NCBI RefSeq assembly: GCF_964194025.1
Contig: NC_134479.1
Span: forward strand, 15,624,001 to 15,688,000
Direction of reading: 5' to 3'
From: Convolutriloba macropyga
Taxonomy: Eukaryota
Length of the DNA stretch: 64,000 bases
Below the pieces are notes generated by a model that did no database searches, was not told the DNA's origin, and saw nothing but the letters and a program-made list of their open reading frames with translations. The translations under genes and the position numbers were made by a program. This document shows, piece after piece, positions 1-64,000 of the stretch. Positions within the stretch are counted from its first letter, which is position 1, and the number at the start of each line of letters is the position of its first letter.

Positions 1-1575
1 AAGATGACTCATTTACACTTATGTACAGCTTACGTGATTTTGAAAAATGTACCTCACAGCATGACACCCAAGCTATTCACACGAAGGGGATTAGCAAGAT
101 AGTGCCTTAACAACAAATTAATAAGGTCATCGACCCCCTACCAAATTACATTTTAGTAACGTAAATTTCCAAAGACGTACCTCACAGCATGACACCCAAG
201 CTGTTCACCCGAAGGGGATTAGCAAGAAAGTGACATCACAACAAATTAATAAGGTCACCGATCCCCTACCAAATTACATTTTAATAACATAAATTTCTAA
301 AGACGTACCTCACAGCATGACACCCAAGCTGTTCACACGAAGGGCATTAGCAAGATATTACCTAAAGAACAAATTAATAAGGTCATCGACCCCCTACCAA
401 ATTACACTTTAATAACGTAAATGTCCAAAGATGTACCTCACAGCATGACACCCAAGCTGTTCACACGAAGAGGATTAGCAAGATAGTGCTTTTACAACAA
501 ATTACTAAGGTCATCGACCCCTACCAAATTACACTTTAATAACGCAAATTTCCAAAGACGTACCTCACAGCATGAAACCCAAGCTGTTCATACGAATCGG
601 ATTAGCAAGACAGTGCGTTAACAAATTATTAAGGACATTGACCCCTACCATATTACAGTTTACTAATGTAAATTTCCAAAGACGTACCTCACAGCATGGC
701 ACCCAAGCTGTTCTCTCAAAGGGGATTAGTTAGGTAATGTTTTAATATTAAATTAGATAGGGTGACTCATTTACGCTTACGTACGGTTTACGTGATTTTC
801 AAAAGTGTACCTCACAGCATGATACCCAAGCTGTTCAAACGAAGGGGATTAGCAAGACAGTGCCTCAACAAATTAGTAAGGACATTGACCCCCTACCATA
901 TTACAGTTTACTGATGTAAATTTCCAGAGATGTACCTCACAGCGTGACAGCCAAGCTGTTCGCATGAAGGGGATTAGCAAGACAGTGTCTTAACATCGAA
1001 TCAGTAAGGTCATTGTCCCCTTACCAAATTGCACTTCACTAACATCTGATTTCAAAGACGTACCTCACAGCATGATACCCAAAATGTTCACGCGAGGGAG
1101 ATTAGCAAGATAATCCCTTAATATTAAATTAGTAAGTTCATTTACCCATTCCCATATTACACTTTAATAATGTAAATTTTCAAAAGTGTACCTCACAGCA
1201 TGACACCCAAGCTGTTCACACGAGGCGGATTAGCAAGATAGTGCCTGAACAACAAATCAGTAAGGTCATTGACCCCCTACCATTTTACACTTTAATAATG
1301 CAAATTTGCAATACCGTACCTCACAGCATGACACCCAAGCTGTTCACACGAGGGGGCTTAGCAAGACAGGGGGGATAAAAGATGTACCTATCTATAAAGA
1401 TTACGTATAGCCCATTTTCCCTCATATCCCAAAGACGTACCTCACAGCGTGATACCCACGCTGTTCACACGAGGGGGAATAGTCAGATAATCCCTTAATA
1501 TTAAATTAGTATGGTAATTTACCTCTTCCCATAAAAGACGTACCTCAGAGCATGATACCCAAGCTGTTCACACAA
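1..1575. repeat. Tandem array, unit ~128 bp, ~13 copies (runs off the window start)
   Basis: Anchor GTACCTCACAGCATGACACCCAAGCTGTTC recurs near 49, 177, 305, 433, 560, 684, 807, 932, 1060, 1188, 1316, 1437 and 1540. Confidence 0.95.
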
Positions 1576-2230
1576 AAAATATCACATTCTTGCTTAAAAT
1601 ACCCAATTCTTGCCAAAAATACCCCATCCTCGCTAAAAATACCCAATTCTTGAAGAAAAAAAATTCTTACCAAAAAAATACCAATTCTTGGCAAAAAATA
1701 CACAATTATTGCCAAAAAAAAACACAATTATTGCCAAAAATGTTCAATTCTTGCCACAGATACCCAATTCATGCTAAAAAAATACCTATTTCTTGAAAAA
1801 AAAACACATTTCTTGCTAAAAAATACCCAATTCTTGAAATAAACACCCAATTCTTGCCAAAAACATATCAATTCTTGACAGAAAACACACAATTATTGCT
1901 AAAAAAACCAATTCTTACCAAAAATACCCATTTATTACCAAAAATACCTAATTATTACTAAAAATTACCCAATTATTGCCAAAAATTACCCAATTCTTGC
2001 CAAAAATTACCCAATTCTTGCAGAAAATACCCAAATCTGACGAAATTTTTCCAAAACTTTACCAGAAACTACCCAATACTAAAAAAATAGCCATTTCTTA
2101 CCAAAAAATACTCCATTTTTGCCACAAAAAACATATTTTCTAACAAGAAACCCAATTCTATTAAAAACTGTCCACTTGCTGCCACTTATAATCACCACAA
2201 AGTAGCTAAATATTGTCAAAAATACTCAAT
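1576..2230. repeat. Degenerate ~20-21 bp minisatellite (AATACCCAATTCTTGCCAAAA)
   Basis: Many imperfect head-to-tail copies of ACCCAATTCTTGCCAAAAAT. Confidence 0.85.
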
Positions 2231-3201
2231 TTTTACACGTTTTTTAGTATTGTCAAATAACAACCAAATTTTGTAAAGAATAACAAAATGTTTTCAAATA
2301 TTTATTGAAAATATCAAAAATTAGACAACTTAACATCATCATCATTATTTATTTAATTTCTATCTGACAATCCCATTATTTAGTGATCTTTCAAATATCA
2401 ATTTTGACATCTTCTTTTGTAAAGGCGAATCTTCTCAGGTGATCGATAGAGGTTTTTTGAGTACAACTTCATCGAACTTTTCACTATCGTTAGAAATAAG
2501 TCATAAAATGTATCAATTAAATCATAGTACCATAAAAATTACGTCCTACTATCTTCGCAATTACGGACAAATAGATGATTTCATAATTGCATGGGGGCCA
2601 CTGTCCTCTTTAGAACAAAATTAAGATCAATTACGTCTTAGGATTGGAACAATTACCGAATTACAGAAACCTAGATATTCTATGTGGTCATTGAACTCAT
2701 GTGAACAAAGTCTATACCATACTACTTACGATATGATGATTCATACTTTATCTAAGCATGCACAACTCACGTGATTGAGGTCTTACTCATAGTACCGTAA
2801 TAATAACGTCACTATTGCGTCATAATGATGTCATATTTATCATAGTGTACAAACAAAAGTACAACTCATTTTACTTCTTTTCCTTCTCTTCAACAACTTA
2901 ACTATAACTAGCTTTTGTTCTTTTCTTGAGACAATTTGAATCGCTTTTTGTTACCAGCCTAAGTTAACAACTATAAACTCTTCAGCGAAGATTCTTCATC
3001 CCTAGGACCTCTTCCTATTTCCCATTCCAAGTAAGTCTGTTCTGTTATAAAATATGAGAACAAACCATAAAAAGCGAATAAATAGCTATTATAATCATGG
3101 TACTCATTCGCAAATAGCATAGGAATGCTTCAGAGAGAAAGATTTAGCGATTATGGTTATAGGGGCAATTTTGCTTTAACTTTAGTTAAACAAAGGCTGG
3201 A

Positions 3202-4107
3202 ATGACGAATATCAAATCTGTGATATTGAACGAAAATCTCAAGGTCCACTTCTTCTTCCCCGACTTCAATGATGATGTAGCAATTATAAAAGAGAGAAAA
3301 ACGTGCTTCGGATGGGTAGCTGATCCTCCATTCTCAATTCCGAGGCAGCTTCTGGTCTTCATTGTTGCTATCGAGAATTTGCCTGAAGTCTCTGTACCAT
3401 ACAAACAGACAACTGTAGACTTTTACAAAAACCACAATGAAAACACAACTTTACAAGTCTCGGACACCATGGAACTAAGCAGATCAGTCCGTGCGCAATT
3501 CTGTGATTATGAGTTGTCCTATAAAGCAATACATGAAAATCAACGAGGATTTTTTGAGGAGGAGAGGGAACTTAAATTCCTCTGGTGTGTTTCAGACGAG
3601 TATGACGATTTGCCGGAGCAGAAACCTGATCGGGATTGTGACGAGTGGGAAAATGGGTCACTGACAGAGAGTATTATTGCAAGTATAGAAGAAGAGAACG
3701 CACTTGGCTTCAAGTTTGACAACAAAAAATTTGACAAGGCAGTCCCCTTTTTGTGTTTTTCTACAGAAACTGAACAAGAAACCATGAAAGAAGTACAGGA
3801 GACATCAACGGTTGAAAATACTTCACTCGAGTCTGTCAAAACCATCCTCAGTAAAGTAGTCGACGAATGTGCAGATAATCGGGATCATTTTTTTTCTCCT
3901 GATGCAACTGAAGCAATATCTGAAAAAACTTCCCTCAAATGTGAGCAACCGGCGTATTGTACACAAAAGACAGTCAAGAGAAGGGCTCTTGTTGTCAATA
4001 ACCCTGAGAGAGAGGGGAGTAGAAAGTCAGAAGTTGATGAGAACGAAGAAAAAATGTGTCCTCCATCGAGCAAATTGAGACGACATACTGAGTTATATGG
4101 TAACTAA
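3202..4107 (+). CDS. 301-aa orphan ORF with acidic C-terminal half; possibly an accessory gene of the left-hand Polinton remnant
   Basis: Long uninterrupted ORF in AT-rich DNA, preceded by a plausible 5'-UTR intron (GTAAGT at 3031 ... TTTAG at 3185). No family recognised. Confidence 0.5.
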   Translation: MTNIKSVILNENLKVHFFFPDFNDDVAIIKERKTCFGWVADPPFSIPRQLLVFIVAIENLPEVSVPYKQTTVDFYKNHNENTTLQVSDTMELSRSVRAQFCDYELSYKAIHENQRGFFEEERELKFLWCVSDEYDDLPEQKPDRDCDEWENGSLTESIIASIEEENALGFKFDNKKFDKAVPFLCFSTETEQETMKEVQETSTVENTSLESVKTILSKVVDECADNRDHFFSPDATEAISEKTSLKCEQPAYCTQKTVKRRALVVNNPEREGSRKSEVDENEEKMCPPSSKLRRHTELYGN

Positions 4108-4418
4108 ACTAGCAATCTGAGAAGTTGTTCCATTGGCTGATTATTTTTGTTTGTATTTCCTGTATAATTTCAAATCTGATACTAGTATTTTTTGTGATGA
4201 CTGGTTGACTGATTAATTTGAAATATTGTATTTCTACACTCAGAAAAACTGAAACTCATGTATGCTTTTGAAATAATACTTTGATACTAATATTTAATTG
4301 AGTTTTAAAAACGCATTTTCGAAAACAATTTTTATCAAAAGTTCAATTTTGGATTTAATTATTTTTCGACAAATGCTTGCTTTGGAAATATCGTTTTTTT
4401 CAAAAATGAGGTTTAATA

Positions 4419-4958
4419 GTCGTTGCAGAAACTGTGAAGTTGATTGGAAATCGTTGGGATGGAAATGATCTGGTTATCAGAAAATGGACCGTAGTCGAAA
4501 TACGACCACAAAATATCTGAAAGGTCCTCATGCGGATAGGTTTTTTTAACAACAGGTTTTTCAAGTCTCTGAATGAGCTGAAAGACCAGATTTTTGAGGT
4601 AGGAATGAGCAAGACACGTATTGAACATAAGGAAACAATATTTCTTGGGTTCTTTATCCTCCTGTACGCCAAAATTACAATGTTGCAACTTAAATACATT
4701 TTCTAATCCTCTTTCTGCAATCCAAACAAATATGAGTTGATTGAAATGAATACTGACAGTCTTTGCTTGGCACGTAGTGAGGAAAAAATTGACGAATTCA
4801 GTTGACCAGAAATGTATCCATCGTGGTACTGGATAATGCGAAGCAATTGCAGTGATAATTTCGCAGCAGACTTTAGCAAGAATTCTTTACCACGAATACT
4901 ATGCAATAATCATGGAAACTTTGATAAGGGAACACCTGGTTTTTCTAAAGAAGAATTT
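4419..4958 (+). pseudogene. Fragment of protein-primed DNA polymerase B from a second Polinton family
   Basis: Manual translation through frameshifts and stops: VVAETVKLIGN..GYQKMDRSRNTTTKYL..FKSLNEL..IEHKETIFLGFFILLYAKITMLQL..IEMNTDSLCLA..DKGTPGFSKEEF. This matches pPolB motif B (KLxxNSxYG), motif C (DTDS) and the downstream PGLFKEE motif. Confidence 0.8.
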
Positions 4959-4999
4959 TTGGTAAAGATTTTTAGATATAGATGCATACATATCATTAA

Positions 5000-6601
5000 T
5001 AAAAAAATTTACAATTTTTGTAAGTGGAAAACCATTTCCATTAGTTTTTTATTGTTTTGAACAAAAATTGTTTTACCAAAGGAAATTTTTTTAAAAAATG
5101 TAAATTTTATAAGGTTTTTAACAAAAAAAATGTAAATTTTGATGTTTTTTATTTTTCTATATTTTACATTTTTCAGTTTCTGAAGTTTTTTTTTCATGTA
5201 AAATTTTCAATTCATTTTTTATTCAAAATTGTTGTTTTACCTAAAAAATTTTTTTCAAATGTCTTTTTCATAAGGTTTTAACCAAAAGTAGATATGTTGT
5301 TGTTTTTTTTATTTTTCTATTTTTTCCATTTTTCCGTTTTGGAACTTTTTTCACGTAAATTTTTTAATTCAATTGTTTTTTATTAAAAAATGTTGTTTTA
5401 CTAATATAATTTTTTTTTAAAAAAATGTCGTTTTTAACTTTTAAGGTTTTTAACCAAAAATGTAAATTTGTTTGTTTTTAAATTTTCTATGTTTACATTT
5501 TAGTTTTAGAATTTTATTTTCATGTAAAATTTTCAAGTTAATTATAATTTTCATTAAGTGTTGTTTTAATAAAATAATTTTTTTTCAAAAATGCCGCTTT
5601 TTACATAAGGTTTTCCCCAAAAAATGTATTTTTTGTTGTTTTTTGTTTTTTCTATTTTTCCATTTTTCAGTTTTGGAAGTTTTTTTCATGTAAAATTTTC
5701 AATTTAATTGTTTTTTTTTATTAAAAAATGTTGTTTTACAAAAATATTTTTTTTTCAAAAATGTCGTTTTTTACATAAGGTTTTTATCCAAAAATGTAAA
5801 TTTTGTTGTTTTTAATTTTTCTATTATTACATTTTTTCAGTTTTTGAAGTTTTTTCCATGTAAAATTTTCAATTTAATTATTTTTCCATTAAAAAATGTT
5901 GTTTTATTAAGTATTTTTTTTTCAAAAATGCCATTTTTTTTCGTAAGACTTTAACCGAAAATCTATATTTTGCTATTTAATTTTCCATTTTTCTGTTTTG
6001 AAAGTTTATTCATGTAAAATTTTCAATTTAATTGTTTTATTAAAAAATGTTAATTTACCAAAAATATTTTTTTTTCAAAATTGTTGTTTTTTACATAAGG
6101 TTTTTAACAGAAAATGTAAATTTTGTTATTTTTTATTTTTCTATTTTAACATTTTTCAGTTATTGAAATTGTTTTCATGTAAAATTTTCAAATTAAATAT
6201 TTTTTTCATTGAAAAATGTTTTACTAAAGTAATTTTTTTTCAAAAATGCCGTTTTTTACATAAGGGTTTAACCAAAAATCTATATTTTTGTTGTTTTTTA
6301 TTTTTCTATTTTTCCATTTTTCAACTTTTGAAGATTTTTTCATTGCAAATGAAAAAACTTCAAAAACTGAAAATGGAAAAATAAAAAACAACAAAAATAT
6401 GGATTTTTGGTTAAACCCTTATGTAAAAAACGGCATTTTTGAAAAAAAAATTACTTTAGTAAAACATTTTTCAATGAAAAAAATTTTAATTTGAAAATTT
6501 TACATGAAAACAATTTCAATAACTGAAAAATGTTAAAATAGAAAGAATGAAAACAGAAAAATGGAAAATTAAAATAGCAAAATATAGATTTTCGGTTAAA
6601 G
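5000..6601. repeat. Very AT-rich composite tandem repeat ending in a fold-back (inverted) copy centred at ~6346
   Basis: Recurring TTTTTCAAAAATG..TTTTTACATAAGGTTTT and CATGTAAAATTTTCAA blocks. 6349-6601 is the reverse complement of ~6141-6343 plus ~5949-6000. Confidence 0.8.
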
Positions 6602-6801
6602 NNNNNNNNNNNNNNNNNNNNNNNNNNNNNNNNNNNNNNNNNNNNNNNNNNNNNNNNNNNNNNNNNNNNNNNNNNNNNNNNNNNNNNNNNNNNNNNNNNN
6701 NNNNNNNNNNNNNNNNNNNNNNNNNNNNNNNNNNNNNNNNNNNNNNNNNNNNNNNNNNNNNNNNNNNNNNNNNNNNNNNNNNNNNNNNNNNNNNNNNNNN
6801 N
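6602..6801. other. Assembly gap (200 N)
   Basis: Run of N. Confidence 1.
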
Positions 6802-8589
6802 CAAAAAGGACAAAGCCAGGAACAGACATTAAAGCATCAATCAAAAATAGACTTGTTCCTTTATTCGAAAACTAGTTATTAGGGTTTTAAAATATAGAAG
6901 TATTTAAAATTGTCACCGGAATGTTGGTATATTGAAAAACTTTGGAAAGCTAAAAAACAAGATCATGAATAGAATTATTAACACGTAACGAAATTTAAAA
7001 ATTCAGAAACATTTGTTTTAGCCAAAAAAATTCCAAGAAACGGTCATTTCATTGTTTTCTTTCATCATTGAGATGAAATTATTTCAAAAGTGATTACAAT
7101 AGCTTTAAGTTTCCTTGACGATGCTAGATGCAGCACGTCCGTTATAAATAAAGTTTTCTAGTTGACTTAGACCTTTAACAATTTGAAAAATATCTATAAC
7201 CAAAATAACTTAATCAAGGCACAAAAATGATGAAAGCTTAAAATTCATGAAATTGTCTTAAAACTTGCTCAAAACAAAAAGATGTCAAAAACATGAATCC
7301 AATAAACAAAAACAGCAAGGAAGTTCATGATCCTCAAAATACAAAAATTCAGAGAGAATGTAAAAAAGAACATGTAACCCTGTCAATTCCATCAGATTAA
7401 TTGAGACATCAGCCTTTCTAAGGAAACGTTTTCAAACCAAAGTCAAAACTTGATCTCATTAAAACTGAAATAGCCACTTTCGATTTCGAATTTACACGAT
7501 TGAATCAAAAAACTTTTTTACCGAAAATCCAAACTGCAAATATAAGTGAGAATCAACTAACGTCAAGCTAATTCCTCTCGAACGACAGATGGAAGCGATG
7601 TAATTTATAGCGGTTGTAGCTTAAGAAATGTTTTGTTGGCGGAACGAAACTATCTGACGGGGTTTCGAACCTGTACCTCCAGCTTGGTAGATTGACAGAT
7701 TACGCGCTCGGTTTACACATAAGCTTAGGTTTTAGTTTGCTCACAATTGCTGAGTCGTTAGCAACAAATTTATTTCAGAACGAGGGCAACCTAGATAACT
7801 CAGAAGGAGGGCAACTTAGAAGGAGTAAAAATGTCAATATAAAAGTCTAAGATTGTACCAAAACAAAGACGCATATCGGTCAAGAATGTCGCCCAAAAAC
7901 AGGCGGTTACAATAGTTTCCTCAAAGAATTCTACTCATCGAGTTGTGAAAACAATGAAAGAGAAGGACAAAAATCCACTATCAGTTTGCAGTTGTTAAAC
8001 ACGTTTTCCTTCAACTGGAACTGAGAACCCCCGAAAATCAGGCCAACAATAACAATAACCATAGGTAACAGGGCCGAGGAAATCCCAGCTAATTAGGGGT
8101 GGATCAAAGGTGAAACCTCGGCCCTGGTGATTTTCTTGTATTGTTCTTCTCACTCACTACAAGTTACCAGAAAAGGCCCATATTTACCTGGCTAGCGGCA
8201 ACGATTCGCCCAGACGTCTAATTCCAACAATTTTTTAAATCTCAATCTAAAGTTCATGGATTTTGTCTTGTTGGTTATTATCGTTATTGTTGCGGTTAGG
8301 GAAAAAGCTGTGTTTCTCAGGACTTCCAAAATTAACAAAATTGATATAATCAGTGTTCTTATAACTTGAATGAATGCTCCCACCTACATAGAAATACAAT
8401 TTGAAGTCTATAGGTCACTGTGGTTTCTCACATTAACAAAAAAAAATTTATCTTTTTTCAGTAATTGTAATGGAAGCACGTTCAATAGACTTGGGAATAA
8501 ATTTATTCTTGATTCTCAACAAGCAAAAAAGTTCTCTGCCTGTTTTTTTATTACCAATATTTTTTTCGAGTTAATTGAGTGACACACAT

Positions 8590-9057
8590 ACCTGCATCAG
8601 GGCATGGCAACAGCAGTTCATGAAGCTTTGTACTTGAAACTATTTCTAGAGGACTTTGACATCCAACAGAAACATCCAATATCAATTAGAGAGGATAAAC
8701 CGAGTTGTATCAGACTTTGCCAAAACCATCGAAAAAGAAGCATGCAATTCGAAAAAAATGCTTCATTCGGGACAAGACGGAAGATGCGACTATTTAAGAT
8801 CACTACGTTCCTGCTAACAATATGGCAGCGGCATCTTTACGAAATGCTTGACAGTATCTAAAGTAGAAACATCCAAAACAGTTTTGATGTGATCAGACTC
8901 TACGCACCAAGCTTTAGTTTGAGTGGGGTGTTAGAATTTCAATGCCACAGATAGTCTTAAATTTAGTCATAAATATTGCATTGTTTAGTTTACCAGTTTA
9001 ATCAAACAGGAGGAAATTGATTCAAATCACTAAATTGATATTAAGGAGCTTTCATCA
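8590..9057 (+). mobile_element. Ty1/copia LTR retrotransposon 3' fragment (RNase H C-terminus, PPT, start of 3' LTR)
   Basis: Degenerate EALYLKLFLEDF..PISIREDKPSCIRLCQN..FIRDK..YVPANNMAAxIFTKCL resembles copia RNase H (DNQSAI...ADIFTK). PPT GAGTGGGG at 8921-8928 is followed directly by TGTTAGAA at 8929. LTR end at ~9057 is tentative. Confidence 0.75.
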
Positions 9058-9701
9058 ATGAATTAATACTCGGTTCAAACTAATGATTTTTGATACATTT
9101 TTGGTTTTTTTAGAATTAGTTTATTTGATGTAAAATCTTTCCTGCATATATTGAATGATAATGATACCACTGGAAGTGTGAATGAATTCTTACAAAAGTG
9201 CAATTGCATTCCATATATTGTATTCCTCGCAACGTATTTCTAGGAATTTCGCTTAAGGAAACAATATTCGGTAACCCTTGCGACCCCACTATTAGTCTTG
9301 GTGCCAGGATTAGTTTTGTATCTTGTTTTCTTCGCACTGATAATGGGTATGTATACAGCTAATTAGCTCGTTTTTGAGTCCTTTTTCATCCCAAAAATCA
9401 GATCTCCATCTTGATCTATCAGACAGATCTCTCATTAAAAACGCGTTTCATTGCGCCTGTGAAGGTCCATAACCCAACATTTTTATTCACGCCATCTGAA
9501 CCTTTTTATGTAAATAGACATTTTTTTCAAAATTAAACAGCAGATTTTACCGATAATCAATCTGCTACAAAACAAAAATCAAAAAATATAAAACATTGAA
9601 AACTCTGCTTTTTGTTAAACTAAATTTATCGTAACAATGTACTGAAAGTCAAAATCTGCAGTTTCGGGCTGCGGGTCATGGCCATGTCTCAGTGGCATGT
9701 G

Positions 9702-9788
9702 AGTAGTAGATGATACCGGCTAGGAGGACATACAGGGGGGGGGGACACTTGCAAAAGGATTTTCGCCCCACCGGGATTCGAACCCGGA
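9702..9788 (+). repeat. Left terminal inverted repeat of the Polinton
   Basis: Reverse complement of 35735-35818 apart from two substitutions and G-run length. Confidence 0.95.
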
Positions 9789-9833
9789 TCTAGTGCATGG
9801 GAAGCAGAAATCATACCACTGGACCAAAGGTGT
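9763..9833 (-). ncRNA. tRNA-like Pol III-type unit at the left end, pointing outward (CCC at anticodon position; not a canonical tRNA)
   Basis: Minus strand reads ACACCTT-TGGTCCAGTGG(A-box)-TATGATTTCTGC-TTCCCAT-GCACTAGAT-CCGGG-TTCGAAT-CCCGG(T-arm/B-box)-TGGGGC, then TTTT at 9756-9753. The acceptor stem pairs poorly. Confidence 0.6.
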
Positions 9834-10179
9834 ATAAAATCTATGAGTTTATATTTGTATATATTTTGGATCCGTTTTGTACGCTCACCTTACTTATTAA
9901 ATTGGTTGCAGGTACATATGTAGTAAATATGTACTTTGCAGTAAACATGTATATATTCTGGCTTCGAACTACAGATGGGGGTACTTTGGAATTTCAAACT
10001 ATGAAAAAATGTCCCCTCATATTTTATTAGCTTCAAAGTGCTTTGAGCGCGAAGAGTACCAGTAAAGTATACTCAACCAACGAATCACATTCGAGCTAAA
10101 ATAGGAAGCCAGTTTAGAAAAATTAGTCATTTTACCGTTTTACACATTTCAAAACACTAGCCTAGTATTGATTTGAAAA

Positions 10180-10458
10180 ATGACAAACCGAGTTGTAAAA
10201 GATGAAATTGATGGCGGTATTACAAATTTAGTGTTTGATGATGGAAACCGGGAGAGACCCCCATGGCGCTGCTGTTCCAATACCGTAGTCCCTCGGTCTG
10301 AGATTATATTTTTTGTTCAAGTGAGTATCATAGTACTCATGATAAGTCTTTGTTTCGCCATGCTGTTCTTGATATCGGAAAGTTGTGAGGAGAAGTCAAT
10401 TTGGATTGCATTGCTTTCGAGTCTAGTTGGCTATATTTTACCAAATCCTAAACTATGA
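10180..10458 (+). CDS. Small two-TM membrane protein of Polinton/adintovirus type (92 aa, intact)
   Basis: Two hydrophobic segments and C-terminal LLSSLVGYILPNPKL; its stop overlaps the ATPase start (ATGA). Confidence 0.75.
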   Translation: MTNRVVKDEIDGGITNLVFDDGNRERPPWRCCSNTVVPRSEIIFFVQVSIIVLMISLCFAMLFLISESCEEKSIWIALLSSLVGYILPNPKL

Positions 10459-11143
10459 ACAAAGTCATTCTCACAAACGATAGAATCTTCATGGCGGTTG
10501 TAGGTCCAAGTGGTTGTGGGAAAACCGACCTAATATTCAACATTCTGATGTTCTAATGTTCTATCCTGAATTCCTCAAAATTTCTTACTTCTACAAAGAG
10601 TTCCAGGACATATTTACATCTATGCAACAAAAAATACCACAAATTGAATTCATCAAGTATTCTGGATTGGATATAACAAAGAAGCTTTCGGATTGTCTCC
10701 TAATTTACGACGACTCATGCGAGGAAGTATTTAACGATAAATAATTTGTGAAAATAGCTACATGTGGACGTCATCGTAGACTTCACGTAATTTATGTGAA
10801 GCATAATTTGTTCCAACAGAGCAAGTGGTCACGAACAATTGAGCTAAACACCACTCATATAATTTTATTCAAATCACTGCGCGACATTCAACAGATTGAA
10901 TACCTTGGAAAACAGTTGAACTGTCTCCAATTACTCAAGGACGCATACAAATTAGCAACAACTCACCCCTATGGACATTTAATCATTGACCTGGATCTGA
11001 AAACAAGTCAAGGTTTACGATTTGCATCACAAATTATTGGACCTGATCCTTCAATTTTCTATATTCCTTCGGAGGAAGCCGTTGTTACACCAATTACGAA
11101 TGAAAAGGAAACATTTGCTTATGCTCAAGCAATGGGCAAATAG
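10455..11143 (+). pseudogene. A32/FtsK-like genome packaging ATPase
   Basis: MNKVILTNDRIFMAVVGPSGCGKT (Walker A), LLIYDD (Walker B) and GRH..HNLF..RTIELN motifs. Frameshift at ~10550 and premature TAA at 10742-10744. Confidence 0.92.
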
Positions 11144-11413
11144 TACAAACAAGAACTCCAACATTGAGTTCAGATTATTTAGTGACGGCGACTTCATTTG
11201 GTTTCTGAGTGATTGTGTGATGAACGTACTCTCTGGAGTTGTTCCAGTCAATAAAAAAGAACTAAAAAAATTTGAAAAACTCAGCGCCAACTTTGGAACA
11301 GGAAAATAGGGAAAACAGAACGATTAAAACTTATTCAATCTCCCTCGGGCACCAATCTCATTCAACTCATAGCATTACCCTGCATAGAGTATCTGGAACA
11401 AAATGCATACTGA
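11121..11413 (+). pseudogene. Small Polinton hypothetical protein, frameshifted
   Basis: FIWFLSDCVMNVLSGVVPV motif resembles a small ORF commonly found after the ATPase. Frameshift at ~11280-11300; continues LIQLIALPCIEYL. Confidence 0.55.
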
Positions 11414-12113
11414 AGAGTTTGTGTTAATACCTAAACAGATGTATACAAGAGAACAACCTCATATATCTCAATTACTCAGCAACAAAAAAATTCACAACCC
11501 AGCCAAGCAGATATCGCTTCTCCAAGGAAACAAGTCACCATCAGCTCCCCCTGCCTCGCAGCAGGATACAGAGCAACAAACTAACGCTTCAATGGATGAT
11601 GCAAGTACAATAAATGAGTCTATGGAAAAATCATTTACGACGGACAACACATCAACTATCAGACAAGGAGCGTTGAATGATATTAGAATCTTGAAGGGGA
11701 TAAAATTTGAAAGAGCGAGAAAAATACTGGAGATAATAGAAGAAACGGATTCTGTGTCCTTGGACTCATCAAAGAGATTGCTTATCAAAGGTTCAAATAC
11801 GGAAGTTCTTGCTGCTACATTTCTTTACAATCTACAGCAAACCACTTGTAAATTTTCTTTCGAACAATTCAATTTATTAGCGCTTCTCGATATTGGTCCG
11901 CATTTGACTTGTAACACATACGCCAAAAAGTTTCTAAATTTATTATCTGAAGAGAAGCTACATTTTTTGGAATATGAATCGGAAAAAGAAGATGCTTCAA
12001 AATCCCACAGAAAAAAAGCAAAAACTTCTGACAACGATGAGGGAAGCTTTGAAGAGGCAGAAGAAGAAATCAAACCAGCCAGCCCCTGGGAAAATTACTT
12101 CCTTTCAAGCTAA
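11403..12113 (+). CDS. Polinton hypothetical protein (236 aa, intact)
   Basis: Open ORF starting MHTEEFVLIP, packed between the small ORF and the integrase; acidic C-terminus. Confidence 0.7.
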   Translation: MHTEEFVLIPKQMYTREQPHISQLLSNKKIHNPAKQISLLQGNKSPSAPPASQQDTEQQTNASMDDASTINESMEKSFTTDNTSTIRQGALNDIRILKGIKFERARKILEIIEETDSVSLDSSKRLLIKGSNTEVLAATFLYNLQQTTCKFSFEQFNLLALLDIGPHLTCNTYAKKFLNLLSEEKLHFLEYESEKEDASKSHRKKAKTSDNDEGSFEEAEEEIKPASPWENYFLSS

Positions 12114-13014
12114 ACAGTTAGACAAATTGTACACGACAGGCAGTGCTGCATTTGGTAGTATTGCTAATTTAAAGAAGGCTAGTGGCTATACTAGAAGCAA
12201 AATTGTTCGCTATCTTCAGTCAAAAGCCCCCTACACGAAATACAGACAATTCAGGAAAAGCTTCCCCCGACTGAAAGCTGTTGCATACAGAATAAACGAA
12301 ATCTGGTCTGTCGATGTTGCGTTTATGGATAAAGTTGCCCAACACAACAATGGCGTAAAATATTTGTTAGTGGCTGTGGATGTTTTATCGCGTTACTTAC
12401 AAGTTCAACCAATGAAGGTCTTTTATGCAAAAGATGATGTTGAAGCCTTCAAAAAAATGATCAAGAAGAAACAGCCAGAGAAAGTATAGACAGACAAGGG
12501 ATCAGAATTTAAAGGAGATTTCAAAAAGTTTTGTGAGAAGAAAGGAATTCATTTATATACAACAGAAAACGAAACCAAGTCGGCATTTGCAGAGAGGAAC
12601 ATTCGATCGCTTAAAAACATCATTTACAAATATTTGGAGGAAAAGTGGACTTGGACGTATATTAAAGATTTGCCCCAGTTTGTAAATACTATAAACGGTC
12701 GTGTCAACCGGGTTACCCAATTAGCACCTAATAAAATTTTCAAAAGACACGAACCATTTTTAATATCACTTGCTTCAGACAACAACAAATACAAACCAAA
12801 ATACGAAGAAGGAGACCTTGTTAGGATTGCAACGCTTTTCAGAAAAGCTTATAAACAAAACTACACAGACGAAGTTTTCACAGTACTACGATTGGCTACA
12901 ACAAGTCCACCCACATACAATCTCTTTGACGCGAACAACGTTGAAATCCTAGGGAAATTTTTTGAACCGGAATTGGCAAAAAATGACGTGTTGAAAACTG
13001 AAGAGGAGCAATGA
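11974..13014 (+). pseudogene. Retroviral-like (rve) integrase
   Basis: WSVDVAFM..KYLLVAVDVLSRY..KV*TDKGSEF..KSAFAERNIRSLK gives the DDE core. Premature TAG at 12487-12489 (probably a former TGG). True start codon uncertain; no chromodomain seen. Confidence 0.95.
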
Positions 13015-13795
13015 GTTCTAACAGCGATGAGTTTACAATTGACTTGATTTCCAACGCCTCGATGGGAATTTTTAGTGAGAACACGATGGCGTCATTTCGG
13101 AATCAATTATCTCAATTGATCCAACTACAAGGAGAATGGCAAGTGGCGTTGACTTCACTATCTTTTCCATCAAATATCAATAACGTCAACTCTGGAGAAA
13201 TTGTTGTTTACACAAATTCAAGGACCGAGACCGATGAGTTGAGAAATCAATCAGGGCAAAACAGAAAAACTCGGACTGGTATTTACAACAGTTGGGAAAA
13301 TCTAGTCACAGAAATTGTTCGCATTGCAAGTTTGAAACAGTTCGATCGCAGGTTCGACAAAGTCACGCAAAAACTCACGTTGACATTTGGGAAAAACGAA
13401 GGATTGTAATTCCAAGACAATGAAATTCCCAGCATTCTTGGTTTTAAAGGCACGCCTGACCCTTCACATAGTGGATTTGTGCATATCGGTTACAAGAAAA
13501 ACGTGGAAAATGAAAATGCAAACGCTCCTAACAGACATTTAGCCAACTTCCCCGTCGATATAACATGTGGATCACAGCTGATTTTTGTCTACATCGACAT
13601 TATTGAACATCAACACGTGGGTGACTCGCGGGTACCCGTTCTCAAAATCATCGAGTCGGAAAGACGTCTAAGAAACGGTAGCCTCAACACCGTCACACCT
13701 GTTCACCATAAAACTTTCACAAACTTGGATTACAAGCGTTTACTTTCAAACAATATCCAGAACATCAAAGTCGAGCTGAGAAACGAGACCGGGCC
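13011..13795 (+). pseudogene. Minor capsid protein (penton, single jelly roll)
   Basis: FTIDLISNASMGIFSENTMASFRNQL..GEWQVAL and IFVYIDIIEHQHVGDSRVPVLKII..IKVELRNETG motifs. Premature TAA at 13407-13409; last residues appear deleted. Confidence 0.85.
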
Positions 13796-13822
13796 TACTA
13801 TGATAATCAAGCATCCAATTCA

Positions 13823-14221
13823 ATGCCCCATTTCTCAGGACATTACAGACAAAGAGGAAGTGGATTCGGCGCATTAGTTGCTGGTATTGAACGTGTGGCA
13901 TTACCCTTAGCTAGGCGAGTTATTTGGCCAGCAGCGAAAAAAATCGGAAGAGAATTGCTAGTGCAAGGTTCACCAGAGTTATTAGAATTTGCAACAAAGA
14001 AGAAATCAGCGAAGCAAGCTCTGAAAAGTACAGTTAAAAAAACAGCTAAAAAACAAATCGGAGGGTCACTTCAACGTGGTCAAAAAGCAGCCTATCCCAA
14101 AAGGTCAACCTCGAAGAAAACATATAAAAAACCTCTACCAAAGAAAAGGATCATCTCTCAAAAAGCAAACCTACAAAGGAGTCGATCGGATTTCTTCTCT
14201 AAAGTGAAAAATGCGTACTAA
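13823..14221 (+). CDS. Basic core/DNA-binding-like virion protein (132 aa, intact)
   Basis: MPHFSGHYRQRGSGFG N-terminus (QxGxG motif), amphipathic helix, Lys/Arg-rich tail and IGG/S resembling an adenain cleavage site; lies between mCP and MCP. Confidence 0.7.
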   Translation: MPHFSGHYRQRGSGFGALVAGIERVALPLARRVIWPAAKKIGRELLVQGSPELLEFATKKKSAKQALKSTVKKTAKKQIGGSLQRGQKAAYPKRSTSKKTYKKPLPKKRIISQKANLQRSRSDFFSKVKNAY

Positions 14222-15512
14222 CATTGTTATTCCCACAGAGGCTACACACAGCTCACTCGACTTATTCGAAAAACCTCCTCTGCTGGTTACATTTGATCAA
14301 TCATTCGAGCAAAAAACGAACACTTTACTCACCCACTGGATCTTCGTTAGAGTTTGAAATAGTCGGTGACAGAAATAATTTCATCGACCTGCAGAAAATT
14401 TATCTGGAAATCAAATTTCGAGTTGTTCAAAGTAATGGAAACGATTTACGCTTCAACACGGGAGATGCCAACAATAGTGACTCACCACATTTGGTCAATA
14501 ACGCCTTACATTCGCTTTTTACTGATTGCTCAGCGTCAGCAAACGGTATTAAAATTTCTTTCGCCAATGGTCACTACGCACACAAGAGTTTCATTGAAAC
14601 AGAATTTTCTCATGGGTCGGATGCGAAAAAAACCTGGCTGATATGTCAGGGATATGAATATGAAGCAGACCCAACAGGTGTCCCAGCCGCTACAATTACA
14701 GCTCGACAAGTAACTGTGAGAAGATCAGCCCAAATCACAATGTATGGAAAAATTGCTACCAATTTTTTTTCATGCGAGACTATCTAGCGAGCGGAGTAAC
14801 TTTACGAATTTTTTTCCGACGATCACAGGATGATTTTACGATTGTAAGTGAAGACGGGGCTCAACACTATAAAATCAAAATTGATGAAGCAAATTTGTTC
14901 GTGCGAAAAATGACGGTCTCGGATAACGTGGTGGGCGCAATCGAGAAAACACTTCTCAAAACACCTGCAATGTATCGCTAAAATGAAGTTATTTCAAAAG
15001 CTTTTCTAGCAACAGCTGGGCAACAGAGCTGGAAACAAGAGGACATTTTCACTAAAGAACCCATTCGGAGATTGATAGTTGCCAAGTGCCGCAGTGATGC
15101 GTTCATCAGTACCAGTACGCTAAATCCATTTTCATATAGAAAGTTTGACTTAAATGAGATAATAAATTACCGTAATGGGTTCGCCACCGCTGGCACACCG
15201 ATGTCAACAACTGATAATAAACGACTATACTACAACTCAATGGCTGCACTAGCTTATGTAGAAAATGGTGACGGAATACCGCTCACTGACTTTCCCGAAC
15301 ACTATATAATGGTATTTGACCTTACCAGCACACAAGAGGCTACACATGATTTCATCCATCCTGAGTTAACAAACTCATCATCATCCGTGGAACTTAAATT
15401 CGGAGCAGCTTTACCGAACAACATTGAAATATTATTCTTGGAGGAAAAATGTTCAACAGTATACATCGATTCTGCGAGAAACGTTTCCAAAAACGCTCTT
15501 CCTATGATCTAA
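14211..15512 (+). pseudogene. Major capsid protein (double jelly roll, hexon-like)
   Basis: HSSLDLFEKPP..LEFEIVGDRNNFIDL..NNALHSLF..NGHYAHKSFIETEFS..ANLFVRK..NPFSY..VFDLT motifs. Frameshifts at ~14315 and ~14778, stop at 14979-14981. Confidence 0.9.
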
Positions 15513-15957
15513 TGGATGAAGATCGGATATTTAAGTTGATTCTACAATGCAAGCACCTAATTTTTAAATTCAACGGTGTATATGCAGCTAACAATTTCCC
15601 CTTAAACATGCCAACCAATTCATTTGCTATTGTTAACGCATCCCCAGCCTCCTCACCCGGATCTCATTGGATCGTTCTCGCAAAAAAATATGACTACTCA
15701 AAAACATACTTTGCCGACCCGCTGGCATTACCTCTTTATTCATATAAACACATAACAGACTGATTTCGACTGATAGCATGATAGTGGACCTTATGGAAGA
15801 CCGACGTGACTCAAACAAACCCCTGCAAAGTGCAAACTCTCAAATGTGTGGACTTTACTGTATTTATATTGCTCATTATGTTCTCAATGATAACTTTCCA
15901 TTCATTCCCGATATAAATGAAGTTCAGCTTTTGTCATTTGTTAAAAATGTGAAGTGA
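15512..15957 (+). pseudogene. Adenain-like (adenoviral-type) cysteine protease
   Basis: FNGVYAAN..IVNASPASSPGSHWIVL..YFADPL..LQSANSQMCGLYCIY contains the catalytic H, D, Q and C. Stop at 15761-15763 plus a frameshift. Confidence 0.92.
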
Positions 15958-17383
15958 ATATTCTAAAAGTTTCTTTATTTTGTCTGATGACTCATCAGAT
16001 CATGCAATACATTTGAGTATTTTGAATTAAATTCAGGCCCTGGATTAATAGACGGAAAGCTGGATAAACATTTTACAGCTTGTAAACAACTTCAAATTTT
16101 GTCTAGACAATGGAATGTTAGGTATGTAAATAACTAAGATTACAGCATCATGACGTTAACTCGGCTAGACATGAACAAACAAACAGATATCTCGCATCTG
16201 ATTGGTTGATTAAATCTGAGAAGTTTGTTCCGGGGACTTGAAAACCAATCATTGCTTTCTGCCCTACATCTTGAAATCAGTTCACAAAATATTCAGTTTT
16301 TGTTTACAGAATTCAGCTTTTCTCAAAATTCACCTAATCGGAACAACACATTCCCGTGTTTTCGAAATGCCACAAGTCAAGTGTGATATTTGCCAGCAAC
16401 TGCTTTCTGACAAAAGGAGCCCCAGGCGTCACCGAAAAAGCATCCACAAGATCTATCCACAAAGTAATTCATTTGAATGCGAGGAGTGTGGTTTCTCTAC
16501 AAAAAGTCTCTACGAACTAACAGGGCATATGACAGTACATCACGATGCGCCCAATCCCCGCTACTGTCTATATTGCAACAAATGCTTCCCTCGCGATGTT
16601 GATTATTTAGAGCACATGAACGGTGTTCACAGTCTACCAGCATGGAATATTGACTCGGATAACCTTCAACATTCGGGTATTTTGCCGACAGAACGAGCTT
16701 TTGGGGGCGCTCTAAAAACGTACGAAATTGCATTCGGGGCAAATGATCTGGGCTACTTCATGTCATGCATAAAAAACGACAAGAAATTGAAAACATTGTG
16801 CGATTGAGCGTTCAGCAACTTTCACAAAAAGTTCAATTCAGCTCAAAAATACAGTTGACAAAACCTCCAAAACATGATGATGAAATTTTTTCAAGTCAAC
16901 CAGATCGAATCTCAGTATATTTACAGTCAAAAATGGAACGTGTAGACTTTGCGGGTCTGTCAGACAAAAGCTTCCATAGCATGGTTGAGCAGATGCTTCT
17001 GTCGTTGAACAATTTTGCATCACACGGTAGTGGTTGCATCAGATTGAGAACATAGAAGTACGATTGGTAAAAAACAAACCAATAAGCGCATCTTCATATC
17101 TAGCGCTCCCGGGAACACTCTCTGGTATGTCGGCTTTGTTTAATATACGAAACAGAGAGGATAAACACTGTTTCCTCTACTGTTATACCGCAGCGTACCA
17201 TTTGAAGTATGGCCCCCGACTTGTTCCTATTGGTTCTTCATCACGAAGGATAACCAGCCCTGCTACATACGGACCAGGAAATCGAATTGCGAAACAGGCA
17301 AGTGGCGATTTCAAAATGCCAATGGGCTTTCATCAAATGCCAAGATTCGGGGCACTCAATGATGTCTGTGTCAACGTTTTTCG

Positions 17384-17565
17384 GTGAGAAAAAGTTAAAC
17401 TTTCAAACTCCTATGACCCCCTCCAGAAAAGAACAATTTTCAAACACTTATAACCCCATCCAGAAAAAAACAACTTTCAAACTCTTATACCCCCTCCAGA
17501 AAAAAATAAACTAGATCTAGACCTAAAAGTGTTAAAAACAATGATAACACAAAATTAATTTTTAG
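17384..17565 (+). other. Spliceosomal intron 1 of pPolB (182 bp, phase 2)
   Basis: CG|GTGAGA ... TTTTTAG|G. Removal joins VNVFR to YTESGPTPFRVSKK..LDLLLLSDGQMHHYVLI in frame. Contains three ~37-bp tandem repeats. Confidence 0.85.
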
Positions 17566-20066
17566 GTACACTGAGAGCGGGCCAACACCATTCAGAGTAT
17601 CAAAAAAAACAAACTGCGACTTTAATTTGGATCTTCTACTGCTTAGTGATGGTCAAATGCATCACTATGTCTTGATCCGAAATTTGCGTAGTTTTATACA
17701 CAGAGTCCGCGAGCGAGTCCAAGGACTGAAAACTATATTTGTCGAAACTGCTTTCACGTTTCTTCTTCAAAGGAGCGTCATGATAAAAATCTTGGCTTTT
17801 GTCTAGAAAACAAACCAGCAGTCGTATCTGGCTGTGGGAACAACCCGCAAAATGCAGAAACAAGAATCATAGAGCTTCAAAAGCCATGCAGCTACGCAAT
17901 GCTTTTTGTTGGGCAGGACGAGGTTGAGCCCTTTCATTTTGAATGCGAAAGTGGTCCTGACATCATGTCCAAGTTTGTAGAATCTCTCGAGCAAATAGCG
18001 AAGAAAATATATCAAGCGAAACAACGAAACAGGTATTTTCATGGTGAGGCGCCATATTCAAAGGAAGATGCAGACGATTGTTGGATATGTGAGGAAACTC
18101 TTGAAAACACAATAGAAAACCCAACTCTTTGGGATCACTGTCATTTTACAGGCCAATTTTTAGGATGGGCACACAACAGTTGTAACATCAATAGAAAGTT
18201 CTTAAACTACACACCGGTATTTGCTCACAACCTTTCGAATTACGATCTTCACCACGTAATTCTTGCTCTTCAAGGGAGCAATATGTGCAATACTATCTCA
18301 ATTATACCCAGTACAGATAAAAAATTCATAGCTGTTGAAATTGGTGTTCTAATCAAGATGCGTCCTGACAAAAATGGAGTCAATAAACCAGTGTATGAGC
18401 ACATAAGATTATTGGATTCCTTCCGATTCATGCCATCATCACTAGACACTCTCACTAAAAATCTACCACCAACCGAGTTCACCTTGCTCGAAGACTACTT
18501 CAAAGACTGGCCAGAATCATCTCTAAACACGCTCAAGCAAAAAAGCTTCTTCCCTTACAACTACATCGACAGCTTTCCAAAACTCGGAGAATCTGAACTA
18601 CCATCGAGAGAAAAGTAGACTAACAGCCTTCAACAGTACCAAATTAGTGTAACTGAGGATGAATACAAGCACGCTCTTACTGTTTTTGAAGCATTCAAAT
18701 GTAAAACAATTGGAGAGTACTACAATCTCTATTTGAAAACGGATGTCTTCCTCCTTGCTGCTGTCGTATTTTGCTTTCGCTAGGTATGCTACCAAACTTA
18801 TGGACTTGACTGTTGTCAATACTACACAGCTTCAAATCTTTCGGGGGACGCTAAGCTCAAAATTTGTCAGGCACCCCTTGAGCTTCTCACAGACAGGGAA
18901 CAGTTGCACATGGTTGAGGGTTTGATCAGGGGCGGAGTGAGTTCTATCTACAACAGGGGACTCTCAGTTGCCAACAACAAATATCTCCCGAATTTCAATC
19001 CAAAAGAATCTTCAACATTTATAGTCATGATTGACGCGAACAATCTTATGGTGGCATAATGGAAAAGTTCACGTTGCCTCTCAATGATTTTGAGTTCACA
19101 AACCAACAATGGGACTCTGATCTTGAGCCACAATTCATTCAGAAAGTACTGGAGACTTCTGACGATAGTGATGTTGGATACATTTTGGAAGTGGACTTGT
19201 CATACCCAGACGCACTTCATGACCTTCACTCTGATTTCCCCCTAGCTCCAGTGAAGCAGCAGGTTGAACGTGCTGGTTAGGCGATTATCAAGAAGAACTC
19301 TTAACTGATATGCAGATGAATGCCCCACCCTCGAGTAATAAGCTCATTCAAACTCTATTCCCCAAGAAGAACTATATTCTACATTACCAGACACTAAAAT
19401 TATATGTTCAATTAGGTATGAAGGTTGAAAAACTGCATCGTGCGCTAACGTTTAACCAATCAAAGTGGTTGGCGCCATACGTTCAACTCAACACGCAAAA
19501 ACGAAAGGAGGCAAAAAACAATTTTGAGGAAAATTTTTATAAACTGATGGTCAACAGCACCTTCGGAAAAACATTTGAGGGGACGAGGAATCGAATCAAG
19601 GTGAAATTAGGCCGTAGTGAAGATGAGGCTCTCAAGTGGACTTGCACTCCACAGCTGAAATCTTTCAAAATAATTGGTGAAGATCTGGCAACAATTAGCC
19701 TTAACCAAACTAAAATTCTGTGGGATAAACCAACAATCGTTGGTGCATGTATCCTGGATCTCTCCAAGAAGTTCATGTTTGACTTTCACTATAATACTAT
19801 GAAAAAGCATTTCAACTGCAAACTGTTATACTCAGACACAGACCCATTCGTTTACGAGATCAGATCTAATGAATTTTACGCCGAACTGAGACGAAAAACT
19901 GCTCTTAAAGATCTCTTCGACTTCTCCAACTTCCCCAGCGACCATGAGCTCCATGACCGTTGTAATGCCCGGGTTACACTAAAGTTCAAGGATGAGATGG
20001 GTGGTAAACTGATCTCGGAGTTTGTGGGCCTCAAACCAAAGCTATACTCAATCAAACTTGCGGATG

Positions 20067-20205
20067 GTGAGTATACATTTAAATATTTCTTTGGGAACAA
20101 GAAAACATTATTTCCTATACATGTAAAAATGCAGGCAAGACTGGTGAAAGCGTAAAAGATATTAGAAAGGTGTAAGAGGCTCAAAAACAAAAGTAGAATT
20201 TTCAG
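20067..20205 (+). other. Spliceosomal intron 2 of pPolB (139 bp, phase 1)
   Basis: G|GTGAGT ... TTTTCAG|GA. Removal joins GLKPKLYSIKLADG to SPKQSAKGV in frame with the 20256-20957 ORF. Confidence 0.88.
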
Positions 20206-21075
20206 GATCTCCTAAGCAGTCAGCCAAAGGTGTCACGAAGGATGCTCGCAGTAAGATGACTCATGAAATGTACAAGCAAGTGCTCAACGGTGGAGAAACA
20301 ATGAGACTAGTCAACACAAGAATTGCTTCTAGCAAACATCAGTTGATGACAGTTGTTTGTAACAAAAAATCGCTCTCTGGATATGACGATAAACGCTATA
20401 TTTTGGACGATAGGATCACTACACTACCGTACGGCCATCACGCTCTGCGAGAGGAAATGTTCATGCGGAAGATTCTTCATGATCCTGACTGGAGTTCAAG
20501 CGATGACGAGGAGACAAACGTTCACTTCGCCGAATCAACTATGGAGCAGAGTCCGCCGATTACTCAGCACAAACAGCTTTCAGAAACTTGGTCACCACCT
20601 GATCCAGGTTTTAACCAGCGTGAGTACAGTGAGGATGAGGATGATATTGTCAATTTTGCAAACCTTACTCAACAAGAGAGTGAGGGAGAGCTCGATAGGT
20701 GTTCTTTCATAGAAGACCATGCCATTGAATCAGGTTCGTCGCCTAGTCTTCTCGACCTAAGACCAGATTCCCCCATACATCTTTCTATCGATACTTCAGC
20801 ACAAAAGCAATCCACACACCGACCGCGACCATCAAAACGTAACAAAAATTGTGCAAAATGGAGGCTGGAGCTGATATCAGACGATGAATCTTTCAATATA
20901 GAAAGAATTAGGAAATGGAGAGTAGTGAAAATAGACTCAGATAGTGAAGAAAACTAAATTTGTAAAATTTACAGCTTACGTTTTGTGATTTGTTTCGTCT
21001 CTGCTTTATTTTTATAAAAGTATTAACCGTTTGTTGGATTTAAGAAAGCTTTTCAACTAGAGTCATAAAACAGTT

Positions 21076-24000
21076 CATAATATTAGTCTTTAAGGCTCCC
21101 ATATAATCGGTTGATCATTTATATCTAAGTCATTTTCATCCACAGTACCTTCAATCCATAGTATAAGTCTTTTAAAAGCTCCCATATAAGCAGTTGACCA
21201 ATTTATATCTAAGTCATTTTTGTCCTCAGTACCTTCAATCCATAGTATAAGTCCTTTAAAATCTCCTATATAAGCAGTTGATCAATTTATGTCTAGGTCA
21301 TTTTCATCCTCAGTACCTTCAATCCATAGTATAAGTCTTTTAAAAGCTCCCATATAAGCAGTTGATCAATTTATAACTAAGTCATTTTCATCCTCAGTAC
21401 CTTCAATCCATAGTATAAGTCTTTTAAAAGCTCCCATATAAGCAGTTGATCAATTAATGTCCAAGTCATTTTCATCCTCAGTACCTTCAATCCATAGTAT
21501 AAGTCTCTTAAAGCTCCCATATAAGCAGTTGATCAATTTATATCTAAGTCATTTTCATCCTCAGTACCTTCAATCCATAGTATAAACGTTTAAAGCCTCC
21601 CATATAAGCAGTTGATCAGTTTATATCTAAGTCATTCTCATCCCCAGTACCTTCAATTCATAGTATCAGTCTTTTAAAAGCTCCCATATAAGCAGATGAT
21701 CAATTTATATCTAAGTCAGTTTTGTCCTCAGTACCTTCAATCCATAGTATAAGTCTTTTAAAAGCTCCCATATAAGCAGTTGATCAATTAATGTCTAAGT
21801 CATTTTCATCCTCAGTACCTTCAATCCATAGTATAAGTCTCTTAAAGCTCCAATATAAGCAGTTGATCAATTTATATCTAAGTCATTCTCATCCTCAGTA
21901 CCTTCAATCCATAGTAAAAGTCTTTTAAAAGCTTCCATATAAGCAGTTGACCAGTTTATATCTAAGTCATTTTGTCCTCAGTACCTTCAATCCATAGTAT
22001 AAGTCTTTTAAAAGCTCCCATATAAGCAGTTGATCAATTTATGTCAAGGTCATTTTCATCCTCAGTACCTTCAATCCATAGTATAAGTCTTTTAAAAGCT
22101 CCCATATAAGCAGTTGATCAATTTATAACTAAGTCATTTTCATCCTCAGTATCTTCAATCCGTAGTATAAGTCTTTAAAGCCTCCCATATAAGCAGTTGA
22201 TCAATTTATATCTAAGTCATTTTCATCCCCAGTACCTTCAATCCATAGTATAAGTCTTTTAAAAGCTCCCATATAAGCAGGTGATCAATTTATATCTAAG
22301 TCAGTTTTGTCCTCAGTGCCTTCAATCCATAGTATAAGTCTTTTAAAAGCTCCCATATAAGCAGTTGATCAATTTTATGTCTAAGTCATTTTCATCCTCA
22401 GTACCTTCAATCCATAGTATAAGTCTCTTAAAGCTCCCATATAAGCATTTGATCAATTTATATCTAAGTCATTTTCATCCTCAGTACCTTCAATCCATAG
22501 TATAGGTCTTTAATGCCTCCCATATAAGCAGTTGATCAAATTATATCTAAGTCATTTTCATCCTCAGTACCTTCAATCCATAGTATAAGTCTTTTAAAAG
22601 CTCCCATATAAGCAGGTGATCAATTTATATCTAAGTGATTTTTGTCCTCAGTACCTTCAATCCATAGTATAAGTCTTTTAAAGCCCCCCACATAAGCAGT
22701 TGATCAATTTATATCTTAGTCACTTTTGTACTCAGTACCTTCAATCCATAGTATAAGTCTTTTAAAAGCTCCCATATAAGCAGGTGATCAATTTATATCT
22801 AAGTCAGTTTTGTCCTCAGTACCTTCAATCCATAGTCTAAGTCTTTTAAAAGCTCCCATGTAAGTAGTTGATCAATTAATGTCTAAATCATTTTCATCCT
22901 CAGTACCTTCAATCCATAGTATAAGTCTCTTAAAGCTCCCTTATAAGCAGTTGATCAATTTATATCTAAGTCATTTTCATTCTCAGTACCTTCAATCCAT
23001 AGTATAAGTCTTTAAAGCCTCCCATATAAGCAGTTGATCAATTTATATCTAAGTCATTTTCATCCTCAGTACCTTCAATCCATAGTATAAGTCTTTAAAG
23101 CCTCCCATATAAGCAGGTGATCAATTTATATCTAAGTCAGTTTTGTCCTCAGTACCTTCAATCCATAGTATAAGTCTTTTAAAAGCTCCCATGTAAGCAG
23201 TTCATCAATTAATGTCTAAATCATTTTCATCCTCAGTACCTTCAATCCATAGTATAAGTCTCTTAAAGCTCCCTTATAAGCAGTTGATCAATTTATATCT
23301 AAGTCATTTTCTTTCTCAGTACCTTCAATCCATAGTATAAGTCTTTAAAGCCTCCCATATAAGCAGGTGATCAATTTATATCTAAGTCAGTTTTGTCCTC
23401 AGTACCTTCAATCCATAGTATAAGTCTCTTAAAGCCTCCCATATAAGCAGTTGATCAATTTATATCCAAGTCATTTTTGTCCTCCGTATCTTCAATCCAC
23501 AGTATAAGTCTTTTAAAGCCTCCCACACAGGCAGTTGATCAATTTATATTCAAGTCATTTTTGTCCTCAGTACCTTCAATCCATAGTATAAGTCTTTTAA
23601 AGCCTCCCACACAAGCAGTTGATCAATTTATATCTAAGTCATTTTCATCCTCAGTACCTTCAATCCATAGTATACGTCTTTTCAAGCCCCCCACATAAGC
23701 AGTTGATCAACATATATCTAAGTCATTTTTGTCCTCAGTACCTTCAATCCATAGTATAAGTCTTTAAAGCCTCCCATATAAGCAGTTGATCAATTTATAT
23801 CTAAGTCATTTTCATCCCCACTACCTTCAATCCATAGTATAAGTCTTTTAAAAGCTCCCATATAAGCAGGTGATCAATTTATATCTAAGTCAGTTTTGTC
23901 CTCAGTAACTTCAATCCATAGTATAAGTCTTTTAAAAGCTCCCATATAAGCAGTTGATCAATTAATGTCTAAATCATTTTCATCCTCAGTACCTTCAATC

Positions 24001-27000
24001 CATAGTATAAGTCTTTTAAAGCTCCCATATAAGCAGTTGATCAATTTATATCTAAGTCATTTTCATCCTCAGTACCTTCAATCCATAGTATAAGTCTTCA
24101 AAGCCTCCCATATAAGCAGTTGATCAATTTCTATCTAAGTCATTTTCATCCTCAGTACCTTCAATCCATAGTATAAGTCTTTTAAAAGCTCCCATATAAG
24201 CAGGTGATCAATTTATATCTAAGTGATTTTTGTCCTCAGTACCTTCAATCCATAGTATAAGTCTTTTAAAGCCCCCCACATAAGCAGTTGATCAATTTAT
24301 ATCTTAGTCATTTTTGTACTCAGTACCTTCAATCCATAGTATAAGTCTTTTAAAAGCTCCCATATAAGCAGGTGATCAATTTATATCTTAGTCAGTTTTG
24401 TCCTCAGTACCTTCAATCCATAGTATAAGTCTTTTAAAAGCTCCCATATAAGCAGTTGATCAATTAATGTCTAAGTCATTTTCATCCTCAGTACCTTCAA
24501 TCCATAGTATAAGTCTCTTAAAGCTCCCATATAAGCAGTTGATCAATTTATATTTAAGTCATTTTCATTCTCAGTACCTTCACTCCATAGTATAAGTCTT
24601 TAAAGCCTCCCATATAAGCAGTTGATCAATTTATATCTAAGTCATTTTCATCGTCAGTACCTTCAATCCATAGTATAAGTCTTTAAAGCCTCCCATATAA
24701 GCAGTTGATCAATTTATATCTAAGTCATTTTCATCCTCAGTACCTTCAATCCATAGTATAAGTCTTTTAAAAGATCCCATATAAGCAGTTGATTAATTTA
24801 TATCTAAGTCAGTTTTGTCCTCAGTACCTTCAATCCATAGTATAAGTCTCTTAAAGCCTCCCATATAAGCAGTTGATCAATTTATATCCAAGTCATTTTT
24901 GTCCTCAGTATCTTCAATCCATAGTATAAGCCTTTTAAAGCCTCCCACACAGGCAGTTGATCAATTTATATCTTAGTCATTTTTGTACTCAGTACCTTCA
25001 ATCCATAGTATAAGTCCTTTAAAAGCTCCCATATAAGCAGGTGATCAATTTATATCTAAGTCATTTTCATCCTCAGTACCTTCAATCCATAGTATACGTC
25101 TTTTCAAGCCCCCCATATAAGCAGTTGATCAAAATATATCTAAGTCATTTTTGTCCTCAGTACCTTCAATCCATAGTATAAGTCTTTAAAGCCTCCCATA
25201 TAAGCAGGTGATCAATTTATATCTAAGTCAGTTTTGTCCTCAGTACCTTCAATCCATAGTATAAGTCTCTTAAAGCCTCCCATATAAGCAGTTGATCAAT
25301 TTATATCCAAGTCATTTTTGTCCTCAGTATCTTCAATCCATAGTATAAGTCTTTTAAAGCCTCCCACACAGGCAGTTGATCAATTTATATCTTAGTCATT
25401 TTTGTACTCAGTACCTTCAATCCATAGTATAAGTCCTTTAAAAGCTCCCATATAAGCAGGTGATCAATTTATATCTAAGTCATTTTCATCCTCAGTACCT
25501 TCAATCCATAGTATACGCCTTTTCAAGCCCCCCATATAAGCAGTTGATCAATATATATCTAAGTCATTTTTGTCCTCAGTACCTTCAATCCATAGTATAA
25601 GTCTTTAAAGCCTCCCATATAAGCAGTTGATCAATTTATATCTAAGTCATTTTCATCCCCAGTACCTTCAATCCATAGTATAAGTCTTTTAAAAGCTCCC
25701 ATATAAGCAGGTGATCAATTTATATCTAAGTCAGCTTTGTCCTCAGTACCTTCAATCCATAGTATAAGTCTTTTAAAATCTCCCATATAAGCAGTTGATC
25801 AATTAATGTCTAAGTCATTTTCACCCTCAGCACCTTCAATCCATAGTATAAGTCTCTTAAAGCTCCCATATAAGCAGTTGATTAATTTATATCTAAGTCA
25901 TTTTCATCCTCAGTACCTTCAATCCATAGTATAAGTCTTTAAAGCCTCCCATATAAGCAGTTGATCAATTAATGTCCAAGTCATTTTCATCCTCAGTACC
26001 TTCAATCCATAGTATAAGTCTCTTAAAGCTCCCATATAAGCAGTTGATCAATTTATATCTAAGTCATTTTCATCCTCAGTACCTTCAATCCATAGTATAA
26101 ACGTTTAAAGCCTCCCATATAAGCAGTTGATCAGTTTATATCTAAGTCATTCTCATCCCCAGTACCTTCAATTCATAGTATCAGTCTTTTAAAAGCTCCC
26201 ATATAAGCAGATGATCAATTTATATCTAAGTCAGTTTTGTCCTCAGTACCTTCAATCCATAGTATAAGTCTTTTAAAAGCTCCCATATAAGCAGTTGATC
26301 AATTAATGTCTAAGTCATTTTCATCCTCAGTACCTTCAATCCATAGTATAAGTCTCTTAAAGCTCCAATATAAGCAGTTGATCAATTTATATCTAAGTCA
26401 TTCTCATCCTCAGTACCTTCAATCCATAGTAAAAGTCTTTTAAAAGCTTCCATATAAGCAGTTGACCAGTTTATATCTAAGTCATTTTGTCCTCAGTACC
26501 TTCAATCCATAGTATAAGTCTTTTAAAAGCTCCCATATAAGCAGTTGATCAATTTATGTCAAGGTCATTTTCATCCTCAGTACCTTCAATCCATAGTATA
26601 AGTCTTTTAAAAGCTCCCATATAAGCAGTTGATCAATTTATAACTAAGTCATTTTCATCCTCAGTATCTTCAATCCGTAGTATAAGTCTTTAAAGCCTCC
26701 CATATAAGCAGTTGATCAATTTATATCTAAGTCATTTTCATCCCCAGTACCTTCAATCCATAGTATAAGTCTTTTAAAAGCTCCCATATAAGCAGGTGAT
26801 CAATTTATATCTAAGTCAGTTTTGTCCTCAGTGCCTTCAATCCATAGTATAAGTCTTTTAAAAGCTCCCATATAAGCAGTTGATCAATTTTATGTCTAAG
26901 TCATTTTCATCCTCAGTACCTTCAATCCATAGTATAAGTCTCTTAAAGCTCCCATATAAGCATTTGATCAATTTATATCTAAGTCATTTTCATCCTCAGT

Positions 27001-30000
27001 ACCTTCAATCCATAGTATAGGTCTTTAATGCCTCCCATATAAGCAGTTGATCAAATTATATCTAAGTCATTTTCATCCTCAGTACCTTCAATCCATAGTA
27101 TAAGTCTTTTAAAAGCTCCCATATAAGCAGGTGATCAATTTATATCTAAGTGATTTTTGTCCTCAGTACCTTCAATCCATAGTATAAGTCTTTTAAAGCC
27201 CCCCACATAAGCAGTTGATCAATTTATATCTTAGTCACTTTTGTACTCAGTACCTTCAATCCATAGTATAAGTCTTTTAAAAGCTCCCATATAAGCAGGT
27301 GATCAATTTATATCTAAGTCAGTTTTGTCCTCAGTACCTTCAATCCATAGTCTAAGTCTTTTAAAAGCTCCCATGTAAGTAGTTGATCAATTAATGTCTA
27401 AATCATTTTCATCCTCAGTACCTTCAATCCATAGTATAAGTCTCTTAAAGCTCCCTTATAAGCAGTTGATCAATTTATATCTAAGTCATTTTCATTCTCA
27501 GTACCTTCAATCCATAGTATAAGTCTTTAAAGCCTCCCATATAAGCAGTTGATCAATTTATATCTAAGTCATTTTCATCCTCAGTACCTTCAATCCATAG
27601 TATAAGTCTTTAAAGCCTCCCATATAAGCAGGTGATCAATTTATATCTAAGTCAGTTTTGTCCTCAGTACCTTCAATCCATAGTATAAGTCTTTTAAAAG
27701 CTCCCATGTAAGCAGTTCATCAATTAATGTCTAAATCATTTTCATCCTCAGTACCTTCAATCCATAGTATAAGTCTCTTAAAGCTCCCTTATAAGCAGTT
27801 GATCAATTTATATCTAAGTCATTTTCTTTCTCAGTACCTTCAATCCATAGTATAAGTCTTTAAAGCCTCCCATATAAGCAGGTGATCAATTTATATCTAA
27901 GTCAGTTTTGTCCTCAGTACCTTCAATCCATAGTATAAGTCTCTTAAAGCCTCCCATATAAGCAGTTGATCAATTTATATCCAAGTCATTTTTGTCCTCC
28001 GTATCTTCAATCCACAGTATAAGTCTTTTAAAGCCTCCCACACAGGCAGTTGATCAATTTATATTCAAGTCATTTTTGTCCTCAGTACCTTCAATCCATA
28101 GTATAAGTCTTTTAAAGCCTCCCACACAAGCAGTTGATCAATTTATATCTAAGTCATTTTCATCCTCAGTACCTTCAATCCATAGTATACGTCTTTTCAA
28201 GCCCCCCACATAAGCAGTTGATCAACATATATCTAAGTCATTTTTGTCCTCAGTACCTTCAATCCATAGTATAAGTCTTTAAAGCCTCCCATATAAGCAG
28301 TTGATCAATTTATATCTAAGTCATTTTCATCCCCACTACCTTCAATCCATAGTATAAGTCTTTTAAAAGCTCCCATATAAGCAGGTGATCAATTTATATC
28401 TAAGTCAGTTTTGTCCTCAGTAACTTCAATCCATAGTATAAGTCTTTTAAAAGCTCCCATATAAGCAGTTGATCAATTAATGTCTAAATCATTTTCATCC
28501 TCAGTACCTTCAATCCATAGTATAAGTCTTTTAAAGCTCCCATATAAGCAGTTGATCAATTTATATCTAAGTCATTTTCATCCTCAGTACCTTCAATCCA
28601 TAGTATAAGTCTTCAAAGCCTCCCATATAAGCAGTTGATCAATTTCTATCTAAGTCATTTTCATCCTCAGTACCTTCAATCCATAGTATAAGTCTTTTAA
28701 AAGCTCCCATATAAGCAGGTGATCAATTTATATCTAAGTGATTTTTGTCCTCAGTACCTTCAATCCATAGTATAAGTCTTTTAAAGCCCCCCACATAAGC
28801 AGTTGATCAATTTATATCTTAGTCATTTTTGTACTCAGTACCTTCAATCCATAGTATAAGTCTTTTAAAAGCTCCCATATAAGCAGGTGATCAATTTATA
28901 TCTTAGTCAGTTTTGTCCTCAGTACCTTCAATCCATAGTATAAGTCTTTTAAAAGCTCCCATATAAGCAGTTGATCAATTAATGTCTAAGTCATTTTCAT
29001 CCTCAGTACCTTCAATCCATAGTATAAGTCTCTTAAAGCTCCCATATAAGCAGTTGATCAATTTATATTTAAGTCATTTTCATTCTCAGTACCTTCACTC
29101 CATAGTATAAGTCTTTAAAGCCTCCCATATAAGCAGTTGATCAATTTATATCTAAGTCATTTTCATCGTCAGTACCTTCAATCCATAGTATAAGTCTTTA
29201 AAGCCTCCCATATAAGCAGTTGATCAATTTATATCTAAGTCATTTTCATCCTCAGTACCTTCAATCCATAGTATAAGTCTTTTAAAAGATCCCATATAAG
29301 CAGTTGATTAATTTATCTCTAAGTCAGTTTTGTCCTCAGTACCTTCAATCCATAGTATAAGTCTCTTAAAGCCTCCCATATAAGCAGTTGATCAATTTAT
29401 ATCCAAGTCATTTTTGTCCTCAGTATCTTCAATCCATAGTATAAGCCTTTTAAAGCCTCCCACACAGGCAGTTGATCAATTTATATCTTAGTCATTTTTG
29501 TACTCAGTACCTTCAATCCATAGTATAAGTCCTTTAAAAGCTCCCATATAAGCAGGTGATCAATTTATATCTAAGTCATTTTCATCCTCAGTACCTTCAA
29601 TCCATAGTATACGTCTTTTCAAGCCCCCCATATAAGCAGTTGATCAAAATATATCTAAGTCATTTTTGTCCTCAGTACCTTCAATCCATAGTATAAGTCT
29701 TTAAAGCCTCCCATATAAGCAGGTGATCAATTTATATCTAAGTCAGTTTTGTCCTCAGTACCTTCAATCCATAGTATAAGTCTCTTAAAGCCTCCCATAT
29801 AAGCAGTTGATCAATTTATATCCAAGTCATTTTTGTCCTCAGTATCTTCAATCCATAGTATAAGTCTTTTAAAGCCTCCCACACAGGCAGTTGATCAATT
29901 TATATCTTAGTCATTTTTGTACTCAGTACCTTCAATCCATAGTATAAGTCCTTTAAAAGCTCCCATATAAGCAGGTGATCAATTTATATCTAAGTCATTT

Positions 30001-32801
30001 TCATCCTCAGTACCTTCAATCCATAGTATACGCCTTTTCAAGCCCCCCATATAAGCAGTTGATCAATATATATCTAAGTCATTTTTGTCCTCAGTACCTT
30101 CAATCCATAGTATAAGTCTTTAAAGCCTCCCATATAAGCAGTTGATCAATTTATATCTAAGTCATTTTCATCCCCAGTACCTTCAATCCATAGTATAAGT
30201 CTTTTAAAAGCTCCCATATAAGCAGGTGATCAATTTATATCTAAGTCAGCTTTGTCCTCAGTACCTTCAATCCATAGTATAAGTCTTTTAAAATCTCCCA
30301 TATAAGCAGTTGATCAATTAATGTCTAAGTCATTTTCACCCTCAGCACCTTCAATCCATAGTATAAGTCTCTTAAAGCTCCCATATAAGCAGTTGATTAA
30401 TTTATATCTAAGTCATTTTCATCCTCAGTACCTTCAATCCATAGTATAAGTCTTTAAAGCCTCCCATATAAGCAGTTGATCAATTTATATCAAAGTCATT
30501 TTCATCCTCAGTACCTTCAATCCATAGTATAAGTCTTTTAAAAGCTCCCATATAAGCAGGTGATCAATTTATATCTAAGTAATTTTTGTCCTCAGTACCT
30601 TCAATCCATAGTATAAGTCTTTTAAAGCCCCCCACATAAGCAGTTCATCAATTTATATCTTAGTCATTTTTGTACTCAGTACCTTCAATCCATAGTATAA
30701 GTCTTTTAAAAGCTCCCATATAAGCAGGTGATCAATTTATATCGAAGTCAGTTTTGTCCTCAGTACCTTCAATCCATAGTATAAGTCTTTTAAAAGCTCC
30801 CATATAAGCAGTTGATCAATTAATGTCTAAGTCATTTTCATCCTCAGTACCTTCAATCCATAGTATAGGTCTCTTAAAGCTCCCATATAAGCAGTTGATC
30901 AATTTATATCTAAGTCATTTTCATTCTCAGTACCTTCACTCCATAGTATAAGTCTTTAAAGCCTCCCATATAAGCAGTTGATCAATTTATATCTAAGTCA
31001 TTTTCATCGTCAGTACCTTCAATCCATAGTATAAGTCTTTTAAAAGCTCCCATATTAGCAGTTGATCAATTTATATCTAAGTCAGTTTTGTCCTCAGTAC
31101 CTTCAATCCATAGTATAAGTCTCTTAAAGCCTCCCATATAAGCAGTTGATCAATTTATATCCAAGTCATTTTTGTCCTCAGTATCTTCAATCCATAGTAT
31201 AAGTCTTTTAAAGCCTCCCACACAGGCAGTTGATCAATTTATATTCAAGTCATTTTTGTCCTCAGTACCTTCAATCCATAGTATAAGTCTTTTAAAGCCT
31301 CCCACACAAGCAGTTGATCAATTTACATCTAAGTCATTTTCATCCTCAGTACCTTCAATCCATAGTATACGTCTTTTCATGCCCCCCACATAAGCAGTTG
31401 ATCAATATATATCTAAGTCATTTTTGTCCTCAGTACCTTCAATCCATAGTATAAGTCTCTTAAAGCCTCCCATATAAGCAGTTGATCAATTTATATCTAA
31501 GTCATTTTTGTCCTCAGTACCTTCAATCCATAGTATAAGTCTTTTAAAGCCTCCCACACAAGCAGTTGATCAATTTATATTCAAGTCATTTTTGTCCTCA
31601 GTACCTTCAATCCATAGTATAAGTCTTTTAAAGTCTCCCACACAAGCAGTTGATCAATTTATATTCAAGTCATTTTTGTCCTCAGTACCTTCAATCCATA
31701 GTATAAGTCTTTTAAAGCCTCCCATATAAGCAGTTGATCAATTTATGTCTAAGTCATTTTTGTCCTCAGTATCTTCAATCCATAGTATAAGTCTTTTAAA
31801 GCCTCCCACACAAGCAGTTGATCAATTTATATTCAAGTCATTTTTGTCCTCAGTACCTTCAATTCATATTATAAGTCTTTTAAAGCCTCCCACACAAGCA
31901 GTTGATCAATTTATATCTAAGTCATTTTCATCCTAAGTACCTTCAATCCATAGTATAAGTCTTTTAAAAGCTCCCATATAAGCAGTTGATCAATTTATAT
32001 TCAAGTCATTTTTGTCCTCAGTACCTTCAATCCATAGTAGAAGCCTTTTAAAGCCTCCCACACAAGCAGTTGATCAATTTATATTCAAGTCATTTTTGTC
32101 CTCAGTACCTTCAATCCATAGTATAAGTCTTTTAAAAGCTCCCATATAAGCAGTTGATTAATTTATATCTAAGTCAATTTCATAATCAGTACCTTCAATC
32201 CATAGTATAAGTCTTTTAAAAGCTCCCATACAAGCAGTTGATCAATTTACATCTAAGTCATTTTCATCCTCAGTACCTTCAATCCATAGTATAAGTCTTT
32301 TAAAGCCCCCCACACAAGCAGTTGATCAATTTATGTCTAAGTCATTTTCATCCTCAGTATCTTCAATCCATAGAATAAGTCTTTTAAAAGCCCCCCACAT
32401 AAGCAATTGATCAATTTATATCTACGTCATTTTCATCCTCAGTACCTTCAATCCATAGTATAAGTCTTTTAAAGCCCCCCACATAAGCAGTTGATCAATT
32501 TATATCTAAGTCAATTTCATACTCAGTACCTTCAATCCATAGTATAAGTCTTTTAAAAGCTCCCATACAAGCAGTTGATCAATTTATATCTAAGTCATTT
32601 TTGTCCTCAGTACCTTCAATCCATAGTATAAGTCTTTTAAAGCCTCCCACACAGGCAGTTGATCAATTTATATCTTAGTCATTTTTGTACTCAGTACCTT
32701 CAATCCATAGTATAAGTCCTTTAAAAGCTCCCATATAAGCAGTTGATCAATTTATATCTAAGTCATTTTCATCCTCAGTACCTTCAATCCATAGTATAAG
32801 T
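21076..32801. repeat. Satellite array inside the Polinton, unit 83-84 bp, ~140 copies, 11.7 kb
   Basis: Consensus AGTACCTTCAATCCATAGTATAAGTCTTTTAAAAGCTCCCATATAAGCAGTTGATCAATTTATATCTAAGTCATTTTCATCCTC; includes a near-exact 4515-bp higher-order duplication. Confidence 0.98.
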
Positions 32802-33477
32802 GTTGAAAAAGCTTCCGCACTATCAGATGGAAATGAAAAAGTAGCCAGTGTTCAATGCCAAACCAAAACTCCCCTTTGTCTCGAAAAAATAGGAACATGT
32901 TCATAGTTACCTCTGTAGATCATCTGTGTCGATTGTAGCAATCTGTCATAATCTACCCTACAACTGATCTAAGTGTCTAAGTGAACTCAGTGAGTGTTTG
33001 TGAATGGTGGTGCGTGTTAAAAGTTTGTGAACTGCTGCCGTCTAATTTTCGCAATAGGGTTTCTCTAAACCAGCAAGGTCCGCCTCTCAATCATTGGAGT
33101 TGCCAAAGTTAAGAAGGCAAGGAGTTTACTGGCGTCAAGCGAGTACAGTTCCTGCTACTCTTCAGACTGTTTATCTCAAGACTTGGTACTCCAGACAAGA
33201 TATTAAAATTAATTCCCAATATATATAGAATTTATCAACAAACAAAATATAAATGTGAGCATCATCTGAAGCTGTTGATGAAATGTCACGAGACTAAGAG
33301 GAGAGTTTTGAAATAAAAAACCAATAAAAACCGGTCGAAAGGGTGCAAATTGTAAAAAGACTAACCGAGTAATTCCTTTTTCTCAACTATGTTCCAAGCT
33401 CTGCACTCATTTTTACTCTCCACGTCGCTCTCCACTTTGCACTCCACTTTGTTCGGTGACGTGTGCCATAAAATTGT

Positions 33478-34516
33478 CACCAGTACTCTTTCTATGTACA
33501 AATTAAAACTCGCTTAGGTAACCACAAGGTAGCTTAGGATCCAAAACACAAGTTATTTTTCACCAATACTCTTGATATGTACAAGTTAAAACTCGCTTAG
33601 GTATCCAGCAGGTAGCTTAGGATCCAATACACAAGTTATTTTTCACCAATACTCTTGATATGTACAAGTTAAAACTCGCTTAGGTATCCAGCAGGTAGCT
33701 TAGGATCCAACACACAAGTTATTTTTCACCAATACTCTTGATATGTACAAGTTAAAACTCGCCTAGGTATCCAGCAGGTAGCTTAGGATCCAATACATAA
33801 GTTATTTTTCACCAATACTCTTAATATGTACAAGTTAAGACTCCTTAGGTAACCCCAAGGTAGCTTAGGATTCAATACACAAGTTATTTTTCATCAATAC
33901 TCTTGATATGTACAAGTAAAACCCCTTAGGTATCCAGCAGGTAGCTTAGGAACCAATACACAAGTTATTTTTCACCAATATTCTTGTTATGTACAAGTTA
34001 AAACTCGCTTAGGTATCCAGCAGGTAGCTTAGGATCCAATACACAAGTTATTTTTCACCAATATTCTTGATATGTACAAGTTAAAACTCCTTAGGTAACC
34101 CCAAGGTAGCTTAGGATCCAATACACAATTTATTTTTCACCAATACTCTTCATATGTACAAGTTAAAACTGGCTTAGTTAACCCCTAGGTAGCTTAGGAT
34201 CCAATACACAAGATATTTTTCACCAATACTCTTGATATGTACAAGTTAAAACTCGCTTGGGTAACCCCAAGGTAGCTTAGGATCCAATACACAAATTATT
34301 TTTCACCAATACTCTTCATATGTACAAGTTAAAACTGGCTTAGTTAACCCCTAGGTAGCTTAGGATCCAATACACAAATTATTTTTCACAAATACTCTTG
34401 ATATGTACAAGTTGAAACTCGCTTAGGTAACCCCAAGGTAGCTTAGGATAAAATACACAAGTTATTTTTCATCAAAACTCTTGATATGTACAAGTTAAAA
34501 CTTGCTTATCTAACCA
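33478..34516. repeat. Second internal tandem array, unit ~83 bp, ~12.5 copies
   Basis: Consensus CACCAATACTCTTGATATGTACAAGTTAAAACTCGCTTAGGTATCCAGCAGGTAGCTTAGGATCCAATACACAAGTTATTTTT; anchors at 33561 and 33644. Confidence 0.95.
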
Positions 34517-34517
34517 G

Positions 34518-35221
34518 CTAAGTTCGTTTAGGCTTTCCTCGCTTTTTCCTGCTTTTCTTAACATTTGGCATCGACAATGGTGCCAAAGCAGTTCTAGCTG
34601 GGAGTGGAGTCGAGGGAGATCTTTGTGTATCGTGGTGGATGTCATCGTTACTGTAGACAACTTCGTGATTGGCATAGACAAACTCAGTTTCAATCTGAAC
34701 TACTTCTGAAACCGAGGGAACAAGTCTGCATAGGAACTCGTTCACTGGCTCTTCAAATAGCATTGGATTGTTGGCCAACTCTCGCTTAATCCGTAATTTC
34801 AACGGAATTTGCACAGTCTCAGCCCGTCTGTCAACTGGCGATGGGACGCAGACGTAGCAATCACAGGGATTCAAATCTATGACGCCACGGTTTTTACAGT
34901 GTAGCGGTCGTACCACTGAAATACATGAGAACGTTTATATTTGTTGTTAACTGACCGTTATTTGATCGCAAAGAACCGGTCCAAGCCAGATATTTCACTG
35001 ATAATTTAACAACAATAAGGGGCACAAGCAATGACGCTAATAAGTATTTTACACTAATAACAGATTCAAACGATAACGCGGATCCAGATCATCCGCTGGG
35101 TAAGCGGCCCTAATTCAGAACACAAAGAATGAAACGGGTATTTACCATGCACAGGGTGAAATGAAGCTCTCTGTTTTCCGGTTCTGAAGTCCATTAGAGA
35201 AGAACTCTCGATCTTCATCAT
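34518..35221 (-). CDS. Two-exon orphan Polinton gene (~157 aa) with CxCxxC motif and basic NLS-like tail
   Basis: Exon 1 35221-35146 (MMKIESS..HPVH), intron 35145-34916 (GTAAAT..TTTCAG, phase 1 matches), exon 2 34915-34518 (..HCKNRG..PCDCYVC..KKSRKKRGKPKRT). Confidence 0.6.
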
Positions 35222-35689
35222 ATTAATTAAGAATATGACCACCACTTTCGTAGAAACTGGAAATCTGTTATGACAAAAACAAAATCCTTGCAACTAGAGC
35301 GGATAGTAACTGTACATAAATGATACGAAGCGGAAAAACTCGACCAAATTCAGTTTGATTACAAATTGTCTAGACCAATCTCTGAATCAATTGACGCGTT
35401 TATCCGAACCTGCTAGTCTACAAGCTAAAATTTGGTACAATTTGTGTTTCGGTGTTTCTAGACGTCTTAAAACTCCGAAGTTGGAGTGATGAAACACGCG
35501 CACTTTTAATTATCTCGAAATTAGTCTGGAATAAAAACATAAACAACTAACCACGCTAAGACGTCTGGATAGAGTTACAACCTAAGCTTGAGCGATAACA
35601 AAAGCGTTTCATCTTGTAAAGTATTCCGCTGTAGCGGCTACATGAGCGTTCTATACTGTAAAGTTCCATTCTAAATGTTTTGATAAGCA

Positions 35690-35759
35690 GTCACTTTAGC
35701 TCAGTGTTTCAAGAGCTGCTCAATAAGCGAAGGGTCCGGGTTCGAATCCCGGTGGGGCA
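35690..35759 (+). ncRNA. tRNA-like Pol III-type unit at the right end, pointing outward
   Basis: TAGCTCAGTG (A-box-like; GCTC/GAGC D-stem), shortened anticodon region, CCGGG-TTCGAAT-CCCGG T-arm/B-box, then TTTT at 35767-35770. Confidence 0.55.
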
Positions 35760-35818
35760 AAAATCCTTTTGCAAGTGTCCCCCCCTGTATGTCCCCCTAG
35801 CCGGTATCATCTACTACT
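35735..35818 (-). repeat. Right terminal inverted repeat of the Polinton
   Basis: Reverse complement of 9702-9788. Confidence 0.95.
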
Positions 35819-37269
35819 CCTGTGGGACATATGAATCAATCACAACCGAACGTGAGTTTAGTTATTTAAAAAAACATTTGTTTTTTCTCTTTCGGCCTGA
35901 TGTAATCTCTGCGAGCATTTTTGTTGCGATGGTTACATTCAATATTAAAACATGGAAACATTGCTGAGTGCATTGTTGAGCAATATCCATTAGGAAAGCA
36001 TCATTACGTTTCTCAATTCTTAATACGGTCCAGTAAAAAAAATTCTATATTTTGATACGCCCGCTTTTTTCACAAGGACCATGTCAAACAAATTGCCGTC
36101 AATTGACGAGGTAAAATATCATACAATATCAATAGAGTAGATATTAGAAGACTACTGACATGATGTTTATCAATTGCATTTGAAAATTTTCAGAAAATGA
36201 TCATTATCCGGGGTGAGGTGGTAGAAAAAGGACTTGAATTTTATTGCCGGAGTCGGCCGTCCTCCCAGACTATTTCGAATCAGTCTTGATATTAGGAATA
36301 ACAAGAACTTAGAGATGATCATATAATAACATTATTCGAGAGATGATGATCATACAAAAACTAACTCCTGGTGTATATGATTTTTGGTAACCATACATGT
36401 TCATGTGTGATTTTATGATTTCCTATTAATCAGCATTCTATTGGATCATATAAGATTTTCAGGTAATCCTAAAAGGATCATGCTGGCCATGTAAGCATAG
36501 TACAATTTTTCGTGAAAAAACTTTAGCTCGGTTCATGAAAAGACTTTTCCTCGACTTTAAATAGGAAGATCGACTATATAATTTTAGCCAGCTCCCAAAG
36601 GCGGCCCTCCCAAATAGACATTTAAAGTCTTTTTTCATAAGTGGAGACCTAAATCTAGAAAGGAAATACGTTATGAATTATGACATCATCAACGATCCTT
36701 GTCTGGCTACAAAGAAATGTCAACCCGAATTGATATATGTTTGTTTAAATTATTAATTGTTGTTACTTCACGTGTAAATTAGATTATACAAAGTATAAAA
36801 CGACACTTTATGTACATCAATTAATTGAATCTTCTTCTAATTGAATATTCTTGTTTATTAAAAGCAATGACACAAAGTACAAGTTGCCCTTAAGCTCAGC
36901 AGCTGCTCTGAAAGTTTCCTCTGATTTCTCCCGAAGTTTGTTTTCAACTGAATGGAGAATTTCTTGCGAGGTTTTCTCGTTCAACTCGACAGGGCAGCTC
37001 AGACAGGAATAAATTTCGAATTTGTCACAAATACTGAAACACAATAACTGGTAAATAAAATATTTGCATTGAAATTAATTGCATTAAAAATAGGCTGATG
37101 AAGTTAGGGTATGTTTAACTTTACGGAGTTACAGTAAACTCATGATAGGGTAAAATTAACCCAGGTCGAGCTGTCCAAACCGAAACGACCTCAGATCAGA
37201 CCATCTTTTTGTGCACGCCTGCGTATCGTGCGCTCGAATTACATTATTTGGAAAAGTCATCTCTTGACA

Positions 37270-37600
37270 ATAGTCTGGAGCTTGTCTGATCAGAGGATCA
37301 GAGGTCAATTCGGTCTGTGATGATATGATCAAACGAGGATTCAAACGCACACTAGTCTGATTGAGAGTGAATTTTTTGCTCCCGATAGTCTTATCAGTAG
37401 AAGCCTTCGAGCGCACATAAGTGGTTCTGAGCGGACACTAGTCTTACGAAAAGCGGTTTCGAACCCACAATATTCAGTTCAGAGGACATATTGAACGCAG
37501 GATTGTCTGATCAGGAGTGACCTTCAAGCGCATTTTAGACTGATCGGAAGCCGTTTCGAATGAACGATAGTCTGATCAGAAGCGGTTTCGAAGACTAGGA
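37270..37600. repeat. Degenerate ~30-33 bp minisatellite (TAGTCTGATCAGAAGCGGTTTCGAA)
   Basis: Recurring GTCTGATCAG and GGTTTCGAA words at roughly regular spacing. Confidence 0.55.
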
Positions 37601-38056
37601 TATGACTAAATAGAGGTGAAATGCTGTCGGAAAAATCGTAAGGTGAACTAACGAAAAACTTTTTCAGAAATTCGAAAATGGCTTTTAATGGCAATCATCT
37701 CCTGTTCTCTCATACGGAATGGTTAAAATGGCATAGGTGGAGTTATAAACAATTAACATGGGAGAAATAAACTCGAGAATTTTTAACCAATGCTAATTGA
37801 GCCTATGTAAGATGAAGCGAAGAGAGAAAAGGAGTGATTACAAAAACGAAAGGATAATATTCGCCAAAATTGCAAAGAACATTTGAAGTCTTAATCGAAC
37901 AAATAACCATAGAGGATCTATCTAAAGCCCCAGGCAAAAGCAACCTGATTAATCTATCTTGGAGCGCCTTGGCGGGGAATTCTGAGGCCATAGTGCTAGT
38001 ATTTGAGCAGTCGCTAAAGCAGCAAAAAACTGGCACGTTAACTTCAATCATGAAAG

Positions 38057-41000
38057 TCCTTAAAAAATATTCATTGTATAAATTCGAAACAGTTTGACGG
38101 AGTGGAAAAAAGAAATTGATCACATGCCGTTTGGAATAGTCAATAATATGATCCCATACGCCACTTTATGCGCAAAAATTAATAAAGTCTTTTCAAATGG
38201 TTTTTGAAGTATGGTGAATTAATAAGACTGCACTTCCAGCTAAAAAATGAACACTAAAAACAGTGCAAAACTCAGAAAACCAAATTAAAACCCAAAAAAG
38301 TGCAAATTGGGAATTTATAAGTTCTACTTTTCAATGTATAATGTTTTTATCTGGATTTGATTCAGATCTCAGAAATGGTTTTTTTGTGATTTCATAAGTT
38401 ATTTATGAGCTCCTGAGCTTGAGCTCGGGCTTACGCATCCAAATATTTAATAAAAAGTTCTGTCCAGCTAACAGTGGGAGTTTATCTAGAAAACAATACA
38501 TAACTGATCTCTAATCAATTTTCTCATAGGATTTGTTTTTCAATAAGCGAAAAATAAATTTCAATTTTTATTAATTCTGATCTGTAGAAAAAGACCAAAT
38601 CAAATGGGTTAATACTGATCTCAGTTCCTTTTATTTTAAGAAGAAAGCAGAGAATTAAAATAATTTTTCAAAAAATTTTTTTTCTAGTCATTTACTTTTT
38701 TTAAGACTGGCTTAAGTGATTCAGAGTCCAGTTATAGTTGCATTGACCTAGGTAATTGTCATTTTTTTGCGCCAAGTGCACCAAAGAAGTCCCTTTCGAA
38801 TAATAAATTTGACTTTCTGAGACAGAGAAAATTTTATTTAACAAAACACATTAAAAACTCATTGTAATCTTGAATAACCAAGGAAAAGTTTGCCTGAAAC
38901 CACTTGTTTTATGTTTACAGAAAAAAATATTGGTATTCATAAAACAGTTTTCCCAAGCCGACAACAACAACTGTTTTTTAATTTGCTACCGTTCAAGCAA
39001 ATTTTCCTTCTTTATATTCATCCAGCGTGCTAAACCAATTAAAAGCATATTTTAAAAATTTTGAGAAAAAAAACATATTGCTTCCTTTTTTAATAAGGAT
39101 AATGGAATTAGAGCCGACATGCAAATTCCTTAAAAAATATTCATTGTATATATTCGAAACAGTTTGACGGAGTCGAAAGAAGAAATTGATCACATGCCGT
39201 TTGGAGTAGTCAGTAATATGATCCCATACGCCTTTTTATGCGCAAAAATTAATAATGTCCTTTCAAATGGTTTTTGAAGCATGCTGAATTAATAAGACTG
39301 AAATTCCAGTTAAAAAGTGAAAACTAAAAACAGTGCTAAACTCAGAAACCCAAATGAAGACCCAAAAAAGTTCCTGAAAATGTTTGATCTGAAGTTATAT
39401 TGAGACCGAGATTTGAAAAAAAAAATGACAAAACTTCTACTTTTCAATGTATAATGTTTTTATCAAGATTTGTTTTAGAGCTAAGAAATTTTTTTTGTGA
39501 TTTTATAGATTTTTAATGAACTCCTGAGCTTTCGCTCGGGCTTATGCATCCAAATATTTAATAAAAAATTCTGTCCAGCTAACAGCTAGTGGACAAAACA
39601 AGGGAGTTTATCTAGAAAACAATACATAACTGATCTCTAATCAGTTTTCTCATAGGATTTGTTTTTTTATAAGCGAAAAATAAATTTCAAATTTTCAAAC
39701 TCTGATCTGTAAAAAAAGACTAAATCAAATGGTTTAATACTGATCTTAGTTGCTTCTATTTAAGAAGAAAGCAGAGAAATAAAATAATTTTAAATAAAAT
39801 TGTTTTTCTAGACATTTACTCCTTTAAGACTGGCTTAAGTGAATCAGAGTCCAACTATGGTTGCATTGACCTGGGTAATTGTCATTTTTGTTGCGCCAAG
39901 TGCATCGAAGAAGTCCCTTTCGAATCAAAAATTTGACTTTCTGAGACAAAGAAAATTTTATTTAACAAAACACATTAAAAAATTTATTGTAATCTTGAAT
40001 AACCAAAGAAAAGGTTTGCCTGAAACCACTTGTTTATGTTTACAGAAAAAAACATTGGTATTCATAAAACAATTCTCCCAAGCCGGCAACAATTTTTTTT
40101 ATTTGCTACCGTTCAAGCAAATTTTCCTTCTTTATATTCATCCAGCTAAACCAATTAAAAGCATATTTTAAAAATTTTGAGAAAAAAAACACATTGATTT
40201 CTTTTTTTTAATAAAGATAATGGAGTTAGAGCCGACAAGCAAATTCCTTAAAAAATATTCATTGTATATATTCGAAACAGTTTGACGGAGTCGAAAAAAG
40301 AAATTGATCACATACCGTTTGGAATAGTCAATAATATGATCCCATGCGCCTCTTTTTGCGCAAAAAATAATGATGTCCTTTCAAATGGTTTTAGAAGCAT
40401 GCTGAATTAATAAGACTGAAATTCCAGTTAAAAAGTGAAAACTAAAAACAGTGCCAAACTCAGAAACTCAAATGAAAACCCAAAAAAAGTGCCTGAAAAA
40501 GTTTGATCTGAAGTTAAATTGAGATCAAGATTTGAAAAAAAATGACAAAAGTTCTACTTTTCAATGTATAATGTTTTTATCCGGATTTGTTTTAGAGCTA
40601 AGAAACCTTTTTTGTGATTCATAGATTATTAATGAACTCCTGAGCTTTCGATCGGGCTAATGCATCCAAATATTTAATTAAAAGTTCTGTCCAACTAATA
40701 GCTAGTGGACAAAACAAGGGAATTTATCTAGAAAACAATACAAAACTGATCTCTAATCATTTTCCTCATAGGCTTTGTTTTTCAATAAGCAAAAAACAAA
40801 TTTCAAATTTTCAAACTCTGATCTGTAAAAAAAGATTAAATCAAATGGTTTAATACTGATCTCAGTTGCTTTTATTTTAAGAAGAAAGCAGAGAATTAAA
40901 ATAATTCTAAATAAAACTGTTTTTCTAGACATTTACTTCTTTAAGACTGGCTTAAGTGAATCAGAGTCCAACTATAGTTGCATTGACCTGGTCAATTGTC

Positions 41001-41430
41001 ATTTTTGTTGCGCCAAGTGCATCGAAGAAGTCCCTTTCGAATCAAAAACTTGACTTTCTGAGACAGAGAAAATTTTATTTAACAAAACACATTAAAAACT
41101 TATTGTAATCTTGAATAACCAAGGAAAGGGTTGCCTGAAACCACTTGTTACATGTTTATAGAAAAAACATTGATATTCATAAAACAATCTTCCCAAGCGG
41201 GCAACAATTGTCTTTTATTTTGCTACCTTTCAAGCAAATTTTCCTTCTGTATATCCATCCAGCCTGCGAAACCAATTAATAGCATATTTGAAAAATTTTG
41301 AGATGAAAAACATATCGTTTCCTTTTTATAGGGATAATGGAGTTAGAGCCGACAGGCAAATTTGTAAAAAAAATATTCATTGGATACATTCGAAACAGTT
41401 TGGCGGAGTGAAAAAAAAAATTGAACATAT
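38057..41430. repeat. Three diverged tandem copies of a ~1.1-kb unit
   Basis: Anchor AAAAAATATTCATTGTATA.ATTCGAAACAGTTTGACGGAGT recurs near 38060, 39130, 40250 and 41365, with colinear internal sequence. Confidence 0.9.
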
Positions 41431-42513
41431 TTAAAACCAGGAGGATTTGCCCATAGAAATTAATTTGGTCTTGAGTCCCAGATCACATGCATATTACTGT
41501 AAATTGCGATCAGGAATATCATTTTGTCCAAGGTTAATCAAATTCGGTAGGTCATTGGTTAGGTAGGAGCTTCACATTTCTCTCCAAGAACGGATGCCTT
41601 TTTTTGAATATTCATATTTAATGTCAAACTGAGTAAAACCAGCGAAAACCGCATTATCTTGTTTCTACTATGAATTCAATCTCAAGGGGGTGAATACTAT
41701 CATTGAAGTTTAAGATGCTTTATCACAAAACAGCTATCATTTTTTGATGGATTTTTTTTATTAAATCTTAGAAATGGAAATTTTCTAATAGAGTTTTCCT
41801 AATGTCTTTTAAAAATTTTGATTGCTTAGTTTTGAGCATTTTATGACGTTAATATAACTTTACGTTAGTTTTTTTACGTTATTTACTGTGTTTGGTTTAA
41901 AATGGGAACCAAAAAAATTAATATGATTTTGCCTTGCCTGATTAGTCATAGCCAACAACGAATTACCAGACTCTAAGTCAGCTTCGATTGTTTGCTAATT
42001 TTAAGTATGACGAAGTTTTTTTAAAACAATTATGTTTCACTTTCGCACATAATCACCACTAGTCATGTTGTAAGGCAGTTTCATTTAAAAATTATGACCC
42101 AAGACTTGATACCAACATATAAAATAGATGCTCGTTAATTATTCACAGTTAAACAAAGTAATTGTATCTTATGAGTTTTTTGATATGTTGACGAAAAAGT
42201 TGTAAAAACATTATTAATGCCGGTTACAACAGTACACAAAATCACAGCAAAATAGTTATATAACTTTCAAAGTATCTAAATTTGCGCGTGCTTCAAACCT
42301 CTACTATAAGATTACAAAAATCTCAACTAGTTTTTATAAACTCAACCGCGTGATTTTTTAATGCTTGCGAGCAAGTTTTTTAAATGTTGAATTTGATTTT
42401 TGAACAAAGATAGTAAACCACGTTGACTTTTATATCAAAGTTTACATATTACACTTTCGTAGTAGTAAGATGAGTTTATAAAAGCATAATTTATAAACGA
42501 TAAATTGACAAAA

Positions 42514-45500
42514 ATGGCAACTGATGAAGACGTTAGCGCATCGTGGGAGCTTTCAAGTCACGGACCAACCACTGGTAAGTACAAAGGCATTAAAATCGTG
42601 TCAATAGCTTCTTAATTGCACCATAATTGGCAAATTCAAGTGCAATTTACACATAAATGACTACCTCAAGAATAGCTTTTTTTCACTTTCAGAAAATAAT
42701 TTACAAACTGATGAAAGTCATAAAAGAGACGACACAACAATCGCTGAAGATGAAACTCAACATCGAGAGACAAAACCGCAAAGTTTGGCAGCTCAGTTGA
42801 GAAGTCCAGTTTTGACTAACAGCAGAATTCCAGCGACTTCCAAAAGCGCGTTCAAACCGGTTTCTCAAAGACGTCAATCGCTCGATAGCGTTAATTTACC
42901 CCGCCGAGATTCGTTCGGAGTTTCAAATCCGAGAGGTGCAATGACGAAAGAACTTCTAACAGCCCAGTTGAAAAGTTTCCTTGTGAATGACGAACCGCCC
43001 ACTCAGGTCGTACAAGGAAACGATCAGGAATTGGGAAAAACTTTGACAACTGGAACAGGTAGAAAGTTGCCACCTTCACCTGATGTGAACCAAGGAGATA
43101 TTTTACCCAATCAGAGTGGAGCAAAATTGGGCCAAGTTCCAAGACGTCCCAACTCAACGGACAGCAGACGTGAGTTATTTTTATTTTAGAAAAGTCAGCG
43201 GAAAGAATAGATTCCAATAACTTCAGATGCTCTTTGATACACACCTCATGACACGTGATGTATGTGATGTCGCCCTAATTCAAAGCTATCCTTTTTTGCC
43301 CGATGTGCAGTCCTTTCTGATTTTTGATTGTCTTGCATGCAATCACACTTCACAGCTGTTTTTTTCCAATTTTCCAATCTATTTACGGCAATATCCCGAC
43401 TGTTCTTGGCTTTTTATTACCTATTTTGGACGTTTTTTTAGAATTGGCAAGTATTGGTCAACACGTGCACAAGAGTAAGAGGTTTGTAAAGTGACATCAT
43501 GATAGTTCTGAATCAGTAATCAAGTTAGACTTGCCCAGTACTGAAATTGACTTGGCAGCAAGCACGGGAGTGCAATAACTTCAATTTCAATTGAATCCGT
43601 GTGGTATAACTCACCGCTGAATCATGCTTCACTTTTTACTTTTCAAGGAAGCATTTAAAAAATCTTTTATGTTTTGGATCAGTTATAAAGGCCGTTTTTC
43701 AAATTCAGATGAAATCGGAATCACTCTAAGAAAAATTTCAGACGCTGGATATTTTGACGGATCACATTAAATTTAGTTTAGATTAGAGTTAGATGTTATT
43801 TTTTAGGAAAGTGTAAAATTTTCCATAAACCAAAAAAAACTTTTCAGATACGAGGTACGACCGAACTTCGCCTATGCGATCGCACGTTGCCAAACCACCC
43901 CCTGGCACACATAGCAACAATAACAACAACAGCCTTGTGGTAAACAATAACAACATGAGCAACAACAATAACAACAGTGCCAATGAGAACAACATGAGTC
44001 GTACATCGCCAATGCAGACGACGACAAGACGAAGTCGCAGCAACAGTCGGATTCCGACTCCGTCATCGTTGAACACGAGCGCAGTCGTAAACAATAGCGG
44101 GACAACTGCAGCTGGAACTGCAGGAACAGCGAATGTTTCCGGAAACAATTTGAATCAAAATGGAGAGGGCCAAAATATATCTAATGGCCATAATGCTCAA
44201 ACATCTGGAATTCCTGTTCTAGCTCGGAGGTAAGAATTGTCCAGATTGAAGTTCCGGACCGAAACCCTTTCTGAACAGATGCTTTTAGAGGGAACGCGTT
44301 CCTCTTTAGACTCTCGTGCTCTTTAAAGATTTTGCGCACTTTCATTTCGGTCTGAGACCTCAGTACTGTTCCTTGCGTTCTCATAATTTCTCTACCTGTG
44401 CGTAATTTTTTATTAACATAAAAAAACAGAGATTTCGCCTTAGGTTTGGAAAAACATTGGCTTTATGTTGATTTAAGAACAGTACTTCAATCTTATGCTA
44501 CAAATAATGACCGGTTGTTCTTTAGATATTGTTATCCAAAATTGACAAACACTAATTCCGAATTCAGATCAGGTTTAATTTTTTGAAGAGCTAAAATCCA
44601 CCCACATCCTATAACAGCTACATTCTATACCCGACTTAAAAAGAAGTGACAAACTTATCAAGTCAATGGCATACCTAAAAAGAATAAACCTAATAAATTT
44701 GCGTGTTTAGAAACTCGATGGGTTCTTACAATGGAAATGGCAATAATGGTGCAACTGGTGCATTCAGCCGAATTCCCACACTGGCAAAACGGCCGTCGCC
44801 ATCTCTGAGCACTACTCAACCAGACGAAAAAAATAGCCAAATAAAGTCAGTCTCAAACATCTTAAAAACAAATATCTTAAAAAGGCTTTTTATAAAATTT
44901 GTTGAAAATCGAAAAACTTCCTGAAAATTTTCACGAGAAAAAAATGCTAAAAAAGTTGAGGTGTCGTGTATTGAGTTAAAGGGGTTCAAGCAGGCGCAAC
45001 CACTGTGAAAATTAAATAGCGCTGGGCACGAACATGTGTCTCATCGTTGCAAGCTTAGTCTGATAATCATTACAGCAACTGGTCTTAGACTTTCGATCTT
45101 CGGATACTTTAATAACACGTTCTCTGGTTCACACGCCCTCTTCTTGCTCCTCGAAGCTTCGTCTCTCCAGTAAAGTTTTTGAATTAAAAAAGAGTTCCTT
45201 GTTTAGCTTTCTCGAGATTATCTTATGCACAGTTCACCTTTCATGTTTTTCTCAATATTCTAACTGTAATAAAAAATGAATTACGGGTCTCTTTTGTTTT
45301 TGTGTCCGTCCTATAAAAACAGTCTGTTTGCACCCCAAATATGTATCATATTTTGTCCTTGGATATTTTATCCCTGATTTAGTCATAATAAATGGCCGGT
45401 CGAAGACTGGATGGAGTTTTGATTCCCGCTGTCAAAAAAAATTAATGCCATAAAGCCATTCCTATGAATGATTGCAAAATAAGTTGGATCATTACATTGT

Positions 45501-48272
45501 AAATGCCGTTGCGCACAATTGTATAAGTAAGTGCAGTGGAGTCCAAACAATATGCTAAAACATTTGCAGTTGGGAGTGCAAATGGACGTGGGGGCAATAA
45601 CAGAAGAGATCCATTTTGGAATTTACCTCTTTCTGGTCCAGTTGAGCCAGCGAACAGCCATTTCTCGAGCGCTCTTTAACAAAACTGCTCGGGCAATATT
45701 GTGCGCAGCACATAATGTTCTAACATACGCCTTAAGTTTGTAAAAATTTCTCTGTTCTGAGAAGAAAAATTTTTGCGATTGTCAGTTTTTCAGAACTCAT
45801 ACTTAAGCAAGTTTTTGATTAAGCAAAAATGATTACAACTGTATTTAATATGATAATTAAGAAAAACCTTAAACCTGATTTCGGTATGATTTTAACAGAC
45901 GTGAAATGAGATACATTGCCAATTACTCAATTCCTTTGCAACATAAATTAGCTCCTCAGAAAATGAAGTTCAGTAAACCAGTTGCAAAAAAAATTATCGG
46001 AAACAATAACAGCAAAAATTTTGCAAAACAAAAGTGAAGCAACTATTCTACATGCTGGAATTAGGAATTAGCCATTTTCTTCTCGTCTGATTTTTATCTC
46101 ACTGAAAAGGCCCCTCACTGGTTAACAAATCTACCAAATAATTAGACTCAAGATCCCGTTGGCTTTAAAAAAATTTTCATCACCGAACATCAGACAAACA
46201 TCAAAGATTAGAGTTGTTGATCATGTCAAGTTTTGTTTTTTTTTTGGTAAGAATACTGTTTGAAGAAATTTTCAATTTATTTGTACAAAGTTCAGATAAT
46301 GCTTAATTTTGAAAAATTTAAGTTGAACACATCAATTTTACTATTCAATATTTACGTGAGAAATCAATGTGAAAAAAAAATGGAAAAATAAAGCCGACTT
46401 CGCATATGCATTCTCCCATTTTGAATACATGTTGGACCAATTAGACAAAAAACATCAGCAAAAGTGGAATCAGAAGGAGTAAAAACAATAAAAACGAATG
46501 TATCCTTATAAAGGGTCTTAATTGTGCTACCAACTACCTTTAAATCAAAAGTAAAAAGTTGAAAAAAGAACCAAACTTGCAAATTTATACAAATAAAAGC
46601 AGGTAAAATATATATATTAACATCAGATAAACAAAAAAGCTGTTGAATTGAAAATCTGGCACTTAAGAAATGTTGATAAACTATTCGGTCATAGGTTCCC
46701 TCTGGAGACAGTTTTTTCTTGGACTCTACTTAAATTTGGCGGGGCAGCATTATAAAAAAAACTAATAACAAAGCAACAGGATTGGTAATGAGCGGTTGCA
46801 CATTAAGTTTTTAAGATGGCATGACGACTGCTTGAATTGCCATAAATACTATATGATGATGTTGCTACCACGGTCTTGAAATTTCCTAAAATACCATACA
46901 ATCTTTCGAAATCTTTAAATAGAGAAAAACTTTTTAGTTGAACATATATTGCAGGCGGTGATTTGACCGTTAGCACACATAAATTTATTCATGTTTACTT
47001 TCTTATAAAAATCTTATATGAACTAAAGGTATGGTTTAAAAAAGTTCATTAAAGTTGATTAATAAATTATCGATTTAGCGCTTCAATCAAAAATTAAAAT
47101 CAATTTAAATGTTTACTCGATTTATAGCAATCGCACCGTTTACTAGCACAATTTAAAAAATATCTTAAATCTTCTATTTAATTAAAGAACAAGTATCTAC
47201 TAAAATCTGAGGATTAATTATTTTTACGATTAAATACTAGCTCGGTACACTTAATTTTCGTCAAGTCTGTAACTTTTTCAGAATGGAACAAAATCAAAAA
47301 GTATCAAACACGACCAAAGAAGCTGTTAATACCAGTTTTTCTCGACGAACCGACGACAAAGAAAAACCGAAGTCAGCTTTCACAAGTGTCACACCCCAAA
47401 ATACCCCGAGCACCCGACCAAAAAGCTACGAACCCGATGAGGTCACAACAAGCTCTAGCATAAATGACCCAAAGGTAAAGCGCAGCTCAGTTATCTATGT
47501 CGGCGAGTCACGAGAACCGAACACAAGTCGTGATGACGTAATACCCAAGTCGTTTACGTCACGAATACCAATTTTTCAACGGACAGCTTCGGCTCGTTTC
47601 GAGTCGGAGCAATCGACTCATAAATGTGAACGAGCTCCTAGAAGCCGAAACAAATTGATCTCAGAATCGGAAGTTCCGAATGTCAGTTTTTCAAACGAGT
47701 TTACAAGTTCGTTTGCCTCTAAGAAGCAGACGAGCCAGGATTACGTAACGGGCAACGTTCGGCAGGGTGGTTACGCAAAAAAGAAGCCGGCAAATTCCGA
47801 TGAAATTGATTATGATGATTACACGAGCGAGCTGAGAAGTCCGAGAAAGATTCCTAATTTAGTAAATTTTGAAACAAAACATGCTGATGTTTTATCGGAG
47901 GCTTTCAGCATTATTGGCAAATACTTCCCCGAAAAGCAAGCGTACGCCTACAATTTTCAGCGAACTGGGAATTTGGGTCCTAAACTGAGATCTCGATTGC
48001 AGAGATACGAGAATGGGTTTGCAAGTCATAACTATTTTAACCGACCCTTACCGGTACACCACCCCCATTTGATGACTACAGTCAACAATTATCCAACAGG
48101 GCCAAATTATTTGGATCCGAATTTGGTTTATTATAACCCTCGAGTAGCTGTTTCTACAAAACGACCACAAACTGCTTTTCCACAACAAATTTTACAGCCC
48201 ACCTTTGTGCCATTACAGCAATATGGGCGACCACAACTAACATACATTCCATTGAGCCCGTATGGATTTTAG
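42514..48272 (+). CDS. Host 5-exon gene, ~681 aa, intrinsically disordered with multiple SxIP motifs (candidate microtubule plus-end tracking protein)
   Basis: Exons 42514-42574, 42693-43169, 43848-44229, 44711-44845, 47282-48272. All introns are GT-AG with compatible phases (1,1,2,2), total 2046 nt. Four SRIP and one SGIP motif; poly-Asn tract. Confidence 0.85.
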
Positions 48273-48735
48273 TGAACAAACTTAAACTCTAACAAAATTG
48301 TAGTGTTATGCTATTTGATCATACAAAAATCTTTTATACAGAATTCAAACTATTTTTCTAATATCTTTGGATTGTTCCACAAACGCCATTTGAAGAAAAA
48401 AACAAAAGGGGGAGGTAACCTCTTTAATTCACGTAGGGATTAACTTAGATGAGGAAAAAGTTACAAAAAAGATTTCTTACTGGATTTGAAGGGAAATTGC
48501 TACTTGACATTAGCGATTACGAACTGATCGAAACAGCAAAACAGCCCGTAAAAGTCAACACGCATATATTATTTACACAAGCATATCAGACTTGTCAAAA
48601 ATTTCTTTTTTTTCTGAGAGGAAAAAGTTTTTTCACTTGTTAAAGTTACGCGACGATAGGGCACAAGAATCCTATGTGAATGAAGGACTTTTCAACCAAA
48701 GTTATGAGAATTCTATACTATAAGTTCAGAATATA

Positions 48736-49668
48736 CACTATAGTACCAAAAAGCTCCGTACAGCGCAATTTGTACGTTTTAAGCGTTAATTTTGCTCAAA
48801 ACGCTTGATTCTCGCGAAAGCGTGAAGAAAGTCGAGAAATTTTGTAGATAACATTCTCTCCGTTTACACAGAAAAGAGAAAGAAGTTTCAGCTGCTTTGT
48901 TAATTTACCGTTTGCCACGATGTTGCGATTCGAAGTGTCCAATTTTGATAGTGGGAAATTAAGAGTAACTCTGCTTAAAATCAAGATAGCAGTATTAAGA
49001 CAGTACACAGTTTGCGTACAAACTACGGCAAATGTGTAACAGGCTCAGTGCGTCTCTAGCCAAGGAATTGTCCAAGTTGTTCGGAGAAAAAAATCGAGAT
49101 TTCTTGGCAAGATTTTGAGCTTGCACAAGCAATCATTTATCTCGTGGTGTGCAAAACGTCAGATGAGTGGACACTGTTTGTTAGATATCAAACAAGCTAA
49201 CGGGCCTAGTTCGCTGCATCGTTGAAAAATCGAAAATGGAATTGTTGAAAAATTGCAACAAAAAGGCATTTTCAAAAACTTATTTTCGAACAAGATGATG
49301 CTTCTGTGCATAATGCAAAGATTGCCATGAAATTCTTAAAAGAATAGGAGCAGGAGGTACGGGAATGGTGGGCAAATTTTCTCGATATATTTTTTCTAAA
49401 TAAATTTTTAGGCAATTGTGAAACAAAAATTATAAAAACCGAGAGAAATTTGGGAAAAAAGTAAGAAAATTAGTCAAAACCTTGACTCAGATGACCTTAA
49501 AATTTTGTCTGAAAACTTCATGAACTGTCCATCAAATATTAGAAAAATTGAAAGTGTAACTTTCCGTTATTAAAGAACTAATTTGAACCCAAAGTGTTGT
49601 ATTATTTGATGTTTGTGCTGGTTTTTTAAAATCTTTCTGGGTGTAGGTAGCTTTTTGGTACTCTAATG
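48736..49668 (+). mobile_element. Internally deleted Tc1/mariner transposon
   Basis: TA|CACTATAGTACCAAAAAGCT ... AGCTTTTTGGTACTCTAATG|TA give TIRs with a TA TSD. Degenerate LIFEQDDASVH..EWWANFLDI matches Tc1 FQQDNAPxH..WPxQSPDL. Confidence 0.85.
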
Positions 49669-49981
49669 TATGTTGTTGTTAATCAAAAATTTAATAAAAA
49701 ATGCTTTCTGCAAGAGTCATTGCTTTCTTGCTGTAAATTTTGTTTCCTGTAATTTTGCTAATTGAGTGAAAAATTGAGAGAAAAACAAACGGATGTGATT
49801 TGACGTGACCACTGAAAATCTTTACCAAATTCCTATTTGAAAAGTTTTTAGGAGTTAGTTAAGAATGTTTTCCCAACTTTTAGAAGTGAATGCAAAACTT
49901 CGTGTTCTACTTGTTTTTGTCGACATTTAGTATCAGAGCGTTCTCTGAACAGAACAAAAAGAATTAACCCATGTGGCTCAC

Positions 49982-52900
49982 CTTTTGTCTAAGCATTTCT
50001 CGTAAAATTCTTTGCACCGTTTTGTAGTACTCTCAAACCTCTCCTGACAAACTGTGAACGCGTGAACAAGTAAGAACTTGAAATCCACAAAATTGAATAT
50101 ATTGTTGTTCATAACACTGAACATCGAGTTCAGAGCTTGAAGTGAAAATAGGCAAATTCCTAATTCAAAGAATTCGTGGATTTTGTGGTTTGTTGATAGC
50201 GTCACGTGATCAAGATGTGAGCTCAGATCTGATTGGATGAAAGTGACGGGGTACTCGAGATATCGGTTCCGACAGTAGTCAAGCCAGAGTTTGTCCTGAT
50301 CTGAAACAAAGTGTTATAGTATTCACGTTATTTACTCTAAAAAAGTCGGTTCCCTTAAGTGGGAAAACGCCAGAACGTGCAGTCCCTTTTCCTTTAGCTC
50401 CAATTGAAACTTCATTTTTGTTCCGACCCCTCTTGAGGGGGAGGGGGAACTATTTACTCAAATGGGTTTTTTTGTTTAGACAATTTTGGCCAATCGATGT
50501 ATTCATTGTGGAGAGTTGAGACTGGTATCATTAGAAAGCTTGTCCAACGTAGAATATGCAAATAAAAAGAGTTTCCTGACTTTCTTTTTTAAAAGGGAAT
50601 TGTCGAGGTTTAAACTTTTGGGAGAATAGAGTGAATTCCGTTGGTTTTATTCACATTTTCCGGAAATTTTGACAAGAATTTTGTCAATTTTGCTGAAATT
50701 TGTTAAAATTTTATCAGAAAGTGGCGTTGATTGTATTTTTTAAGACAAAAAAATATTGTCGGCATGTTTATTTAATTTTTATTCTGGCTAAACAATTCAA
50801 AATTCAGGCTTTTTCATCAAAGACAGCACGAAATGAGTTTCTGTAGTCCACTTTGATTAAATTTGCAGGAAGTACACTCCCAAACATCACTAACAAAATA
50901 TTTGTAGTATCAGTCGGTCTTTTTTATTAAAAAAACTCGATATTTTTTTTATTAATTAGATAACAGAACATTTCAAATCGAAGCTAATAAGTAATAGGTC
51001 CAATTGGCTCCTTAATTAGCCGCAAATTACTGTATCTGGTTTATTATTTGAGGGCTTATGGTCGTTTGGGATTTTAAAAATGTTGATTTTTAAGTGAATA
51101 ATGGCTTGTTGATCTTTACCTCCATTTTTCTCTTAATTTGGTCAACTTGTAGCTTAGTGCCAGCAATAAAAAAATGGTTCTTCTTTCTACTGAATTCAAA
51201 TTTAATCTTTATTGCGGTTTTACGCCTTAAGTTATGGTTTTCTGGCTTTGATACTAATAGATTTCACATTTTTTAAGATATTTGCCTATTTTTCACGTTT
51301 TCTAGTTTTTTCAGATTATCACGTTATTGACAGTTCATATATCACATTTTTGACGTTCAAAATAAAGCAAAATTGATATTACTAAAATCTTTAAAGATAT
51401 AGATTATGGTTTTAACGGCTTCGACACTACTTTCTCGAATCATTTATTCGAACTTTTTAATTTTGTCTTTTACTGGTGTTTTTACTTTGTCTTCTCAGTC
51501 GTATGAAATTTCCTGTTCAAGGACCCCGTTTCATTGTTTTTTCATGGACGAATAGATGAGCCGATATTCTGATATTAGTAGATAGCTAATGGCTTTCATG
51601 AAATTGAAAACAATTTTTTTCCAAAATCAAAAAAACATACGTTTAAACTTCGCAATTTTGTTCCTTTTTACCTAGTCTCGTTAACTACAGGCCAAATATG
51701 ACAGTAGTGTTGTAAAGAAAAGGTGTGAAAAGTGATTGGTGTCATAATATCTGTTGTTTTTAAAGAACTTGCTGTTACTTTTTTGGCTTCGACACGGTTT
51801 CTTCACAAAAAAAGTAAAAATTTTTGATTTTTATCATACTTCACGTTCTTTTTTGCAGACTTAAGATATATTCTGGTTAATTGCAGATCTCATGGGCTTC
51901 CTTTGGAAGAATAAACAAACCTATTTAAATATTTCATTTTGTAATTAATGGCTTTCATGTCTTTGGAAACATTTTTTTTTCGAAAAAAAGGTGTTCTTTA
52001 ATATTGCATTTTCTTTTTCGTCTACTGTTTACCTAGTTTCATGAATGAGAGGTCGCAATATAAATTAGTGCTGTGCAATAAAGATCCAACCAAACATATT
52101 TTCAGGGCCAAAGTATGGCTTCACGGGTTCGAAAGAGTTTTCTGGAAAGTTTTAACTGATTGTTTGTTTGTTGTCTACTTGTTTTTTGTAACTGCATAAA
52201 AAATTGAATACCAACAGTTCTTTATTTCCTTTTATTGAAGCTTTGGAAATCGTGAATTTATGGGATATTTTTTTTGATTTCTAATGGTTTTCATTACTTT
52301 GAAATTAATTGTTTTGAAAAAAATGAGCGATTTTTTCAACTTTTTCTCTTTTTGTTCTTTATTGTCTAATTGTTACCTAGCCTTATTATGGGCTAGTGCC
52401 ATATGTTTTCTGGTGAACTACAAGTTATTTTGTTTAATTTCAACTTTATCTCACGGTATTTTGACTTTGTTAATAAGTTTTTTTCTTATAACGGAAATAA
52501 AGTTTTTAATGTAATTAATGTTGTTTTTTGATTTTGCTTTTCGTCTTGACTCTGTTTCTTAACATTGGCATATCTCATCAATCTAATGCGTCCTTTTTTA
52601 CTCCACTGAGTTTTTTGCTTTGGAGGCTATCTTTCCGTTCCAACCATTTTTTCAGTTAGTTGAATTTTTGAGTTTTTCTATCTGTTCCTCATTTGGTAGA
52701 CAATTATGCCAAAATTTTGGATGAACGGGGTCGGAACCTTATGTGCAATCGCACATTGCCCTTTTCTACATATGTTCAAATTTGAAATTTGCCTTGTTAA
52801 CTCTGTTCAGTGGTTTTTGAACTTTCGACAATTTCAACTTCATGAAAAATCACGCTAGTTAGCATGCGTTTGACCCTGAGTTGCCAAATATTTCTGAGCA

Positions 52901-54191
52901 AAGAGCAAAAATATCATGACCTTGAAAATACAAAAAAATAATATAATTCAAATTTGATCGTCAGCCGGACACGGAGAGGTCATTGTCTGAGATGCTCATA
53001 TTGCGCTTTCGTTCATCGCGCATGTGCACGTAAATTACACGGATGATATAGTAAGTCCCATAAAGTTGCAACGCAAGCGAACGTTCGAAAATCTCGGGGC
53101 ATGCAAATGGGCAGTGTTTTGCTAGATATCTGCATGTTTTAAATTTGAACTTTGACCTTTGAAACGTTCGATAGCGTTGCAACTTTATGGGACTGACTAT
53201 ATAGTCTGTCCCATAAAGTTGAAATAAGCGAACGTTCGGACAACGCCAAAAACGTGCATTTGAGCATCAATGTGGTCATTTGAATGTCAACGTTTTTTAC
53301 ATTAAGCTCTCATTCATCAATTTTTTCTACATGCTTTAAAATTGAACTTTGAACTATAGTCTGTCCCATAAAGTTGAAATAAGCGAACGTTCGAAAACGC
53401 CAAAAACATGAAAGTGAGCATCAAATTGGTCATTTGAATGGCAACGTTTTTTCCATTAAGCTTCTATTCTTTAATTTTTTCTACATGTTTTAAATTTGAA
53501 CTTTGACCTTTGAACTCCAACCTGTGGCTTTTGAAACGTTCGCTTATTTCAACTTTATGGGACACGCTATATAACCAGTGGCTTTTGAAACGTTCGCTTA
53601 TTTCAACTTTGTGGGACACTTATTCCTTAAAAAAGCGTTGGTGCCCACGTGGTTGCTCAAATCCATCTTTCAAACTTTGTTATTTCATCGTTATGTCAGA
53701 GCCCATGTGTTGTTCGTCCCCGCCAGTTTATTGGAAAAAGCATCTTTACGCGCTTAGAAAATTATGGGCAAGTGAGTTATATCATGTTTCAAATTGTGAT
53801 TAATTTGACTGGTTATGGTCACCCAAACCTTAGAAAAACTATTATATTATAAGATCTGTGAGACAAAAATCTATCAAGAAAGAATCCTAGTTGTTATCGT
53901 GCCAGAAGATTGTCAGATATCCTCTTGTCAAGAAGTCAGATAGTTTTACTAACCTACAGCGACAACTTCCACCCTTTTATTTTCCTTTTCCAGCAGTTCG
54001 TCCATTATAACATGCATAGAAGGACTGGGACCACAGCCGACGTCCATAACTCTAATCATAGAACAGTCACGATTGCATTCGGCGTCTGTGAAGTTACGTA
54101 ATTGTTTCAGAAGGTGAGGAGCAAACATCTCTGATTGGTGGAGGAGAGCTCCGAGTTCCTTGTAGTCTATTGATTCGGGAATTAATTCCAT
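49982..54191 (-). CDS. Class I SAM-dependent methyltransferase gene, first two coding exons (3' end unresolved)
   Basis: Exon 54191-53954 (..RVMDVGCGP..VEVVAV) splices in phase 1 (GTTAGT..TTTCAG) to exon 50300-49982 (DQDKLWLDYCRNRY..VTFIQSDL..FELGICLFSLQ), giving motif I, the acidic residue after beta-2 and later strands. The downstream exon is unclear and may contain stops. Confidence 0.75.
50418..52761 (+). mobile_element. HINE/DINE-1-like non-autonomous Helentron, copy 1 (inside the methyltransferase intron)
   Basis: 5' subTIR GTTCCGACCCC with adjacent CCCCTC-TT-GAGGGG hairpin; 3' subTIR GGGGTCGGAAC (52727-52737) followed by stem-loop ATGTGCAATCGCACAT; T-rich ends; colinear with 60889-63493. 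Confidence 0.75.
53047..53622. mobile_element. Cluster of three related MITEs with TA target sites, one nested
   Basis: TIR TAGT..GTCCCATAAAGTTG..AAGCGAACGTTC starts at 53049, 53202 and 53357; inverted copies end at 53199, 53569 and ~53622. Confidence 0.75.
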
Positions 54192-56081
54192 AGCTATACG
54201 AACGGGGAATAACTTCGTCACCAAAAACTTCTCAAATCACCCGGTAAGCCATAAGTCAGACCGTACCAATCTATAATATTTTTTACTAAGGTTGAGGCGT
54301 TATTCGCGCAATGATGGTGTTCTGTTTAAGTTGAGCTGTGTGAGCTGAGATTTTATTGAAAAAGGAGCAGAATAAAACTGACTAAGTCGAATTTTAAATT
54401 GTGGCTATAATTCTGCTCATTCCAAGAATTAGCTACAACAAGGCAAGAATTGCTCAAGTTTCAAAATTCTAGCATATATAGTTCATTTCAATCAACCTAT
54501 TATCGATTTTGTGGAAATGGGAAGGGGGGGGGGGTAAAAAAAGCACCAGGGCTGAAAACTTAGCTGGAAACCTAGGCCAAATACTTTTCAGCTCATAAGT
54601 GAAAATAGAGCAAAAAAGCTCTTCGAACTTTTCGGTGTATTTCTACAACAGTTTTTCCTTCTTTCCCTTGCCTTGTGGTAGTAGATTGGAATTTTTTTAT
54701 AGTGCCGGCAATTAGTGCGTTGATGACGATTAATTAATCTTTTACAAAGCTTTGATCGCTTGTTCAAATTATTACTTTTTATAAACTTAGTCAATTATAA
54801 CCGCGCTTTCTGTGCTGCAAATTGAACTGTTTATTCAAAATACGCTCTTAATCAGTTCAGTTTGTTTTCATTACCTGAACTACTATAAGTTTAAACAAAA
54901 TTCGAAGCTTTGAAAAATCTACGAACTATCGTGCTTGAGTCATAATAAGAGTATATTATAAAAACCATTCATTAAACATGAATACCTTTTATAGCCTGCG
55001 TGATAAAACTCAACTGCGATAATGAAACGACGCTAGATTATAAAAGTTTACAAGAACAACGCAAAACCATTTTTTATATGTAATATGCTAAAGATAATAT
55101 TACAAAACGTATGTGGTCATTTTTCCATCTAGCAGGAAATGAACGCTTTAAATCATGAATTATTAATGACGTGAGGCGTAAATTTCCAACGATCAATATT
55201 GCGGTTCAAAATGAAAATTGCAGTTCAAATCTTTGAAAGGTTGTGTTGGTTATTACAACAGCCCAACCTGGTCCTGTTTTAGAAAAACGATTAAATAAAG
55301 TATTCTAAAATATTCAAATTATTAAAATTATTAAAATATTAAAAACAAAGCGTGAGTAGGAATGCGACAGCCATTTAAAATACGCGTAATAACCAGCGTA
55401 GAGTAACTGGCTGTAATAATAAGAATAGGGAAAGAAACAAGGAAAAAAGAGGGATGAAAAATTACGCTTCAAATTTATTGTAACGGAATGCAGTTATTTT
55501 CAATGTGTAGCTATTTCTGCTTTACCTATCTATCTATTATATGCAAGTGTGTATGTATGTATGTGCGTGTGGTTTACGTGTATACAAATGGTAAAAAGCA
55601 CAGGCAAATTTTGGTGCGATGAATAAAAAAGACAAGGACGAGTTACTTCTTTTTCCAACACTAAGGCTTCCGTTATTCAATTTAAGTAATGCGAAAAGAG
55701 TAGAGGGGGGGGGGGGTTCAATTTTTTTTTGATATGGTACAAAAGTGAGCTGAAGAGGTGGATCGTGTTTATGGAAAGTTTTCTTCTCATAGGGAGAGAA
55801 TCACAGGCGGTAATAAATGAGTGACTATTTTCTTCATAATTATCGGAAAAAATTGGCACAAAATGATTGCACTCTTTGAATAAGGGCTTAGATACGAACC
55901 AGACCGGTCTAACCGGCGATGGTGTCGAATTTGGTAATTTTCTGAAAAAAATCCGGTTCTTATTGTTACTCAAGCCTACGAAGAATTAGGCGACAAATCT
56001 CTGTTTCTTTTACGTACAGTCAGAGGATTGCGCAAAACTTATCAAGACTCTCCAGTTTTCAGCAGTGACTCAACTGTTAAA

Positions 56082-59000
56082 ATGTTAAGGTGTGGGTTCC
56101 GAGCAACAAGACAGGTGAGGAAGAATTTGGCGGGTGGAGTGGGGTGGAATTGAAGTGCAAAGTGGACTCGGATACTGAGATGGAATGTGGAATCTGAAGA
56201 CATTGCTATGTGAGTTGCGGAGGTGCAGACAGGTAGAGTGAGAGAGGTCTGATGGAAAATTTGTTCATGGTCGACTCCTCAGGTTAGTTTCAACACCCCT
56301 CCCCCACTGCCCTTAGCCAATTCGGACTGATGTCTGCGTCTACCAGAACAACAACGCAAAGGTAAGCGTACTACCCCCCCCCCCCCCCCCTAACTGTTGA
56401 CTGTTTGTTTTGAGTCACGCGGCTGAGGGCGGTGTTTCGTCAACTACAAAAGGTAACTTATATGTGCATGAAATTATATCATACTATGATCAGACACTCG
56501 ACCTTAAATACATGCAAATACATTACAAATTAAATCGCTATACTGGTGCTGTATTTTATATCGTTCTACTCATTTTCCTTGTGCTGTAATTGGTTATACT
56601 AATGTGCTATTATGACCGTGAAAAGGGGATACACGTGAAGTCTGTTCATGGCTTCGCAAATGCTATTATTTTCGCGCTAATTTTCAAGAAGGAAACTCGA
56701 ATGCCTTCCAAAAGGGTTATAGTCTTCTCAGAGCTAGTTCCGGATCCCGGAACATAATCCCCAGCCGGTCAGCTGTTCACGCCGTGAACTTATAGCTATT
56801 CAATTAGATTTGATGCTCTATTGATTTCATTTCGTTGTACTATTTAAAGGCCGCGAAACGGGAAAGAGTAAAACGGTTTTCTATTGCCGACATGAAGGCT
56901 GTAATTGGTAACAAAATGCCTTCACCTTGAGATTATAGGCAATCAAATACCCGTTTCGGCCACTTGTTCATACCGTGAACATACTAGTGTGTTTAATTTA
57001 TCATATATGTTGTTATGTGTTTACATATTCCCACCAAATTTATAATAATCATAGAATTTTAAAACAAACCACAACCATCCGCCATCACGCAAGGAAAACT
57101 ATGGTCGAGTTGCCAGCTCCCATACGACAAAGGTAAGGACCCCCCCCCCCCCCCCTCACTTGACCCCAGGTCTAAACAAATTCCTGGAGTCTCAAAATGA
57201 CCGGACCGTGCTCGGCCATGAGTTTTTTAAAGTGTGATTGTACTGTACGTCAAAACACAAAATCTACCATGACAGTTTCATTGATCCAGTCAAGCTATAT
57301 TCAATACTATAGCCGAATTGATTCTTTTTCTTCTTTGTATGATAATCGCGATATTTAAACAAACATAAATTGCAATGGCTAGTTTTAGAAATTTTGTTTA
57401 GATTTCTACCCTTCAGCATCGACCATTATCAAATGTAAAAGTAAAGCAGTAGTTCGTGTCAAAATGATTCCGAAATTAAATCGTTTGTTCACTGGTTGGG
57501 GGAAGGGGTATTTGGATTCTGTGCTGGGTGGGTTGTTGGGTTATATAATGTTTATGGCTCTCACCAGTTTGTGAACTTAACCCACATAGCTGGTGAGGGC
57601 GTTTTCTTTTAACTGACCAACTGGTTTTTACTGTACATCGCCTACGCCCTCAATTTGCAGATGTTTGACAGAGCATTTCACCAAAACAGGTTAGTTTCTG
57701 CCCCCCCCCCCCTCCGTCTCCTAACCCACTAACTTTGGGATTGGTTCTGGTAATGATACCAGATTGTCTACACAACGGTAAGTTCAATAATCGCCCACAA
57801 TTTTAAAATATTGAGGTGATGGTACAGTTGTACATTTTGAGACAGTTTTGGGTGGAGTGAAGTCCAGCACCCAGTTTTGGGTGGAGTTGAGTGAAGTCTC
57901 CAGCAACCTTGGCACCCCTCTCCAGCACCCGAAACCCGAAAAAAAAATAAGTTGGCGCTGAAGTACATACACCGGCCACCAAGGTAAAGTCTTTACCCCC
58001 CCCCCCCCCGGAATTGTTTGCAGATGTTAACTCACAGTGAATGGCGGTGTTTCCCAACAAAAAAGGTAAGAATGTGACCAAAACAAACTGGTCAGGTGCT
58101 CGACCGAGAAACCCAAGGTACGTGAACCCATGTGAGGTGAGTGCAATATACATTTAGACATTAGAAAGCCTTTTGGGGGATACACGTGACTTCATTGAGG
58201 ATATAAGCTATGACTTGTCTGGTTCAGGTACGATCCGAAACCCCTCTCCTCAGTTGTTAAACCGTAAAAATAAACCCATTTGCGTAGATTAAAAAATTGC
58301 AGAATTCTGCTTTTGTTTCTTGTTTTCCCAGATATGCAGCTGGCGTGACCAATCAAAGCCACCTTTGCTCGAAATTGACGAGCAGAACTCTGGTTGAGCT
58401 TGCAACCCCCTGACGGACACAAGGTAAGACCCTCCTCCCCCCCCCCCCCCCCTCCATAACTCAACTTCAACTGAAGTGCTATACCTCGAAATAATTGACT
58501 CCTCGCGACCATGAATTTCATAAGTGTCTGGTAATATGCAACAACCTAGTTAGTGTGTTATCCGCGATTTCAAATTTACTTGGACATTACTAGTTATAGT
58601 TCTTGATTACCACAATATGAAAATGTGAGCCCGATTCATTTCAGTAACCGAAATTGAAATCCATCGAAAAATCAGTTTTGATAGTTATGGATACTGGAAG
58701 CTGTGATAAACATTGTTTAGATCATATTAGTGTATACACATTGTATTAGCCAGTCGAACATATTATAATAAACAGAGACAATTATTAATTTAGTCGATCT
58801 AAGAAATCTCCATAGACTTTTGAGAACGAAAATATTTAGGGTGGAAAAGTAGTTGCCATCGAGTACGAGGTTTTGAAATAAAGCGACTCGACTTTTGTCA
58901 ACTTTTGATGACATAAGAAGGGTTGCTGCACACAGAATTGCTGGATATGGCTCTAACTAGCTTGCGTACTTACCCATATAACCGAGTAGGGCCTTCTTTA

Positions 59001-59535
59001 ACCAACTCTTTATTTCTCCACCCCATTATTAACATATGCCTTGCAGTGTGATACTAACAGCAAAAGGTGAGAATTCTTGAACGTGTATAAAAGTATATAT
59101 AATATTGTATAGACTATTGAAAATATATTTTGCACGTCGTATAATTTTTTCCAAGCATGTCGAGTTTAGCATGTCTTTGTCCAGTTTAGCCTAATTGAAC
59201 GCATAAAAGTAAAGTGTTTCAAATTTCTCAACCAATCACATTCGTTGAAATTTCTACATTTTGGTACGTCTATTTGTTAAGACGTCACCCATGTCGAGAT
59301 CAAAAGAGTAGTAGACAATAGCCATGCAGATTTTTCGCAAGCAGTGTCATCATCATCATTGGAAGCCATGAGGTTCCGGAGCAACCCGACACAAAAAGGC
59401 AAAGGAGACCCCCCTGAGACCCGGGATAGAGGAAGAACAAAACTGACTTCAGCACCTATTGACTGAAATGGCTTCGGCAACACGTGACTTCAGTAAATGA
59501 AATAACTTTAGGCAAAGGTAAAAAGGTAAGATCAG
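56082..59535 (+). other. Cluster of ~14 short (A)TG-start units, 28-33 nt, each ending at a 5' splice-site motif, several followed by poly-C
   Basis: Donor GT at 56115, 56283, 56362, 56453, 57133, 57690, 57778, 57984, 58066, 58118, 58228, 58424, 59067 and 59526, plus GC at 59399. Function unknown. Confidence 0.55.
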
Positions 59536-60888
59536 ACTTTCGCACAGTGGGGGGGGGGGGGGTCTCTATAAGTATTTCGAGTTCAGATGGTATGAAATTG
59601 AAAATTGATATTGAATGAAAGTTCCCCTAGTTCTACGACCAGACTTTCGCGCTTATAATTTTGATCATAGACAAATGCAATCCCCCATTCTGCGAAAACG
59701 AGACCATATTTCACTATTTGATTAACTGAGCAGCTTAGATTGGCACGATTATCAGCCGCATTAAGAATTATTTGAAATATGGCTCAAGGCCAGCTCATTA
59801 ATTTGTAAAGGACCAAAAATTCGAAGTACAAATCATGACATCTGATATGAAAAATGAGACGTGAGGTATAAATATATGCAAAATATTTCGGAAACGACAA
59901 TTTCTCAGAAAACAGGTAGAATAATTTCTTGGTTGAAAGTTTTCAAAAAAACTTTCTCTCAAAAAGAAAACTTTGAGCATGCATGGTAAACAAAAACTAA
60001 GAAATTCATGAACGATTCTTGATTGTCATTTTTCGAAAGTTCTGTGTACAGTCAAGTGAGAAAGGACTGCACTATGGCTAATACGATCAATGGAAACACA
60101 CCAAAACGTTGTTTTTATTGTTCCAACCCTTCATGTAGAGCGTTTCAAGAACTTATTCGAGCCTCGATTTTGAGTCTTTCGTCCATTAACAGGATGGGCG
60201 GAAAAAAACTTGGTGACATCATTTACAAGATTCAGATTGTTAAAACATCAAAATTAACATTGTTGATATACTACACGAGTTTTTTTGTTGAAGCACGAGC
60301 TCGTCAAATTAGCTTAGCTTTTGTTGAACAGCAGTATCTATATAGAACAGCCAAAAGTTAAACATGAAACAAAATGCTCCACCAAAGTAAACCAGATATA
60401 AAAATTCGTATTCATCTGTAAGATTAAAAAGATTAAAACTTTTGTGCAAAACTCTTTAATTAACGCGAAATCGTGTTCGTTCAAAGGTGGTAATATTTAC
60501 AGAAAAAGTACTTTGTTTGTGAAAATTTCTGCCTGCGGAAAAATAGATCGATGAAAAAAAACTAAGCATATATTTCTGATTTAACTCGGTTGAGATTTGT
60601 TTTAGAAAGAAACATCGAGTAAATTAATCAGGTTAGTATTTTATTCTCATGCAAAAATTCCTTCATTGAAGTGCCTTTCTCAGTTCATTTTCAGAGATGT
60701 TAAAGAATATCCAAAAATTTACAAATTTTCGGTAAAAATTAACAGGGAAATTTTAGATCAGCAAAAATGTAGCCAAGCAATATGTTAAGCACCTCAAAAG
60801 TTGGCAACGCTCACATAAACACTGCAACCCTAATTTTTTGGAACTACTATTTTGCTGACGGCTTCGGGTGCTATGTAATAGTCCTTCA

Positions 60889-63493
60889 TTGTTCCGACCC
60901 CTCTTGAGGGGGGGGGGGGACTATATACTCAAATGGTTTTTTTGTTCAGATAATTTCGGGCGAACGATATATTCATCGTAGAGAGTTGAGACTAGTATCA
61001 TTAGAAAGCTTGTCCAGCGCAGAAAATGGAATTCAATTTTTTTATTTTCGTTTTTAACAGGGAGTTATCGAGGTTTAAACTTTTGAGAAAATAGAGTGAG
61101 TTCCGTTGATTTTACTCACATTTTTCGGAATTTTCGACTAAAATTTTGCCAATTTTGCTAAAGTTTGTCAATAACGTTAATAAATTTTTTCAAGAATGTA
61201 TTGTTGATTTTCTTTTTAAAGACAAAAAATAATGTATACTTTTTTAATTTAAATTTACTGTCAAAAATTCTGGCTAATTATTTCAAATTCAGAATTTTTC
61301 ATCAAAAACAGCACCAAATAAGTTTCTTTAGTTTACTTTGAGTACATTTGCAGGAAGTGCACACCCAAACACCAGTAGCCCAATCTTTGTAGGGTCAAAA
61401 AGGAGCTATTTGTACTTCAACTTCCGTTGCGTGTACTCTGTAATTAAAGCTTTGCCGTTTTTGACGACTTTAATCGTTGAATAACAAAAACGCAGCATTT
61501 AATTTTGATTTTTTTTACTAACAAAATATCTACATCTATGACATTCGAAGAATTAAGTGTTCTCAATGGACAAAAAGCATTAGCAGGAATAGTTTTGGAC
61601 CAACCTTGGACTGTCACAATCCAAAAACAATTCAGATTGTAATCAGTCGGTCTTTTAAAAAATTTGATCGTCTTATGTTAAACAAGAGAACATTTCAACT
61701 CAAAGCTGAATAGTGACAAGTCCAAATGGCTTCATAATTAGCTCCCAAATAAATTATCTAGTTTATTACTTGAAAGCTTACGGTCGTTTTGACTTTTAAA
61801 AATATTTGATTTTTAAATAAAAAATGGATTATAGAAATTTGCCTCCATTTCTCTTTTATTTTGGTCAACTTGTAGCTTAGTGTAAGCACTTAAAAAAATG
61901 TTTCTTCAACTGAATTCAAAATAGCTAATTTTTTCGGTTTCACGCATTAAGTTATTGTTTTTTGGCTTTGATAGTACTATATTTCACATTTTTTTAAAAA
62001 AATTTTACTTATTTTCCCATTTTTCATGTTTTCTAGATTTGTCACATTATCACGTAATTGACAGTTCGTAAATCACATTATTGGCGTTCACAATAAGACA
62101 AAACTGATTATATGTAAACCCGTGAAGAAAGAGATTATGGTTCTATACGGCTTCGACACTACTTTCTCGAAGAATTTAATTGAAATTTTCAATTTTGTCT
62201 CTAGCTGTCGTTTTTACTTTTTCTTTTCAGTTCTATGAAATTTCGCGACCAATGACCCGTTTTCATTGGTTTTTCATGGAAGAAAAGATGAGCCAATTTT
62301 CTGATATTAGAAGATAGCTGATAGCCTTCATGACTTTGAAAACAATTGTTTTCCAGAATAAAAAACACTAACTTCACATCTTTGTTTTTTTTTTGCTTTC
62401 TAGTCTTATTTTTTACAGGCCGAAAATGACAATATTTTTGCCACGGGAAGTTGTTAAAATGGAGTGATGTTTCAAAATCTAATGTTTTGAAAGAGTTCGT
62501 TTTTAATTAACTTGCTTCGACTCGGGTTTTTCACAAAAAAAGTACATAAATTTTTAATTATTGTCATATTTGACGTTTTTCTGAAGACGCAAGACATTCT
62601 GGACTGGATAATTCAGTTCTAAAAGGCCTCCTCTAGAAAAAATAGCGAACCTTTTCTTTTCTAATTATTTCACTTTGTAATTAATGGCTTTCATGTCTTT
62701 GGAAATGATTTTTTTTTTTGAAAAAAAACACGTATTACTTAACTTTGCCTTTTTATTTTTTGTCTACTTGTTAGCCAGTTTCAATAATGAGAGATTGCAA
62801 AATATTTTTTTGGTGTTCGAAGAAGGTGCAATAGAACATATTTTGACGGCCAAAGTATGGCTGTAAGGCTTCGAATATGTTTTCTGTCAAGTTTTAATTG
62901 ATTTTTTGTTTGTTTTCTATTTGTTTTGCTTTCTCTTATTTCTTATTCCTCTTTTATAGAAGCATTGGTAACTGTATACCAAAGAATTTTATAGTTTAAT
63001 TCTAATGGTTTTCCTTACTTTGAAATTAGTTGTTCTTTTTTAAAAAATAAGCGAAATTTTCAAATTTTCTGTTTTTGTTTTACTTTGTCTAATTGTTACC
63101 AAGCCTTATAATGGAAGCGTCCCAAATCTTTTTTTGGTGAATTACCAGTTGTTTTGTTTAATTTCAGTTTTATCTGACGCTATTTTGACTTTGTTATTAA
63201 ATTTGTTTTTAAAACTTCGTTTTTTAAACCGGACAAAGGGTCTGTTGAACTTAAAGTTTGTTGTTGTTGTTTGATATTGCTGATCGTCTTGACTTGTTTT
63301 CTTAATTTTTTCAAATCTCATCAATCTAATGCATCATTTTTTACACCACTAAGTTATTTGCCTTGGAGGTTATCTTTTCGTTCGCACAACAATTTTTAAA
63401 GTTCTTGAATTTTCTACCTGTTCATTTGATAGACGATTATGCCAAAAATGTAGATTAGAGTTGGAACCTTATGTGCGATCGCACATTACCTAG
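60889..63493 (+). mobile_element. HINE/DINE-1-like non-autonomous Helentron, copy 2
   Basis: Same 5' GTTCCGACCCCTCTTGAGGGG start; 3' GAGTTGGAAC plus perfect palindrome ATGTGCGATCGCACAT (63471-63486). Diverged but colinear with copy 1, with an extra ~230 bp near 61390-61630. Confidence 0.75.
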
Positions 63494-64000
63494 ACTCCTT
63501 GTTTTTAATCCAAAAGCTCGGTACTGTGCTTTTGGGGCTTGGTACTGTGCGCTTGTTACTGTGTGCTTGCGCATAATGTTTTGAACCAGCTCAACAAGTT
63601 TTCGACTTAAATGTCTACAAAATGAGAAAGAGATAGAAAACTTTCGAAGTTTAAAATAGTGTTCAAAGTTGTGTACATTCGAAAAACCGCTTTAAGATCA
63701 AACCACTATGTAAATTAATTAGTTAGAGGGCCAGTGATTTGCCTGGAAGGAAAAGACAAAGAACAGAATAACAAAAAAAAACGCATTAGTTACAACCAAA
63801 ACGCAATGTCTATCTAATTAAAAAACAATGAAAAAATTAAAATAGCATCAGCTAAAATCTAAAATAAACCAATTGACTTGCTATTGTCATTTGTTGAAAA
63901 TAAATAACAATAGGCAAACAAACAACGTTCTGAACAACAATTGCATTCAAAGCAATGAAAGCAATCAGCTATGAACTGAAATTGAATGGCTTCTTGTTTA

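Follow-up and report, generated by a model that had tools for sequence, protein, structure and literature searches.

Two probable spliceosomal introns at conserved sites in the replicase gene of Polintons from Convolutriloba macropyga

Results

A decayed Polinton carries the interrupted gene

The window, a stretch of 64,000 nucleotides from the acoel Convolutriloba macropyga, contains a decayed Polinton/Maverick copy at 9702-35818 (Table 1). It has AGT-type terminal inverted repeats and a 6-bp target-site duplication that matches at 5/6 positions, a protein-primed family B polymerase (pPolB, PF03175) with terminal-protein (TP) and vOTU regions predicted from the model of a sibling stretch, a retroviral-type integrase (PF00665) and an adenovirus-type protease (PF00770). 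The integrase match to Pfam rve had an E of 5e-4 in the window copy and 1e-10 in a sibling. Pfam searches with the 285-aa and 435-aa sibling ORFs gave no match; their size and order fit Polinton capsid genes. The 3' piece of the gene at 10456..11143, which from Polinton gene order we take to be the packaging ATPase, likewise matched nothing in Pfam. The start of the 84-bp array was found in 30 sibling loci too. A tRNA-Gly-like sequence (9763-9832, minus strand) overlaps the inner part of the left terminal inverted repeat.

The window copy is dead, and any suggestion that it is intact lacks support: compared with sibling frames, pPolB has five further frame switches, two in exon 1 and three in exon 2 (near 16750, 17030, 17720, 19047 and 19270), as well as two in-frame stops, both in exon 2. 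Its integrase, protease and capsid-like genes are likewise disrupted. By the vertebrate definition of an intact Maverick, which asks for conserved, intronless and uninterrupted ORFs, the copy is not intact on account of its stops and frame switches, and the pPolB of its family carries putative introns.

Table 1. Features of the Polinton copy in the window
Feature	Position	Strand	Remarks
Left target-site duplication	9696..9701		CATGTG
Left terminal inverted repeat	9702..9787	+	begins AGTAGT
Packaging-ATPase-like gene, broken	10456..11143	+	P-loop GPSGCGKT readable at 10503
Retroviral-type integrase, broken	12022..13011	+	Pfam rve
Probable minor capsid protein (name inferred), broken	13002..13793	+	homologue of 285-aa sibling ORF
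Probable major capsid protein (name inferred), broken	14208..15509	+	homologue of 435-aa sibling ORF
Adenovirus-type cysteine protease, broken	15509..15867	+	Pfam Peptidase_C5 (PF00770)
pPolB exon 1	16367..17383	+	C2H2 zinc fingers, predicted terminal-protein domain, first vOTU part with conserved Cys
Intron 1 (putative)	17384..17565	+	GT-AG, phase 2, 182 nt, within predicted vOTU domain
pPolB exon 2	17566..20066	+	rest of vOTU (conserved His), endonuclease VII-like insert, exonuclease and palm motifs; PF02945, PF03175
Intron 2 (putative)	20067..20205	+	GT-AG, phase 1, 139 nt, between KxYS and AKG motifs
pPolB exon 3	20206..20957	+	conserved AKG and DDKR motifs, acidic tail, stop
84-bp tandem array	21076..32801		about 140 units, within the element
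Right terminal inverted repeat	35735..35818	-	ends ACTACT
Right target-site duplication	35819..35824		CCTGTG

Two GT-AG segments interrupt pPolB in the window copy

The GT-AG segments that had been reported at 17384-17565 and 20067-20205 are exact in coordinates and ends, with the borders TCG/GTGAGA...TTTTAG/G for intron 1 and ATG/GTGAGT...TTTCAG/G for intron 2. They had been credited with strong donors and pyrimidine-rich acceptors; the acceptor tracts are short (TTTTAG and TTTCAG). Neither length is divisible by 3. Their removal was said to restore conserved junctions, and indeed the flanking frames then join with the spacing of uninterrupted homologues, which at junction 1 is 24 nt between VNVF and the P of PFxxS, and at junction 2 is 10-11 residues between KxYS and AKG. 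Intron 1 is longer here than the 86-127 nt of most close siblings because it contains an internal 37-nt repeat in three copies. We found no consistent branch-point motif in 15 segments scanned, some of which have CTRA/TRAY-like words.

The same sites are interrupted across families and assemblies

We compared 141 copies, the window copy and 140 loci hand-picked from the best-scoring of thousands of candidates in the genome, so that the counts below are not genome frequencies. Intron 1 lies at the same codon and in the same phase in 46/141 copies and intron 2 in 110/141, and because the same sites and phases are interrupted so often, the segments in the window are more than chance. Both introns are present in 36 copies, intron 2 alone in 65, intron 1 alone in nine and neither in 16 (one a deletion derivative); one junction could not be scored in the remaining 15. 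The 70-74% families, whose frames run to 1200-1290 aa, are not intronless; they lack intron 1 only. Families with as little as about 50% protein identity keep the same position and phase, and a comparison between families, which the first-pass annotation had proposed, thus marks the introns as family features and not accidents of one copy.

None of the interrupted copies reads through a segment in frame (0/46 for intron 1 and 0/110 for intron 2), and the lengths fall into all three classes modulo 3. Intron 1 donors are GT in 45/46 copies and GC in 1/46; its acceptor AG is at the fixed anchor in 26/46 and within a two-codon tolerance in 44/46, one of them doubtful. The ends of intron 2 are GT-AG in 72, GC-AG in 31 and other in seven of 110 copies. 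The donor profile pooled from 156 segments reads MAG/GYRAGT. Features of U2-type introns, that is GT/GC-AG ends, an extended donor consensus and a T-rich acceptor, were found in 103/110 copies for intron 2 and at 46/46 donors for intron 1, and excision restores the conserved frame from lengths unbound by multiples of 3. When pPolB was compared with two uninterrupted proteins, the only shared insertions were at these two junctions, apart from variable N-terminal and tail regions. Among 25 sibling loci listed, the integrase, capsid-like and protease genes had no shared insertion, in a check that left out the ATPase and the region beyond the 84-bp array.

An alignment query retrieved 98 related metagenome and viral loci (single-protein queries matched nothing), 23/98 of which could be scored at neither junction. 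Inserts at junction 2 were present in 8/98, seven with GT/GC-AG ends and about 55-100 nt long, and GT-AG inserts of 56-74 nt at junction 1 in 3/98; one locus (L175) has inserts at both. Gaps in four others (L184, L192, L252 and L257) are without splice ends and were not counted as introns.

Insertion and decay were weighed against this distribution. Mobile-element or introner insertions, or random decay following the death of a copy, could leave segments that only look like introns. The window copy is dead, introners occur in dinoflagellate Polinton-like elements, mostly inserted after integration according to bioRxiv 10.1101/2025.03.18.643946, and PMC8097293 describes software-called "introns" that are large insertions, typical of degraded vertebrate Mavericks. 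However, the sites are common to families and assemblies, and 55/129 tested copies have no stops, including 44 carriers of intron 2 and 11 of intron 1. An introner would belong to a repeated family with terminal repeats at unrelated sites; here, the genome-wide matches to the segments were all at their own pPolB junction (16/16 and 8/8), with none elsewhere, and no terminal inverted repeat exceeds 7 nt. Siblings without the segments, which would suit an insertion confined to single copies, were found, yet they make up entire clades in which the empty sites are exact, and this fits precise loss, not copy-specific insertion. We therefore regard insertion or decay as very improbable.

The exons are under selection and the segments resemble spliceosomal introns

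In subfamily pairs with exons more than 70% identical, every exon had a dN of 0.07-0.19 against a dS of 1.1-2.2 or saturation, indicating that purifying selection acts on all three pPolB exons. Between distant families, intron identity is at the level of shuffled sequence (0.46-0.55 vs 0.42-0.53), and the splice ends are conserved around unrelated interiors. Exon 2 is 97.6-99.7% identical within subfamilies; by this measure the intron-bearing subfamilies spread recently. Group I or II self-splicing introns are unlikely because the segments are 56-200 nt long with interiors at shuffle level.

An NCBI predicted protein (P0121, XP_075254871.1) is identical to locus L050 at every letter, with the exons joined across each junction. 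The same model leaves out a third GT-AG stretch, of 378 nt, inside conserved coding sequence; as a predicted model that omits coding sequence, it is not a clean witness to splicing. The sequencing runs listed for the stretch include none of RNA; the four listed (at most three samples from one study) behave as DNA, with contigs continuous through both segments, and are mute on expression. In these DNA-like runs neither intron had a joint among the 15 listed of 29 on the window, nor among those listed on a sibling stretch at a 40% share threshold.

From the DNA, both segments are very likely true spliceosomal introns, which the host would remove to give the full polymerase. With little doubt, transcription of the element would be nuclear, and the major spliceosome of the host would join the three exons into one TP-vOTU-exonuclease-palm protein. 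That the lineage relies on host splicing for its replicase, as the first-pass annotation had proposed, is very likely. Taken as a whole, the data would be best explained, and we hold this to be highly probable, by old, clade-wide spliceosomal introns of Polinton pPolB.

Probable intron gain and loss within one clade

The intron-bearing families all fall in one clade (SH-aLRT 100). Seven loci with broken frames were left out of one of the other trees, and the family groups were named after a first tree had been inspected. A single clade of intron-1 carriers was rejected (p-AU 1e-9), and a single clade of intron-2 carriers was not (p-AU 0.195). Families that lack an intron are whole clades with exact empty sites, and trees built from either flank of junction 1 place one family that lacks intron 1 within the carriers (support 0.97 and 0.99).

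We consider it probable that one Polinton clade acquired both introns early, that they were inherited as the elements copied themselves and that several families then lost them precisely and independently. Recombination with reverse-transcribed spliced mRNA, made by host retroelements, has about an even chance of having been the route of loss. Repeated gain at two favoured sites, or recombination that moved the introns from one family to another there, would also yield a patchy distribution of real introns. Parsimony counts three changes per intron whichever the polarity, introns are absent from deep relatives, including a subclade from other assemblies and a coral adintovirus, and both sites lie in a proto-splice-like context (G/G or AG/G) in many families, all of which would suit such a history. 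Position and phase are identical, though, in distant families and other assemblies, both flanks of junction 1 give the same family groups with no foreign tract, and no donor element is seen, since the segments are found nowhere else in the genome. Early gain followed by loss is thus our preference, and repeated gain or transfer seems rather unlikely.

Intron 1 splits the predicted vOTU domain

In a predicted model of a naturally uninterrupted stretch, positions 25-150 matched a Y-polymerase little-finger-like domain (Z 7.7) and positions 158-290 an OTU fold (Z 7.9, with many OTU matches). The predicted model of a sibling stretch also matched adintovirus PolB. A Foldseek search against the PDB gave no match at E 0.001. 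Junction 1 falls at 250/251 of the modelled stretch, between the invariant Cys180 and His284, and so intron 1 splits the predicted vOTU protease. In 45/46 intron-1 copies a stop codon follows straight after the split codon; with the intron retained, the protein would end just past the terminal-protein domain, partway into the vOTU.

In adenoviruses, the replicase mRNAs are spliced, and terminal protein and polymerase are made separately. It is conceivable that intron 1 is regulatory to a similar end, its retention leaving either a free primer protein or the element in an off state. The placement of junction 1 between Cys180 and His284, the immediate stop in 45/46 copies and the weak GC donors at intron 2 in 31 copies would agree with this, as would the modelled order of little-finger and OTU domains, which is the TP-vOTU layout of Krupovic et al. 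Against it, Z scores under 8 are middling support taken alone, an immediate stop comes with any phase-2 GTRA donor, and 2/3 metagenome intron-1 donors give no such stop. Retained-intron mRNAs are likely targets of nonsense-mediated decay, and 86 copies from many families have no intron 1 and yet multiplied. Regulation by intron 1 is thus doubtful in our estimation. The proposal in the first-pass annotation that splicing could gate activation finds no support, and families without intron 1 and families without intron 2 both multiplied; our view is that the introns are mostly neutral passengers and not a switch. A wider proposal, by which one gene would give either the full polymerase or, through intron 1 retention, a free terminal-protein primer in an adenovirus-like split, and the exact losses would record RNA-templated rewriting of a DNA virus genome by host reverse transcriptases, seems to us just as doubtful.

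Discussion

Polintons are usually described as intron-free, whereas here many families share probable introns in the core replicase; a literature search, with Repbase entries and paper supplements outside its scope, found no paper describing these pPolB introns. The elements share with animal Polintons/Mavericks (group-1 pPolB, adintovirus-like) the terminal inverted repeats, 6-bp target duplication, integrase, protease and TP-vOTU-exonuclease-palm pPolB. Barreat and Katzourakis 2021 (PMC8097293) report no introns in genes from intact elements of vertebrates and use intronless ORFs as a sign of intactness, whereas here the pPolB of a whole clade appears to have one or two introns. Spliceosomal-type introns inside integrated elements are also described for dinoflagellate Maverick/Polinton-like elements (bioRxiv 10.1101/2025.03.18.643946); those are mobile introner families, whereas the ones here are site-specific, apparently old and passed on together with the gene, and the genome has no match to them at any other place. 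Nematode Mavericks also carry spliced genes, but according to bioRxiv 10.1101/2022.07.12.499685 it is captured host cargo that contains the introns, and the core genes have none, unlike the core replicase here. The replicase is likewise broken close to its TP/vOTU part in the adenovirus pTP/Pol arrangement and in Polintons with a separate TP gene. In the latter, according to bioRxiv 10.1101/2024.03.18.585575, the TP is a gene of its own and the split lies upstream of the vOTU. Intron 1, by contrast, lies inside the predicted vOTU, and its removal would give back a single fused protein in which the catalytic-like Cys and His are conserved.

Introns of such age in the replicase would imply nuclear expression, an argument against a cytoplasmic or giant-virus-factory cycle in this clade. 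Surveys based on ORF length would miss or cut short such members, as had been anticipated: a large survey retained only pPolB ORFs of at least 900 aa (Jeong et al., methods), and in nine copies that carry both introns and have no stop in the stretches tested, the longest ATG-to-stop frame is 825-889 aa, below that cut-off. Two-intron families thus fall under 900 aa and one-intron families pass with an end missing, and together with the intronless criterion, such a cut-off would drop or mis-model the whole clade. One genome with all four intron states and thousands of candidate copies offers a test bed for exact intron loss in a DNA-replicating element.

The two probable introns in pPolB copies

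The two segments lie within a 26 kb Polinton/Maverick, on either side of which stand 6-bp target duplications that differ at a single position. Pfam backs the integrase, adenovirus-type protease and pPolB of the element; the names given to two capsid-like genes and an ATPase are putative, taken solely from gene order, size and a P-loop motif. The segments aside, pPolB contains 5 frame switches and 2 stops, and the remaining genes are likewise broken, indicating that the copy is dead. The first-pass annotation had called the segments spliceosomal introns, and their coordinates and splice ends are borne out in the window sequence; as it had also claimed, their removal restores the conserved junctions, the flanks joining with the spacing of uninterrupted homologues. 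We consider it very probable that the segments, although the copy at hand is dead, are real and old introns that belong to the replicase at the level of the Polinton family.

Coordinates of features in the window and in sibling loci
Feature	Position	Detail
Left inverted repeat	starts at 9702	AGTAGT
Right inverted repeat	ends at 35818	ACTACT
Intron 1	17384-17565	182 nt, phase 2
Intron 2	20067-20205	139 nt, phase 1
tRNA-Gly(CCC)-like sequence, left	9763-9832 (-)	
tRNA-Gly(CCC)-like 3' half, right	about 35694-35765	
92-aa ORF	10180-10458	two hydrophobic stretches
84-bp tandem array	21076-32801	11.7 kb
83-bp tandem array	33477-34508	1 kb
Foldback-like repeats	5000-6600	16-17% GC
Short inverted repeats	53039-53618	30-50 nt
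L050, skipped stretch	about 5866-6244, coding strand	378 nt, GT-AG
L131, deletion	about 7490-7515, coding strand	
L088, C2H2 zinc-finger ORF	2677-2979	101 aa
L088, second ORF	3292-3978	229 aa

In the same genome, 150 of 3516 search candidates were scored, and other families were reached by additional protein searches. Because the 140 sibling stretches (10 kb each) were hand-picked from the search lists, counts over the resulting 141 copies, window included, are not genome frequencies. Both introns are present in 36 copies, intron 2 only in 65 and intron 1 only in 9; 16 have no intron (one a deletion derivative), and a single junction is unscored in 15. The intron 1 donor is GT in 45/46 and GC in 1/46, and its AG acceptor is found at a fixed anchor in 26/46 or, with two-codon tolerance, in 44/46. 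Among 110 intron 2 segments, 72 have GT-AG ends, 31 have GC-AG and the last 7 have different ones. Lengths range from 86 to 190 nt (intron 1) and from 114 to 649 nt (intron 2), with every class modulo 3 present, and in-frame read-through, which would argue against introns, was seen in none of the carriers. Depending on the family, intron 2 comes 4 or 5 codons past the pPolB motif KxYS; this agrees with the loop of uninterrupted relatives, which has 10 or 11 residues.

In one large family (L068-L110), the intron 2 donor is mostly GC in an otherwise near-perfect consensus (AAG/GCAAGT); close relatives have GT, which points to a GT-to-GC switch maintained during expansion. L131, from an intron-2 family, has lost the donor and the greater part of the intron to a deletion, and its acceptor tract remains in frame (KLYS-SFFSG-PAK); this loss is imprecise, in contrast to the exact empty sites. 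L088, from an intron-1-less family, has two additional ORFs between protease and pPolB, and Pfam gave no match for the longer one.

Selection and probable splicing

All four anchors are present in 129 copies; of these, 55 have no stop in the three stretches tested per copy (35 with intron 2 only, 9 with both introns, 9 with neither and 2 with intron 1 only). Between subfamilies, dN is far below dS in every exon, including the last, and the intron interiors of distant families fall to shuffle-level identity. Of 110 copies, 102 retain the AKG-type motif of exon 3 and 76 its DDKR-type motif, and exon 2 identity within subfamilies is 97.6-99.7%. Selection together with this identity suggests that intron-bearing families spread recently, with selection on exons that would be in frame only if spliced.

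We infer that the introns are spliced. The one independent call comes from P0121 (XP_075254871.1), the NCBI predicted model of copy L050, which joins both junctions, plus a third doubtful one; the sequence of P0193, from a distant family, also continues across junction 2. NCBI assigns P0121 to the acoel Convolutriloba macropyga and its sequence agrees with L050 at every letter, which makes this acoel the likely host. The third joint in P0121 skips conserved coding sequence, as a result of cryptic or alternative splicing or as a prediction artefact.

Among 120 database homologues, many at 46-71% end 5-60 residues past KxYS, two (P0020 and P0030) have a 21-22-residue insert after it, and others, including coral adintovirus PolB, are uninterrupted. 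The inserts in P0020 and P0030 (locus L175) come from a short intron that an intron-blind gene caller has read through in frame. Of 98 metagenome and viral loci, 23 were scorable at neither junction; junction 2 holds an insert in 8 (GT/GC-AG ends in 7), junction 1 holds a GT-AG insert in 3, and L175 has inserts at both. All are shorter (about 55-100 nt), which suggests that these carriers belong to another host.

Probable gain and loss

Intron-bearing families all fall in one clade (SH-aLRT 100, 42-row tree), which also includes wholly uninterrupted families from other assemblies, with a minimum of 3 changes per intron. With groups defined after inspection of an earlier tree, a single clade was rejected for intron-1 carriers (p-AU 1e-9) and not rejected for intron-2 carriers (p-AU 0.195). 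Trees from either flank of junction 1 nest a large intron-1-less family among carriers. The first-pass annotation had taken siblings lacking the segments as a mark of copy-specific insertion; such copies were found, but as a family with an exact empty site at junction 1, in keeping with precise loss. The simplest reading is early gain followed by repeated exact loss, a less probable alternative behind the patchy pattern being parallel gain or transfer between families. Exact intron loss is usually ascribed to reverse-transcribed mRNA, and by general analogy early-gained pPolB introns may have been lost this way. Introner identity was rejected: 16/16 and 8/8 genome matches lie at the home junction of each segment and, as a second point, neither segment has terminal repeats.

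What the introns cut

A structure model built for 360 aa of naturally uninterrupted sequence (mean pLDDT 78) contains a little-finger-like domain (25-150, Z 7.7) and an OTU fold (158-290, Z 7.9). These appear to be the terminal protein (TP) and OTU-type protease (vOTU) domains described for Polinton pPolB in 10.1101/2024.03.18.585575. Invariant Cys and His flank junction 1. Intron 1 retention would bring an immediate stop in 45/46 copies, and the product would comprise zinc fingers, TP and half the protease. That retention serves as a switch is unlikely: the donor consensus by itself accounts for the immediate stop, two of the three metagenome intron-1 donors give none, and many families manage without intron 1. 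Intron 2 retention would remove conserved C-terminal motifs.

Relation to published work

The article texts covered, those of PMC5718144 and 10.64898/2026.10.13.758929 among them, describe no conserved spliceosomal introns in the pPolB of Polintons, a scope that stops short of Repbase, article supplements and the founding papers of 2006-2007. As far as the available texts go, intact vertebrate Mavericks are without introns (PMC8097293), a pPolB survey used a 900-aa ORF filter (10.1101/2023.08.22.554363), dinoflagellate elements contain introners (10.1101/2025.03.18.643946), nematode Mavericks have intronless core genes and spliced cargo (10.1101/2022.07.12.499685), and cryptophyte PLVs carry group I introns (PMC12220804); the available main text of PMC8502044 nowhere mentions splicing.

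Other features of the window

A tRNA-Gly(CCC)-like sequence makes up the inner part of the left terminal repeat; the right end has its 3' half in common and diverges beyond. The sequence may be a captured SINE or may act as a Pol III promoter. The Polinton holds two tandem arrays. The 84-bp array is a family feature, as 30 sibling loci also have its start directly 3' of pPolB. Pfam gave no match for the 92-aa ORF upstream of the ATPase-like gene. Outside the Polinton are imperfect, foldback-like inverted repeats, very AT-rich, and a cluster of short inverted repeats that is possibly a small non-autonomous transposon array.

What the first reader, a model, noticed from the sequence alone, without database searches (positions are those of the whole stretch)
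21076..34516. Two unrelated tandem arrays with almost the same period (84 and 83 bp) sit between convergent genes inside the element
Seen: array A begins ~120 bp after the pPolB stop. Array B abuts the stop of the opposite-strand orphan gene. A unique ~680-bp spacer separates them. Their sequences look unrelated but the periods match, and each unit has a palindromic core (TTGATCAA in A; TGTACA and GGATCC in B). 84 bp is 8 helical turns, about half a nucleosome repeat. Established: baculovirus hr regions and the EBV oriP family of repeats are palindrome-bearing arrays used as origins, enhancers or tethers. Inference: these could be phased protein-binding or nucleosome-positioning arrays, possibly bound by the element's own zinc fingers.
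Basis: partly seen in the sequence, partly recalled or inferred. Interest (0 to 1): 0.7.

Follow-up and report, generated by a model that had tools for sequence, protein, structure and literature searches.

The report
Repeat arrays where Polintons swap arms
Two ~84-base repeat arrays inside a virus-like jumping element of an animal genome are a family-wide feature, and they mark the junctions at which different lineages of the element have exchanged a variable gene-carrying right arm; the repeat length stays fixed while the sequence drifts, likely because differing arrays can then still pair and recombine.

Summary
The arrays are real (A: 140 x 84 bp; B: 12.6 x 83 bp) and lie in a decayed Group-1 Polinton (9702-35818). 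They are a family trait: 20 of 20 siblings found by the spacer and 19 of 20 found by the polymerase end carry them; none was found outside such elements. Beyond B lies a right arm of 27 DNA-unrelated types among 64 copies. The arms are shuffled across polymerase lineages (AU tests reject arm clades), and switch points can be read inside B units; polymerase and spacer are uncoupled across A. Related lineages hold other 81-85-bp units at the same sites; B, A2 and C are homologues at 55-62% identity, and A is probably a distant one, so 'unrelated' is likely wrong and the period is conserved by descent, more tightly than indels nearby predict. The palindromes are chance-level, and there is no 10.5-bp or coding signal. 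Best reading: non-coding, in-register recombination platforms for module exchange; adaptive value is inferred, not shown. The scan's notes hold no earlier finding of this, and ten paper searches found no description.

The parts
9696..9701 (.). left target-site duplication CATGTG (5 of 6 match to the right copy CCTGTG at 35819-35824)
9702..9789 (+). left terminal inverted repeat, begins AGTAGTAG; 88 bp shared with the right end at 94%
9763..9832 (-). tRNA-Gly(CCC)-like sequence in the left subterminal region
11938..13014 (+). rve integrase gene, broken by a stop
   Evidence: PF00665, E 5e-4, below cut-off
15428..15763 (+). adenovirus-type protease, fragment
   Evidence: PF00770, 21.4 bits, cut-off 21.3
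16220..20957 (+). protein-primed PolB region in pieces (stops and frameshifts): C2H2 fingers, endonuclease-VII-like part, PolB core, acidic tail; last stop 20955-20957
21076..32813 (+). array A, 140 units of 83-85 bp, non-coding; polymerase side and spacer are uncoupled across it in siblings
21431..30485 (+). near-exact 4515-bp (54-unit) tandem duplication inside A (approximate ends); recent expansion or assembly error
32814..33476 (.). spacer; core 32895-33267 is about 90% conserved across four polymerase clades; GCTCTCC-motif cluster near 33410-33456 is kept in all lineages looked at
33477..34516 (+). array B, 12.6 units of 81-83 bp (mode 83); right-arm switch points lie inside it in siblings
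34517..35730 (.). variable right arm; this type is found once in the genome search; one of 27 DNA-level types among 64 arms
34518..34934 (-). arm ORF (138 codons stop to stop): Cys motif, acidic middle, basic tail; homologous at 20-31% to ORFs of other arm types; ends earlier than its homologues
35690..35759 (+). weak tRNA-like sequence in the right subterminal region, 5' half different from the left one
   Evidence: Rfam tRNA, E 0.35, below cut-off
35731..35818 (-). right terminal inverted repeat, ends CTACTACT

Best explanation
The two arrays are family-wide non-coding parts of a Group-1 Polinton and are the junctions at which its lineages have exchanged the polymerase side and a variable, gene-carrying right arm; they likely persist as recombination platforms, with the 83-84-bp period likely kept so that diverged arrays still pair in register. 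Shown: A, spacer and B stay 84-97% alike between elements whose polymerase ends differ by up to 30% and whose arms share no DNA similarity; arms are distributed against the polymerase and spacer trees; switch points can be read within single B units; unit types that differ by 30-50% keep a length of 81-85 bp. Inferred: co-replicating elements (or chromosomal copies) cross over or switch template inside A or B; the outermost 40-90 bp of the new end is then matched to the left end, as recalled for adenovirus ends; the recombinant integrates and spreads. Unequal exchange in the same arrays changes copy number (2-140) and homogenises units; the very long arrays probably grew after insertion. Inferred further: the arm genes (small acidic, Cys-bearing, basic-tailed or coiled-coil proteins) are fast-evolving host-interaction genes, so exchange would be favoured.
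For: Family-wide: 20 of 20; 19 of 20; 5 of 6 more with A, one truncated; 4 of 4 with A2; 10 of 10 with A2. 27 arm types among 64 arms; 58 of 75 pairs with spacers at least 97.5% identical have different arms. AU tests reject arm groups as clades on the PolB tree (arm3 p 3e-6, arm6 2e-93, arm2 1e-4) and on the spacer tree (arm3 3e-52, arm6 2e-4, arm2 7e-53, arm7 3e-72). Switch inside the last B unit in J025 (clade-III 5' half, arm9-type 3' half as in J015) and J029/J037. Standard B joined near-register to array C in N137/N139 and to arm-specific B variants in K060, K061, J033, K069. K058 against K062/K065: arm 99%, spacer 97%, PolB 79.5%, so the exchange lies across A. Chimeric J025 and J029 have perfect 6-bp TSDs, a pure type-2 left end and a right end of type-2 tip plus type-1 inner part; both chimeric forms occur at further loci (L183, J037). 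Period: modes 81-84 in seven unit types at JC distance 0.36-0.78, differences 0-3 bp, against about 7 bp extrapolated from the spacer (variance 84 per unit distance); 1 of 60 non-family arrays has a period of 82-86.
Against: The elements are mosaic elsewhere too (J019 is 96% like clade III over the integrase region and 71-82% like the window copy there), so the arrays are not the only exchange sites, and no per-base enrichment was computed. The spacer tree does not reject PolB clade I as a clade (p 0.22), so exchange across A rests on pairwise contrasts and on the A2 lineage. B-to-A fusions in L181 and J023 sit on a 5-bp microhomology or no homology, not in register. 16 of 16 loci of more distant Group-1 lineages and 40 of 40 PF03175-type loci lack such arrays within the 10 kb examined, so Polintons do well without them. 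The length expectation is an extrapolation from 42 windows at 11% divergence. Nothing here shows that exchange benefits the element, or what the arm proteins do (no Pfam family above cut-off except one HEAT fragment; SIM-like motifs enriched at p<0.05 in only 3 of 30 ORFs).
Confidence: 0.6

Rival explanations
1. Neutral by-product: slippage and unequal exchange during strand-displacement replication made and maintain the arrays; crossovers fall in them only because they are the longest shared homology next to an unalignable arm, and the period is inherited without selection.
For: Copy number 2.2-140 among 43 complete arrays; mosaicism elsewhere; sister lineages lack arrays; no conserved palindrome, fold or frame.
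Against: Length is held to 81-85 bp over 30-50% divergence, and unit-to-unit length variance is about seven times lower than in the spacer (12 against 84 per unit distance); no intact family member without arrays was found.
Confidence: 0.22
2. Phased binding or chromatin arrays: each 84-bp unit, 8 helical turns or half a nucleosome repeat, binds a host or element protein and insulates, enhances or packages the convergent genes; recombination is a side effect.
For: Conserved period; all seven types keep a T-run and an AAG(T)-like motif in similar places (alignment); host satellites of 165-170 bp lie in the window; a repeat near an adenovirus right end is reported to affect replication and neighbouring gene output (PMC9706605, passages).
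Against: Palindromes chance-level and not shared between types; no significant AA/TT/TA signal at 8 turns; types differ at up to half their bases; two units suffice in K054.
Confidence: 0.15
3. Adjustable stuffer: the arrays pad a 14-kb gene set to the length that the capsid packages. Not exclusive of the best reading.
For: Without arrays the elements are 13.7-14.9 kb (13 of 14); 18 of 25 whole elements are 16.1-18.5 kb (plus the window); intact vertebrate Mavericks average 16.9 kb (PMC8097293, section 7).
Against: Five of 25 are 19.8-26 kb and two are under 15.5 kb; it does not explain two arrays or the fixed period; lengths of array-less sister lineages could not be measured (0 of 6 paired).
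Confidence: 0.12
4. Relic of a coding repeat: 84 bp is 28 codons, and the units descend from a leucine-rich-repeat-like exon that lost its frame.
For: One frame of A and A3 reads like a 28-residue leucine-rich unit by eye, and is open in 20% of 1665 units, 54-66% in two elements; in L186/L187 the array is followed by a second acidic PolB-tail-like stretch.
Against: That frame has pN/pS 0.95-1.16; no frame beats column shuffles (best p 0.06-0.21); open units are not gathered at either end; B, A3 and many A2 units are 83 or 85 bp.
Confidence: 0.08

Closest known systems
Animal Mavericks/Polintons with accessory regions (Barreat and Katzourakis 2021, PMC8097293; section 7 and passages read)
   Same: (AGT)2//(ACT)2 ends, 6-bp TSD, pPolB, integrase, protease, size near 17 kb, a variable accessory region beside the core.
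   Different: Section 7 and the passages found describe no internal tandem arrays and no exchange junction; here two arrays bound the accessory arm and carry its switch points.
Beta adintoviruses = Group-1 Polinton PolB, with module transfer and 'Oncoid' genes (Starrett et al. 2021, PMC8502044; section 8 and passages read, supplements not read)
   Same: PolB class that scores poorly on PF03175; modules move between lineages; small acidic Cys-bearing accessory proteins.
   Different: There module transfer is inferred from trees with no junction element named; the arm ORFs here lie downstream of PolB on the other strand and none of 30 tested has LxCxE.
PeSL cassettes of T4-type phages (Arbiol et al. 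2010, PMC2839356; abstract and outline only)
   Same: Repeated non-coding elements beside variable genes that drive modular shuffling by recombination.
   Different: PeSLs are dispersed single promoter-terminator cassettes in bacteriophages; these are long tandem arrays of fixed period in an animal element, with no promoter or terminator role shown.
Fowl adenovirus TR-2 repeat (PMC9706605; two passages read)
   Same: Copy-number-variable tandem repeat near the right end of a linear, protein-primed viral genome, at the 3' end of a gene.
   Different: 135-bp unit, 4-13 copies, one array; no arm exchange described in the passages.
Baculovirus hr regions and EBV oriP family of repeats (recalled; listing only)
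   Same: Repeated non-coding units in a DNA virus; hrs are recalled as recombination-prone.
   Different: Those are built on conserved palindromes and serve as origins or enhancers of circular genomes; here the palindromes are chance-level and not shared across unit types.

Membership tests
Maverick/Polinton | terminal inverted repeats with AGT-type ends | tested here: met
   AGTAGTAG at 9702, CTACTACT at 35818; 88 bp at 94%
Maverick/Polinton | 6-bp target-site duplication | tested here: met
   5 of 6 in the window; perfect in 12 of 14 siblings and 6 of 10 more
Maverick/Polinton | protein-primed PolB, rve integrase, cysteine protease | tested here: met
   PF03175 27.2 bits, PF00770 21.4 bits, PF00665 E 5e-4 below cut-off in a broken gene
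Maverick/Polinton | packaging ATPase and jelly-roll capsid genes | tested here: inconclusive
   No Pfam hit for the fragments scanned; a Walker-A-like stretch seen by eye near 10500; no fold search run
Group-1 Polinton / Beta adintovirus | divergent PolB class, weak on PF03175 | tested here: inconclusive
   Weak PF03175 score and an endonuclease-VII-like part; the family is absent from the top PF03175 loci; no tree with reference Alpha and Beta sequences was built
hr / oriP-type palindromic origin or enhancer arrays | conserved palindromic core in each unit | tested here: not met
   chance-level, not specially conserved, not shared among unit types
hr / oriP-type palindromic origin or enhancer arrays | origin, enhancer or tether activity; binding by a viral protein | not testable with these tools
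   needs bench work
nucleosome-positioning / bent satellite DNA | AA/TT/TA steps phased at about 10.5 bp | tested here: not met
   p 0.30-0.85 for A, 0.07-0.54 for B
PeSL-like shuffling cassettes | module boundaries map inside the repeat | tested here: met
PeSL-like shuffling cassettes | repeat is a promoter plus stem-loop terminator | tested here: not met
   unit folding z between -2.6 and +0.3, mostly above -2; no Rfam match; promoter activity not tested
captured host satellite | units occur as free-standing arrays outside the element | tested here: not met
   15 distinct extra loci all in spacer/PolB/arm context; only 40 of 327 (A) and 39 of 408 (B) candidates were scored
coding repeat (28-residue LRR-like) | open frame under purifying selection | tested here: not met

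The most novel reading that the evidence does not exclude
This Polinton superfamily has evolved a dedicated cassette-exchange system: tandem arrays whose period, not sequence, is under selection, so that lineages too divergent to recombine elsewhere can pair over many units in register and trade a library of at least 27 anti-host accessory arms, with end-matching repair making each recombinant mobile at once.
Probability: 0.3. Interest if true: 0.82.

Novelty: new variant of a known kind. Interest (0 to 1): 0.64.

Why it matters
How Polintons gain and trade accessory genes is open: papers note variable accessory regions and module transfer but name no junction. Here the junction is a visible DNA element, the switch points can be read to within one repeat unit, and one genome holds hundreds of copies, so exchange rates, breakpoint density and end repair become directly measurable. 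A repeat family that keeps its length while losing half its sequence identity is unusual in itself and gives a clean test between pairing-register, chromatin and neutral models. The arm library is also a ready set of candidate host-interaction genes.

Tried and rejected
Palindromes as functional cores: rejected. Helical phasing of A/T steps: not found. Direct A-B homology by single-pair alignment: not significant; only the joint test with A2 and C, and links through A3, point to it. Coding reading: rejected for now. Structured RNA: Rfam gives only the tRNA-like end; one spacer window folded at z about -3.2 but at -1.6 on a wider cut. Expression: no RNA holder listed; no spliced joint in four contig sets of unknown kind; neither bears on expression. 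Runs X6-X8, labelled as other organisms, hold pieces of A, B and the spacer, but small shares of unknown make-up are no evidence of host range. Relatives outside the genome: none in viral contigs; two distant metagenome loci without arrays, one of which may not extend past PolB. Arm protein function: no informative Pfam or Atlas hit. Whether the 4.5-kb duplication is real could not be tested; siblings have near-exact internal runs of at most 1.5 kb. Lengths of array-less sister lineages: ends not reached. A search for the adenovirus end-repair literature gave no direct paper; that step is recalled.
Full report
Naming. Jnnn is the pair of adjacent loci Lnnn and Lnnn+1 read in element orientation; K, M, N and O names are single loci of the same number, turned likewise. 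W is the window's copy.

The observation. Tandem Repeats Finder gives array A at 21076-32813 (84 bp, 140.3 copies) and array B at 33477-34516 (83 bp, 12.6 copies). They lie in an element with AGTAGTAG...CTACTACT ends at 9702 and 35818 and a 5-of-6 target-site duplication, with broken PolB, integrase and protease genes: a decayed Polinton. The closest named homologue of the PolB piece is labelled as from the acoel Convolutriloba macropyga (69%); an earlier scan note also calls the host an acoel (unchecked). A holds 90 units of 84, 46 of 83 and 3 of 85 bp among 139 cut, and 54 units are repeated almost exactly (4540 nt, at most 1 mismatch). The palindromes exist but shuffled units have as many.

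Family trait. The spacer has 144 candidates in the genome. I fetched 20 of the 39 other scored loci: all 20 show A-spacer-B, 18 with PolB in view directly before A. Chosen independently by the PolB end (20 of 40 listed), 19 of 20 have A straight after PolB; 14 show spacer and B within 10 kb, 4 have A running past 9 kb, 1 breaks off in the spacer, 1 is cut inside PolB. Among 43 complete arrays A has 2.2-140 units, median 26; the window's is the longest. Sixteen further fetches (15 distinct loci), most picked from unit hits or odd arrangements, all lie in element context; only about 40 candidates per unit search were scored. Contigs of a run from another study hold A, B and the spacer, so the units are not an artefact of this assembly. 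Forty loci of PF03175-type Polintons (40 of 77 matches) and 16 loci of more distant Group-1 lineages have no such array in the 10 kb examined from PolB onward.

What lies beyond B. The window's right arm occurs once. In siblings the arm starts at the end of B and falls into 27 DNA-unrelated types among 64 arms. Most carry a minus-strand ORF. One large group shares a Cys motif, an acidic middle and a basic tail at 20-31% identity; others are coiled-coil-like or carry a HEAT fragment. No function is established. In W the ORF stops about 20 residues earlier than its homologues, so its contact with B is a feature of this copy.

Exchange. On 32 elements with PolB end, spacer and arm (K059, J011, J015 lacked one part and were left out), PolB forms three well-supported clades, the spacer tree is shallow, and arms cut across both. 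AU tests reject arm3, arm6 and arm2 as clades on both trees and arm7 on the spacer tree; they do not reject PolB clade I on the spacer tree (p 0.22); the groups were named from arm clustering, after I had seen the trees. 58 of 75 pairs with near-identical spacers differ in arm. In J025 eleven B units are of clade-III type and the last one switches mid-unit to the form next to arm9 in J015; J029 and J037 show the same for arm3. K058 shares arm (99%) and spacer (97%) but not PolB (79.5%) with K062 and K065. J025 and J029 have perfect TSDs, a pure type-2 left end, and a right end made of a type-2 tip on a type-1 inner part; their arm-on-clade-III forms recur at L183 and J037. So recombinants were mobile after they formed. 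Whether they arose between replicating copies with end repair (adenovirus-like, recalled; one search found no direct paper) or by conversion between chromosomal copies is not settled. Against a special role: the left part is mosaic as well, and B-to-A fusions use microhomology, not register. TSDs disagree in J037 and N134, which may be later chromosomal crossovers or assembly joins.

The period. A fourth PolB clade carries, at A's place, a different 83-85-bp array (A2; 10 of 10 loci, 4 of 4 more) with the same spacer core and B. Two of these have a third array (C, 84 bp) joined to B through a 77-bp hybrid unit. Several arms keep their own diverged B-like units next to them, and L186/L187 have a further A-like unit, A3. 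B, A2 and C are homologous on the same strand (z 2-8; identities 56-62%). A is clearly related to A3 (z 5-9), A3 weakly to B (z 2-2.5), and A jointly to B, A2 and C; A to B alone is not significant. So A and B are probably distant paralogues. Modal lengths of seven types are 81-84 bp at JC distances 0.36-0.78; the spacer's indel rate predicts differences of about 7 bp, observed are 0-3 (a rough extrapolation). One of 60 non-family arrays in the fetched DNA has a period of 82-86. A2, C and the B variants were found by position, not by period.

What the period is not. No significant 10.5-bp A/T signal, no special conservation of palindromes, no codon-position bias. The best frame of A is open in 20% of 1665 units, not at the array ends, and not under purifying selection. 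No structured RNA.

Mechanism. Shown: the arrays are shared homology between otherwise divergent modules and contain switch points; their length is conserved. Inferred: matched period lets diverged arrays pair over several units, so arms from distant lineages can join the currently spreading core, whose units then overwrite most of the array and leave arm-specific units only at the edge. Inferred: long arrays such as W's grew after insertion, since the 4.5-kb duplicate is almost exact in an otherwise decayed copy, unless it is an assembly error. Rivals: neutral by-product; phased binding or chromatin array; size stuffer (18 of 25 whole elements are 16.1-18.5 kb); coding relic.

Literature. Ten searches found no paper on internal arrays or array-borne arm exchange in Polintons. 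Read: PMC8097293 section 7 and passages; PMC8502044 section 8 and passages; PMC2839356 abstract and outline; passages of PMC9706605, PMC6431247, PMC12220804, PMC11131425. Not seen: the 2006-2007 founding papers, Repbase entries and all supplements, where element maps may show such repeats. The scan's notes hold nothing on these arrays; they gave the lead to PMC8502044.

Verdict. A new variant of a known kind of element. The description is firm; the adaptive reading is likely but unproven. Interest 0.64.

Noticed in passing
window 9763-9832 (-) and 35690-35759 (+): tRNA-like sequences inside both ends, pointing outward: Gly(CCC) at the left, a different weak one at the right. Present in type-1 ends of many siblings, absent from type-2 left ends; possible Pol III promoters.
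   Followed up: partly
window 32990-33073: Intron-like signals (GTGAGT, CTAAT...AG) in the conserved spacer core, nearly invariant in 53 copies; no spliced joint in four contig sets of unknown kind.
   Followed up: partly
window 33410-33456 and matching places in J029, K062, N134, N137, L186, L187: Cluster of GCTCTCC-like motifs just before B in all seven copies looked at (4-9 per 300 bp against 0.3 background), kept even where the spacer core is absent.
   Followed up: partly
L022:2999-3292 (-): Arm type 7 carries a HEAT-repeat fragment (PF13513, 32.5 bits), probably captured host sequence; by eye like an importin (recalled).
   Followed up: partly
L181:2009-9995: Four tandem A-spacer-B blocks with identical B-to-A joints on a 5-bp microhomology; similar partial duplications in J023, J041, J045, L182, L188.
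   Followed up: partly
L180:1-8860; L176 with L184: A second family member's right end abuts a long B array of another copy, and one copy's A array is fused head to head to another's PolB: the arrays may also drive chromosomal rearrangement.
   Followed up: no
L186, L187 (about 900-2000): A lineage with a diverged unit (A3, 67% to A) followed by a second acidic PDPGF-type stretch like the PolB tail instead of the usual spacer core.
   Followed up: partly
A copy numbers, 43 complete arrays: Counts bunch near 19-26 and 38-45 units; untested whether this is more than chance.
   Followed up: no
window about 20067-20215: Two short GT-AG intron-like stretches in the PolB gene, seen by eye; homologous proteins end or diverge at the same place.
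   Followed up: no
window 49-1366, 5050-6382, 53200-53506: Host tandem repeats of 128, 165-170 and 154 bp; the 165-170-bp array turns into an inverted arm at about 6340, next to a 200-N gap.
   Followed up: no
G000 as a whole: Very Polinton-rich genome: 3892 candidates for PF03175 and 5181 for a Group-1 PolB piece, several lineages of each.
   Followed up: partly

What the first reader, a model, noticed from the sequence alone, without database searches (positions are those of the whole stretch)
56082..59535. Dense cluster of ~30-nt (A)TG-initiated units each closed by a splice donor: possible small-RNA minigenes or a micro-exon bank
Seen: about 15 same-strand donor motifs (mostly AAG|GTAAG-like) in 3.5 kb. 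An ATG lies 29-33 nt upstream in eight cases (56082/33 nt, 56252/31, 56330/32, 57101/32, 57661/29, 59036/31, 59368/31 with a GC donor, 59497/29). A TG lies at 28-33 nt in most others (56424, 57953, 58038, 58089, 58196, 58395). Unit sequences all differ, tend to be G/T-rich 5' and A/C-rich 3', and have mixed phases, which argues against alternative coding first exons. One strong donor (58137) does not fit. Established: piRNAs begin with U and are ~26-32 nt, and nematode 21U-RNAs come from individual motif-defined minigenes. Inference, speculative: these may be individually specified 1U ~30-nt RNAs whose 3' end is set by a U1/5' splice-site motif; micro-exons or variant spliced leaders are the alternatives.
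Basis: partly seen in the sequence, partly recalled or inferred. Interest (0 to 1): 0.78.

Follow-up and report, generated by a model that had tools for sequence, protein, structure and literature searches.

The report
Array of short donor-ended leader units
A 3.5-kb single-copy stretch of the acoel worm Convolutriloba macropyga carries 16 same-strand splice-donor signals, each about 30 bases after a TG or ATG. It is most likely a bank of short non-coding leader exons made by local duplication, not a set of small-RNA genes, but no RNA data could be reached to prove either reading.

Summary
The 56-60 kb stretch holds 14 strong + strand donors against about 1.1 expected (P about 1e-11). A TG lies 28-33 nt upstream of 15 of 16 donors, and an ATG lies 29-33 nt upstream of 8 of 16. 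The 3' halves of the units are A/C-rich. All five poly-C tracts sit 8-13 nt after a donor.

The units are not coding: their phases are mixed and a second form of the sequence, probably the other haplotype, has indels inside units. They are not ordinary internal micro-exons either, because upstream acceptors are not enriched. They do not resemble SL RNA: they are unstructured, unrelated to the animal's own 31-nt leader, and have no copies elsewhere. They also lack the marks of 21U-type minigenes: there is no fixed upstream motif, and the family has only three loci.

Two old partial paralogs (C15 and C12) keep the donors while the unit sequences drift, so the donors look selected. My best reading, at confidence 0.4, is an array of alternative short non-coding 5' leader exons of one Pol II unit, formed by tandem duplication. 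The five C tracts all complement a single G14 tract just after the last donor, which may act as a selector/docking device. No RNA run was available, so usage is untested.

The parts
56082..56114 (+). unit 1: ATG, 33 nt, donor GTGAGG at 56115
56252..56282 (+). unit 2: ATG, 31 nt, donor GTTAGT at 56283, followed by a degenerate C-rich tract
   Evidence: paralog on C12 keeps a donor here
56330..56361 (+). unit 3: ATG, 32 nt, donor GTAAGC at 56362
   Evidence: in the C12 paralog the donor and the 30-nt length are kept but the unit sequence is not
56374..56390 (+). poly-C tract C17, 12 nt after the donor of unit 3
56424..56452 (+). unit 4: TG, 29 nt, GGCGGTG core, donor GTAACT at 56453 (GTAAGG in the second sequence form)
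57101..57132 (+). unit 5: ATG, 32 nt, donor GTAAGG at 57133; the second sequence form carries a 2-nt insertion inside the unit
57140..57155 (+). poly-C tract C16, 7 nt after the donor of unit 5
57661..57689 (+). unit 6: ATG directly after TTTGCAG, 29 nt, donor GTTAGT at 57690
57701..57712 (+). poly-C tract C12, 11 nt after the donor of unit 6
57748..57777 (+). unit 7: TG, 30 nt, donor GTAAGT at 57778; kept in the C15 paralog
57953..57983 (+). unit 8: TG, 31 nt, donor GTAAAG at 57984; kept in the C15 paralog
57996..58009 (+). poly-C tract C14, 12 nt after the donor of unit 8 (C10 in the C15 paralog)
58024..58065 (+). unit 9: ATG after TTTGCAG at 58024, TG at 58038 (28 nt), GGCGGTG core, donor GTAAGA at 58066; kept in the C15 paralog
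58089..58117 (+). unit 10: TG, 29 nt, donor GTACGT at 58118
58118..58136 (+). extra strong donor GTGAGT at 58137, without the 30-nt TG spacing
58196..58227 (+). unit 11: TG, 32 nt, donor GTACGA at 58228; E-box motif 42 nt upstream of the donor
58395..58423 (+). unit 12: TG, 29 nt (a second TG at 33 nt), donor GTAAGA at 58424; homologous unit with donor in the C12 paralog
58437..58452 (+). poly-C tract C16, 13 nt after the donor of unit 12
59036..59066 (+). unit 13: ATG, 31 nt, donor GTGAGA at 59067
59368..59398 (+). unit 14: ATG, 31 nt, GC donor GCAAAG at 59399
59497..59525 (+). unit 15: ATG, 29 nt, donor GTAAGA at 59526 (a second donor, GTAAAA, at 59518)
59549..59562 (+). G14 tract 23 nt after the last donor, complementary to all five C tracts; flanked by an 11-nt direct repeat (59533 and 59641)
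56623..56643 (+). repeated promoter-like motif GGGGATACACGTGA (E-box); a second copy at 58174-58198 and a related CACGTGACTTCA at 59481-59496
   Evidence: read directly
56741..56757 (.). palindrome with two inverted CCGGAA (ETS-like) sites, conserved in the C12 paralog
59167..59289 (.). dispersed short repeat, probably a MITE, inserted between units; the only multi-copy part of the array

Best explanation
The stretch is the 5' region of one Pol II transcription unit on the + strand. It holds a bank of about 15 short (about 30 nt) non-coding leader exons. Each ends in a strong 5' splice site that is helped by an A/C-rich segment just upstream and, in five units, by a C tract just downstream. 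The bank grew by local tandem duplication of an 'exon 1 + donor + start of intron 1' module, and the copies then drifted apart. What selection keeps is the donor and the roughly 30-nt spacing from a TG (a pyrimidine-purine start site, or an old ATG). It does not keep the unit sequence. In use, one unit at a time would supply the 5' leader and splice to a downstream acceptor that has not been identified. Shown here: the donor enrichment, the spacing, the composition, the lack of coding constraint, the lack of paired acceptors, and the retention of donors in old paralogs. Inferred: transcription, start sites at the TG, use as alternative first exons, and the common acceptor.
For: There are 14 strong same-strand donors against 1.1 expected. 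TG lies 28-33 nt upstream of 15 of 16 donors and ATG upstream of 8 of 16. The A/C-rich 3' halves (73%) fit a donor-proximal enhancer or an unstructured leader. Upstream acceptors are no better than at random positions, so most units look like first exons rather than internal ones. The units are non-coding: phases are mixed, joined units run into stops, and the second sequence form has 2-nt and 5-nt insertions inside units, yet its 5-nt insertion recreates a consensus GTAAGG donor. The array is single copy apart from one MITE. Two partial paralogs exist. The C15 copy keeps 3 of 3 donors at 82% identity, with the units at 77-80% and the post-donor segments at 90-96%. The C12 copy at 10.345 Mb keeps 4 donors at about 68% identity although unit 3 is unalignable and only its length is kept. 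Units share descent: the GGCGGTG core occurs in exactly four units genome-wide. Promoter-like motifs (E-box, paired ETS-like sites, CCAAT, TEAD-like GGAATG repeats) lie between units, and some are conserved in the paralog. GC content is raised (0.415 against 0.34).
Against: There is no RNA evidence at all: the only runs found are DNA. No downstream constant exon or coding gene was found within about 24 kb. The sequence after the array is AT-rich, carries indel differences between the two sequence forms, and runs into an LTR retrotransposon and a convergent gene. No TATA or other core motif sits at a fixed distance, and CpG observed/expected is not raised. Two units (57661, 58024) do sit directly behind good TTTGCAG acceptors, so some may be internal exons. 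An ATG in half of the leaders is unexpected for 5' UTR exons. Donor retention in the paralogs is partly an alignment-anchoring effect.
Confidence: 0.4

Rival explanations
1. The array is a functionless relic. The 5' end (exon 1, donor, start of intron 1) of a gene was duplicated in tandem many times, perhaps along with the poly-C end of a MITE, and the copies are decaying. On this view the donors and the spacing are inherited, not selected.
For: Units share descent. Poly-C/poly-G tracts are the ends of a MITE family that is common in this genome. No downstream exon was found. The two sequence forms differ as much inside the units as outside them. The paralog loci are only fragments.
Against: Unit sequences have drifted to roughly 45-50% identity (compared by eye for one pair, units 3 and 5) and are unalignable in the C12 paralog. 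Yet 13 of 16 donors keep G at +5, 14 keep A at +4, and 15 of 16 keep A at -2 and all 16 G at -1. The 5-nt insertion in the second sequence form recreates a perfect donor. Five C tracts remain pure at 12-17 nt, whereas the older paralog copies are degenerate.
Confidence: 0.2
2. The units are consecutive micro-exons of one long non-coding RNA, separated by mini-introns of 35-75 nt in which the C tract serves as the polypyrimidine tract, plus a few longer introns.
For: Each C tract is followed within 14-50 nt by an AG, often after a CTAAC- or TCAC-like branch motif. Units at 57661, 58024 and 59047 sit behind good acceptors, and the 58024 acceptor is conserved in the C15 paralog. Joined exons give no long reading frame, which fits a non-coding RNA.
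Against: Taken over all 16 units, acceptor strength is no better than at random positions (P = 0.19 and 0.71). The AG proposed for unit 4 is GGG in the C12 paralog. Some implied introns would be only 30-37 nt. No snoRNA was found in the longer gaps, so this is not a classic host gene.
Confidence: 0.15
3. The donors act as U1 snRNP binding sites rather than as used splice sites. On this view the array recruits U1 to boost transcription or to suppress premature polyadenylation across an AT-rich region.
For: Only the donor consensus and its flanking enhancer-like composition are conserved. Six AATAAA or ATTAAA signals lie on the + strand inside the array.
Against: This does not explain the 30-nt TG spacing or the C tracts. 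No direct test was possible.
Confidence: 0.1
4. The units are variant spliced-leader-like donor exons. They would be small capped RNAs whose roughly 30-nt 5' exon is trans-spliced to other RNAs, like the polymorphic leaders of Trichinella spiralis.
For: Unit length (28-33 nt) matches this animal's real leader of 31 nt. Each unit ends in a donor, and most lack a paired acceptor. A TGACTTCA motif occurs three times in the array, against about 0.08 expected from base composition (my estimate), and also lies 55 nt upstream of the real SL RNA gene. T. spiralis has 15 dissimilar leaders (PMC7668243).
Against: The real SL RNA folds with z = -4.7, with its donor in stem-loop I. Eleven units give z between -1.2 and +2.2. 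Donors lie only 19-91 nt apart in places, too close for separate SL RNAs of about 100 nt. The canonical leader has more than 3,300 genomic matches, a sample of which are leader-headed copies rather than genes. No unit between 56000 and 58480 has any copy outside the two paralog loci. The TGACTTCA motif is absent from most U2 promoters, so it is not shown to be an snRNA promoter element.
Confidence: 0.07
5. One reading: each unit is a minigene for a small RNA of about 30 nt that starts with U and has its 3' end set by the donor motif.
For: The TG-to-donor spacing of 28-33 nt is real. Unit sequences are free to vary, as piRNA sequences are.
Against: No upstream motif sits at a fixed distance. 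Only about 16 units exist here, plus two small paralog loci in a 1.18-Gb genome. To my knowledge, no pathway is known that ends a small RNA at a 5' splice site. The A/C-rich segment and the C tract fit splicing-enhancer grammar better.
Confidence: 0.04

Closest known systems
Arrays of alternative variable first exons, each with its own promoter and donor, joined to shared downstream exons (clustered protocadherins, UGT1A; from my own knowledge)
   Same: There are many same-strand donors without paired acceptors. The array arose by tandem duplication. Promoter-like motifs lie between the units.
   Different: The known variable exons are long and coding. Here the units are about 30 nt and non-coding, and the shared exon is not identified.
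Docking-site/selector-sequence competing RNA pairings in mutually exclusive splicing (Dscam1 exon 6; evolution by tandem duplication, PMC6071210)
   Same: Several same-strand elements (five C tracts, each next to a splice site) are all complementary to one element (the G14 tract) at the end of the array. Tandem duplication would create exactly this layout.
   Different: The pairing here is homopolymeric, so covariation cannot test it. The selectors mark donors of leader units, not cassette exons. The G14 tract may be a later insertion. Nothing has been shown at the RNA level.
SL RNA genes: the canonical acoel leader (PMC9911081) and the polymorphic leaders of Trichinella spiralis (PMC7668243)
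   Same: A 5' exon of about 31 nt is followed directly by a consensus donor, and the sequence varies between units.
   Different: There is no stable SL RNA fold, no clear Sm site, and no tandem identical copies. No copies of any tested unit (units 1-12, 56000-58480) lie outside the two paralog loci. The units are packed too densely.
Nematode 21U-RNA minigenes (from my own knowledge)
   Same: Many short units with individual sequences lie on one strand, each with a T near its 5' end.
   Different: There is no conserved upstream motif, the number of units is tiny, the units are about 30 nt rather than 21, and each ends in a donor.
snoRNA host genes with many short non-coding exons (GAS5, Drosophila Uhg; from my own knowledge)
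   Same: The exons are short, poorly conserved and non-coding, with strong splice sites.
   Different: No snoRNA was detected in the gaps by Rfam or by a C/D-box scan. Paired acceptors are not evident.

Membership tests
SL RNA gene | short 5' exon followed directly by a GT donor | tested here: met
   16 units of 28-33 nt end in a donor. The real SL exon is 31 nt.
SL RNA gene | stable fold with the donor in stem-loop I and a single-stranded Sm site before a further stem-loop | tested here: not met
   The real SL RNA gives z = -4.69. The 11 units give z from -1.19 to +2.23.
SL RNA gene | leader found joined to many unrelated RNAs (proxy here: leader-headed copies in the genome) | tested here: not met
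   The canonical leader matches at more than 3,300 places, and all ten copies I read lack the donor and are joined to unrelated sequence. Units between 56000 and 58480 match only the two paralog loci. This is a proxy; RNA was not available.
SL RNA gene | many near-identical gene copies in tandem arrays | tested here: not met
   The real gene has about 1,260 copies, mostly on C9. The units here all differ and occur once.
21U-RNA / piRNA minigenes | conserved upstream motif at a fixed distance from the RNA start | tested here: not met
   No column from -100 to -34 reaches 0.75 bits.
21U-RNA / piRNA minigenes | hundreds to thousands of units in large clusters | tested here: not met
   Three loci exist genome-wide.
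21U-RNA / piRNA minigenes | small RNAs with a 5' U mapping to the units | not testable with these tools
   No RNA run was found.
internal cassette micro-exons | each exon preceded by a polypyrimidine tract and AG | tested here: not met
   Best acceptor strength equals that at random positions (P = 0.19 and 0.71). About three units are exceptions.
internal cassette micro-exons | reading frame kept across the exons | tested here: not met
   The phases are 0, 1 and 2. Joined exons hit stops. The second sequence form has 2-nt and 5-nt indels inside units.
alternative first-exon array | several same-strand donors lacking their own acceptors | tested here: met
alternative first-exon array | a promoter or start site for each unit | tested here: inconclusive
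   The TG (pyrimidine-purine) 30 nt before 15 of 16 donors fits a start site, and E-box, ETS-like and CCAAT motifs are present. There is no fixed core motif and no 5'-end data.
alternative first-exon array | a shared downstream acceptor and exon | tested here: inconclusive
   Only weak candidates follow the G14 tract. No coding exon was found within about 24 kb.
docking/selector competing RNA structures | several selectors complementary to one docking site, each next to a competing splice site | tested here: met
   Five C tracts, 8-13 nt after donors, each give 15-19 nt of pairing to the G14 tract at 59549. This is sequence-level evidence only.
docking/selector competing RNA structures | pairing conserved or covarying in relatives | tested here: inconclusive
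   Homopolymers cannot covary. The two paralog loci have C-rich tracts but no G tract on the unit strand within 20 kb. No related species was available.
snoRNA host gene | snoRNAs inside the introns | tested here: not met
   Rfam at E up to 10 gave nothing credible. The C/D-box scan found 0 candidates. H/ACA snoRNAs were not scanned separately.

The most novel reading that the evidence does not exclude
The five poly-C tracts just after donors are selector sequences that compete for one poly-G docking tract (59549) placed before the shared acceptor. Only one leader unit at a time would then be brought to the acceptor. This would be a homopolymer-based splice-choice device, built from the poly-C/poly-G ends of a MITE family and multiplied by tandem duplication, in an animal where introns with paired ends have been noted elsewhere in this scan.
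Probability: 0.1. Interest if true: 0.7.

Novelty: new variant of a known kind. Interest (0 to 1): 0.45.

Why it matters
If the units are used, this would be an unusually dense bank of tiny alternative leader exons in an early-branching bilaterian that also uses spliced-leader trans-splicing. It would show what a minimal first exon needs: about 30 nt, an A/C-rich 3' end and a strong donor. The C-tract/G-tract layout would also allow a simple test of whether transposon-derived complementary ends can steer splice-site choice. If the units are not used, the array is an example of how tandem duplication and transposon debris can imitate a gene-like system.

Tried and rejected
- **RNA evidence.** The run search returned only four runs from one study, and all four proved to be DNA contigs of even depth showing two sequence forms. 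They gave no joints, starts or ends inside the array.
- **Exact-protein look-up.** A look-up of a 116-aa ORF from the array found nothing.
- **Rfam.** A search at E up to 10 gave no credible RNA family.
- **C/D snoRNA scan.** It found 0 candidates.
- **Genome-wide 'donor + N3-14 + C11' pattern.** It is not enriched over the reversed control (40 against 21 matches, many of them overlapping). The other sites I read include ordinary introns of coding genes with a poly-C/poly-G MITE beside the donor, and several non-genic sites. This is therefore not a genome-wide system.
- **snRNA-type promoter idea.** TGACTTCAG lies at -55 in the SL RNA gene and in two U2 copies, but it is absent from the other U2 promoters.
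- **CpG-island test.** Negative.
- **Minus-strand reading.** Reading CTTAC as a branch point does not fit: G at +5 and the AAG before GT fit a donor, and only 3 of 8 units would have an AG on the minus strand.
- **Nuclear-receptor half-site reading of AAGGTAA.** Rejected for the same reason.
- **Paralogous coding exons.** A search downstream of the three loci found only transposons.
- **Pfam.** Neighbouring ORFs gave no hits.
Full report
**Where this is.** The window is C12:15,624,001-15,688,000 of a 1,175,981,408-base assembly. That size matches the published Convolutriloba macropyga genome of 1,175.98 Mb (PMC13650328). Earlier notes of this scan name the same species.

**Checking the observation.**
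- I read 55.5-60.2 kb directly.
- A donor weight matrix finds 14 + strand donors in 56-60 kb. Other 2-kb bins of either strand average 0.55, which gives a Poisson P of 1.5e-11.
- With two weaker GT donors and one GC donor, there are 16 units.
P is about 6e-4 even when the best 5-nt window is chosen post hoc.
- TG lies 28-33 nt before 15 of 16 donors. P is about 0.003 after scanning all 16 dinucleotides and all windows.
- TG is therefore the primary signal. Among the 15 units that have it, A precedes the TG in nine, and a purine follows it in eleven.
- The last 14 nt of the units are 73% A/C (P < 2e-4). The first 15 nt are 59% G/T (P = 0.017).
- All five poly-C tracts of 12-17 nt in the array start 8-13 nt after a donor. 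By chance this has a probability of about 6e-8, my estimate from the fraction of positions that lie so close to a donor.

**What the units are not.**
- *Not coding.* The ATG-to-donor phases are 0, 1 and 2 in roughly equal numbers. Conceptually joined units run into stops.
- *Indels inside units.* A second form of the sequence in the DNA runs, probably the other haplotype, carries a 2-nt insertion inside unit 5 and a 5-nt insertion in unit 4. That 5-nt insertion turns the GTAACT donor into a consensus GTAAGG.
- *Not ordinary internal micro-exons.* The best upstream acceptor of each unit is no stronger than at random positions. Three units (57661, 58024, 59047) do sit behind good acceptors.
- *Not a dispersed repeat.* Only 59167-59289, a short repeat that is probably a MITE, is multi-copy.
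- *Not a known RNA family*, and there are no C/D snoRNA candidates in the gaps.

**Relation to the animal's spliced leader.**
- The leader published for the acoel S. roscoffensis (PMC9911081) occurs unchanged here at more than 3,300 places. The ten copies I read all lack the donor and are joined to unrelated sequence, as retro-copied trans-spliced RNAs would be.
- About 1,260 true SL RNA genes, mostly in arrays on C9, have a 31-nt exon followed by GTAAGT.
- That RNA folds strongly (z = -4.7), with the donor in stem-loop I. Eleven units from the array give z between -1.2 and +2.2.
- The units share no sequence with the leader and lie as little as 19-91 nt apart.
- None of the units between 56000 and 58480 has any other genomic copy.
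- The shared length of about 31 nt is the only resemblance. Polymorphic leaders do exist elsewhere (T. spiralis, PMC7668243), so I keep this as a low-probability rival.

**Paralogs.** Two partial copies of the array exist.
- *C15:43,226,583-43,226,899.* It is 82% identical by column over the aligned block and keeps three of three donors. The unit sequences are 77-80% identical, but the segments after the donors are 90-96% identical.
- *C12:10,345,133-10,345,491, minus strand.* It is about 68% identical and keeps four donors. In the copy of unit 3 the sequence is unalignable and the ATG is lost, yet the distance from a conserved upstream block to the donor is 30 nt against 32 nt.
- The GGCGGTG core of units 4 and 9 occurs with a nearby donor at only these four places in the genome.
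- The family is therefore small and old. What persists is the donor and the spacing, not the unit sequence.
- No paralogous coding exon follows any of the three loci.

**Poly-C and poly-G tracts.**
- Genome-wide, a donor followed by C11 is not enriched over a reversed control.
- The other sites I read include ordinary introns of coding genes with a roughly 120-150-bp MITE with poly-C and poly-G ends beside the donor, and several non-genic sites.
- In the array the C tracts have no local G partner. All five are, however, complementary over 15-19 nt to one G14 tract at 59549, 23 nt after the last donor.
- That G14 tract lies between two copies of an 11-nt direct repeat, so it may have arrived by insertion.
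- Five selectors and one docking site is the layout of competing RNA pairings, which tandem duplication is known to create (PMC6071210). I give this reading 10%.

**Best explanation.**
- I read the array as a bank of short non-coding leader exons, mostly first exons, of one + strand Pol II unit.
- It would have formed by tandem duplication of an 'exon 1 + donor + intron start' module.
- Selection would act on the donors, on their A/C-rich upstream and C-rich downstream context, and on the roughly 30-nt length.
- Promoter-like motifs lie between units and are partly conserved in the C12 paralog: a repeated GGGGATACACGTGA E-box, paired ETS-like sites, CCAAT boxes and GGAATG repeats.
- GC content is raised, but CpG is not.

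**Weak points.** There is no RNA evidence and no identified downstream exon. No fixed core promoter motif was found. An ATG in half of the leaders is unexpected. I therefore give this reading 0.4.

**Novelty and interest.** Arrays of alternative first exons are known. An array of about 30-nt non-coding units with homopolymer tags would be a new variant. The pattern is statistically solid but confined to one locus plus two fragments, and its use is untested, so I set interest at 0.45.

Noticed in passing
window:10180-20957: A run of + strand ORFs whose translations I recognise as polinton/Maverick-type genes (protein-primed DNA polymerase B pieces at 17899-20155, integrase-like at 11974-12489). 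No domain search was run on them. The element lies 35 kb from the array.
   Followed up: no
window:21076-32813 and 33477-34516: Two large satellites with nearly the same period, 84 bp (140 copies) and 83 bp (12.6 copies). The larger 84-bp array has strong C-over-G skew.
   Followed up: no
L037:1380-1600 (C9:23.14 Mb); window 58190, 59444, 59488: The true SL RNA gene has ATGACTTCAGTGGG about 55 nt upstream of its start. Two U2 copies (L061, L062) have GGACTTCAGA at -65. TGACTTCA occurs three times on the + strand of the array, against about 0.08 expected from base composition (my estimate). It may be a shared promoter element, but it is absent from the other U2 promoters.
   Followed up: partly
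L043, L046, L047, L053, L054, L056 (around position 3000 in each): A MITE family of about 120-150 bp has a poly-C run at one end and a poly-G run at the other. In L054 the inverted ends extend beyond the homopolymers. Copies sit 0-19 nt after real splice donors, for example in a DYRK-like kinase gene (L043).
   Followed up: partly
window:57024-57479: Two sequence forms appear in all four DNA runs and differ by 31 substitutions and 13 gap positions in 455 nt. If they are haplotypes, this is very high local heterozygosity.
   Followed up: no
window:60716-61100: An extremely abundant repeat begins next to a G12 tract at 60908. Summed contig depth is about 9e5, against about 30 nearby.
   Followed up: no
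window:53200-53506 and L031 (C12:10.346 Mb): The same roughly 154-bp dispersed repeat lies 2.6 kb upstream of the array and 0.7-1 kb upstream of its C12 paralog. It also occurs beside an SL copy in L034, so it is probably a common MITE and the placement a coincidence.
   Followed up: no
L030:361-480 (C15:43.2264 Mb), minus strand: In the C15 paralog the three-unit block starts about 110 nt from the ATG of a divergent minus-strand ORF, so that copy sits at what looks like a bidirectional promoter.
   Followed up: no
window:56120-56200: Tandem GGAATG (TEAD-type) motifs lie just after the first donor, and the C12 paralog has the same motif cluster.
   Followed up: no
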